A DNA stretch of 64,000 nucleotides, from contig OX597839.1 in the NCBI GenBank assembly GCA_951406725.2, positions 3,534,001-3,598,000 on the forward strand, given 5' to 3'. A program made the position numbers and the translations under genes. This stretch comes from Octopus vulgaris (Eukaryota). Below are positions 1-64,000 of the stretch, in pieces. Each line of letters begins with the position of its first letter. Position 1 is the stretch's first letter. The notes under the pieces were generated by a model. The model did no database searches, was not told the origin of the DNA, and was given only the letters and a program-made list of their open reading frames with translations.

Positions 1-228
1 CTTTCACCACAACTTTCTCTCACTCTTACTTCCTGTTTCTGTTGTACCTGTATTTCAAAGGGCCGGCTTGTCACTCTCTGTGTCACGCTGAATATCCCCG
101 AGAACTACATTAAGGGTACACGTGTCTGTGGAGTGCTCAGCCACTTACACGTTAATTTCACGAGCAGGCTGTTCCGTTGATTCGGATCAACCGGAACCCT
201 CATCGTCGTAACCGACGGAGTGCTTCCA
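1..228 (+). mobile_element. 3' part of tRNA-derived SINE (family B)
   Basis: Near-identical to the copy at 19130-19511 and to 46165-46345. Confidence 0.8.
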
Positions 229-649
229 CATGATACACTGGACATATTTCCCTGGATGTCCATGCGTCATATACGATACACATTTCCAGTTTTTATCTTC
301 AAAAACCAGTGTAACTTTGGACTTATCAAAGGAAAGCTTTATATTTCTCAGAACGTATGAAACAAGGGCTAACTAAGTCTGAAAATAAGAATGGGAAGAC
401 TTAGGAAAATGCTCTGGACAGGCAAAGGATTGAAAATATTATTCACCCACGACATTAGGTGAATAATGCACACACACGCAATCACACTCACACACAGAAA
501 CACACTCACAAACACACAAACACACTTATACACACACATATTCACACACACATTGGCTTGATATCATTGTTGTCATCCTGCTTTTAAAAGATATGCGTTT
601 CAAAAGTTAGTGCGTAGTTTCAAATTCCATGGAAGACAGATAATAATTT

Positions 650-1197
650 ATTTTCTATTCTAGGCACAAGGCTCGAAATTTTAGGAGAGCGGGGTCCAGT
701 CGATTAGACTGACACCAGTACGCAACTGCTACTTAATTTATCGGCCCTGAAAGGATGAAAGTCAAAGTGGACCTCGGCGGAATTTGAACTCTGAACGTAA
801 CGGCAGATGAAATACCGCTAAGCATTTCGCCCGGCGTGCTAACATTTCTCATTTCTTTATTGCCCACAAGGGGCTAAACATAGGTGGGAAAAACAAGGAC
901 AGGCAAAGGAATTAAGTCAATTACATCAATCCCAGTGCGTAACTGTTACTTAATTTATTGACCCCGAAAGGATGAAAGGCAAAGTCGACCTCGGCGATAT
1001 TTGAACTCAGAACGTAGCGGCAGATGAAATACCTATTTCTTTACTACCTACAAGGGGCTAAACACAGAGGGGACAAACAAGGACAGACAAACGGATTAAG
1101 TCGATTACATCGACTCCAGTGCGTAACTGATACTTAATTTATCGACCCCGAAGAGATGAAAGGCAAAGTCGACCTCGGCGGAATTTGAACTCAGAAC
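650..1197 (-). mobile_element. Multimeric Meta-domain-like SINE (family C)
   Basis: GCCTTTCATCCTTTCGGGGTCGATAAATTAAGTACCAG core; further copies near 6040-6395, 10145-10547, 14700-14930, 20860-21552, 27800-28012, 32240-32590, 35540-35772. Confidence 0.8.
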
Positions 1198-1657
1198 TGC
1201 CAGTTCCCTTGTCGTTTGACGAGAATTTTCGTGCAAAATTTGGCTTAATCGCTCTTCATCAGACTCAACTGGACGGCCAGAACGAAGTGCGTCTTCGAGG
1301 TCAAAATTTCCATTTTTGAACGAGCGGTTCTTTCAGCTATGGCACCCTCTCCATACACAGCACAAATGTCGCGAGCAGCTTTTGCGGCCTTAGAAAATTG
1401 ATTAAAAGCAAAAAGGAGGTGTCGAAAATACTCGTTTTTCTTAAATTGACATACCAATTTAATGATCTGAAAATAAACACAAATTAACAAAAATTAACTA
1501 GAAAAAAAAATCATAAAAACAAAATAGATTCCAAAATGATTCAAAAATAGAATTCTCGATAAAATTAGATAAAACGAACAATTAGATTCCAAAATTTACG
1601 AACAATAAATTCCAAAATTTAAAAAAACGGCGGGTGTCTTAGTTGCCAACCCAGTAT
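1198..1657 (-). mobile_element. Mariner transposon 5' remnant
   Basis: EYFRHLLFAFNQ..KAAKAARDICAVYGEGAIAERTA..FKNGNFDLEDA.RSGRP HTH; end abuts TA. Confidence 0.85.
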
Positions 1658-1671
1658 ATATGTATATATGC

Positions 1672-1742
<71 letters not shown>

Positions 1743-1769
1743 ATATATATATATATATATATAATATAC

Positions 1770-1900
<131 letters not shown>

Positions 1901-2008
1901 GTGTGTGTGTGTGTGGGTGTGATTATTGCTTCATCTTGACAGATGATAGCCATCCCATCAATATATACACACCACATCACAGAGCATAATCACTCCTCTG
2001 ATGAGCCC

Positions 2009-2059
<51 letters not shown>

Positions 2060-2999
2060 TCTTTTACTTGTTTCAGTCATTAATCGAGCTACTCGACCCC
2101 GGGACTTATTCTTTGTAAGCCCAGTACTTATTCTATCGGTCTCTTTTGCCGAACCGCTAAGTGACGAGGACATAAGCACACCAGCATCGGTTGTCAAGCA
2201 ATGCTAGGGGGACAAACACAAACATACATGCACACACATATATACATATATATACATATATACGACAGGCTTCTTTCAGTTTCCGTCCACCAAATCCACT
2301 CACAAGGCTTTGGTCGGCCCGAGGCTATAGCAGAAGACACTTGCCCAAGGTGCCACGCAGTGGGACTGAATTCGGAACCATGTGGTTGGTAAACAAGCTA
2401 CTTACCACACAGCCACTCCTGCGCCTATAACACAGCCTCTCCTGCGCATATATATATATATATATATCTTTTATCTTTTACTTGTTTCAGCCATTGAACT
2501 GCGGCCATCCAAGCTTTGGCACCGCTTTGAGGAACTTTGGGCGAATGAATCAACCTCGGAACTTTTTTCTTTTAAAGCTTAGTTCTTATTCTATCGATTT
2601 ATTTTGCCGAACTGATAAGTTACGGGAAGGTAAACACAATAACACCAGTTGTCAAGCGGTGGTAGGGGACAACCCCCTCCCACACACACACACGCTCACG
2701 CACATATTTGTCCATTAAATTCAAAATGCAAAACTAGGAATCTAGTCTACAGATGTAAAGTAACCTCGGAGGGTTGGGAATCCTTTTATATAGATTCAAG
2801 CTCTTTTTTTTTTTTTTTTTACAAAACAAAAACACAAGCTAGTCATTTAAATTCCTTTAGAAATAGGGGAAACAATTAATTATTCAAGCCTAAGTAAACT
2901 AATTTAGTCAAAGACAAAAAACAACAGCTAATCCATTGATTGGGAACTAATTAATACTGCTAAGCCTTATATTATATTATATTATATTATATTATATTA

Positions 3000-3056
<57 letters not shown>

Positions 3057-3079
3057 CATACATATACATATATCTATAC

Positions 3080-3110
<31 letters not shown>

Positions 3111-3117
3111 CATATAT

Positions 3118-3437
<320 letters not shown>

Positions 3438-3674
3438 CTATATATATATATATATATATAGTGAGAATTTACAAAAAAAAAACAAAAGACAAAGACGGTG
3501 TGTAATCGGATTTGCAAGGAGCCATGTAAGCGTCAATTTGTGGATTCGATTCAGCCTGATGTTAGCTCATCATTTTTCGGTCATTTGTTTATATTTAAAA
3601 GTTGTCGCTTCAAATCGGAGAATAAATATTATTATGATATATTATTATACAGTTATATATATACTCGGAAGGTG

Positions 3675-3706
<32 letters not shown>

Positions 3707-3887
3707 AACGGTAATTTATAATACTTTTCTCGGTGTAATGCGTGTTCGTTTCTATTTTGCATCTGTGATTTTTTAAAAATCTTTTGTATAAATAAAGATA
3801 TTTCCTTCGTTTTGATGGTTTTCTTTCTACTAAATGAGAAGAAAAAAAACATCGCGAAACTGTTATTTTAACGAGTTATATCTGTTT

Positions 3888-3993
3888 ATCACCCGATGAA
3901 ACACATCTGCACCGCCAGAAGCTCCTGAAACAATTGTTAAGTGTCCCACCCGTGAGGGATCGATGCTAGATGTGTCGAAACAATAGTTGTGAT
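3888..3993 (+). ncRNA. Degenerate type I hammerhead motif with long stem-loop II
   Basis: ATCAC-CCGATGA-AACACATCT...AGATGTGTC-GAAAC-AATA-GTT-GTGAT, then AATAAA. Confidence 0.55.
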
Positions 3994-4036
3994 TAATAAT
4001 AAATTTTCATATGTTCCATCTTCCGTCTTTCATTTA

Positions 4037-4099
<63 letters not shown>

Positions 4100-4743
4100 G
4101 TGTGTGTGTGTGTTTGTATTTGTATATGTATGTATGTATACATATGAATACGTATATATAAATGTATGTATATATATATATATATATAAAATGTATGTAT
4201 GTAAAACGAAGTTTAGAGTGCCATATTTAGTGAGAAAATAATAGGAAGTATCTAAGATTTAAAAAAACTGTATTGACGTTCATGATGTTATCAACATTCC
4301 GTGGGATAGTTGGCTGTATGAAATGGCGTATCTGGCACACGTTAAATGATACAGGTCGAGTGAAGGCGGCGTCATTAATGTCCTTGGTAATGCCATTGTT
4401 GGGAACTAAGACAGCATGTCCAGAAAGCCGTTCAAGGTTTCTTTGATATGCCAGGATAAACTTTCGGCAAGTTGCTAGAAATGTATGTGTGATTGTTCCA
4501 AAATGTTTTCGGCATTTGACATCACTTTCAGTGTCAATTCGTAAATGACCATTGCCTTCAATTTAGGTAAAAAAAAAAAAGTTTTTAGCCATCTGGGCTG
4601 CTATAAACATCTGTGAAGTGGAACCAGAGTTTTGACAGAGAGGTGGAACTTTTGTTTTTGTGTGATGAAGATGATGACGATATAATTAAACATATACGAA
4701 ATTATCATCATCACCGCCATCACTATTATCATTGTCGTCGTCG

Positions 4744-4776
<33 letters not shown>

Positions 4777-5518
4777 CCAGCATCAGCATCACCATCACCA
4801 TTAGCATCTCACCCTTACCACTCCCACAACCACCACCACATACACCGCCATCACCACCACCACCACCGCCACCACCACCACCGCCGCCACCAAACACCAC
4901 CGCCACGTCGTCATCATCATCATCATCACCATTATCACTATCAGCATCACCATCAGCATCACCATTAGCATCTCACCCTTACCACCACGACAACCACCAC
5001 TACATACATCGCCACCACCACCACCACCACATACATCACCACCACATCACCACCACGGCCATCACCGCCACCACCACCACGTCGTCGTCATCATCATCAT
5101 CATTATTATCATTTAGAGTACGTCTTCGATGCTGGTACAAGCTGAATAGTTTGACAGGATCTGGCGAGCCACTGGGCTACAGCGGCCTCCAATCTCAGCC
5201 ATGGAATGGCTTCTACAGCTGGACGCCCTTCCTAGCGCCAACCACTGTATGCGTGCGCGTGTACTACTGGATGCTTTTCTTATGAGGTTGACAACCAAGT
5301 AACTTGCAAGACAGAAAAGAACATGGTAAAATACAAAACAAGACAAAAAAAAACACACACACAAAACAAAAGAAACAAACAAAAAACAATAACTAGATGG
5401 TGGTGATGGTGGTGGGGAGACTATTCGAGAGGAAGGGCATGTGGTTTTATGCCAGGTTTTGAAAGGTTAAAGTATGACGGACGGATAAGCGCACAAATGT
5501 TTTGTCGTAGAGGAGATA

Positions 5519-6020
5519 TACAGGGTTGGCTAAGTCATCCGACAGTAAATCAAAACCATTTATTAACAAGTGAATGAATTTAATAAAAGTATCTAAATAT
5601 GAAACATGATGAAAATTGTTCAAACAGAAGTCCTTCTTGAGCAACACAGTTTTGTCCATTTGAGTCAATACAGAATTACAGATAGTATTTATGGAATTTT
5701 GATTTACTGTCGGGTGACTTCTGGCCAACCCTGTATGTGTATGTATGTGTGTGTGTGTGTGTCCAACTTGTTAAAATTCTATTTATTTATTTGTGCAGCG
5801 GAAGATGGCACTGCATGTAAATTGATTATACAGGGTTGGCCAAAAGTGACCTGGCAGTAAATCAAAATCATTTAACTTATTTATGTTTAACGACTGAATG
5901 AATTTAATAAAAGTATCTGAATAAGAAATATCATGAAAATTGTTCGAACTAAAGTCCTTCTTAAGCGACACATTTATGAAATTTTGATTTACTGTCTGAG
6001 GACTTTTGGTCAACCCTGTA
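5519..6020. mobile_element. Two adjacent ~200-bp Tc1/mariner-type MITEs
   Basis: TA-CAGGGTTGGC...CAACCCTG-TA at about 5519-5735 and 5829-6020. Confidence 0.75.
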
Positions 6021-6617
6021 TGGCTACACCACATTATATGGTTTCAGAATCGATTACATCGACCCCAGTGCTCAACTGGAACTTATTTTATCAATCCTGA
6101 AAGGATGAAAGGCAAAGTTGACCTCGGCAGAATTTGAACTCCAAACGCAATGACAGATGTAATACTGCTAAACATTTTGCCCGGTGCGCTGTTTCTTATC
6201 TCTTTATTGCCCACAAGGGGCTAAACATAGATGGGACAAACAAGGACAGACAAAGGCATTAAGTCGATTACATCGACCCCAGTGCGTAACTGATACTTAA
6301 TTTATCGATCCCGAAAGGATGAAAGGCAAAATCGGCCTCGGCGGAATTTGAACTCAGAACGTAGCGGCAGACGAAATACCTATTTCTTTACTACTACTAG
6401 ATAGATAGACAGACAGATAGACAGAGGCAGATATTTGTGTGTGTGTATGCACACATTTTAAATCAGTATAATATATACACAGTAGCAACATGTAGTCAAG
6501 TAGTTTAACATACATTCACAGATATACACAATGTACACAACATACATTATATACAGTTTATGCACGTGATGTGGACTATATATATAGAAACCTGTCATAT
6601 ATATATGTGTGTTTGTG

Positions 6618-6682
<65 letters not shown>

Positions 6683-6715
6683 CATGTATATATATACATG
6701 TATATATATATATAT

Positions 6716-6747
<32 letters not shown>

Positions 6748-7697
6748 ATCATATATACATGTGTGTGTGTGTGTTTGTGTATGGCAAGTTTCTTTCAGTT
6801 TCCATCTATGAAATCCACTCAGAAGGCTTTAGTCGGGCCGAGGCTATAGTAGAAGACACTTGCCCAAGGTGCCATGCAGTGGGACTGAACCTGAAACCAT
6901 GAAGATGGGAAGCAAGCTTCTTGCCGCCCATGCCATACTACAGTGAATCAGCACTGAGGATATTCTACAGTAACAAAATCAGTTCGTTGTTGACACCAAA
7001 TTAGGTGATGACTAGAAACATTTTCACAACAACATCAGCATTACCAGCATAAATTAATAAATTAACATAATTAGTTAAACTTCTCCAGCAAGTCACGTAC
7101 TTGAGAATATTTTGCTCACTTATGTTTTAACCCTTTTTGAAAAGGCTGTACACTACACCTTTGATTGCATAATAAAGGGGTACCTAAGTGATTGGGATAA
7201 CACATATCAAATTCCAGCCATCTGACATGATGTCTCCCCTCTCTACCTTTACTCTTATTACAATCATGTCTATTCCTTAGAGATTACAGATCCCACGCCC
7301 TTCATTCAAGCGTTATTGGTACCCTTGTCTTTCCTCATTTCAGCTACTGTATTATTCCCACTCCCATCTCCAGGTCCCACACAAACCAATATGCCCAGCC
7401 CTTCTTTTCTATTCCCCTAGAATGCTTCCTCTCTGCTCAGATGTGTCCTGCAGTAGTTATTTTGTAACCGTTCGAGAAAAACGTCAATGGTTAACCACAC
7501 TGGTATTGATCTAATCTGTCTCAGAGTGGTATGTGAATTACCATAAGTAAAACCTCTTTTTCTAAATCCCGCTAGACATTACTACCTCAGGTCCTAGCGC
7601 TGGTTGGCGACCCGGTTTATATTGTGTACCGGTGATCTGGGATCGCAACATTCTTCCTGGACAGGACGCCAGTCCATCGTAGGTTAACTCGTTTACA

Positions 7698-8270
7698 GCT
7701 GATTGGACTGGAGCAACATGGAATGAAGTGTTTTGCTCAAGAACACAATGCACCGCCCAGTCCAGGAATTGAAACCACAATCTAGAAGTCATGGGTGCAA
7801 CATCCTAACCATTAGCTGAGTGGACTGGAGCAACATGGAATGAAGTGTTTTGCTCAAGAACACAATGCACCGCCCGTCCAGGAATTGAAACCACAATCTA
7901 GAAGTCATGAGTGCAACATTCTAAACATTAGCTGAGTGGACTGGGGCAACATGGAAATGAAGTGTTTTGCTCAAGAACACAATGTACGGCCCAGTCCAGG
8001 AATTGAAACCACAATCTAGAAGTCATGAGTGCAACATCCTAAACATTAGCTGAGTGGACTGGAGCAACATGGAATGAAGTGTTTTGCTCAAGAACACAAT
8101 GCACCGCCCAGTCCAGGAATTGAAACCACAATCTAGAAGTCATGAGTGCAACATCCTAACCATTAGCTGAGTGGACTGGAGCAACATGAAATGAAGTGTC
8201 TTGCACTGTCCAGTCCAGGAATTGAAACCATAATCTTGCGAACATGAGTACAACACCATAATCACTAGGC
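7698..8270 (-). repeat. Tandem array, 5 x ~117 bp, of a SINE tRNA-like head (family D)
   Basis: Unit starts 7698, 7815, 7931, 8049, 8166; SINE body continues once to ~7575. Confidence 0.9.
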
Positions 8271-8619
8271 TACAAACCGTCTCCGTTCCAAAATAAATTT
8301 AAAAAAAAGAAAAAGTCTGTAGTGCTTGAATACTTAAGATCCAAGATCTGGCCATGGGAAAATGTTACCAAGCTTGGATACTAGTGGACAATTTTTCCAC
8401 GGACCAAGAATCACGTGCATAACAAAGCACAATAAAGTGCATGATATATAACTCAAATATTACATATACAATACATATATATTACATGCATAATACATAT
8501 TTAATGCAGAAACAGCCTGTAGACTGTGATAGTCAATAAAATAGAAATGAAATTTAAAAATTTATTCCTTCTATGCGACCCGGTACAAAATGGTCCATGG
8601 ACCGGTGGTTGGAGACCCC

Positions 8620-8980
8620 TGCTTAAAGCCCTGCCTAAAGACCTTTCTAAAGCTATTGCTTAAGACCCTTCCTGAAGCCCTACCTAAAGACCGTCCTAAA
8701 GCCCTTACCTATGACCCTTGCTTAAATTTCTTCCTAAAGCCCTGCCTAAAGACCTCCCTAAAGCCATTGCCTAGGGCCTTTCCTAAAGCGATACCTACAG
8801 ACCTCCCTAAGGCCCTTCATGAAGTCCTATCTAACGACCTCTCAAAATCCCGTGCCTAAGGACCATACTTATGGCCCTTGCCTAAAGCCCTTCCAAAAGC
8901 CCTGCCTAAAGACTTTCGTAAAATCCTTGCCCAAATCCCTTCCTGAAGCCCTACCTAATGCTCTTCGTAAAGCCCTTAAA
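8620..8980 (+). repeat. Degenerate 12-bp minisatellite (CCTAAAGCCCTT)
   Basis: Visible 12/24-bp periodicity just inside intron 1 of CXorf65-like copy 1. Confidence 0.75.
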
Positions 8981-9033
8981 AGCCAAATAAAGAAAGACAA
9001 CGACCAAACCCCTACTTTAATTATTACACTCAC

Positions 9034-9282
9034 TTTTAAATCTGGCCTTGTAGTCAATATGACGAGTATATACAGAGTTTGATCTTGGAAAAGCATCTTG
9101 GCGTTTGTAATGTCCGATATCCAGCTAAGGTGAAGAAGTTTGCCCACGGTGTCGATAAGATCGACCACTTTTGATATTATGAGTGGACATTTCCGTCGCA
9201 AGTACTCTTTTATAGTCTTTGCGCGGCAATTTCCGTTCAGGTAAATTATCTCATTTTGGCAATGTAGCACTGAAACGAACAT
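9034..9282 (-). CDS. First coding exon of a CXorf65/C22orf15-like gene (copy 1), 83 aa
   Basis: MFVSVLHCQNEIIYLNGNC...YLRRKC...DLIDTVGKL...TLYILV matches my recollection of the MF..H..N..LN.NC...YIR.K...DL...GK...Y.LV pattern; GTGAGT donor after PDLK; paralogue at 21.6 kb. Downstream exons not identified. Confidence 0.72.
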
Positions 9283-9419
9283 TTCCCGAAAAATATTTCA
9301 TACTGCTTTCTTTTTGAAAACGTAGCTGCAAATGAGAATGAAATCGAAAATTCGTTTTAATTTTTGTTTTGTTCTTTATTTTTCAGGATTATTTTTTCGT
9401 TTTCTACATTTATGAGTTG

Positions 9420-9448
9420 TGACGTCATAAAATATCTTTATTGCGTAA
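9420..9448. promoter_or_regulatory. CRE (TGACGTCA) + bZIP site (TTGCGTAA) upstream of CXorf65-like copy 1
   Basis: Perfect palindromic CRE ~140 bp upstream of ATG; same module and spacing at copy 2. Confidence 0.6.
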
Positions 9449-9499
9449 TTAGATGCGTTTCTCCTCTTCTTAAATAATACTAATATGATCGAACCAGTG

Positions 9500-9780
9500 G
9501 CAGTGGAAGCTTGTCTTGTCCAGGCCCACAGTTGTTCTGGGGATGGATAGGCCACCACACGCTACGAAAGCCTGCACCAAATGTCACCAAGCAGGCCCTT
9601 GACTGGAACCCACTGAGGAAGCGAAAAGTGGGCCGACTAAAAAAGTCTTGGCACAAGAGAGGTCGACGCAAATGTGAGGGCAGCCGGAATGACATGGACC
9701 GAGCTGAAGAGTATCCCTCAGAACCGCATCCGTTGGAAAAATGTTGTTGCGGCCCTATGTTTCCCGAGGAATCAAGAGAA
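9500..9780 (+). mobile_element. RTE-clade LINE 3' remnant
   Basis: WGWIGH.TLRKP..NVTKQALDWNP..KRKVGR.KKSW. Confidence 0.8.
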
Positions 9781-10747
9781 AGAGAGAGAGAGAGTGTGTG
9801 TGTGTGAGTGAGTGAGAGAGAGTGAGAGAGGGTAGCATTGGAGCCTCCGGCGTTCTTGGCCCCCGTACCATGTCTCATCTCAGCGCTATCGGGGCGACGA
9901 TGGCAGTCTGCAAGTACGAACCCTGTAAGTCAGAGTAGCTGTTTCAGCGCTCCCCCCTTGCCATCCTCCGGGACAATGACTTAACTATTTTGTCTGCTGG
10001 ATCTAGGGAGATGACATATGAAAATTTTTAATCGCAAATTTGATGAAAAAGCTTAATCATGTATCAAATAAAGTTCATGAATTGTGTAATATTATACACA
10101 AAGACAACTGCGCACAGATATGTATGCGTGTATTATTTAATAAACCTTTCTTTTCTACTCTAGGTCGAGGCCCGAAATTTTGGGGGAGGGAGCCAGTCGA
10201 TTAGATCGACCCCAGTGCGCAACTAGTACTTAATTTATCGACGCCGAAAGGATGAAAGACAAAATCAACCTCGGCGGGATTTGAACTCAGAACGTAAAGA
10301 CAGAAAAAATACCTAATTCTTTACTACCCACAAGGGGCTAAACACAGAGAGGACAGACAAGGACGGACAAACGGATTAAGTCGATTATATAGACCCCAGT
10401 GCGTAACTGGTACTTAATTTATCGACCCCGAAAGGATGAAAGGCAAAGTCGACCTCGGTGGAATTTGAACTCAGAACGTAACGGCAGACGAAATACCGCT
10501 AAGCATTTCGCCCGGCATGCTAACGTTTCTGCCATCTCGCCGCCTTCGTGTAGTATTTAATAATAAACTTTGATTACAGCAAATGAAAACAAGGGTCTCC
10601 ATAAATTATCTTTACAACTTCCACACTTCCGAACTTTAAACTGAAAAGGTAATTAATTTATTCCATACCTCTAAACCTGTTGTCGGAGAAAAATGTCTAA
10701 AGTGAGGATGACGGAAGTGAGATTAGTTGAAAACATATAAAATATCG

Positions 10748-11560
10748 ACGAGGTGATATCAAAAGGTTCCCGGGATCTTTTCGGTTTGAACGGCAGTTTT
10801 TTCTAGTGGTGTCATATGAAATTGTCACCCATAATTATGACCCTAGTATCGATCTATTGCATTCCAATCTGTTTTAGGGTTAGGAATAGTTAGGGTTTGG
10901 GGTGGGGGAAGGGTATCTCTTTTTCTTCACAAATGTAAATAAACCCAATCTGTTTCTTAAACGAGGGACATATACAGCACAGAATGTTTTTTATACCTCA
11001 ATAGACGTCAATGATTGGTTGAAATTGCAGAAACTGAAGAAAAAAAACAACAAATATCTTACAAACTATAGAATTTTCTCAATAAAGGCAAGAGAAAAAG
11101 ATGTTTTATAAACACATTCTACCAGTATATGAAGTTTAAAAGTGTTTAGTTATTTGGAAATTATTTTCAAAAACTGCCGTTCAAACCGAAAAGATCCAAA
11201 GTTTTAATAATATTTCCGTAATAGTCACCTTGTGCAGCAATAGACCGGTCCCAGCGTTCTCGCCACTTTTGGAATCCGGTCTGGAAGTAATTTTTCTTTA
11301 GCGAGCTGAGGAACTTCTGCGATTCCCTCTGGATCTCGGCAGCGGTGTTAAAACGGTGGCCTTATAACGGCATTTCATCTTATGGAAGCTATGGAAGCCC
11401 GCAGGAGCTAAATCTGGCGAATAGGGTAGGTACGAAAGCGATATTATGTTGTTTTTGGCGAGAAAGACACGAGTTCGGTGAAAGGGTGCAGCGTTGTCGT
11501 GAAGAAGGGAAGAAAATAAACAGTAATCCATATTGCGGTTCATCTACCACGCACTCAGTA
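10748..11560 (-). mobile_element. Mariner 3' remnant interrupted by a MITE
   Basis: LLHDNA, YSPDLAP, FQKWRERW..I...GDY motifs; TIR-like CGAGGTGATATCAAAA. Confidence 0.8.
10773..11197. mobile_element. MITE with 29-bp TIRs GGATCTTTTCGGTTTGAACGGCAGTTTTT
   Basis: Perfect terminal inverted repeat; internal TTAGGG-like tract. Confidence 0.8.
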
Positions 11561-11734
11561 CATCGCGGATTTCTCTGACTAATATATGTAAATTTATATC
11601 GCGGAATCCTCAGTATATCGCGAGGTACTGCGGCCGATAGATATTTATATTTTTTCAGATTTTAATTATTTCTGTGGGAGGTTTTGGAACGTAACACCCG
11701 GCATAGTCGAAGGATGACCGTATATGCATATATA

Positions 11735-11843
<109 letters not shown>

Positions 11844-12066
11844 TCTTTTATTCTTTTACTTGTCTCAGTCATTTGACTGCGTCCAAGCAGGAGCACCACC
11901 TTTAGTCGAGCAAATCTACCCCAGGACTTATCCTTTGCAAGCATAGTACTTATTCTACCGGACTCTTTTGCCGAACCGCTAAGTTACGGAGACGTAAAGA
12001 CACCAGCATCGATTGTCAAGCGATGTTGGGGGGACAAACACAGACAAACATATACACACACATACA

Positions 12067-12163
<97 letters not shown>

Positions 12164-12285
12164 CATATTATACGACAGGCTTCTTTTAGTTTCCGTCTAC
12201 CAAATCCACTCAAGGCTTTGGTCGGCCCGAGGCTATAGTAGAAGACACTTGCCCAATGTGCCACGCAGTGGGACTGAACCCGGAA

Positions 12286-12352
<67 letters not shown>

Positions 12353-12537
12353 ATTCAAATAAGCAAACAATTCTAATTAACGAATAAAAAACGGGAAAAA
12401 AAGAAGGAAAACAACGAAAATGAGGACGTGCATTAGCTTGACGTTCGGTGAAAGGAGAGAATTTAATGTTTCGAACATAGCTCTGCGTCGGAAAGGAGAA
12501 AGGGAAAAGGGGAAAAGTCCAAAGAAGAAGACATCAC

Positions 12538-12646
<109 letters not shown>

Positions 12647-12647
12647 C

Positions 12648-12709
<62 letters not shown>

Positions 12710-12772
12710 CAAAGTCGTCCAAGAGTCCATAAGTCAAGAAAAAATGCACTCGTATATCTGTCAATAGAGTGG

Positions 12773-13199
12773 GAATATTCTTCGAAGGGCACTTTATTAT
12801 ATGTCCATTACGACCGATCTGACCAATCGGTTTCGCGCTGGGAATTCAAAGGAGTCTTACGTAACACCCGATTATGCAAGACTGCGTTCATCAGAGGTAA
12901 CCGTTATGGAATGAAATACGGCGGCTTACACATATATGCATACGCTCCCATACACTGTAGAGTATATTACAATAGGTCGTCTGCGTCTTGTGCCATATAG
13001 CTGCGTTTCCCAGCAGTGCGCTCTACACAGTCACTAAAAAAGATAGTCGCCATATTTCATTCCATAACGGCTACCACTGAGGAGCGCAAGGTTACATAAT
13101 TGGATTGTTACCTAACATTCCGTTGAATCCTTAACGCGAAACTGATTGGTAAGATCGATCGTAATGGATATATAATACTGTACACTTCGGATAATATAT
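12773..13199. repeat. Long imperfect inverted repeat (~152-bp arms) with inner stem
   Basis: 12773-12926 vs reverse complement of 13043-13199: about 30 mismatches and 1 gap by hand alignment. Confidence 0.85.
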
Positions 13200-13214
13200 A
13201 TCTTTCTGGGGAGG

Positions 13215-13853
13215 TTGGGGCGTCATCCCATAAATAATGCGGTATTTTCAATTGCATGAACTAAAAGCCGGATGGGGACGGGATGAACCACCTGCGTCAA
13301 CTTGCTATAAAAGCAGGTAGTAATTTTATCTTGTATTTATTCTTAGTGCAAGTTTTGAAGAGTGCGGTCCATTTTAACAGTTATTTTATCAAAGCTATAA
13401 TGGAAGTGATAAAGGAGTATATTCGGTATGTTTTGCTTTATGAGTTCGATAAAGGCAACAACGCAACGGAAAGTGCGAGGAATATTAATGCAGTATATGG
13501 GGATTGGACAATAAGTGTAAGCCAGTGTCAAAGGTGATTCCGGAGATTCTGAACAGGAAACTACAGCCCAGAAGACGAGCCACGTCCTGGAGGATCTGTA
13601 GAGCTCGACGAGGACGTCCTGCAAACCCTGATGGAACAGAATCCCATCTCAAGTGTTGAGGAACTAGCAAAGAAGCTTGGGCTTGGTCATTCAACCATTG
13701 ATAGACATCGGAAAATGACCATCTTTGGTTTCAAGACGAAAGGTGTTCTTCCATGAGGATAATGCTCGGCCACATACAGCGAGAATGTTCCAAAGGGCGA
13801 GCAGTTTGAATGGGAAACGATGCCCCACCTGCCATATTCGTTAGACATTGGCC
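13215..13853 (+). mobile_element. Internally deleted mariner remnant
   Basis: IRYVLLYEF.KGNNATESARNINAVYG...EDEPR.G; HEDNARPHTA; PH.PYS. Confidence 0.85.
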
Positions 13854-15091
13854 TATATATATATACATATATGGAGGCGCAATGGCCCAGTGGTTAGGGC
13901 AGCGGACTCGCGGTTGTAGGATCGCGGTTTCGATTCCCAGACCGGGCGTTGTGAGTGTTTATTGAGCGAAAACACCTAAAGCTCCACGCGGCTCCCCAGC
14001 GGGGTGGCGTCATTCGAAGGCTAAAACAATGTGAAACGCATTGTGACCAGCGATGTGTAGCAGCATCTGATAGCCTGGTCGGTCACAGAAAAGATCACGG
14101 TGATATATATATACGTGATGAGAATATACTGTACTGGTGTTGGGAAAAGAATGAAATAGATTTCTTGACAGTATGAACATGTTGGCTGGAGGCGTGTCCA
14201 TAACAACGTAATCAACAAACAGGAAACATACTTTGATAAGGCAATATATTAAAGGAGTGTTGCACTTTTATCAAGGGGAAGGTCTCTGAAGAAGTACAAA
14301 GTACTGTACTTTTATTGTTGTTGTTGTTATTGTTCTTGAGATGGCGGCGGCGTCAGTGGTGGTGGTGGTGGTGGTATTTGTTACCTTACTAAGAAGTTCA
14401 ATGCTTTTTGAAAAAGGGGTTGCAGCAGTTAAACTTAGCATTCATAAGCTTTTTATCAAAAGACGGCGGCGAGTTATCAGAATGATTAGGCATGCCGGAC
14501 AAAATGCCGAACGGAATTTTTTCCGGTTTTACGCTTTGAGTTCAAAATGCCACCGAGGATCCACTTGGCTTTTCATCCTTTCGAGGGTCAATGAAATAAG
14601 AACAATCTGAGTACTGGGGTCAATGTAATTGGCTAGTTCCCTCCCATCAAAAACTGCTGGCCTTGTGCTAAAATTAGAAACATCATTTTTTCGTCAGCAG
14701 AGACGGCGAGCTAGCAGAATCGTTAGCACGCCGGGCGAAATGCTTAGCGGTATTTCGTCTGTCGTTACGTTGTAAGTTCAAATTCCGCCGAGGTCGACTT
14801 TGCCTTTCATCCTTTCGGGGTCGATAAATTAAGTACCAGTTAAACACTGGGGCCGATGTAATCGACTTAATCCGTTTGTCTCTCCTTGTTTGTCCCCTCA
14901 GTGTTTAGCCCCTTGTGGGTAGTAAAGAAATCGGTATTACCATTATATATATATAATGCATTACCTCTGGATATCTTTGTTGCTTATTTTGATTATAATC
15001 ACCCCATTTTGAATTATATGGATAATACCATACTAAATTCTGGTGCCTTCAACTTAAGTACCATATTAATCTGAATCTAAATTTTACTGAA

Positions 15092-15129
<38 letters not shown>

Positions 15130-15132
<3 letters not shown>

Positions 15133-15550
15133 TCTCTATATATAAAACTGAAATGCGTTTTTACCGCTTGGATCGCTTTCAATGCCACTACATCCCGTCC
15201 GATTCGCTCCAAAATTTACAGAGACATGTAGAATGAGGTGACGATGCTCGTGGGCTAACTCGTGGGCTAGAAATCCCTAGCTTAAAAGGTGTGGTTGCTA
15301 GGGGCCATCTTCCTCACTCACGCTATTTCCTCCTTTCCCTCTCTTACTCCCCTCCATTTATAACTTTGAGAATGCCACTCCCGTTATTTAATGTATTCCC
15401 CTCAACTCCCTTTCACTTTCCCTTTATAAGTTTTGTCAGGCGGCTTTCTTTGATGTATCTGTTTGCATTCATAGGGAGAATTATCATCGCTACCAAACAA
15501 CACACAATCATGAGAACAAATATTATGAATCAGATATTCTTGCGTTCATT

Positions 15551-15583
<33 letters not shown>

Positions 15584-16094
15584 TCTATATATAAATATGT
15601 ATATATAATGTATGTGTGTGTGTGTGTGTGTGTTCTCTATATAAATATGTATATATAATGTATGTGTGTGTGTGTGCGTTCTATATATAAATATGTATAT
15701 ATAATGTATGTGTGTGTGTGTGTGTGTTCTATATATAAATATGTATATATAATGTATGTGTGTGTGTGTGTGTTCTATATATAAATATGTATATATAATG
15801 TATATATACAAAGTGTATATATCTTTATTTATGTATATTAAACTTTTTCATACTGTTTCATAGTTATATATATTTTTAAACAAATTATAAATATAATTTA
15901 ATAATTTTTATTTTCAATTTAAATAATTTCAATTTTTCAATTTTATATTTTATATATTTTCTATATTATATATTTTTTTAAATGTTTTTGTTTTTGGTTC
16001 TTCACTGTTTGATTTGCCTATTAGTGGTTTTATCTCTAATTTAATTTATACAGATATATATCTCATTTGTATACATTTGTATATATAATGCGTG

Positions 16095-16128
<34 letters not shown>

Positions 16129-17335
16129 CACATATATATATATAATGTGTGCATTACGTAGTCGGTCGATTCAGCTGAAAGTATGCACACCTATGTCAAA
16201 AGTGCTGGCAAGTTTGCATGACAACTATTTTTTTCCCCAAATGAAAGGCGTCACCTCTAGGACAAAATTCCTCATCTTATAAAATGTGGCCCCAGTAGAC
16301 CCGAATGAAATCGGGTTATATTAACCAAAATGTGAAAAGGGGTCTAAATGGGGCTGGAAGGGGATTAAAATTTCAAGGAGCGGGTGTTTACGAATTCTCT
16401 GTTACATCAAGCTAAAAAATTTGCGCCAGCCTTTTAATCGTCAATGTGTTGCCGTCCATGATAAAGAAGTTTTGAATGCTTGCCATGGTGAGTCTACTGT
16501 CGTGAGAAAGAATCACTTCAAAACTTGGTGTTTACGAATTTTCTTTTACATCAAGTTCAAAATTTTACGCCAGCCGTTAAACTGTCACTACCTTGCTGTC
16601 CATCGTTAAGAAATGCCAGCCATGGCGACTCTACTATCCTCAGATTCTATCCCTTCAAACTTTGGTTTCCAATATTTTATTATTTTTATCCAGCTCGCAA
16701 GTTCGTCTGTCCCTTTTAAATGTTAGCGTTTTGCTGTCTGCCTTGAAGCAGACCTTTCCATTGCCACTGCCTCATATTTCTGATTGATCTTTCTAAATAT
16801 TTTATTTCTCAACTTACTCAAGATCTTCTGTTGTTTATAAATGGGAGAGAGAGAGATAAAGATAGAGAGTAAGAGAAAGCGAGGGAGAGTCCGAGAGAAA
16901 AGAAAAGTAAGAGAGTGGGAAAGTGAGAGAGAAAGGAGAGAGAAACAAATACGGAGAATCATCATCATCATCATCGTTTAACGTCCGTTTTCCGTGCTAG
17001 CACGGGTTGGACAGTGTGACCGGGGTCTGGGAAGCCAGGAGGCTGCACCAGGATCCAGTCTGATCTGGCAGTGTTTCTACAGGTGGATGACCTTCCTAAC
17101 GCCAACCACTCTGTGAGTGTAGTGGGTGCTTTTTTCGTGCCGCCGGCACAGGTGCCAGGGGGGCTCGCAGCGGCAACGATCAGTTGGTGCTTTTTACGTG
17201 CCACCGGCACAGAAGCAAGTCAAGGCGGCGCTGCAATCGGCCACGTTCGCATGGTACTTTTTACGTGCTGAAAGGAAGCAACAGAAAGTAACAACCACAC
17301 TCTTACCCGCGCGTAGAGCGGGTCACCTTCAGCTA

Positions 17336-17336
<1 letters not shown>
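15130..17336 (+). mobile_element. Non-autonomous Helitron (with nested insertions)
   Basis: 5' TC..TATATATAAAACTG; 3' GC hairpin ACCCGC..GCGGGT then CTAG. Confidence 0.6.
16970..17270 (-). mobile_element. V-domain-like SINE with (GAT)n tail
   Basis: Family core GGCGTTAGGAAGGGCATCCAGCTGTAGAAAC; copies near 43130-43420, 54270-54540, 55430-55768, 61062-61365. Confidence 0.7.
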
Positions 17337-17388
<52 letters not shown>

Positions 17389-17589
17389 CGTAGGAGTGGC
17401 TGTGTGGTAAGTAGCTTGTTTACGAACCACATAGTTCCGGGTTCAGTCCCACTGCGTGGCACCTTGGGCAAGAGTCTTCTACTATAGCCTCGGGCCGACC
17501 AAAGCCTTGTGAGTGGATTTGGTAGACTATTTCAGGAGGCGGTGGTGGGTGGGGAAGAAATGGAATAACCATGGTAAGAAAGTGTTTGG

Positions 17590-18090
17590 AGATGTGGCCG
17601 GTCTCAAACTTCGGCACCGATGCGAAATTTCTATATAACTCCATCGTTTCACCTACTACAAATTATGCCAGCCAAAAATGGAATACCACAGTGAAGATGG
17701 ATAGAAAACTAAATGTATTCTATCAAAGGTGACACAGAAATATCCCAAGGTTGAATTGGCAGGACTGTGTTACAAATGAGAAGCTTCTGAAAAGAACGAG
17801 GTCGCGATTATTGCAAAAGATTATGGAAGATCCTGAGGTTCAATTGGCAGGACCGTGTCACAAATGAGAAGCTTATGAAAAGACGATATCACGATTGCTG
17901 AAAGCATAATGGAAGATCCCAATATTCAATTGACAAGAACGTGGCGCAAATGGCAAGTTCCTGAAAAGCACGGGGTCACGATTAACGAAAATGATTATGG
18001 AAGGTCCCGAGGTTCAATTGGCAGGACCGTGTCACACATTAGATACTTGTGAAGAGAACGAGTTCACGATTACTGAAAATGGTTGGGGAA
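17590..18090 (+). mobile_element. RTE-type LINE remnant with 4 x ~88-bp internal tandem repeat
   Basis: LYNSIV.P...Y.S..W.TTVKMDRKLNVFYQR...WQD.VTNE.LL. Confidence 0.75.
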
Positions 18091-18426
18091 GAGCGTCGAT
18101 TTGGCCTAGCTGGCCACAAACGCGAGCCCAGAGGTTCTCAACCATTTTTCTACCTATGGACCCTTTAGTTTCAATTTTACTCAGGTGGACCCTCGGGTGT
18201 GATAGTGTTTGTGGTGGTAGTGATGGTGGTGGTGGTGCTTCTGCTGGAGGTGGTGCTGGTGCTGCTGCTGTTGGAGGTGGTGGTAATGAAGAATTGAGGT
18301 GATGTGGTTGTGATGGTGGAAGTTGTTATGGTGGTGGTTGTAGCTGTAGCTGTAGTATACAGGTCTTCATGTTTGCTGTGGATCTAATTGTTGTTGTTGC
18401 TGTTGTCGTCGCCGTCGTTGTTGGTG

Positions 18427-18458
<32 letters not shown>

Positions 18459-19129
18459 GGTGGTGGCGGTGGCGATGGTGATGGTAGTGGTCTTCATGTT
18501 TACTGTTGGTGTAGTTGCTGTGGTTCTGGCCGTTGTTGTTGTGGTGGTGGTTGTGGTGGTGGCAGTGGTGGTGGCGGTGGCGTTGGTGGTGGTGGTGATA
18601 GTCGTATGATGGTGGTGGTGGTGGTGGTGGTGGTGGTGGTGGTGGTGGTGGTGGTGGTGGTGATGATGATGATAGTTGTGGTAGTGGAGGTGGAGGTTGT
18701 GGTGGTGGTGGTGGTGGTGATGATGATGATAGTTGTGGTAGTGGAGGTGGAGGTTGTGGTGGTGGTGGTCGTAGTCGTCGTCGTTGTTATTGTTGTTATT
18801 GCTGTTGTTGCTGTACCTGAACGTGCCTTGTAAGAAATGTTTCCGATCAACCTAAATTGTACTTTAGAAGAAGATAGCAACAACAAAAATAAAAGTACAA
18901 CCGACATAACTGTCGAGTTAGGGTTGGCACGCCTCTATCTTATCAATCACAGCTACATTACCACCTTAACACACATCACTGCTCAGTAAAGCTTCTACAT
19001 GTCCACTCAGCCCGACAGAAATAGTAGCCAAACCTTCGTCAAATCGTAGACTAAACCTTAATTTTAGGAATCATACATTTGTCTATATAGGCATATATTC
19101 ATATATTCATACAGAGATATATGATGATG

Positions 19130-19511
19130 GAAGCACTCCGTCGGTTACGACGATGAGGGTTCCGGTTGATCCGAATCAACGGAACAGCCTGCTCGTGAAA
19201 TTAACGTCTAAGTGGCTGAGCACTCCACAGGCACGTGTACCCTTAACGTAGTTCTCGGGGATATTCAGCGTGACACAGAGAGTGACAAGGCCGGCCCTTT
19301 GAAATACAGGCACAACAGAAACAGGAAGTAAGAGTGAGAGAAAGTTGTGGTGAAAGAGTACAGCAGGGATCACCACCATCCCCTGCCGGAGCCTCGTGGA
19401 GCTTTAGTTGTTTTCGCTCAATAAACACTCACAACGCCCGGTCTGGGAATCGAAACCGCGATCCTATGACCGCAAGTCCGCTGCCCTAACCACTGGGCCA
19501 TTGCGCCTCCA
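19130..19511 (-). mobile_element. Full-length tRNA-derived SINE (family B)
   Basis: Head GGAGGCGCAATGGCCCAGTGG...GGTTTCGATTCCC (A/B boxes); related heads near 13873, 36160, 54915. Confidence 0.85.
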
Positions 19512-19514
19512 CAC

Positions 19515-20195
19515 AGAGATATATACATACATACACACATACGCACATACATATATGCATACGTACATACAGGCACACCCACATACAGAAATACATGCAT
19601 GCATACATACATACATACACATACATACACACATACACATATACATACGTACATACAGGCACACCCACATAAGAAATACATGCATACATACAAACACACT
19701 CATACATACACACATACACATATACATATGTACATACAGGCACACCCACATAAAAATACATACATACACACATACATATACATATACATACGTACATACA
19801 GGCACACCCATATACAGATATACATGCATACATACATGCATGCATACATACATGCATACATGCATGCATGCATACATGCATACACACACATACACATATA
19901 CATACATACACACAGCACACCCACATACAGAAATACATGCATACATACATACATACACGCATGCATACACATATACATACGTACATACATCACACCCACA
20001 TACATAAATACATACATACAGGCACACATACAAACACACATACATACACATATATATATATGCATACATACAGGCACATCCACATACATAAATACATGCA
20101 TACATATATACATACATACATATATACATACATACATACATACATACATACATACATACATACATACATACATACATACACACACACATACACAC
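19515..20195. repeat. Compound (TACA)/(CA) microsatellite
   Basis: Direct; other large simple repeats near 1683-1897 and 3008-3232 (TA), 4700-5110 and 18200-18810 (CAC/GGT), 51270-51775 (CA), 51880-52410 (CT), 55975-56420 (TATC). Confidence 0.95.
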
Positions 20196-21612
20196 TAGAT
20201 ATGGTGATTTTCGCTGATCAAGAGAGGTGGTCACTGTGAGGTAATTACTACGCAAACTTTGCGCCATCTGGTGGCTGTACATTTGAATTGAAAAACCTTG
20301 GATTTTCTGGTTTGTGGAATCAGTCCAAGAGGAACTTCCTCTAATGACGACAGTTCGACAATACATCTGATTTTCGTTTGAATGGTATCGTTGCTTAAAA
20401 TTTTGCCCCAAATAAACTCTAATTCAATAGAATTATGATGAAATGCATTCCGGCCAATGAGCATCTCGTCTTTTTGGATGTCGAGGACTACAAAGGCAGC
20501 AATCACAACAAAAACAACTCCAATAACAACGACAACTGCAGCAACAATAACAAGAAAAACAGCAATTAACAATAATTTCTAAAGCAATAACCTGAGACAG
20601 CGAGGAAGTTGTAACGTGCTCACTCGATCAGCTAGAAATAGCAGCGAAACTTCTCAAATCTTACTGTGTTAAGAAAGAGCGGTCCCATTATACAATATGC
20701 ACCTCCGTGCATTACGTTTGGAGAATTGACGATGTGGTCGTGTTTGGAATGTCTTTGAACATTAATCTGCTCAATCAGGCTTAACGAACTAACAACAACA
20801 AATGAACAAAGTGAAAGCTTTAACGTTAGAAATAGCAGTCAGATCTAATATTATTTAATCAACCCCGAAAGGATGAAAGGCAAAGTCGACCTCGGCGTAA
20901 TTTGAACTCAGAACGTAGCGGCAGACAAAATACCGCTAAGCATTTCGCCCGGCGTGCTAACGTTTCTGCCAGCTCGCATCCTTACAAGATCTCCCTAATC
21001 TTTTCTACTCTATGCACAAGGCCCGAAATTTTGGGGGAGGAGCTAGTCGATTAGATCAACCCCAGTATACGACTGGTACTTAATTTATCGCCATCGGTGG
21101 AATTTGAACTCAGAACGTAGCGGCAGACGAAATACCTATTTCTTTACTACCCACAAGGGGCTAAACACAGAGGGGACAAACAAGGACAGACAAATGGATT
21201 AAGTCGATTATGTCGACACCATTGACTGGTACATATTTAATCGACCCCGAAAGGATGAAAGGCAAAGTCGACCTCGGTTGAATTTGAACTCAGAACGTAA
21301 CGGCAGACGAAATACATATTTCTTTACTACCCACAAGGGGCTAAACACAGAGGCGACGAACAAAGACAGACAAACGGATTAAGTCGATTACATCGACCCC
21401 AGTGCGTAACTGGCACTTAATTTATTGACTCCGAAAGGATGAAAGGCAAAGTCGACCTCGGCGGAATTTGAACTCAGAACGTAACGGCAGACGAAATACC
21501 TACCGCCAAGCATTTCGCCCGGCGTGCTAACGTTTCTGCCAGCTCGCCGCCTTATAACAATCATAATAATAACAGCAACAACACAAACACCAATAGCAAT
21601 AACCGCACTCAC

Positions 21613-21867
21613 TTTTACATCTGGTTCCATTCTCAATATTACGAGTATGTAAAGAGTCTGGTCTTCGAAAAGTATCCTGGCATTCATAATGTCCGAAATC
21701 CAACTGAGGTGAAGTAGTTTACCCACCGTATCGATAAGATCAATAGCATTAGAAATAATCACGGGACATTTTTGCCGCAAGTGTTTTTTTAGGGCTCTCA
21801 CTCGACAATTTCCGTTCAGATAAATTATTTCATTTTGACAATGTAACACCGAGACAAACATTTCCAT
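21613..21867 (-). CDS. First coding exon of a CXorf65/C22orf15-like gene (copy 2)
   Basis: 64/83 aa identical to copy 1 (hand count), many synonymous changes, same donor position; start at 21867 (MEMF) or 21861 (MF). Confidence 0.72.
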
Positions 21868-22026
21868 TGAACTTCGAGAGTATTATGGACATACTGTTTA
21901 TTACAGCTCTCTTTCAAATAATTAAAAGCCAAGGTGAAAGGATATTTTGTTTTCTTTTTTCTTCTCGAGGTTTATTTATTTATTTTTTATATTTTTTCGA
22001 TTTCCTCTCCATCTTAGTAAGTTTTG

Positions 22027-22055
22027 TGACGTCATAAGGCTTCTTTGTTACGTAA
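22027..22055. promoter_or_regulatory. CRE (TGACGTCA) + PAR/CEBP-type site (TTACGTAA) upstream of CXorf65-like copy 2
   Basis: Sites start 21 bp apart in both paralogues. Confidence 0.6.
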
Positions 22056-22305
22056 TCATTCGGACACTGTTCTTTCATTCTTTTATTCTTTTGCCTGTTT
22101 CAGTCAATTTGACTGCGGCCATGCTGGAGCACCGCCTTTAGTCGGGCAAATCGACACCTAGGACTTAATTCTTTGTAAGCCTAGTACTTATTCCATCGTT
22201 ATCTTTTGCCGAACCGCTAATGTAACGGGGACGTAAACACACCAGTATCGGTTGTCAAGCGATGTTGGGGTGACAAGCACAGACACACAAACACATGCAC
22301 GCACA

Positions 22306-22363
<58 letters not shown>

Positions 22364-22654
22364 TATATATATATATATACATATATACGACGGGTTTTTC
22401 AGTTTCTGTCTACCAAATCCACTCACAAGGCTTTTGTCGGCCCGAGGCTATAGTAGAAGACACTTGCCCAAGGTGCCATGCAATGGGACTGAACCCGGAA
22501 CCATGTGTTTGGTAAGCAAGCTACTTACCACACAGTCACTCCTGCGCCTATAGTAATCGTAACTTTTGATTATCAAACTTTTTAAAAGTTAAAGTTACAT
22601 GGATGGCTAAGGCGGCTGATTTTTTATTGCTCTCAAGAGACCAACATAGAGGGA

Positions 22655-22704
<50 letters not shown>

Positions 22705-22953
22705 TATCCTTCGTAGAGTAGATGAAACCATAGCGACTGAAGAAGGGGTTTTTTCTTTGTGTTAATTGTCCTGTACTCCATTTTTTGTTGTTTTTAAAAA
22801 ATGTCCAGTTCCTTTGGTTTGTGTCTATGTTTTCGTTTCTCTTTGTGTTCGACGTCCCTTTGGTGTCCTGTACTCATATATGCGTGTATATGTACATGTA
22901 GAGGTAGGTACGTACATATATGTTTATATATATGTATATGTTTTATTTCATTT

Positions 22954-23004
<51 letters not shown>

Positions 23005-23970
23005 CAGGCATCTTTCAGTTTCCGTCAACCAAATCCACTCACAAGGCTTTGACCAACTCGAGACTATAGAAGAAGACACTTGTCTATAAGTGTTCTAAGT
23101 GTATTATTAACAAAATTGTAAATAATAAACGGAGACGTACTTGCATAGCAAGTGACTTGATCTGAGATCGTGTGCTGGAACGAAAGCAATTGCTGCGTGG
23201 AAGGTGTTTATAAGCCATTTAAAAACACACAAAAGCCGTTAGATTCTCTTCAACATTTAAATTTAATTTACCAAAATATTTTCGTCGCTTTGAGACGCTT
23301 TGTGTGTGTTTTAAATGGCTTATAAGCATCTTCCACGCTGCAATTGTTTGTAAATAATAAACGTTTAATCAATGTATATGAACAAGTTTTATTATCTTTT
23401 TAATTCATCTTTTATCTCCTTAAACTATTGTATAAAGCAAATCATATCTGTCAAATAAGTGAAATGGCATTAGTTAGCAAATAGCTGTGGAAGTTATCTT
23501 TTATCTTTTACATGCCACAGATCAAAACCTGTGGCCATGCTGGAGCAACGCTGTTTTGTTGTTTTTTCGTTTTATTCATTTATTGTTATTAGGGTTAAAT
23601 GCTTATCGGTATTATGAAAGTAAACAGACACATTGGTAGAAAGGAATGTAGATACAATAATTATTTAGACGGACAGACAGACAGACTGAGAGATACGACA
23701 GGCAGGAAGGTAAGTAGGTAGATAAGTAGGTAGGTAGGCAGGCAGGTATGTATGTATGTATGTATGTATGTATGTATGTATGTATGTATGAAGGTATGTA
23801 GGTAGATAAGTAGGTAGGTAGGTAGGTAGGTAGGTATGTAGGTAGGTAGGTAGGTAAGCCTACCGATATACCAAAAGTTATCGGCAAATAGAAATATATT
23901 AACAGATATACAAACAGATAGATCACTGAACTGAAGTGAAATTAAAAGAAATGAAGGCGTAACTTCGGTA

Positions 23971-25600
23971 TAAGTAGAAGATGCTTGCCCAAGCTGCCAT
24001 GCAGTGGGACTGAACCCGGAACCATGTGGTTGGGAAGCGAGCTTCTTACCACACAGCCACATAGTAGAAGACGCTTGCCCAAGGTGCCATGCAGTGGGAC
24101 TGAACCCGGAACCATGTAGTTGGAAAGCGAGCTTCTTACTACACAGCCCCATAGTAGAAGATGCTTGCCCAAGGTGCCATGCAGTGGGACTGAACCCGGA
24201 ACCATGTAGTTGGAAAGCGAGCTTCTTACCACACAGCCCCATAGTAGAAGACGCTTGCCCAAGGTGCCATGCAGTGGGACTGAACCCGGAACCATGTGGT
24301 TGGAAAGCGAGCTTCTTACCACACAGCCCCATAGTAGAAGATGCTTGCCAAAGGTGCCATGCAGTGTGACTGAACCCGGAACCATGTGGTTGGAAAGTGA
24401 GCTTCTTACCACACAGCCCCATAGTAGAAGATGCTTGCCCAAGGTGCCATGCAGTGGGACTGAACCCGGAACCTTGTAGTTGGAAAGCGAGCTTCTTACC
24501 ACACAGCCACATAGTAGAAGACGCTTGCCCAAGGTGCCATGCAGTGGGACTGAACCCGGAACCATGTGGTTGGAAAGCGAGCTTCTTACCACACAGCCCC
24601 ATAGTAGAAGACGCTTGCCCAAGGTGCCATGCAGTGGGACTGAACCCGGAACCATGTGGTTGGAAAGCGAGCTTCTTACCACACAGCCACATAGTAGAAG
24701 ACGCTTGCCGATGATGCCATGCAGTGGGACTGAACCCGGAACCATGTAGTTGGAAAGCGAGCTTCTTACCACACAGCCCCATAGTAGAAGATGCTTGCCC
24801 AAGGTGCCATGCAGTGGGACTGAACCCGGAACCATGTGGTTGGAAAGCGAGCTTCTTACCACACAGCCCCATAGTAGAAGATGCTTGCCCAAGGTGCCAT
24901 GCAGTGGGACTGAACCCGGAACCATGTGGTTGGAAAGCGAGCTTCTTACCACACAGCCACATAGTAGAAGACGCTTGCCCAAGGTGCCATGCAGTGGGAC
25001 TGAACCCGGAACCATGTGGTTGGAAAGCGAGCTTCTTACCACACAGCCACATAGTAGAAGACGCTTGCCCAAGGTGCCATGCAGTGGGACTGAACCCGGA
25101 ACCATGTGGCTGGAAAGCGAGCTTCTTACCACACAGCCCCATAGTAGAAGACGCTTGCCGAAGATGCCATGCAGTGGGACTGAACCCGGAACCATGTGGT
25201 TGGGAAGCGAGCTACATACCACACAGCCACATAGTAGAAGACGTTTACCCAAGTGCCATGCAGTGTGACTGAACCCGGAACCATGTGGTTGGAAAGTGAG
25301 CTTCTTACCACACAGCCCCATAGTAGAAGACGCTTGCCCAAGGTGCCATGCAGTGGGACTGAACTCGGAACCATGTGGTTGGAAAACGAGCTTCTTACCA
25401 CACAGCCACATAGTAGAAGACGTTTACTCAAGGTGCCATGCAGTGTGACTGAACCCGGAACCATGTGGTTGGAGAGCGAGCTTCTTACCACACAGCCACA
25501 TAGTAGAAGACGCTTGTCCCAAGGTGCCATGCAGTGGGACTGAACCCGGAACCATGTGGTTGGGAAGCAAGCCTCTTAGCACACAGCCACTCCTGCGTCT
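23971..25600 (-). repeat. Tandem array, 18 x 90 bp, of the family A SINE head
   Basis: ATAGTAGAAG recurs every 90 bp; native SINE 5' end at ~25600. Confidence 0.97.
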
Positions 25601-27711
25601 AAGTATTTTCTGTGATCACATATAATGCCTATTTCATACATATTTAAATTAGTTCATGTTTTATATCTCTGTTTATACATGTATGACACATAGAGTTTGC
25701 ATAGTCCCGTCTGCATGTGGAATATTTGCGTCTAATTCAAAGATTAGGCTCATTCTTTTTCTTAAATAAATATCATAATCATATCAAGCATATTCTGTAT
25801 GTATTCATTTACTTTGTAAATGCATAATTAAGATTGTAAATAATGAACATTTAATAAATATATATGAATAAGTTTTATCTTTTTAATTCGTCTTTTATTT
25901 CCGTAAACTAAAACACACATAATATTTGTCAAGCGTTTGAAAAGAAGGTAAATAAGTAATGCTTTCGAAATTCATTTAAATAATATATTCGATGTAACCT
26001 ATTTCTAATAAATGCCTCTTTCAAAATTTCTATTCTGTTATTCACCCATTAAGTTGTGCAGGTTGAACTATGTAAAACACTGGAGAAAGAAACCTGTCTT
26101 CTTGCAATACAGACCAAAACATACATCTACGTACGAAGAAGAAACAATTAAGAGAAAATGCCAAAATATCAGGAAAACAAGAAAATTGCATGTAAAAGTA
26201 TTGTTTTGATTAAATGGTAGGATATCAAAAGAAATGATTTGCGACATTTCGTCTGTTTTTGCGTTCTGAGTTCAAATTCTTCCGCGGACGATTTTGCCTT
26301 TCATTTTTTCGGGGTCGATAAAATAAGTGCCAGTTGAGCACTGGGGTCGATCTAATCGACTTAACCCCTTCCCCGAACTTGCAGGCCTTGTTTCAAAATT
26401 TGAAACCAAAGTTACATTTTACTTTAGATGTGTGTATTGGTGTGTATTGCAAGAAACAGCCAGGTCTCTTTCTCTAACATTTTACGTAGTTCAACCCACC
26501 CAAGTTAATGTGTGAACAACAAAATAGGAATTTTGAAAGGAGTTTCTATAAAACTGGTTTTTAAACATCGATGGGCTATGGGAGGTGCACCAGCATAAAA
26601 TAGTAATCAAAGGGGCCCATAGATAAAAAGTGGTTGACAGCCTGAAAAAATTTTGCTTTAGATGTATGTTTTTGGTCTGTATTGCAAGGAACAGTTAGGT
26701 TTCTTTCTCTAACATTTTACATCGTTCAACCTGCACAAGTTAATGGGTGAATAACAACATATTTTGAAAGAGGTATCTATAAAACTAGTTTATAAACGTC
26801 GAATGGCTATAGGGGTCCATCGGAATAAAACGGTAATCAAAGGGGTCCATAGATAAGAAATGTTTGAGAACCCCTGCTCTAGAGGATGTATCGTAGTTAC
26901 CAAATGGCAATTGGGATCAGCTACACTTGAGAAATGGAACTAATGATACGATTCAAAGATTCTCCAAAATTGATATGGCATTAAGGAAAATGACTGATTT
27001 ATTGCCTGGTTATAAGAGGACAACCATAGACACGTGTTTTTAGCTCAAAAGGTGCCTTCAGCACAACAATTGTCCGTCCTTGTATCTAGTAGCCAGTTCT
27101 CATTTTTGTTCAAATTATGCAAATTAAACAGGCCATAAATGTGTTCTGCTTAATTTTGTATGCATAATTCCTTCGGGTACTGGAAGTAAGACAGAACAAC
27201 GTCGTGCTGATAACAGCTATTGCGGTAGAAACACGTATGCTACACTGTCTTCTTATATTCAGACAGAAAGCCTGTCTTTTACCTTAATGCTATGTCAATT
27301 TTGGAGAGTTCTTGAATTTTGAGATTATCTACCCTTCTTAAAAGGAGATAGTCATAATTGCCCTTTGGTAATCGTCATAAACCCTTCAGAGGCGGAAAAG
27401 ATTTTAATAAAAGCTTTTATGCCGTATGGTATTGATGTACCTTCAGTAATTATACTGGAGAACAACCCTCCCTTTCTACCGTTATCTTCCTCTACATGCA
27501 GTACTTGAAGTAGTTGATAGGGCTTTGGTCGCGGGATAAAAGATCTCGTACTTTATGCTTCTCTATCTTGACCTGACTACCGTGTTATCATTTCTGTTGT
27601 AGCCAACAAACAAAGGGAGAAGTTAGTTGTTATTTATTGCCAAAGAGAAATAACAAAGTGTTTTCCACAAGGTGGGTGCCTGGTATGAAAACTGCACCCA
27701 TGCTGTATACA

Positions 27712-28070
27712 TACGAGGTACATTCCAGAAGTTTGGGACTCATTTAGGAGGGGCAGAATTTTGGTATATCATTAATATGCATCTAAGATAACCTGCCAAC
27801 GTTTCTTATTTCTTTACTGCCCAAAAGCGACTACACACAGAGGGGACAAACAAGGACAGACAAACGGATTAAGTCGATTATATTGACCCCAGTGCGTAAC
27901 TGGTACTTATTTAAGCGGCCCCGAAAGGATAAAAGGCAAAGTCGACCTCGGCGGAATTTGAACTCAGAAGGTAACGGCAGACGAAATACTGCTAAGCATT
28001 TCGCCCGGCGTGAAATTAATAAACGTCTCTCACGAAAAAAGTCTGAAAACTTCTGGAATGTACCTTGTAT
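27712..28070. mobile_element. Mariner-type MITE carrying a family C SINE
   Basis: TIR TACGAGGTACATTCCAGAAGTTT / AAACTTCTGGAATGTACCTTGTA. Confidence 0.7.
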
Positions 28071-29342
28071 AACACCTGTTCGTTTATGCGTGATTAAGAA
28101 AACAATTAATTTTTTACGACATACACAAAAATTTCTTGGCTGTTTGGTAAGAAGTCTGCTTCCCAACCATATGCTTCCGGGTTCAGTTTCACTGCATGGC
28201 ACTTTAGGCAAGTATTTTTTACTATAGACTTGGACTAACCAAAACCTTATGAGTGGATCTGGTGGAGGGAAACTGAAAGAAGCCCGACATATATGTTCTT
28301 TTATACGTTTCAGCCCTAACGTATGCTGGAGCACCGTTCCTGTGTTTGTCCGCCTCCAACGATTAGCAACCGGTGTTGGCGTGTTTTCGTCTGCGTAACT
28401 TAGCGGTTTAGCAAAAGGGAACAACAGAATAAGTACCAGGCATATAAAAAGACCCCCACCCCCCAAAAAAACAAAACAAAACAAAAGTCTGGCGTAGATT
28501 CGTTAGTCTAAAATTCTTTAAGTCGGTGCCCCATCATGGCCGCAATCTAATGAATGAAACGGGTAAAAGATAAAAACGATAAAAAGATTTTTTTTTTTAA
28601 TGACGAAACTCCCCTGGAAAAAAAATAATGACTATGTTGATAATGATGATAATGACAACGAAGAGTGTAAGAAGGAGTGGTTGGGGTCACGGTGGGGGAG
28701 TGGAGGGGCGGACGGGGTCGACATTATTTGAAAAGATTAGATAGTGGGTGACGCGTTATTAACATCTTAAATGATTAGTTAGGTGTATGAGTCCAAAATC
28801 TAAACTCTAACAAAATCGTGTTCACAGGAGAAATTTTTGTCCACTGTGTCTATTTCAATGTAAGGTGCTATATTATTCTGTCAGCAGGTAAGAAAAATTC
28901 CATATTATCATTATTATTATTATTATTGAGGGAGAGAGCAGTGCATGCCATCAAAGTGACACTGGGGTAAAATATACGAAGCCCAGTATACCCATCATGA
29001 ATACCCGTCTGATAAGGGTACACCAGACACATGCATCACAACCATATGTGCACGACATGGTGATCTCATATCAAGATAAACAGCACATGACCTTACAGGT
29101 CGGGCCCAGTTAGAATTTTCTTCTGGTCGAATAGCCCAACCCGCTCAAAAAGTCCCTGAATAAGGGTTATCTAAAGATGATGAGACGAAACACCCAAGCT
29201 TTCCTCTCAACACATGGCCATGGTGTTCCCCCACTACTTCTGCTTGTGATCAGAGATGCACATATCGTCAGTCACTAAAGGACATGCTCAGCCGGTTAAG
29301 GTCAAACAACCGACAAGCAAATCTGTGGTATTGAGCAGAATA

Positions 29343-29420
<78 letters not shown>

Positions 29421-29424
29421 CATC

Positions 29425-29720
29425 ATTGCCTTTGCACAGCTTCTAAAGCTGGAGATGTACTACAGTGTCAGCTGTTCACTACCAGTGAACACACAATGGT
29501 CTTAGTTCAGTGAAAGAAGGTGCTCTTATTTTTCGAGCACCTTCCGGAGTATTCGAGCGGTTTCAAGCAGTGCTGTTTTCTGCAAGTGCTCCACCCTTAT
29601 TGCAGCCCCTATTTGTTCCACGTACTTCTCGAGATTTCTGTTCACTGTTCCCAGGGCTCCGACAATTATTGGTACTACTGCTACCTTTTTCATCGACCAC
29701 AACTGCTTAACTTCCCAAGC
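29425..29720 (-). mobile_element. 5'-truncated R4/Dong-like RLE non-LTR retrotransposon in (TAA)n
   Basis: WEVKQLWSMKKVAVVPIIVGALGTV...LQKTALLETARILRKVLEK*; (TAA)n on both flanks. Confidence 0.8.
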
Positions 29721-29751
29721 TATTATTATTATTATTATAATTACTATTATG

Positions 29752-29800
<49 letters not shown>

Positions 29801-29814
29801 TATTATTATTATTA

Positions 29815-29952
<138 letters not shown>

Positions 29953-30834
29953 GGCTGCTGTTGTTGTTGTGAAGGAAGTAAGGCATATTTTTTGAGCTCC
30001 GTTAACAGTTGTCAATTTTTGTTGAAAATTTATTGAACACTTGTTTTGGCGGAATTATGATGTAAGCACATGCTAAAACCCTTCATAACCTTTTTTAAAA
30101 AAATTTTATGAAGTTTTGCAAAACTTTTTCGATTGTGCCTTCTGCATAATGGAATTGATAGGATTATGCAAAAAAAAAATAATAATAATAATTAATCCAT
30201 ATTTTAAAGCCATGAATTACTCCCCCACCCACTCCCATTTAAAAAAAAATTCATGGCTTTAAAATATGGATTGTCCGAATCTATCAATCGTTTCTCTTTA
30301 TTATTTCCAAATAATTTTTAACTACTTCAAAATCAAAATTGCATAAGTATGTGTGCCAGAAACAGAAGTTAAAAATTAAGGGAATACATTTTGGGGAGAT
30401 CACTTATTCTAATATCTTGTGAAACTTAAACATATACATGTATAAATGCATACAAAAACATAAATATATACACAAATACATTTTTACAGAGTTAGTTTTA
30501 TATACATATTCGTATATACAAAATTTAAAGGACTGACCACTAAAAGTGGACGGTCAACATGCTAGATATAGACGTCAAATCGCTATTTTCCACAAAATAT
30601 AAACTAGCTGACGTACTCAGTAATTCCTGGGAAAACGGGGCTTATCCCTTGGTTCCGTTCTCATAATTGTTTCGCTAATCCAGTAACAGCAATACAAAGT
30701 ATGTAGCCCTTAAAACGGTTTTTGGGCATTTATTGAATGGGTTATTTCCCTTGGCTATATGTGAGAATCCCTTTCAGGAGTGAATGGGTTATTTTTCTTG
30801 GATGTTTAAAAATAATATATTAGTTCTATGTTCC

Positions 30835-31838
30835 ATGAGGCTCCGGCAGGGGGTGATGGCGATCCCTGCTGTACTCTTTCGCCACAACTTTCTCTCACTC
30901 TTTCTTCTGTCGGCCTGCTCGTCTAGCCAGCGGGGTGGCGTCATTTGAAGCGCATTGTGACCAGCGATGTGTAGCAACATCTGATAGGGGGTGGTGGCGA
31001 TCCCTGCTGTACTTTTTCGCCACAACTTTCTCTCACTCTTTCTTCTGTCGGCCTGCTCGTCTAGCCAGCGGGGTGGCGTCATTTGAAGCGCATTGTGACC
31101 AGCGATGTGTAGCAACATCTGATAGGGGGTGGTGGCGATCCCTGCTGTACTTTTTCGCCACAACTTTCTCTCACTCTTTCTTCTGTCGGCCTGCTCGTCT
31201 AGCCAGCGGGGTGGCGTCATTTGAAGCGCATTGTGACCAGCGATGTGTAGCAACATCTGATAGGGGGTGGTGGCGATCCCTGCTGTACTTTTTCGCCACA
31301 ACTTTCTCTCACTCTTTCTTCTGTCGGCCTGCTCGTCTAGCCAGCAGGATGGCGTCATTTGAAGCGCATTGTGACCAGCGATGTATAGCAACATCTGATA
31401 GGGGGGCGATCCCTGCTGTACTTTTTCGTCACAACTTTCTCTCACTCTTTCTTCTGTCGGCCTGCTCGTCTAGCCAGCAGGATGGCGTCATTTGAAGCGC
31501 ATTGTGACCAGCGATGTGTAGCAACATCTGATAGGGGGTGGTGGCGATCCCTGCTGTACTTTTTCGTCACAACTTTCTCTCACTCTTTCTTCTTTTAGCC
31601 TGCTCGTCTAGCCAGCAGGATGGCGTCATTTGAAGCGCATTGTGACCAGCGATGTATAGCAACATCTGATAGGGGGTGGTGGCGATCCCTGCTGTACTTT
31701 TTCGCCACAACTTTCTCTCACTCTTTCTTCTGTTGGCCTGCTCGTCTAGCCAGCGGGATGGCGTCATTTGAAGCGCATTGGGACCAGCGATGTGTAGCAA
31801 CATCTGATAGCCTGGTCGGTCACGGTGATCACGGTGAT
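30835..31838 (+). repeat. Tandem array, 7 x 138 bp, of a family B SINE internal segment
   Basis: GATCCCTGCTGTAC at 30861, 30999, 31137, 31275, 31408, 31546, 31684; single tail at end. Confidence 0.95.
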
Positions 31839-33276
31839 ATACATTCATACATACATTCACACAAGCACAAACACGTATATAAACGGAGACAGAGAGAGAG
31901 AGTGGGATGAGAAGATAAAGAAATAGATATTCATATTGTCTATATGTTCATACATACACACGTTTATGCATCTAAGAAAATGATTTCGTGGATTTTTTTT
32001 TCTAGTGCTTTGATTGTGGAGGATAATCTTAATACTCTTCTGAACAGGGATTTTACCGTTGACACTTCCTGTTTGTGTGAGGACATTCTCTGTCTCCAAG
32101 TAAGTATTTACGTTTCTTATTCGGGTTCTTGTTGCACACAGGTATGATGTATGCGCCATTTGATATTTTCGTAATTTTAAGGTTTGAAACTGAATCAATA
32201 TATTGGTTTCAGATTTTGGTACAAGGCCAGCAATTTCGAAAGGAGGGATATCGACCCTCTAGTGCTCGACTGGTATTTATTTTATCGATCCCGAAAGGCT
32301 GAAAAGCAAAGTCGACCTCGGCGGAATTTCAACTCAGAACGTGAAGACAGACGTAATACCTATTTCATTTACTACCCACAAGGGGTTATACACAGAGTGG
32401 ACAAACAAGGGCAGACAAACTGATTAAGTCGATTATATCGAACCCAGTGCATAACTGGTACTTATTTAATCGACCCCGAAAGGATGAAAGGCAAAGTCGA
32501 CCTCGGCGGAATTTGAACTCAGAACGTAGCGGCAGACGAAATACCGCTAAGCGTTTTGTCCGGCGTGCTAACGATTCCGGCAGCTCGCTGGCTTGAAATT
32601 GAATGAATATATTGGTTTCGCGACCAGTAATTTCGGAGGGGGAGGTAAATCAATTACATCGGCCCCATTCCGTAATGCTCAACTGTTATTTATTTTATCG
32701 ACCCCGAAAGGATGAAAAGCAAAGTCGACTTCAGCAGAATTTGAACCCAGGACGTAATGACGGAAGAAATGCCGCTAAGCATTTTGCTCGGTGCTAACGA
32801 TTCTGCCAGCTCCGTCACCTTAAAGCGCAGGGTGATGTTATTTTCAAGAAACGCTGTTGTATTCTCGCACAGAATCATTCTCATTGATGTTTGAAAGTTT
32901 TACTTTCTTCTCAGGAGACGGAAGTTGCAGGATAGTATTATTCTCTATAGCATTCTCTGACAGGATCATTGTCATTAAATCAGTTCACGATGTCCAAGAA
33001 TTTTGTAGCCCTCTTGAGAAACGATATCATTTTCAAGGAAGAAAGTTCAATCAACATCATTTCCATCAATACTGTCAATGATGTCTGTAAATTTTATGGT
33101 AGATACTGTGGAATTCAGTCGTCATAAGAATTGATTTTGGTACTGAATAGCAAAGTGGAATTTAAACTCAGAACTACGCACCGGATTTTTTATGGATTTT
33201 TAAGTTTATGGATGTTAAAAGATTACCTTTAGCTAGTTCACACATATTCATACATACATTCATATATATATATATA

Positions 33277-34307
33277 TCTTTATATATATAAAACTGAGAA
33301 TGTGTGTATGTCTGTCTGTGTGTTTCCCTAAAACTTGAGAACTACACAACCAATTTCATTCAAATTTTACACATGCCTTACTTAGGGTCCATGTAGTTTC
33401 ATGGGCAAAAAAATGTTCAACTTCTTGCCTAGAGCGAGCCCATAGCAATATCATATCTTCTCCACAATTTCAGTATTACGTGTTAAAGTGAAACAAAAAT
33501 ATTTCTCTATTTTATGTCAGATGCTTTCACTTTAACAATAAAAATAATAATAACAATTGAATTATATGTAGTAAGTAATAATTAAAATCAAACTAAAGTA
33601 TAATATAATCGTAACATAACAAAAGTAAAAATAGCAATTGGTATAAAATTGCATCAATGATTTGAACTTGAATAAGTGGTTTCACATGAATGGGAATAAA
33701 TTAAAAATAAAATTAGCGTGCAGAAATGGAATAGTCCAGATGGATAATAAAAAATCAAATTAAAGAAAAGACTATTGTCTATAAAGTATACAATGTAGAG
33801 AAAAAAGAAGATTTGAACACATGGAGGAAAGCACCTTCGAAAAGTGTCTTGGTGCAACTATGAAAAATATCTAATCAGAGGCGGTAAATTCGCCACAATA
33901 GAAGCAAGGTTCAAGTCAACGGAGCGTGCAAAAGAGTACTCGACTCGAACTTGCAAAGTGGAAATATTTTATCTTTACCTTTATATCTGGGACGTAGGAC
34001 GTCCCGGAAAAAAATTTTTAATGTGTCCCCCCCCCAGAAGTAGCGGTAGGCTGGATTGTAGCCACACTTCTATACAAAAGGGAGGACAAGATACAATTGA
34101 TCGAAATTACAAGAGACGGGCTAACAATTCCAGTCTGTTATATATTTTGAGTATTGTTATCACTAGCGATATCAAGATATAACTTTGTATTTTGCATTTT
34201 ATGTGTAGATGTATATATATAGATGTACATGTAATATGTACACATATATATACACATATATACATGCACTAGCTCTATGACCCGGCAACGACGGGTCTTT
34301 AATGCTA

Positions 34308-34308
<1 letters not shown>
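33277..34308 (+). mobile_element. Non-autonomous Helitron
   Basis: 5' TCTTTATATATATAAAACTGAG; 3' GACCCG..CGGGTC hairpin + CTAG. Confidence 0.7.
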
Positions 34309-34394
<86 letters not shown>

Positions 34395-34410
34395 TACCAA
34401 CCTACCTACA

Positions 34411-34470
<60 letters not shown>

Positions 34471-34476
<6 letters not shown>

Positions 34477-34756
34477 CAGGGCTGGACTGCTAGGTAGCCG
34501 GCCGTATGCTAGAAACAGATCATCAACGATCAAACTACAAAGGAAGTAATTATGTAAGTAATTCTTTTGTTAAAGGCCGAAACCGAGGTATGCATTTAAG
34601 TCTGTTTTTTATATAAATTTTCATCTGTCCTGCCCGCCAAATTTGGTTCTGGTGTTCGCTGAATTTTTCCTCTAGAGAATTTCCTTTGTAGTTTTGATCG
34701 TTGATGATCTGTTTCTAGCATACGGCCGGCTACCTAGCAGTCCAGCCCTGCCAATA
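34471..34756. mobile_element. Fold-back/MITE element with ~75-bp near-perfect TIRs in (TA)n
   Basis: TATTGGCAGGGCTGGACTGCTAGGTAGCC... inverted at the other end. Confidence 0.8.
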
Positions 34757-34861
34757 TACACATATACTAGAATTTTCTCTGACTTCTCAGATTTTTTGTA
34801 TGCTGGACTACTGGTTTTAAATTGATATTAAAATTAATATTAATTTATCTCCCTCATTATT

Positions 34862-34950
<89 letters not shown>

Positions 34951-34984
34951 ACCAATTTACCTACATACATACATACATGTATAC

Positions 34985-35460
34985 ATCGAAGATTTGCCAG
35001 CAGCTGTTTGCAAATGTTGACACGTCATTGATCTTGATCATTGGTTAATTCGCGAGAAACTTTCCGACAGCATCTGTTCATAAGGCTGAGTTTATGCAAG
35101 TATCGATTGATGGAGGCTTTGTAAAGAACCAAGTTCTGCCGACACTGTACGAGTGCTTGTGCTTGGTTGTTATTCAACCGTTTCAAGCAGGGCCTCATCT
35201 TCCACAACGAAAGGTTCCTTCGTTTTGGCTTGTCACTGAGGCTGGTGTCACCTTCCTTAAAACGTCAGAACCAGTTTTGTGTTACACGTGCGTTGATTGT
35301 TCTTGGGCTTTCCACATCATTAACATCTTTTGCTACTGTCCTTGTACTTTGTTCCTTCCCCCGCAAGTAGTATAAAATGGCTCTAATTGAAATTTTTTCA
35401 CCGCTCGTTATCAAAGTTGTAAAATGAACAGAGTTAATGCTTTATATGTTACATATAAAG
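34985..35460 (-). mobile_element. Degenerate mariner N-terminal remnant
   Basis: QNWF.RFKEGDTSLSDKP HTH linker motif. Confidence 0.6.
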
Positions 35461-36167
35461 AATAAACGAAGAGTCAAAATAAAGAATAAACAATTCAGCA
35501 ACGATTGGGCAATAAGTTGTATCAAATTAATGATATATCTGTTTCTTTACTACCCACAAGAGGTTAAACACAGAGAGGACAAACAAGGACAGACAAACGG
35601 ATTAAGTCAATCATATCGATCCCAGTGCGTAACTGGTACTTAATTTATCGACCCCGAAAGGATGAAAGGCAAAGTCGACTTCTGCGGAATTTGAACTCAG
35701 AACGTAACAGCAGACGAAATACCGCTACGCATTTCGCCAGGCGCGCTGACGTTTCTGCCAGCTCGCCGCCTTCATGGATATAGAAGTTGCCAGAAAAATC
35801 ATCAGTGAAGGTCCGAAAAAGCTTTTGACTCACATATATTTATGTATGTATTTATATATGATGTTTGTTCTTTCTTGAGCCACGCCTGGTTCATAAGGGC
35901 CGGTATCCCAGTTTCTTTGGCGTAAAGTTTCCCCACATGGTCGGCACGCTGGTCCGTCGCAAGAGAGCTGCAAGATGCAGGAGGAAAGAGTGAAAGAAAG
36001 TTGTGGCGAAAGAGTCAACAGAAGTTCGCCATTACCTTCTGCCAGAGCCGCGTGGAGCTCAGGCGTTTCGCTCATAAACACACACATCGCCCGGTCTGTG
36101 ATTCGAACCCGCGATCCCTCGACCGCGAGTCCGCTGCTCTAACCACTAGGCTATGTGCCTCCACATT

Positions 36168-36245
<78 letters not shown>

Positions 36246-36630
36246 GGCGCAGGAGTGGCTGTGTGGTAAGTAGCTTGTTTACCAACCACATGGTTCCGGG
36301 TTCAGTCCCACTGCGTGGCACCTTGGGCAAGTGTCTTCTACTATAGCCTCGGGCCGACCAAAGCCTTGTGAGTGGATTTGATAGACGGAAACTGAAAGAA
36401 GCCCGTCGTATATATGTATATATATATATGCTTGTGTGTGTTTGTGTGTCTGTGTTTGTCCCCCTAGCATTGCTTGACAACCGATGCTGGTGTGTTTATG
36501 TCCCCGTTACTTAGCGGTTCGGCAAAAGAGACCGATAGAATAAGTACTGGGCTTACAAAAGAATAAGTACCGGGGTCGAGTTGCTCGATTAAAGGCGCTG
36601 CTCCAGCATGGCCGCATTCAAAAGAGTAAA
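36246..36630 (+). mobile_element. Full-length tRNA-derived CORE-like SINE (family A)
   Basis: A/B boxes then CCTTGGGCAAGT; further copies near 2060-2430, 11850-12290, 17387-17527, 22085-22550, 47212-47360, 58880-59300. Confidence 0.85.
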
Positions 36631-36822
36631 AGAGTATATATATATACAAATAAGAAAATGGAGGAACAGAATCCTTTCAATCATCAACTTACAGATAATA
36701 TCAATTCATATAATTTATTAACTAATTAAATAGGAACATCCACATCCAACAGAATAAAACAGAATAAAACAATATACATCAATAAGTAAGATAATACCAT
36801 AAAAATATTACATATAAAATGG

Positions 36823-36948
36823 ATCTTACAGCTGTTTCAGCCTGTAGATAAAGGTATCTCATTGTACCTATATTAGTCAGATGTATTGAGGTAATATGCA
36901 GTTATAAATGAATTACTTATATATATATCTCAAGGCCTCGTCAGAGAT
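36823..36948 (-). ncRNA. Type I hammerhead ribozyme (PLE-type) with ~99-nt stem-loop II
   Basis: Minus strand: ATCT-CTGACGA-GGCCT...AGGCT-GAAAC-AGCT-GTA-AGAT; intact core, stem I ATCT/AGAT, palindromic loop III. Confidence 0.75.
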
Positions 36949-37028
36949 TATAAAGTACAATTATGAAAATATAAAATGCAAATATAAATATGAAACAAAA
37001 TACACATACACAAGAATATATACAAGAA

Positions 37029-37064
<36 letters not shown>

Positions 37065-37139
37065 TGTATATACATATATATGAATATAATAATATACATA
37101 CACATAAGGTTACAGATAATCAAATATATATACTGGAGT

Positions 37140-37186
<47 letters not shown>

Positions 37187-37810
37187 TAATCCAAACAAGA
37201 AAACAAAAAAGACGACAACGCGAGGATGTGGAATAAATAAAGTATTATTGGACGCTCAGGAAAGAAGGGAAGAAGGAGGGTATGACGTTTCGAGCGGAGC
37301 TCTTCGTTGGAAACATAGGAGAAAGAAAGATCCCGAGGCGGGAGGACAGAGGGAAAAAAATGCAGGTAGTCTTCACGAGGTCACATACTGAAAAGACGGA
37401 AGTGGTGAAAAAGGAGGAACATGTTTTTAAAAACAGGAGAGCTGAATCAAAGAAGGAATGGTAAAAAGGTTTGCGAGATGACAAGGGTGTGTGTGTGAGT
37501 GTGTGCGTGTGTATGTATGTGTGTGTATGGTGGACAATGGCTAGTGGCAGGTAGTAGTAGAATTAAAGGAGTGGTGTGGGGGTATATATATATATGCTTA
37601 ATTCATAATACAATAAGATGCACTGAATAGTCTTAATCTAAATGACAACATTTGCTTCTGTACGCTAGTAACATCCATTATTTGCTGACTTTTATATTTC
37701 ATGCATATTACAATATAATTATCATAGAAATATGAACCAGCAACAGCTGTGTACTCGCACGTCATTAGGTGAATCACACACGCACACACATACTCACACA
37801 TGTATATATA

Positions 37811-38192
37811 TCTCTCTGTATATAAAGCTGAAGTTGTCTGTGTATGGCAGATTTGGTAGCCTTCAACTAACACTATCTCCTCCGAGACCCTGACCAAAAT
37901 TGAGAATATGATAGAAGAAGGCTTGCTCTTCCTTCCGTAGAAGAAAAAATTCAAATCGGACCATGTTAACACCCAAAATTATTTACATCAAAAAGGTGCT
38001 TTTTTTTCTATGAAAATCCCTATTTTTTTAACGATTTTTTGACTGCTGTGTCGTCATTTTTCGGTGTTTTTCAACCAGAAAAATGTTCACTTAAAGAGAA
38101 TAACAAGCTACATAATGCAAAATTTTTAGTTTTCAACAATTCCAATTCTAAAGGGTCGAAACAAACCCGAGCAACGCCGGGCGATATTGCTA

Positions 38193-38193
<1 letters not shown>
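37811..38193 (+). mobile_element. Non-autonomous Helitron
   Basis: 5' TC, 3' CCCG..CGGG hairpin + CTAG; another 3' end at 38708-38738. Confidence 0.65.
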
Positions 38194-38258
<65 letters not shown>

Positions 38259-38737
38259 ATATAACGAACTATTTTTAAACAAGGAAAGAACCGTGTACAA
38301 GACATACAACACAAGGAATATTCCCCTTCTTCAGTTGTACCTGTTTCGTCTACTCCGCTTTTCGAAGGTAAGGACTGTTCTTAATGTCTTTTTCTTGTTA
38401 TCACTTTTACCCCTCCGCAAAAAATCCCTAATTTTATTTAATTTGCTTTGCGGGAAGGACTGTTTCAACGAAGTCACGTCTTGTCCTTACCTTTCGAAAA
38501 CTTTTAAAAAGAGTACATTTTTGCCCTATTTTTAGATTTAGTTTTTTTCTGTTTGCGTTATTTGGTTGACATGGCATTGTGTTAAAGGCCAAAATTTTAG
38601 CTTTCATTTGCACCATGAGCCGTCAAAATATACAAGAAAAAAGTATCAAATTTCACAAAATTTTAAGTAATCATCAATATCTATAAAGCTGAAATGCGAA
38701 AACCAAAACCCGAGCGAAGCACGGGTCAAAATAGCTA

Positions 38738-38790
<53 letters not shown>

Positions 38791-38851
38791 ATTTAAGGTC
38801 TAATTCTTTCATATTCTTTATGTCTTTTTCATAACTTCCAACCCCAATAGA

Positions 38852-38960
38852 ATGATGAGGCTACTATTGAAGCTGTTCCGGAAGAAACCGGTGGACTGTA
38901 ATGAATTGCAGACGACCAAGCTTTCTCGAGTTCTTACACTATTGGATCTTATACTCTTGG
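38852..38960 (+). CDS. CAT coding exon 1 ([37 protein letters not shown])
   Basis: AG one base before ATG; RKK..L.R.L...DL N-terminal CAT motif; GTGAGT donor, phase 1. Confidence 0.9.
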
Positions 38961-41685
38961 GTGAGTTTTCAATCTTTTATTTCCTTCTTATTCGTGTTAA
39001 GATCCTGACATATTGATATGTTTGGTTTTCGGTGTTTGATGTCTGAAGGAGAACAGTAATACAGAACACACGCATTTAGAGTGTAAAAATATAATGTTAC
39101 AGGTTTTAGATATTTCTATGTCAGTTTAGCACGCTGGGAAAAATTCTTAGTGGTATTTCGCCCGTCGCTACGTTCTGAGTTCAAATTCCGCCGAGGTAGA
39201 CTTTACCTTTCATCCTTTCGCGGTCGATAAAATAAGTACCAGTTGAATACTGGGATCGATGTAATCAACTCGTCCCTTTCCTCTTAATTACTGCCCTTGT
39301 GGTAAAATTTGAAACCGTTATATGCCGGACATTATATATCAGGTATCGTATGTCATTGCTTTTCACAGCTGACTACTTTGCAGAATGCAGCCGAGGTGTG
39401 AAGACAACCTGGAAGTTCGCCGTGCAATAAGGTTTTGTGTTAGACCAGACAAAAACGCTACAGAAGCTTACGAAACGCTCCTCGTTATGATTAACTTGCA
39501 TGAACCGAGAATCTGTTTTTCACTGGTACAAGAGGCCATTTGTGAGGTGAAATGGACAGGTAGACAATAAGTACTTGATTTTCAGTAACACGTGATTAGA
39601 TCCTGTGACTGGAAGTAAACTCCATAAAAGCTATTAAGACTATTCCATATCTATTCTCCATAGATATTCTTTCCTTTTGTACTTTCATTTTTTAGGACGA
39701 CAGGGAGCTGATGATTTGAAGATATGGTTGCTATTTCTGACCAGTCGAAAGACCACTACGTACATAAAAACCAATTTCATTGGCTCGACTTTAAATCATA
39801 GTTTTTTTTTGGCCTTCTTTCTTTCTTACAGGAGTGGGAAGTACCCTAGGAGCTGGCGCCTATGTGTTATCAGGAGAGGTTGCCAAGTCAAAGGCAGGTC
39901 CATCAATTATTCTGTCCTTCTTTGTAGCAGCCATTGTATCAGTGCTTGCAGGTTTGTTAACATCTTACTTTGGATTTGTCTTGTAACTTATTCTGGTGTT
40001 GAGTTTGCTTAGTTTTGTTGTCATTCAGATGTTAACATTTTCCCTCTTTTTCCATCATTTTATTATACTTTGAATAAGCATACATTCATTTCGTTTTTGA
40101 AAATTTCGATAGCTGCTTGTTATTGATGATATTGTTGCTGTTGATGAAGACACATGATCTTGTGGTTAGAGTGTTGCGCTCACGATTGCGAGATCGTGGG
40201 TTCAATTCCCGTACTGGGCAGTGCGTTGTGCTCTTGAGTTTATCTGACGTTGCTGTGCGATCACGTCGACATCTGACGTGTGGCACAATGTGCACCTGTA
40301 CAGGTATTGTCGATTTGAGTTAAGAAGTGAGCTAATGTACAGCACCATGTTCTTCAGATTAAGAGACTAACACGAAGTTGTTGTCCAGCTCCAGGCAGCC
40401 CCTGACAGAGTATACTTTGGCAGATGTAGATGGACCTAGGCAGATGTAGACAGACCTTGACAGATGTAGTCAGGCCTTGGCATACGTAGGCAGACATTGA
40501 CAGATGTAGACTGAATTTGGCAGGCGTAGACAGACGTTGGCAGATGTAGATAGACCTTAGCAAACGTACTTAGACCTTGGCAGTTGTAAACAGACGTTGG
40601 CAAACATAGACAAACATTGAAAGACGTAAACAAACATTGACAGACGTAGACAGACCTTGGCAGACATAGACACATTGGCAGACGTAGACCGACTCTGACA
40701 GAAAGAGACAGACTTTGGCAAACGTAGATGCCACGCTGTGGGGGTATAAACACAAAACTTTATTGTTGGGAAGCATAAGTACATTGTCTAAACCCATCCA
40801 ATAATTATTTGAAATGCTAACATTTTCTTTTTCTTTACCCTTTCTCTCTCAATTGGTCTTTCTTTTCCTGTCAGGGCTTTGTTATGCTGAATTTGGGGCC
40901 CGAGTGCCAAAGACTGGCTCTGCCTATGTCTATAGCTACATCACAATAGGTGAACTGATTGCTTTTATCATTGGGTGGAACCTCATCCTGGAATATGCCA
41001 TTGGTGAGTAACTTTATTCCCCATATTTCGTTTTGGGATTTGGTTTGCAAGATTCTTTATATGAGTTCGTGCGTGGAAGCATATTCTGTTGTGTCAGGGG
41101 AGAGTCATTTTCTTTTTGTGCCTTATAATATAACACACTCACCGGTAAAATTTCCACTTTTTTTCTTAATTTTATTTTCCTAAAATTTTCGTTGCGTCTT
41201 GCAACCTTTTCAATAGTTCATTCCCCATATTTTTATGAACCACACCATTCTTTTAATTTCTCTTTGCTTTTCTCTCTCTCTCTCTCATTCAGATTCCCTC
41301 TCTTCCTGTCTGCGTATGAAGCGCTTGCTGTCTTGCGTTCCTCCTCAGTTGCATCCAATTTCTCAAACGCAGGGGGACATAGAACTGTGTTGTCTTTCTT
41401 TTATTTTCCTCTTGTCTCATTGTCAATTTTATTTTCAAGAACTGACAAAAGCGTTGAATACGCAGCAATTCCACTGAACTTTTTCTGACACTATTCCAAA
41501 TAACAAAGGTCTTGATGTGCGCGCGCGCGCGTGCTTGTGCAACAATTAGCTTCACCACACACCGAAGTTTTAGAAATAGCAGTCAAAATCTTAGCTATTC
41601 TTTCTACTTTAAAGGGAGTTCCCAGAAAAACCAAAGCACTTGAAGACAAACCACGTAGGCAAAAGGGGAAAAAATGACAAAAATC

Positions 41686-41742
<57 letters not shown>

Positions 41743-42028
41743 CTAACGCAGCCAGTTCTAAAATCTCTAAAAGAGACATCCATAGTAACGATTTGTTGGC
41801 AACAAACATTACTATATATATATATATATATATATATATTCTTATTTTATAGAAGGAGCTTTACAGGACTAGAACTGTTTCATTCAAAAGAAATCATCAG
41901 CTTCCTGATGATTTCTTTTGAATGAAACAGTTCTAGTCCTGTAGAAGCTCCTATAAAATAAATTTATTTACTCTGCTATGTATTGAGTACCTTATTTACT
42001 GTGGTTAACCCCGACTCAACCCGGGACC

Positions 42029-42082
<54 letters not shown>

Positions 42083-42625
42083 CTGCTTGCTTAGCCAGCG
42101 GGGTGGCGTCATTTGAAGGCTAAAACAATGCGAAGCACATTATGACCAGCGATGTGTAGCAACATCTGATAGCTTGATATATATGTTTTTTTGACCCGGC
42201 TTTGACCTGGCTTGACACAAACAGCTAGCAGTCATCATGACAGCTGGCTTTGTCATTGCCTTTATTCACCAAAAATACACATACACACACACACGCACGC
42301 ACAAACACACTTGTCATCTTGCACACACACACACACAGGCATTCCTTTATTTGGAACTCTCTTGCATTATAAAACCATATTTCAGCTACCTTCAAATTCT
42401 GTTCTTTCAACATGTGATCTCTTAAGCACCACCAGCTCAAATATTTTCTCCTCTGTCTTCCCTCCTTGGGACCTTTCCTTCTCCTTGTTTCCGACGAAGA
42501 GCTCCGCTCGAAACGTTAAACCCTCCTTCCCTTCTTTCCTGAGCGTCAATAATACTTTAATTGTTCCACGTCCTGCGTTGCTGTGTTTTTTTCTCTTTTT
42601 TCTCTGTGTTTTCTTGTTTGGATTA

Positions 42626-42678
<53 letters not shown>

Positions 42679-43388
42679 GAATAAAAGCAGTTCTAATAAT
42701 ATAGGATAGCAGCCTGGGAAGTGTTCCCTCTAAGACTAGGCATGGCAATTTACCTTCAAAATGACCAGAAATAGTAGATATTGATATTTCACTATCTTTC
42801 AACTGATCAGTACCATAGACTCGGCACATCACGAAGTGGACTGAATCGCTGGTCCGATACATATATGCAAAAAGTGTAGAGTCTATTTTCTGAATGCTGT
42901 GGCATAGTACAGGTGAAACAAACTTAAATTTTGAACACTCGTTGCCGTGAAGGGATGTTATCCCTGGGCGCTATCTCACAGATAATGGGCAAATACACAA
43001 AATACATACACTATATATGTGATACAATATTGGAAACTTGTTCAAGGCTGGACAAGTGACCGGGACTGTTGGCAATTTGCGGTGCTTCAGAAGACACATC
43101 AAGTTTAGTGAAATTGTTGTCGTGGCCAGTGCCAGTGACACATAAAAGACACCCATGCCTGTGACACATAAGAGTCACCCTTGCTGGTGATATGTGAGAG
43201 GCACTCATGCCAGTGACACGCATGAAGTGCCCGTATCGGTGGCGCTCTGTGGAGTGGTTGGTGTTAGGAAGGGCATCCAGCAGTAGAAACCAAGCCAAAA
43301 CGGAAGATTAGAGTTTGGTGCAGCTCTCAGGGTTTACCAATTCAAGTCAAACCATCCAGCACATTCCAGCATGAAAAACGGACACAAA

Positions 43389-43420
<32 letters not shown>

Positions 43421-43818
43421 ATAATTTACACACACACATAGATATATCATCAGCATCAGCATCGTTTAATGTCGGCTTTCCATGTTGGCATGGGTGGGAT
43501 AAAATATATAGATATATATATATTCTTGTAAACATTTGTATTTGTTGCAATGAACCAGTGTTAGAATTGAACCCCTAATTTTACCATTTAATTCCATTGC
43601 AGGAACTGCAAGTGTAGCAAGAGCTTGGACTGCAAATTTCAACACATTGGTTGACTATAAAATCTCCAATTTCCTCAACTCCACCATGCCAATTCATGTT
43701 GATTTCATAGCGGAATATCCCGATTTCTTTGCGTTGGGCCTCGTGGCATTACTTACAGGTAAGAAAACTAAAAATCACTACACACACACGCGTTTTAAAC
43801 TGACTATTTGCCTTGCAA

Positions 43819-43855
<37 letters not shown>

Positions 43856-46800
43856 GTACTGATCCGTGTCAGAAAATTCAACCAAAAATGTACTCTGTCT
43901 GATGATCGATAAATGTTATTTATTTAAAGCTCACAAAACATGTATTAAAGCGCTCTTAATAGTTTCATACGTTGAGAAAACTTAGACATATTCCTCAGGC
44001 GCAACCCATATATCATAACGAACTAAAGAGATTGAATATTCAATGTATTTATGGTGGGGGAGGGATAAGAATCTTAAAAAAATTTTTTGGTTCCTATCGT
44101 ATGAATTCCTGTGTGTAGAATACCAAATAAAGACAAATTTTCTGAAAATTCCAGAAAAACAAAAGTTATGTGGTGTTTAAACAAGAATTCCACCAGTTAT
44201 TTCTCAAAAATTTTCAGAATTATTGCAAATGAGCTTAAAAGCTGCACTCCGAGTGGACATTTGAGCTAGCTCCTGTAAAGGGCTGATTGGGCCTGTGGCT
44301 CAAAACTAAAGAGATCAATACTAATAAAGAATTTATTGGATACCTACCAATATGTTATTACTATAAATTCAGTTAAAATGAAAAACTTCTAAATCCACAA
44401 ATTTTGGGAGTTCTTTTAAAATTTGAATTTTCAACTGTTAGCACAACATACCCTCCTCCAAACCTGATCCCAATGCTGGATGTTTAAGAACCAGATGAAG
44501 GGCAGATTTTCAATCCTGGGTTCATCCTGATTCCAAAATGGTATAGACAGACAGACATACAGAATTTCATTTTTATTATTATAGATGTAGGCAGTGTAAT
44601 TCAACTGAAATATAATTTAACAATAGTGTTAACATATCATTCTATCAAATCTATTTTACCAGTTGTTCTTGCTGTCGGAGTGAAACAATCTACAATGTTC
44701 AACAGTATTTTTACAGTCCTCAATCTCTTTGTACTTACCTATGTTATCATCTGTGGATTTTTCAACGTTGACTTTAAGAACTGGAGCATTGACAAAAGTG
44801 AAGTAAGTTTTTCACAAAGTCTATTTTATTACTGACATACTTGCATATCAAGTTATTGCCAATCTTTTGCTGATTGCAGAATTGATAAAACATCAGACAA
44901 AAATTGCTTTATATTCATTTCAAGTTGGTTTCAAATTTTGACAGAAACCAACAACTGCAAGGGAGGCGGTAGGTCAACTACAGTGACCCGTGTTCAACTG
45001 GTACTTATTTTGAACACCTGTTGCAGTGAAGGGATGTTTAAGAACCAATGCCTATTAATATCAATTGAAAAAGAAAATGACTCTGTAGACTGTCTTGACG
45101 TTAACTTTAACCTTAAAACAGGTATTCACCAACCTTTTCAAAAACCTAACGTTAGCATTAGATATATAAATGTGAATAGTAATCATCCACATAATATATA
45201 TAACCTTAGTATGAATATCGAGAGAAGAATCAATCATCTGTCTTCAAACGAAGAAGTATTTGATAAACACAAAGATTATTGCAATAAAGCACTTGAGAAT
45301 GTAGGATATAATTATGAAATTAAGTACAATAAGAATTGCAACATCATGGCAAATTAAAAATAGGAACAAGTATCATAATAATAATTGCAGAAGAAAAATG
45401 TAGTATACCAGGAAACAATAATAACTCAGCATATGACTAAGTTCTATTATATCAGACCGACGCAAAATTGGATTAAATTAAGAATCGCAAACCGTGAATC
45501 GACATTCGGGGACCAAAACAAAATGAATAGTACAGGACTTTCAAAGAAAATATGGCATCCCAAAAAACAAAGCTAACTTCACAATCAAATGGAGCATTTT
45601 AGCACATGCCCCTTGTTACAAAATTAACAATAGATTCTGTAAATTATGCCGTGAGGAAAACTATGAAATAATGAAAAGAAAAGGGAACCTAGTTAATACG
45701 AGGAATGAAAAAGTATTTTCATGTAGACACATAGGAAGGTACCTGTCTATTAAACTAAAGTGATTTATTGATACGATTGAATGTCACCTAAACATCATTT
45801 AAAAAAAAATATATAACCATTATGTAAATTATAGACATAACATCACATATATTAAAAGCTAAATTGAACTATACAACTGAAGAATTCTAACAAATCTATA
45901 ATGCCCCAATAACTGAAATTAACTAATTGATTTATAACCAAACAAAATTACCATAATAGCTTACTTGAACCCATTAGTTTTTTTTTTTTAATATGTATAG
46001 CTATGTTTTTAAGTATGAAATATCCATAGATTGAATATCCATGTTTAAGTATGAAATACCTATAGATTTACGTATACGATCAGATCCAGTTCTGAAGGTA
46101 TATATATTTTTCTGATTGTAAATGCAGACGATCTTAACACCCAAGTTTGGGGAACCAACATATTTGTACCTGTATTTCAAAGGGCCAGCCTTGTCACACT
46201 CTGTGTCATGCTGTATCTCCCTGTGAACAACGTTAAGGGTGCCCATGTCTGTGGAGTGCTCAGCCACTTTCACGTTAATCTCACGAGCCGGCTGTTCCGT
46301 TGATTGGATCAACTGGAACCCTCGTCGTCGTAACCGACGGAGTCCCGTTGTAGTAATCTATTGCAGGTATATCTAGGGTAATGATAGTAGTTTCATGTCA
46401 TATTGCATACCTTAATCTCTTTTAGGTATCCCAGGATATATTGATGGTGGCTTTGTATAGGTTAAAACAAACCTTTTTCTCTATTTCAGGTACCCCCTGG
46501 GTACGGTGAGGGTGGGTTCATGCCTTATGGCATCTCCGGAATGTTGTCTGGTGCTGCTACATGTTTCTATGGATTTGTTGGATTTGACTGTATTGCTACC
46601 ACAGGTGAGTTACATTCGAGTCTGTTATCATTACTCGTGAGTTACATCTGAGTCTATTCTTATTACGGATGAGTTACACTTGTGTGTATTCTCATTACTG
46701 GTGAGTTATACTTGAGTTTGTTGTCATTAATAATGAGCAATACATGAGTGCAAACTCATTACTGATGAGTATCACTTCAGTGTGTAACCATTACAGGTAA

Positions 46801-49800
46801 GTTACACTTGAGTCTCTTCTTAATAGTGATGAATATACACTCGTCTGTTGTCATCACTGTTAAGTTACACTCCATCCTTTCACCTTTACTGGTGAGTTAC
46901 ACTTTAGTGTGCTGTTATTACTGGTGAGTTCACTCCAGTGTGTTATCATTACGGGTAAGTTTCACATCAATGTGTTGTCATTAATGGTGAGTTACACTCC
47001 AGTCTATTATCATTACTGGTGAGTTACACTTTTTGTCTGTTCTCATTGCTGGTCTACTCAACACATGTTTGTCGTCATAGCTGGGGAATTACACTCGAGT
47101 CTTTCATCATTGGTGGTGATATGTCATATTTCTGTGGAAGATATCAGACATGTGCTTAGCAGCTGCCCGAATGTATAATCAAAATACTACCTCCCTATAA
47201 CAATATATTATAGGCGTAGGAGTGGCTGTGTGGTAAGTAGCTTGCTTACCAACCACATGGTTCCGGGTTCAGTCCCACTGCGTGGTACCTTGGGCAAGTG
47301 TCTTCTACTATAGCCCCAGACCGATCAAAGACTTGTGAGTGGATTTCGTAGACGGAAACTTCTTGGACTTCCATCTGGATTTCTTCACAAATAATTTTGG
47401 AGCAGAGTCTGATGAACACGGTGAAGGATTTCACCAGGACATTAGTGCCATGGAGAAACGGTATCAAGACTTCTGGAATGGCAGTATGCTGGCTGACTAT
47501 TGCTGGACACTTAACTGTGATCAACCAGATCAGGAACACCGCAGGAAATTCAAAGCACAATGCTTCTAACTCCGTTGTTCTAGCCTTGTCTGTTTTGTCC
47601 GACCCATTTTTTGTGTATTCACGCTTTGTAGAATGATAGTGATGATTTTTAGTTCAATAAACTAATTTACTTTCTAAAAATAGTATGACCTTAATTATAA
47701 CGTTAATGATTTCATATATACAAATATGTAGGTATTTGCATATCTACTGAAAAACTGATATGAGGTGCATAGAAATGGGGTGAAGGCGACGAGCTGGTAG
47801 AAACGTTAGCACACCAGGCGAAATGCTTAGGAGTATTTCGTCTGCCGCTACATTCTGAGTTCAAATTCCGCCGAGGTCGACTTTGCCTTTCATCCTTTCG
47901 GGGCCGATTAAATAAGTACCAGTTACGCACTGGCGTCGATATAATCGACTTAATCCGTTTGTCTGTCCTTGTTTGTCCTCTCTGTGTTTAGCCCCTTGTG
48001 GGTAGTAAAGAAATAGGTATTTCGTCTGCCGTTACGTTCTGAGTTCAAATTCCGCCGAGGTCGACTTTGCCTTTCATCCTTTCGGGGTCGATAAATTAAG
48101 TACCAGTTGCACACTGGGGTCGATATAATCGACTTAATCCGTTTGTCTGTCCTTGTTTGTCCTCTCTGTGTTTAGCCCCTTGTGGGTAGTAAAGAAATAG
48201 GTATTTCGTCTGCCGTTACGTTCTGAGTTCAAATTCCGCCGAGGTCGACTTTGCCTTTCATCCTTTCGGGGTCGATAAATTAAGTACCAGTTGCGCACTG
48301 GGGTCGATATAATCGACTTAATCCGTTTGTCTGTCCTTGTTTGTCCTCTCTGTGTTTATCCCCTTGTGGGTAGTAAAGAAATAGGTATTTCGTCTGCCGT
48401 TACGTTCTGAGTTCAAATTCCGCCGAGGTCGACTTTGCCTTTCATCCTTTCGGGGTCGATAAATTAAGTACCAGTTACGCACTGGGGTCGATATAATCGA
48501 CTTAATCCGTTTGTCTGTCCTTGTTTGTCCTCTCTGTGTTTATCCCCTTGTGGGTAGTAAAGAAATAGGTATTTCGTCTGCCGTTACGTTCTGAGTTCAA
48601 ATTCCGCCGAGGTCGACTTTGCCTTTCATCCTTTCGGGGTCGATAAATTAAGTACCAGTTGCGCACTGGGGTCGATATAATCGACTTAATCTGTTTGTCT
48701 GTCCTTGTTTGTCCTCTCTGTGTTTATCTCCTTGTGGGTAGTAAAGAAATAGGTATTTCGTCTGCCGTTACGTTCTGAGTTCAAATTCCGCCGAGGTCGA
48801 CTTTGCCTTTCATCCTTTCGGGGTCGATAAATTAAGTACCAGTTGCGCACTGGGGTCGATATAATCGACTTAATCCGTTTGTCTGTCCTTGTTTGTCCTC
48901 TCTGTGTTTATCCCCTTGTGGGTAGTAAAGAAATAGGTATTTCGTCTGCCGTTACGTTCTGAGTTCAAATTCCGCCGAGGTCGACTTTGCCTTTCATCCT
49001 TTCGGGGTCGATAAATTAAGTACCAGTTGCGCACTGGGGTCGATATAATCGACTTAATCCGTTTGTCTGTCCTTGTTTGTCCTCTCTGTGTTTATCCCCT
49101 TGTGGGTAGTAAAGAAATAGGTATTTCGTCTGCCGTTACGTTCTGAGTTCAAATTCCGCCGAGGTCGACTTTGCCTTTCATCCTTTCGGGGGTCGATAAA
49201 TTAAGTACCAGTTGCGCACTGGGGTCGATATAATCGACTTAATCCCTTTGTCTGTCCTTGTTTGTCCTCTCTGTGTTTATCCCCTTGTGGGTAGTAAAGA
49301 AATAGGTATTTCGTCTGCCGTTACGTTCTGAGTTCAAATTCCGCCGAGGTCGACTTTGCCTTTCATCCTTTCGGGGTCGATAAATTAAGTACCAGTTGCG
49401 CACTGGGGTCGATATAATCGACTTAATCCGTTTGTCTGTCCTTGTTTGTCCTCTCTGTGTTTATCCCCTTGTGGGTAGTAAAGAAATAGGTATTTCGTCT
49501 GCCGTTACGTTCTGAGTTCAAATTCCGCCGAGGTCAACTTTGCCTTTCATCCTTTCGGGGTCGATAAATTAAGTACCAGTTGCGCACTGGGGTCGATATA
49601 ATCGACTTAATCCCTTTGTCTGTCCTTGTTTGCCCCCTCTATGCTTAGCCCCTGGTGGGTAGTAAAGAAATCAGAAATGAAGTGAAATTTTGAAATCAGT
49701 CTAAGAATTTTGAAATTAGTCTAAAAAAGTTGGTTGGCATTCATAATAAACATAATACCTTTAATCTTGTTGACCAGTATTATCAGCCAATAACTCTGAA

Positions 49801-50487
49801 GTAATTATTCCTCGTTATCGATCGTTTTAATCCGTTCCTGGTTCTCCAGTTTTGTAGGAGGAGTAATTTCCGATAGGATTAATCTGTTGCTTTGTGACTG
49901 AGTAATTTCAGCTCGTTACACAAAGTAATTGGCATGCGATCTCATTACAGTTTCTGTTGTGTTAATTATGCAATTCATTGTATTTGGTTTCTGAGACTAG
50001 CATGTTATTTTCTATTTTATCTTTTGCTTGCTTCGGTCATTGAACTATGGTCATGCTGGAGCACCACCCTGAAGAATTTTTAAGTTGAATGTATCGTACT
50101 CGACTACTATTTATTTATTTATTTATTTATTTTGTTAAGACTAGTACTTATTCTATCGGTCTCTTTTACTGAAACACTAAGTTAGAAGGACATAAACACA
50201 CCAACACCAGTTGTCAAGTGGTGGTGGAGGACAAGCATAGACTCAAAGACACACACATACACATCGTCGTCTTCGTTGTCATTTAACATCCATTGCCCAT
50301 GTTGGCATGGGTTGGATGGTTTGAGCAAAGCTGGCAAGCTGGAAGGTTGTACCAGACACTATATTATATGTGTATATAAATATATATATATATATATATA
50401 TACCCTCTTTCAACTTCGCCTATGTGATTTTGAGAAACGTTTCTACAATATATATACCAGGTGTAAACTATTCCTTTTATTATCCCT

Positions 50488-50553
<66 letters not shown>

Positions 50554-52867
50554 CGTGTGTGTGTGTATAATTTTTTTCTCATGTTGGGCTGCTGAAATTT
50601 ACAAGTTTTTTTTTCGTTCTCTTTCTGTTTATTTTCTCTTATTCCTTTCTGTTGAGGAGCCTAGGCTCGAAACATAAAAGACTTTTTCATTTTTCCCGAA
50701 CATCAAACTAATACACTTGCTTGTTGTTCATAACACCTATCTTCACCTTTTGTTTTTCCATAAATTTCAACTATATATTTCAGGCTCGTGGGGTCATCCC
50801 AGTTTGACCCTAACTGAACTTCCTGCTCTTTGGACATGTATATCTGAACCACTTCCTGAACTTTCAGCACCTCTCTTTTTATTTCTTTTAATTTTTTTTT
50901 TTTTTTATTTTTCAGGTGAAGAAGCCAAAAACCCTCAGAAAGCCATCCCCATCAGTATCATCATCAGCCTCTTCATTGTGTTCATCTTCTACTTCTTGAT
51001 ATCCCTTGTTCTGACCACGATGTCTCCTTATTATCTGCTAGATGCTAGTGCTTCTTTACCGTTTGTCTTTGAGAGAATTGGATGGAACATTGCAAAATAC
51101 GTGATCGCAATTGGCGGCATTTGTGCTCTGACTGCCAGGTAAACAGTTCTTGAAGCTCTCCATAGTCTTCATGTTCTTTGGCTTAGGAAATGGTTTTTGT
51201 ATTTTATTCAGGAATGGCTATGCGGTTAAGAAGTTTGCTTCCTGGCCACATGGTCACAGGATTGATCATACACAAACACACACACACACACACACACACA
51301 TACGTACACATACATACGCACACACACTTGCACACACACATACATACACACGTACACACACACATACATACACACGTACACACACACACACAAACACACT
51401 ACATACATATGCACACAAACAAACACATACGCATACACAAACTTACACACACACAAACACGCTCGCATACACACACATAGACATACACACATACGCACAC
51501 ACATACACATACATAGACAAGCATACACACACATGCACACATACATCTAGACACACACATACACACATACACATACGTACACACACATACGCACACACAC
51601 ACTTGCACACACACATACATACACACGTACACACACACATACACACACATACACACACATACACACACACATACACACACATACACACACATAGACAAGC
51701 ATACACACACATACATCTCATACATCTAGACACACACAAACACACATACACACACATATATATACACACACACTATCTTTGATGTACTATAACGTAATAT
51801 AGGCGGGAGTGATTTTGTTGAAATACTTCTTTGGTAAAATTGTACATCTTGGAAGACATCAAATATGGAAGCCTACTTTCTTCTCTATCTCTATCACTCT
51901 CCCGCTCTCTCTCTTAGTCTCTCTCTTACTCTCTCTCTTGCTCTCTCTCTCTCTCTCTCTCCATCTCTCTCACTCTATCGCTATATTTCTTTTACTCTCT
52001 ATCTCTTTCTCCTTTGCTGTTTTGTTCTACCCATCTCCTGTTCTCTCCCTCTCCTGCTCTCTCTCTCTCTCTTGGTCTTTATTTCTCTCTCTTGCTGTCC
52101 TGCTCTCCCCCACTTGCTCTCTATCGCTTTCTCACTCTCTCTCTCTCAGTGTCTCTAATTCTATCACTATCTCTCTTTTATTCTCTCTCTTTCTCTCTCT
52201 CTCTATCTCTCTCTCTCTCTCTTGAACTGTTTCTCTGTCTCTGTGTCTCTGTCTCCTCTCTCTCTCCGTTTCCTACTCTCTCTCCTTCTCTCCACCTCTA
52301 TCAATCACTTGCTCTCTATCTATCTATCTACCTCTCTCTCTCTCTCTTACTCTCTCTTTTCCTCTTTCTTTTCCCTCACTCTTTCTCTCCTTTCTCTTCC
52401 CCTCTCTATTTTTCTGTTTCGCTATACATACAAACACACATACACACATAAATACATTTATTCACCGCTATGATCGAAGATATTCCAATGATGACCACCA
52501 CCACCACAACCACTATAATATTTTATATCCCCACCAACCTCTTTATATATTTCAGCATGGTAGGTTCAATATTCCCCTTACCCAGGGTTGTGTATGCAAT
52601 GGCTGAGGACCGCATAATCTTTGGTAATCTTTCTAAAGTATCAGACAGGTTCAAGACCCCTGTCCTGGCAACGTTGGTCGCTGGACTCTTTGCAGGTCAT
52701 TCAACTTCTACTATATTTATTTATTTATTTATTTGTCTGTCTCCCTGTCTGCCTGTCTGTCAGTCTCTCATTCTGTCTGTCTGTTTCTCAGTCTGTCTGT
52801 CCAATTGTCCACCTGTCTGTTTGTATATCTGTTTGTCTGTCTGTCTATCTGCTTATAGTGTTGTATG

Positions 52868-52908
<41 letters not shown>

Positions 52909-53096
52909 TGTGTTCCTTTCTGTGGAAAAGCATAGGCTTGAAACGTTAAAGACTTTTTCACTTCTCGAGCGTTAAACTAATACATCTATTTGTTGTCTAC
53001 ACTACCTGTCTTCGTCTTTTGTTTTTTTGTGAATTCTCCCTATATATATATGTGTGTGTGTGTGTGTGTATGTATATGTATATATATATGTAGATA

Positions 53097-53153
<57 letters not shown>

Positions 53154-53175
53154 TGTATATATAATATATATATAT

Positions 53176-53226
<51 letters not shown>

Positions 53227-55992
53227 TAAAATAAATAAAACATATAGCATATATATAAACATATATGTACGTACCTACCTCTACATGTACATATACACGC
53301 ATATATGAGTACAGGACACCAAATGGACGTCGAACACATAGAGAAACGAAAACATAGACACAAAGCTAAGGAACAGGACGATTTTTTTAAAAACAACAAA
53401 AAATGGAGTACAAGACAGTTAACACAACGAAAAAACCCCTTCTTCAGTCGCTAAGGTTTCATCTACTCTACGTTTCGAAGTATATGTATATATATGCACA
53501 TACATATACATACATGTATATCTGTCAGTCTGAGTGTCTACATATATGTGCCTCTGAGCTGTTCGTTTATTTTCTATCTATGTGTCTGTCTCTCTATCCA
53601 TCTGCTTATACTGTTTTGTATATATATATATATGTACGTATGTATACAACATATCGTCTGATCCAGAAATCAAAACCACCATCGAAAGATTATGAGTCCA
53701 ACACTCTAGCCACTAAGCCATGCACCTCCACGTAACAGAAACCATAATCTTATGATAATGAGTCCAACAACCTTACCACTAAGCCATGTGCTTCCACATA
53801 CTGAAACCAAATTAGTAAGAACCATGGCCCCTACAGAATGATATTTGACCTCAAGGAAGCACACATCTTAGAAATCCCATTAACATCACTAGAATACACA
53901 ACACTGCCCCTACGCTCCATTTATAGATATTGATATGTAAACCATAATACAACACACAACAAATATGTATACATCAGCAGTTCTCATCCAGGGTCCATAT
54001 AAGATTTTGGGTGGGGTCCATGCAACAAAATAGCAAAATGGAAATAACCAATAGTATTTTAAGGGCCCCTAAAGAAATTTTTGCTTTACATGTATGTATT
54101 GGTTTGTATTGCAAGGAATAGCTAGGTTTCTTTCTCTGATGTTTTACATAGTTCAACCTGCACAAGTTAATATGTGAAAAACTAAAGAGGAATTTTGAAA
54201 GAAGTTCCTATAAAACATTGAATGGCTATGGTAGTCCACCACAATAAAATAGTAATCAAAAGGGACCATCATCAGCATCATCACCGTTTAACATCTGCTT
54301 TCCATGCTGGCATGGGTTGGACGATTTTGACAGAGAGCTGGTGAGCCAGACAGCCGCACAAGGCTCTAATCTTGATCTGGCAGAGTTTCTATAGCTGGAT
54401 GCCCTTCCTAATGCCAACAACTCCGAGAGTGTTGTGGGTGCTTTTTACATGTCACCGGCATGGGGCCAGTCGGGTGATACTAGCAATGACCTCGCTCGAA
54501 TGTTTTTACACATGCCACCGGCACAGGTGTCAGTAAGGCAACCGGTTAAGAACCTGATAAAATTTTGCTGTAGATGTATGTATTGGTATGTATTGCAAGA
54601 AACAGTGAGGTACTTTCTCAAACATTTTACATAGTTCAACCTACACAAGTTAATGTGTGAATAACAAAACAGGAATTTTGAAATAAGTTTCTATTAAACT
54701 AGTTTTTAAACATGGAATGGCTTTGGGAATCAACCAGAATGAAATAGTAATCAAAGATGTCCATTGATAAATAATTGTTCAGAATCCCAGGTATATATAA
54801 AATAATAAAAAAAAACTCGCTTGAATATACATTAACATGCCTCTTCCCTACAAAGGCATGACCTTCAATCCAAACTATAAACCATTAATATTTAACTAAT
54901 GCTTTCATTGTGAAGGCATATGGCCCATAGTTTAGAGCAGTAAACTTGTGGTCAGGGGATCACGGGTTCAAATCTCAGACTGAACGATATGTGTGTTTAT
55001 GAGCGAAACACCTAAGCTCCACACAGCTCCGGCAGATGGTAATGGCAAACTTCTGCTGACTCTTTCACCACAACTTTCTCTCACTCTTTGCTCCTGCATC
55101 TTGCAGCTCACTTGTGATGGGTCAGCATCCCGTCCAGGTGGGGAATCTATACGCCAATGAAACCGGGAAACCGGCCTTTATGAGCCAGGCATGGCTCAAG
55201 AAGGAACAAACAACAGTGTTTTCATTATTCTCCTTGTGTTTATATTACATTATTTCAGGTCTGACTGCTCTCATTTTTGATCTCACCGAACTGGTGAATA
55301 TGATGTCTATTGGAACTCTCCTAGCTTACACGTTTGTGGCCAAATGTGTCGTTATTTTACGGTAAGTAAACATATACATACACACATACATATATACATA
55401 CATAAATACATACAAATCGAATTGAACCAGCCAGGACCTCTGGTCTGGTGGTACGTAAAAAGCACTATCCAACTCGTGGCCGATGCCAGCACCGCCTCGA
55501 CTGGCTTCCGTGCCGGTGGCACATAAAATACACCAATCTGACCATGGCCGTTGCCAGCCTCGCCTGGCACCTGTGCAGGTGGCACGTAAAAAGCACCCAC
55601 TACACTCACGGAGTGGTTGGCGTTAGGAAGGGCATCCAGCTGTAGAAACATTGCCAGATAAGACTGGAGCCTGGTGCAGCCTTCTGGCTTCCCAGATCCC
55701 CGGTCGAACCGTCCAACCCATGCTAGTATGGAGAACGGACGTTAAACGATGATGATGATGATGATGATTTACACACATACATGCACACACACACACACAC
55801 ATAAACATATATGTATGAGGGGATGCAGAAAGGTTCCTGACTTTGAGGGTGTTACCATAGGCCTGGTTGGAGGCCCAACATTCCAGGATCTTTTACAGGG
55901 ATTAGAAAAAACTAAAGGACCACGGCAAAATGTGTGTGAATCTGAGAGGGGAATATGTTGTGTAAAATCATTTATCTACCTATCAGTCTATC

Positions 55993-56049
<57 letters not shown>

Positions 56050-56085
56050 TTATTTCTTATCTATTTATCTATCTATGTCTATATA

Positions 56086-56149
<64 letters not shown>

Positions 56150-56200
56150 ACTATCTATCTATCTATTTCTTATCTATTTATCTATCTATTTATGTTTATA

Positions 56201-56234
<34 letters not shown>

Positions 56235-56250
56235 CCTATCTATTTATTTC

Positions 56251-56320
<70 letters not shown>

Positions 56321-57174
56321 GTCTGTCTCTGTGTCTGTCTGTCTGTCTATCTATTCAAGCTAGCTAGCTAGTTATCTGTCTGTCTGTCTGCCTAGCTATC
56401 TATCTACCCATCCATCTATCTACATGTGTGTGTACATGAGTGTATGTGTGTATGCATGTGTGTGCACACGTGTGTGTGTGTATGTGTGTGTGTGCATCTG
56501 TGTGCTAGATTCCCCTGTTAAAGATGACGTATGAGCATTCAGCTTTTTACCAAATAGCCTGCACAAACGATTTGTCTATAGCAATCAAATGTATGTGCCA
56601 TGCATTACTTCACTCTCTCCATCTAATCAACATTGTTCGAACAGGTGCATGGTGTACCACAAATGATCTTAGAACATTGTCCGATGAAGTGTTTTACACA
56701 AGGAAACAATGCACCACTCAGTCTAGGAACAGAAACTACAACCATGTATCATCATCATCATCATCGTCATCATCATCATCATTTAACATCTGTTTTCCAT
56801 GCTAGCATGGTTTGGATGGTTCGACCGGGATTTGGGAAGCCAGGAGGCTGCACCAAACTACACATCAGCAAAAAAAACATCATCATCATTATCAACAACA
56901 AAAACATCATCTGCATTGTCAAAAGCAACAAACTCCATTATGTGTCTGTGTGTATGTGTGTGTGTGTGTGTGTGTGTGCATGCGCGCCTGTGTGTGTCTA
57001 TGCACATATATAATGGTATATTTGTTGATCACCATGTTGATCACCATTACACACGTTTCATTTACTAATGGGAATTAGAAAATTGCACTTGTAGGAAATT
57101 ATCGCTTGTAGCAAATTATCTCTTATTCTTCAGACTGAGAATCAAATTATATCATTTGATTCTCGATATCAAGA

Positions 57175-57212
<38 letters not shown>

Positions 57213-57559
57213 GCGTGTGTGAGTGAGTGAGTGAGAGAGAGAGAAAGAGAGAGAGTCACCATGATTATATTTAAATGTAACAAAACAACATGTTAATTAT
57301 TCTGCTTGACACATTATGAAGAACAGATTCATCATATTCTTCTTCCCTCCTTGTTTTCTCTTCTCCCATTGCTGTTCTTTGTTTGGAATGCAGCTACAGA
57401 GTAAAGACTTTTGAGAATGAAGAACCAGAAATGAAACTGGACAGTTATGACAAGTAAGTTGACAGATTTCATAACGGACTTTTTGTGCAAGATAATCAAG
57501 AAAATGTTATTGAATAACAACAACAGTTTATGTGTGTGCTGATATATATATATATATAC

Positions 57560-57637
<78 letters not shown>

Positions 57638-57857
57638 AATTTAAAAATAGGATAAAATCTTTATAAGAAATTATCAAGTAGTGAGCGTGAAAAACTCATA
57701 AGGGAAAAATTTATTAATTATTCCCTTTAAATATATTAATTTATTTATATTAAGGGCATTACTATACATAAATGCCTCACACTAGGAGGGACTCTTAAAG
57801 TCAAAACTACCATAATAATAAACACACACACATGCACACACACACGCGCACGCACAC

Positions 57858-57948
<91 letters not shown>

Positions 57949-59109
57949 CAAGGGGGAGTCAAAACGTAATGCCATTTTGTTTAGGGCAGGTATGATTACC
58001 AACACAGGAACATGTATCATACATAAAATTAAATGTATGATATTGAACAAATTTTCTGTCTTCTTGTATTAGTGCAGCTGGCAACAATATTGAGTTTCAA
58101 GGAAAATTTAGTCTGAAGCAACTGATAAAACCAGAAACAACATTTCCAACCAAAATTACTGAAGCCATTGTGACAACAACTTCATCTACACTCAGTAAGT
58201 ATGTATATATATGTGAGTTAACTTGTGATCCCTAGAAAACAATGTAGCCTTCATTCAACTAAGGTGTCTTCAGCCTAATGTGTAACTGGTGGAATACCCC
58301 TCATTCTGCCTCTGAGTTTCTGCTAGCTGGGAAACATGGGTAGCCTGGATTTATACTTGTTCCATTTCCTCAATTTGGATATATATATCAGGAGCGGCTG
58401 TGTGGTAAGAAACAGCTTCTCAACCACATGGTTCCGGGTTCAGTCCCACTGTGTGGCACCTTGGTCTTTTACTATAGCCTCGATCTGAACTAAGCCTTGC
58501 AAGTGGGTTTGGTTGATGGAAACTGAAAGAAGCCCAGTGTATTATATGCGTGTGTGTGTGTATGTGTGTCTGCCTATAGATTCAGATGAATATGGTACTC
58601 AAGTTGAGGCACCAGAATTTAGTACGGTATTATCCATACAATCTCAAAATAAGGTGATTAAAATCAAAATAAGGTGATTAAAATCAACAAGGATATCCAG
58701 AGGTAATGCAGTACAATCGTTTCGTGCAACTCCATTTAATTGAAAAATGCAATCATTACATCAATTTAAAATGTAGTGCAATCTTCAATTAAATGGAGTT
58801 GCATGAAACAATCGTACTGCATTACCTCTGGATATCCTTGTTGCTTATTTATATATATGTATATATATATATATATATTCTTTTATTCTTTTATTTATTT
58901 CAGTCATTTGACTGTGACCATGGCCATGCTGGAGCACCTCCTTTAGTCGACCAAATCGACCATAGGACTTACTCTTTGTAAGCCTAGTACATATTCTTTT
59001 GGTGGTTTTTTGCTGAACTGCTAAGTTACAGGGATGTAAACACACCAACATCAGCTGTCAAGTGATGGTGGATGGAACAAACACAGACACACAAGCACAC
59101 ACACACATA

Positions 59110-59160
<51 letters not shown>

Positions 59161-59330
59161 CAGGCTTCTTTCAGTTTCTGTCTACCAAATCCACTCACAA
59201 GGCTTTGGTTGGCCCAAGGCTATAAAAGACACTTGAACAAGTTGCCATGCAGTGGGATGAGAACTTGGAACCATGTTTTACTACACAGCCACTCCTGCAC
59301 CTATATATATATATATGTGTGTGTATATAA

Positions 59331-59374
<44 letters not shown>

Positions 59375-59644
59375 GAAAATGGAGGAACAGATTCCTATCA
59401 ATCATCAACTTACAGATATAACCAATTCATATTATTTATTAACTACATAAATAGGAACATTCAAATCCAACAGAATAAAACAATATACATCACTAAGTAA
59501 GATAATACCATAAAAATAATACACATAAAATGGATCTTACAGCTGTTTCAGCCTGTAGATAAAGGTATCTCATTGTGTCTATATTAGTCAGATGTATTGA
59601 GGTAATATGCAGTTATATCAACACATACACACATATGTATACAT

Positions 59645-59711
<67 letters not shown>

Positions 59712-60115
59712 TTATATAGCATGGTCAGTCTTCTTTCAGTTTCCATCTGTCAAATCCCCTCATAAGGCTTTGGTTAGTCTGGGGCTATAATAGAAGAGAG
59801 TTGCTCAAATTGACCACACTGTGAGACTGAACCCTCAACCATGTCGTTGGGAAGTAAACTTCCTACCACACAGCCATGCTTGTAATAATTTGTGCTTTTT
59901 ATTCATTATTTTTCCTATCTTTCCACAGGTCTGTTTGTAATTGGTTTGTGTATTCTCCTGGTGAATGCAGAAGATGACCTGACTCGTGGCTGGGCCATTT
60001 ACTTGATTATTCAGTTCATAGTCCTCATCATTATTTGCACGATAATTATTGCTATGCAGCCATGCAACACTGCCAAAATCCCATTCAAAGTGAGCAGAAA
60101 GAGATTTTCTTTATG

Positions 60116-60186
<71 letters not shown>

Positions 60187-60397
60187 GGTGGTGAGCTGGC
60201 AGAATTGTTAGCATGCTGGGTGAAATGCTTCGTGGTATTTCTTCTGCCGCTACGTTCTGACTTCAAATTCCGCCGAAGTAGACTTTGTCTTTCATCCTTT
60301 CAGGGTCAATGAATCAAGTACCAGTTGCGTACTGGGTCAATCTGATTGACTGACTCACTCCACCGAAATTTCAGGCCTTGTGATCATTATAGAAAGG

Positions 60398-60444
<47 letters not shown>

Positions 60445-62654
60445 TATTATTAAGGTGGCAAGCTGGCAGAACTGTTAGCACATTGGGTGAAAAGCTTAGA
60501 AATATTTCATCAGCCACTATGTTCTGAGTTCAAATTCCGCCAAAGTTGACTTTGCCTTATGCCCTTATGGGGTTCGTAAATCAAGTACCAGTTAAGTACT
60601 GGGGTTAATGTGATCGACTGTCCTCCTCTCCACAAAATCCAGGCCTTGTGCCTATAGTAAAAAGGATCATCATCATCATCATTATTGTGTGAGAGAGCAG
60701 TGCATCCCATCAAAGTGACACTGGGGTAAAATTTATGAAGCCCAGTATACCCATCATGACTACCTGCCTGATAAGGGTACACCAGGCACATGCATCACAA
60801 CCATATGTAAGTGACATGGTGATCTCCTATCAAGATAAACAGCGCATGACCTTGCAGGAGGGGCCAGTTAGAATTTTCTTAAGGCCAAGCAGTTGGTGTT
60901 AAGAATGGCAACCACCATGCCAAAACAGACTGGAGCCTTATGAGACTTACTGGCTTAGAAGCTCTAGGCAAACCATCTAGCCATGCCAGGATGGCAGACA
61001 GATGCTAAATGATGATGATGATGATGATGATGATAATTCAATATTATGTGTGTGTGTGTATCATCATCATCGTTTAACGTCCGCTTTCCATTCTAGCATG
61101 GGCTGGACAATTTTGACTGAGGGCTGGCGAACTAGATGGCTGCACCAGGTTCCAATCTTGATCTGGCAGAGTTTCTACAGCTGGATGCCCTTCCTACTGC
61201 CAACCACTCCGAGAGTGTAGTGGGTACTTTTTACGTGCCACCGGCACGAGGGCCAGTCAGGCGGTACTGGCAATGACCTCGCTCGAATCTTTTTACACGT
61301 GCCACCGGCACAGGTGCCAGTAAGGCAACGTTGGTAACAATCACGCTCGAATGGTGCCTTTTTACTTGTATATATAAAAATTACACACAGATTCACATAC
61401 TAACAATCATACATACATGCATACATACATATACATATATTTATATGCTTACAAACATATATGTGTGTGCGTGTGTCTGTGTACGTGTATAGATACATGA
61501 GCTTCTGCACAGTTTCCATTTGATATTTTCACTCCCAAGACATCAATCAATCAGCTCCTACATTGTATTACACTTGCTTGAAATGGTACACAATGGGAAC
61601 AAATTCAGGACTACAAGGTTACAAAGCAATAATCCCAACCACTCAGCTATGTTTCTACCCTCACTATTTCATCATCATCATCATCATCACCACCACCATC
61701 CAGTGTTCTAAATCCAGGGCTTTCTCCCTGTTAACGGAGGTGGCCAGATCTACCTCAGTGCCATAGCAACTGCCCTCAAACCATCTCTCCATCTTGCCCG
61801 GTTTTTGGCGTCCTCCCTTCTCAAGCCGACCCTCCCAATCTCCTCCTCTATCTGTCCCCTCCTTGTTTTCCTAGCTCTACCTCGCTTTTGTGGTCCATTT
61901 ACCTCAAACTCTCCTCACAACATACTCCTATCCCTCCTCAACACATACCCATACCACTACACTCCATTCACCCTTGCCAGCCATTCCACCGGTTCCTCCA
62001 AAACCCAGCATCCCCATCAAGTCCTCAGCCTCACACCACACATTCCTCTCATCATTGCTCTCTCAGTCCTTCTCAAAATTGCCATCTTTCTCCCCCTCGG
62101 ACACCATGTCTCACTTCCATACAGCATTGCACCTCTCACACAACTCCTATCCCCCCTCAACACATACCCACACCACCGCACTCCATTTGCCCTTGCCAGC
62201 CATTCCACCAATCCCTCCAGCCCCAGCATCCCCATCAAGTCCTCCTCTTATCAAACAGCTTCACCCCATACATTTCTCTCCCCATTGCTCTCTCGGTCCC
62301 TCCCAAAATTGCCAATCTCTCTCCCCCTCAGACACCATGTTTCACTCCCATCAGTATTGCAGCTCTCACACAACTCCTATAGACCCTTCCTTTCATCTTC
62401 AATGAGAACCTTTTCCCATATAACAACTCTCCACATTCCCTGAACTCCACCCAGCCAAGTCTCGCTCTTGCTGTCACAGCTGCTTCTCATCCACCACTTA
62501 CATCCACCCAAATAACAAAACCCTCAATTATTTTTCTATTTCCAGGTGCCATTAGTACCATTTCTGCCAGAACTTAGTGCTGCTGTGAACATTTATCTCA
62601 TGCTCAAGTTATCACCTTCAACATGGATACGATTTTGTGTATGGATGGTTATCG
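38852..62654 (+). CDS. Cationic amino acid transporter (CAT / SLC7A1-4 family, APC superfamily); 13 coding exons in window, 3' end outside window
   Basis: Exons 38852-38960, 39832-39951, 40875-41003, 43603-43758, 44663-44802, 46490-46604, 50916-51138, 52556-52695, 55259-55361, 57394-57453, 58073-58194, 59929-60089, 62546-62654 splice in frame (1687 nt, ~562 aa). CAT motifs [76 protein letters not shown]. Exact orthologue not assignable. Confidence 0.96.
39385..39560 (+). mobile_element. Mariner N-terminal fragment
   Basis: [20 protein letters not shown]. Confidence 0.55.
39832..39951 (+). CDS. CAT exon 2 ([41 protein letters not shown])
   Basis: Polypyrimidine-CAG acceptor, GT donor, TM1 motif. 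Confidence 0.95.
40410..40730 (+). repeat. Degenerate 20-bp minisatellite (GACAGACCTTGGCAGATGTA)
   Basis: ~16 diverged copies. Confidence 0.8.
40875..41003 (+). CDS. CAT exon 3 ([43 protein letters not shown])
   Basis: Canonical splice sites, highly conserved CAT segment. Confidence 0.97.
41899..41949 (+). ncRNA. Type I hammerhead ribozyme motif in fold-back element
   Basis: AGCTTC-CTGATGA-TTTCTTTTGAAT-GAAACAG-TTCTAGTC-CTGTA-GAAGCT; 6-bp stem I, 4-bp stem III, weak stem II. Confidence 0.6.
42440..42630 (+). mobile_element. Short PLE-derived element with hammerhead-like motif, ending in (TA)n
   Basis: GTTT-CCGACGAA-GAGC-TCC-GCTC-GAAAC-GTT-AAAC; relatives near 12350-12540 (-) and 37185-37390 (-). 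Confidence 0.55.
43603..43758 (+). CDS. CAT exon 4 (TASVARAW...[16 protein letters not shown])
   Basis: CAG/GTAAGA sites, conserved motifs. Confidence 0.95.
44663..44802 (+). CDS. CAT exon 5 ([21 protein letters not shown]...NWSIDKSE)
   Basis: CAG/GTAAGT sites, phase 1 to 0. Confidence 0.95.
45040..45760 (+). mobile_element. Penelope-like element remnant (RT C-terminus + GIY-YIG endonuclease), frameshifted
   Basis: LDVNFNL..G...P..KPN...YINVNSNHP...[13 protein letters not shown]; VVYQ...YYI..T; STGLSKKIW; IKWSIL; CKLC.EE. Confidence 0.85.
46490..46604 (+). CDS. CAT exon 6 ([38 protein letters not shown])
   Basis: TTTCAG/GTGAGT sites, TM6 motif. Confidence 0.96.
46604..47115 (+). repeat. 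Degenerate ~32-bp minisatellite (~16 copies) starting at the exon 6 donor
   Basis: Approximate consensus GGTGAGTTACACTTGAGTCTGTTATCATTACT. Confidence 0.85.
47360..47780 (+). mobile_element. DNA transposon C-terminal remnant (Chapaev-like)
   Basis: HLDFF..N.GA.SDEHGE.FHQDI..MEKRYQ..W...MLADYCWTL. Confidence 0.7.
47785..49672 (+). repeat. Tandem array, 10 x 184 bp, of family C SINE in CAT intron 6
   Basis: GTATTTCGTCTGCCG every 184 bp from 47833 to 49490; one head at 47785. Confidence 0.97.
50916..51138 (+). CDS. CAT exon 7 ([15 protein letters not shown]...ICALTA)
   Basis: Long poly-T acceptor, GT donor phase 2. Confidence 0.96.
52556..52695 (+). CDS. CAT exon 8 ([18 protein letters not shown]...[14 protein letters not shown])
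   Basis: TTCAG/GT sites, conserved motif. Confidence 0.95.
55259..55361 (+). CDS. CAT exon 9 ([34 protein letters not shown])
   Basis: TTTCAG/GTAAGT sites. Confidence 0.95.
57394..57453 (+). CDS. CAT exon 10, cytoplasmic loop ([19 protein letters not shown])
   Basis: CAG/GTAAGT, phase 2-2, completes the conserved LRY motif. Confidence 0.8.
58073..58194 (+). CDS. CAT exon 11 ([40 protein letters not shown])
   Basis: TAG/GTAAGT, phase 2 to 1, resembles the FSL..L..P...PT loop of CATs. Confidence 0.82.
58565..58845. mobile_element. PLE-derived fold-back element with half-hammerhead ends
   Basis: ~60-bp inverted arms (about 58685-58744 and 58783-58842) carrying GAAAC-(G/A)AT(T/C)-GTA-CTGC; same family near 14955-15093. 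Confidence 0.55.
59929..60089 (+). CDS. CAT exon 12 ([11 protein letters not shown]...[11 protein letters not shown])
   Basis: CAG/GTGAGC, QP....I.FK motif. Confidence 0.93.
61710..62520 (-). mobile_element. RTE-type LINE remnant with internal duplication
   Basis: [14 protein letters not shown]....[18 protein letters not shown]; VRW.GYVLR. Confidence 0.8.
62546..62654 (+). CDS. CAT exon 13 ([36 protein letters not shown])
   Basis: C-terminal AA_permease_C-type motif; donor phase 1; next exon not found in window. Confidence 0.95.
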
Positions 62655-64000
62655 GTTTGTATTTCATCTTCCTTCACTATCATGCACACACACACAAGCA
62701 TACACACAAGCACACACAGATACATAGATGCATATATGTTTGTACATATATACACATAAGTGTGTATGCATATCTGTGTGTGTGTCTTTATGTCTGTGTT
62801 TGTCCCCCCATGACCAGTGTTGGTATGTTTATGTCCCTGTAACTTGGCAGTTCAGCAAAAGAGACCGATAGAATAATTACCAGGCTTAAAAATCATAAGT
62901 ACTGAGGTTGATTCATTCAACTAAACCTTTTTCAAGGTGGTGCCCCAACATGGCCACAGTCTAATGACCGAAACAGGCAAAAGATAAAAGAAAGACATAT
63001 ATATGTATGTATACATATGTGCATACATACATGCATGCATGCATACATACATACATACATACATACATACATACATACATACATACATACATACATACAT
63101 ACATACATACATACATACAAAAACAATACCCTGTTGGTGATGTTGAAATTCTAATGAAGGAGCCCTGGATCTAGGTTAGAAACCAGTTCTTTCTCTATTG
63201 GCAAGAAATCTTGAAATAAACTGAATAAGACACACATAGATACATAGATACACACATACATACATACCAATATTACATACATACATACATACATACATAC
63301 ACCCCCTCCTCACCGTGGTGGGGATGCTGGTAACGGATAGTGTCAGGGCTATGCCGTCAGGAATTTCGGTTCCTGGTAGGGCCATCCAAGGCGGATTGGT
63401 CTGACACCGAGTGGTATTAGGGCCACAACCGCTTGTGAAATTCATATTCCCACGAAACTTCTTCCACTCAACCCACCCAGGGTGAATGTCGCCACAAGTA
63501 CAAGTAAGTACATACATACATACATATGTACATAGGTACATACACCAGTGACGATGGCTTTATCTTGTATCCTAGAATTTAGTTTCTTTTACGCTGAATG
63601 TTTCCTTTATGGTGATGGTGTTGTTGACGACTGAAAACCAATTCTTGCATGGAAGAGTCGATGGTAGTGACTGCAATGGTAATGTTGGTGGAAGACAAGG
63701 TTGACTTTGTCAAGCCTTTCTCTCTTGTCGTTTGATTTCTTCCTTTTTTTCTTCTGGGGTCTTTGAAACTTTTGACACTGATGGCAATGGGAAACTACTA
63801 CTTGGTACAGTCTCAAGCTTGTGTTTCAAACGATTTAGGTTCAATTCCTGAGGAGCCGCTTTTATTCATATTAAGACACATCATCTGCTTTCCCTCTCTC
63901 TCCCTTCCTGCCCCCCCCCCCCCAACCAATGAACCCAACCCCAACACTGACTCACTCACACAAACACACACAAATGGTTTAGGTTCAATTCCTCTGGCTT

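What the first reader, a model, noticed from the sequence alone, without database searches (positions are those of the whole stretch)
47785..49672. SINE decamer with a constant self-complementary junction shared by multimers at many loci
Seen: one head followed by 10 x 184-bp near-identical units joined as ...GTAAAGAAATA|GGTATTTCG.... The same junction occurs in separate multimers near 1030, 6380, 10310, 21135, 21315 and 32360. GAAATA and TATTTC across the junction are reverse complements, so the RNA 3' end can pair at the re-entry point. Inference: multimers arise by repeated template jumping or rolling-circle reverse transcription of a (pseudo)circular SINE RNA, or from a multimeric master, rather than by random unequal crossover.
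Basis: partly seen in the sequence, partly recalled or inferred. Interest (0 to 1): 0.7.

Follow-up and report, generated by a model that had tools for sequence, protein, structure and literature searches.

The report
SINE chain seeded by self-insertion
One short jumping repeat sits in an intron as one head plus ten 184-base bodies, and the same joint recurs at other loci, likely because new copies insert at a fixed spot inside older relatives and this chain then likely grew by local DNA exchange rather than by copying round an RNA circle.

Summary
Confirmed: a 48-nt SINE head plus ten 184-bp units at 47785-49672, inside a probable 14-bp target-site duplication. The junction (J1) recurs in register at six other places in four loci. 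Units after a junction belong to different subfamilies; at 32180-32590 a young-type unit splits an old-type head from an old-type body. This favours recurrent insertion into family members' heads. The decamer is not a uniform rolling-circle product. Units 2-9 differ by 0-4 bases, and units 3-9 share an allele held by at most about 11% of the family. The two outer ends are diverged, and two inner units carry end-unit alleles, which points to local exchange. The junction hairpin is weak (-1.4 kcal/mol) and is out-competed by the head's own stem (-11.8). No ribozyme was found. Read-through multimeric source RNA probably contributes. The architecture matches SINE arrays published for a clam and for reptiles; self-targeting is the unusual part. 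This scan reported the same junction and idea earlier on other pieces of this genome. The partner LINE, long reads and RNA were not testable here.

The parts
47771..47784 (+). left copy of probable target-site duplication, abutting the head
   Evidence: 12 of 14 identical to 49673-49686; 2 of 300 random window stretches scored as well
47785..47832 (+). 5' part of the tRNA-like SINE head (A-box region; box consensus recalled), present once; more diverged than the array core
   Evidence: ARAGORN finds no tRNA
47817..47842 (+). head inverted repeat (GGCGAAATGC / GTATTTCGTC); its 3' arm is the J1 re-entry site
   Evidence: in the monomer at 10313-10544 the stem is -11.8 kcal/mol, pair probability about 1
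47833..48016 (+). unit 1: B-box-like stretch (47857-47869; consensus recalled), conserved core, tail A (47955-48016); all differences from unit 2 lie in the first 103 columns
48017..49489 (+). units 2-9: homogeneous core; units 3-9 share a T at alignment column 160 (49464 in unit 9)
   Evidence: 0-4 pairwise differences; T absent from 10 of 10 dispersed units; G in 89-92% of contig depth in 4 runs
48007..48024 (+). junction J1 (first of nine in the array)
49490..49672 (+). unit 10: 5' two thirds like the core, 3' third diverged with some A'-type letters
   Evidence: 6 of its 7 own differences lie at columns 126 or later
49673..49686 (+). right copy of probable target-site duplication; begins AGAAATG, like the J2 site
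640..1196 (-). trimer: 5'-truncated A unit, J1, A' unit, J2, B-tailed element; no upstream head
6045..6394 (-). 15-nt tail-A remnant, J1, A' unit, J2, old-type element; no upstream head
10150..10544 (-). dimer: head, A unit, J1, B-tailed unit with old-type letters just after J1; 17-of-19 direct repeat around the whole
   Evidence: 0 of 300 random
14702..14940 (+). A monomer ending in GGTATT followed by non-family DNA
20990..21551 (-). trimer: head with a 4-nt duplication (GGTA) at the J1 site, A, J1, A, J1, deleted B-tailed unit
27795..28012 (-). 5'-truncated A-type monomer ending in a J2-like AGAAACGTT
32165..32590 (-). old C-type head, A unit, J1, old C-type body and tail; 25-of-27 direct repeat around the whole (its first bases overlap tail C)
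   Evidence: 0 of 300 random
35535..35770 (-). A monomer ending in a degenerate J1-like stretch

Best explanation
The array is one SINE head plus ten bodies inside a probable insertion scar; chains like it are likely seeded when tail-A copies of this SINE insert at a fixed site in the head of existing relatives, and this one likely grew to ten units afterwards by local unequal exchange. Shown: the architecture, two fixed junctions at head positions 48 and 15, different subfamilies after the junction, and blockwise variants. Inferred: target-primed reverse transcription at GGTATTT by a partner LINE. Because donor RNA and target share the head sequence, the cDNA would anneal to the upstream target and add exactly one head-less 184-bp unit. 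Pol III read-through of existing dimers probably supplies some donors and a target-matching 3' end. The complementarity across J1 arises because the tail ends in the same GAAAT as the 5' arm of the head's own hairpin.
For: 8 of 11 tail-A/A' ends outside the array join a family head at one of two exact sites (6 J1, 2 J2). The other 3, and unit 10, end in DNA resembling those sites. The six outside J1 are followed by four unit types (A' twice, B-tailed twice, A once, C-tailed once), with old-type letters 7-17 nt after the joint at 10312 and 32359. At 32165-32590 head and last unit are both C-type around an A unit. The head letter there is A in 4 of 4 scorable C/old-type copies and G in 10 of 10 A/B-type heads, and contig loose ends link it to the GGCATTT subfamily in 4 of 4 runs. 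The head at 21500 has a GGTA duplication at the site. In run X10, 511 contigs carry tail A at the head site, agreement 0.92. Local growth: the allele in seven adjacent units is at most 8-11% of family depth; unit 4 shares a letter with unit 1 and unit 8 with unit 10; end-unit differences are polarised outward (Fisher p 0.018 and 0.005, breakpoints chosen after seeing the data). Three other repeat-derived arrays in the window show local expansion. Precedent: uniform R2 5' junctions from cDNA-target annealing (PMC3774820, passages); 3'-end annealing in SART1/R1Bm (PMC7265360, passages).
Against: No partner LINE was seen in the window; the Tx1 link comes only from untested earlier notes. Loci at 1196 and 6394 have no clear head upstream of the truncated first unit, which fits multimer retrotransposition or deletion better. 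At 1197 the flank resembles the head start but is also in frame in a transposase-like fragment. Unit 10's 5' part is as young as the core, which head-site insertion alone does not give. No significant target-site duplication at 6 of 9 loci tested. The chimera evidence rests on two or three loci, and the diagnostic head letter lies in a CpG. No empty orthologous site was available.
Confidence: 0.55

Rival explanations
1. J1 and J2 each arose once in a source copy; multimeric source loci are transcribed through and pasted whole or 5'-truncated, with tails shuffled by recombination in the shared body, and some copies then expand locally.
For: No run of four T between 47785 and 49687. Direct repeats flank whole multimers at 3 of 9 loci. 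The two head-less loci share the order A-J1-A'-J2. Each junction goes with its own tail variant.
Against: The unit after the junction differs between loci and switches to old-type letters within 7-17 nt of J1. The C-head/A/C-body chimera needs two recombination events at the same register.
Confidence: 0.25
2. DNA-level only: one ancestral junction was spread by ectopic gene conversion or unequal exchange from existing multimers into old monomers, without targeted insertion.
For: In the decamer a young, consensus-like core lies between diverged outer parts, with apparent switch points inside the body, columns 104-125. Other repeats in the window also form local arrays.
Against: At 10312 and 32359 the switch sits at the junction itself, not at random in the body. 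Monomers in non-family DNA end in site-like letters.
Confidence: 0.12
3. One reading: the RNA 3' end pairs at the re-entry point, and reverse transcriptase jumps repeatedly or rolls round a circular RNA.
For: J1 falls in the only 5 of 200 positions that allow a 5-bp stem. The hairpin reaches p 0.6-0.7 in a 71-nt fragment. Units 3, 6, 7 and 9 are identical, so a rolled block of seven is not excluded.
Against: Tail pairing p 0.00 in a head-bearing monomer, 0.05 in a dimer and 0.01 in a circle, with circular fold z 0.11. No Rfam ribozyme in 47600-48500 and no CTGANGA on either strand. J2 has no stem. The ten units are not one template.
Confidence: 0.08

Closest known systems
TSD1-(SINE)n-TSD1 arrays of the blood clam Scapharca broughtonii (PMC11481361; passages and section 15 read)
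   Same: First copy with full head, head-truncated repeats, one target-site duplication around the whole; 4-15 units; also in introns.
   Different: There the repeats are also tail-truncated and the authors invoke unequal recombination. Here each unit keeps a whole tail, two junctions recur across loci, and the last unit can be of another subfamily.
SINE-derived satellites (sSat) of squamates (PMC10702118; parts 1, 3, 4 of 5 read)
   Same: Tandem units from part of a SINE, longer terminal unit, homogeneity rising with array length, unit length 150-180 bp common.
   Different: No targeted seeding is proposed in the parts read; those arrays tend to be subtelomeric, while this one is intronic (chromosomal position unknown).
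SINEU-3 and Tx1-Mar of crocodilians (PMC4494074; passages and section 14 read)
   Same: A SINE with strong target preference for a repeat, forming tandems by sequential insertion.
   Different: The target is another transposon (Mariner-N4_AMi), and tandem copies are separated by a visible duplication. Here the target is the SINE's own head and the extra head is absent.
R2 precise 5' junctions and R1Bm/SART1 3'-end annealing (PMC3774820 and PMC7265360; passages)
   Same: RNA carrying target sequence gives uniform junctions by annealing: the mechanism inferred here.
   Different: Autonomous LINEs targeting rDNA or telomeres; annealing was shown experimentally there, not here.
Metazoan non-LTR retrozymes (PMC7229834; abstract and outline only)
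   Same: Tandem units of 170-400 nt.
   Different: Defined by a hammerhead ribozyme and circular RNAs; neither motif nor stable circular fold was found here.

Membership tests
tRNA-derived SINE | Dispersed high-copy family with common head and body | tested here: met
   22 copies or units outside the array in 64 kb; 174,000-437,000 contigs laid per run in 4 runs
tRNA-derived SINE | tRNA-related head with A and B boxes | tested here: inconclusive
   B-box-like GAGTTCAAATTCC seen by eye (consensus recalled); no tRNA call by ARAGORN or Rfam
tRNA-derived SINE | Target-site duplication | tested here: met
   significant at 3 of 9 loci, including this array
tRNA-derived SINE | 3' tail shared with a partner LINE | not testable with these tools
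   tail A matches only SINE copies in the window; no whole genome held
MetaSINE superfamily | 66-bp Meta domain after the head | tested here: not met
   core motifs not found in, and by eye unlike, the bivalve Meta sequences in PMC4824008 supplement file 2; file 1 and figure 2 not seen; superfamily left unassigned
TSD1-(SINE)n-TSD1 / sSat arrays | One head, tandem partial units, single flanking duplication | tested here: met
TSD1-(SINE)n-TSD1 / sSat arrays | Homogenised middle units with distinct terminal units | tested here: met
TSD1-(SINE)n-TSD1 / sSat arrays | Copy number varies between orthologous loci | not testable with these tools
   no long reads offered
Retrozyme | Hammerhead ribozyme in each unit | tested here: not met
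Retrozyme | Expressed circular RNA of unit length | not testable with these tools
   only contigs of a run guessed to be RNA
Tx1-mobilised target-specific SINE (SINEU-like) | Most copies sit at a fixed site of a repeat | tested here: met
   8 of 11 outside tail ends at two head sites; window only
Tx1-mobilised target-specific SINE (SINEU-like) | A Tx1 LINE shares target and tail | not tested
   claimed in earlier scan notes; no such LINE seen in this window

The most novel reading that the evidence does not exclude
A SINE that homes into itself: its tail GAAAUA mimics the 5' arm of the head hairpin and pairs with the target's TATTTC to fix the landing base, while head homology seals the 5' end. 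Every insertion then adds one seamless unit and seeds a satellite, making an RNA-guided route from dispersed retroposon to tandem repeat.
Probability: 0.2. Interest if true: 0.7.

Novelty: new variant of a known kind. Interest (0 to 1): 0.4.

Why it matters
SINE-derived tandem arrays are known in clams and reptiles, but why the same unit boundaries recur is open. Seeding by site-preferring self-insertion would explain fixed boundaries without selection on unit length, and it is testable with orthologous empty sites. It would also mean that repeat annotation here undercounts insertion events and merges copies of different ages. The single array adds little beyond that.

Tried and rejected
Whole genome not held. 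The junction pattern found 0 loci in metagenome and genome contigs. A core pattern found 1 metagenome locus, L001, a repeat with the same core but a different head and no junction, and 0 in genome and viral contigs. Raw-read runs X22-X24 gave 15, 214 and 0 laid reads of 12.9 million each, so they are no test. X10 is only guessed to be RNA and is contigs, so it says nothing on circles, strand or level. The go-back joints only reflect body continuity of the permuted reference and were not used. Rfam gave two chance hits in the flank (E 1.4, 2.3). My recalled label 'Meta-domain' was rejected. Ten independent insertions from the general pool were rejected (allele frequency at most 0.11 in seven adjacent units). 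A single rolling-circle event for all ten units was rejected. An assembly artefact is unlikely but not excluded: units carry distinct variants, and run X1 holds 0.83 of 132 sampled words of 47570-50100, though it may be the source sample. Seven paper searches listed no report of this octopus-type junction; the library lacks most subscription papers, including the 1994 octopus SINE paper seen only as a citation.

Full report
Observation. The array is real: a 48-nt head (47785-47832) and ten units of 184 bp, one of 185. The junction J1 occurs 9 times in the array and 5 times outside at up to 2 mismatches, with 0 matches in 100 shuffles; a sixth outside copy at 10312 has 3 mismatches. A 14-bp direct repeat (12 of 14) abuts the head and follows unit 10; 2 of 300 random stretches scored as well. 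The array lies on the sense strand between apparent exons of an amino-acid permease gene. One exon has a Pfam hit (E 1e-7, 1 of 5 stretches scanned); the exon at about 46490 is inferred from its translation. The host is probably an octopus-like animal; this rests on recall and on earlier scan notes and was not tested.

Family anatomy. The window holds 22 further copies or units. In contigs of run X10, tail A is the consensus loose end at the head site in 511 contigs, and the listed long go-back joints are at or close to the J1 register, several with single-letter variants; 33 joints and 272 loose ends were not shown. The superfamily is unassigned: my recalled Meta label did not survive comparison with PMC4824008 supplement file 2 (file 1 could not be searched).

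The hairpin. GAAATA/TATTTC is non-random: only 5 of 200 re-entry points allow a 5-bp stem. But the head has its own 10-bp stem whose 3' arm is the re-entry site, and the tail ends in the same GAAAT as the 5' arm. In a monomer that stem forms with p about 1 (-11.8 kcal/mol) and the tail cannot compete (p 0.00; duplex -2.0 against -11.1). The junction hairpin alone is -1.4 kcal/mol, with p 0.05 in a dimer, 0.6-0.7 in a 71-nt fragment and 0.01 in a circle, whose fold is no better than shuffles. No ribozyme was found, and J2 chains form without a stem.

How junctions form. The unit after J1 is A', A', B-tailed, B-tailed, A or C-tailed at the six outside sites, and old-type letters begin 7-17 nt after the joint at 10312 and 32359. 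At 32165-32590 a C-type head and C-type body and tail enclose an A unit, within a 25-of-27 direct repeat. With the A unit left out, the remainder aligns better to the neighbouring C-type copy (173 identities, 38 mismatches) than head plus A unit does (155, 50). The head at 21500 has a GGTA duplication at the site. This fits repeated insertion into existing heads, made seamless by donor-target homology, as proposed for R2 5' junctions (PMC3774820, passages) and for 3' annealing in SART1/R1Bm (PMC7265360, passages). I took the self-insertion idea from earlier notes and tested it only on this window. Against it: loci at 1196 and 6394 lack a clear upstream head and share the order A-J1-A'-J2; 6 of 9 loci show no significant duplication; and the array has no T4 terminator. 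Multimeric read-through donors are therefore likely too. No partner LINE was seen in the ORF list.

How this array reached ten. Units 2-9 differ at 0-4 sites, units 1 and 10 at 7-10 from them, and dispersed units at 11-29 from each other. Units 3-9 share a T absent from 10 of 10 dispersed units. G makes up 89-92% of contig depth at that site in four runs, so T is at most 8-11%; contig depth is a rough measure. Unit 1's own differences all lie in columns up to 103, and 6 of unit 10's 7 lie at 126 or later (p 0.018 and 0.005, post hoc). Unit 4 shares a letter with unit 1 (also the dispersed consensus) and unit 8 with unit 10. This is a young homogenised core in an older frame, as local exchange gives; a single circle would give ten equal units. 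A rolled block of seven is not strictly excluded. Arrays of 117 x 4, 90 x 18 and 138 x 7 bp, each from another dispersed repeat, show that local expansion is common here.

Comparison. The layout matches TSD1-(SINE)n-TSD1 arrays of the blood clam (PMC11481361, section 15) and squamate sSats (PMC10702118, parts 1, 3, 4). A limpet satellite from a Nin-SINE is a further mollusc case (PMC11121367, passages). Target-specific tandem insertion is known for SINEU-3 (PMC4494074, section 14), but into another transposon and with visible duplications. Retrozyme membership fails (PMC7229834, abstract). PMC4758252 (passages and supplement search) added nothing on this family. Seven searches listed no description of this junction; subscription papers and some supplements were out of reach.

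Verdict. A real, non-random structure; a new variant of known SINE arrays; already noted by this scan on other pieces of the genome. Best model: seeding by self-insertion plus local growth (0.55). Interest 0.4.

Noticed in passing
window 23973-25590 (-): 18 tandem copies of a 90-bp head fragment of a second dispersed repeat, with mosaic variants; its junction was not seen at the other copies in the window.
   Followed up: partly
window 7697-8204 (-): 4.3 copies of a 117-bp piece of a third repeat whose 3' part resembles the BivaCORE-SINE2 stretch seen (by eye).
   Followed up: partly
window 30848-31810 (+): 7 copies of a 138-bp unit from another dispersed repeat, with blockwise shared variants.
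   Followed up: partly
window 60185-60690 (+): Two full B-tailed copies of the same SINE in tandem, each set in ATT/ATC microsatellite: a different route to tandems, with heads kept.
   Followed up: no
window 44650-52700 (+): Exons of an amino-acid permease gene around the array (Pfam AA_permease for 50897-51139; others by translation).
   Followed up: partly
window 47339-47566 (+) and 1197-1460 (-): Broken transposase-like fragments; the first has no Pfam hit, the second looks mariner-like (recalled, not scanned).
   Followed up: no
run X23 laid on window 10313-10546: 27 reads go back 67 bases with a J1-like loose end: a short tandem built from tail A plus the start of the unit, in a run that holds very little of this family.
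   Followed up: no
L001 1350-1569: A repeat with the same conserved core but a different head, in a metagenome contig: the core is shared beyond this family.
   Followed up: no
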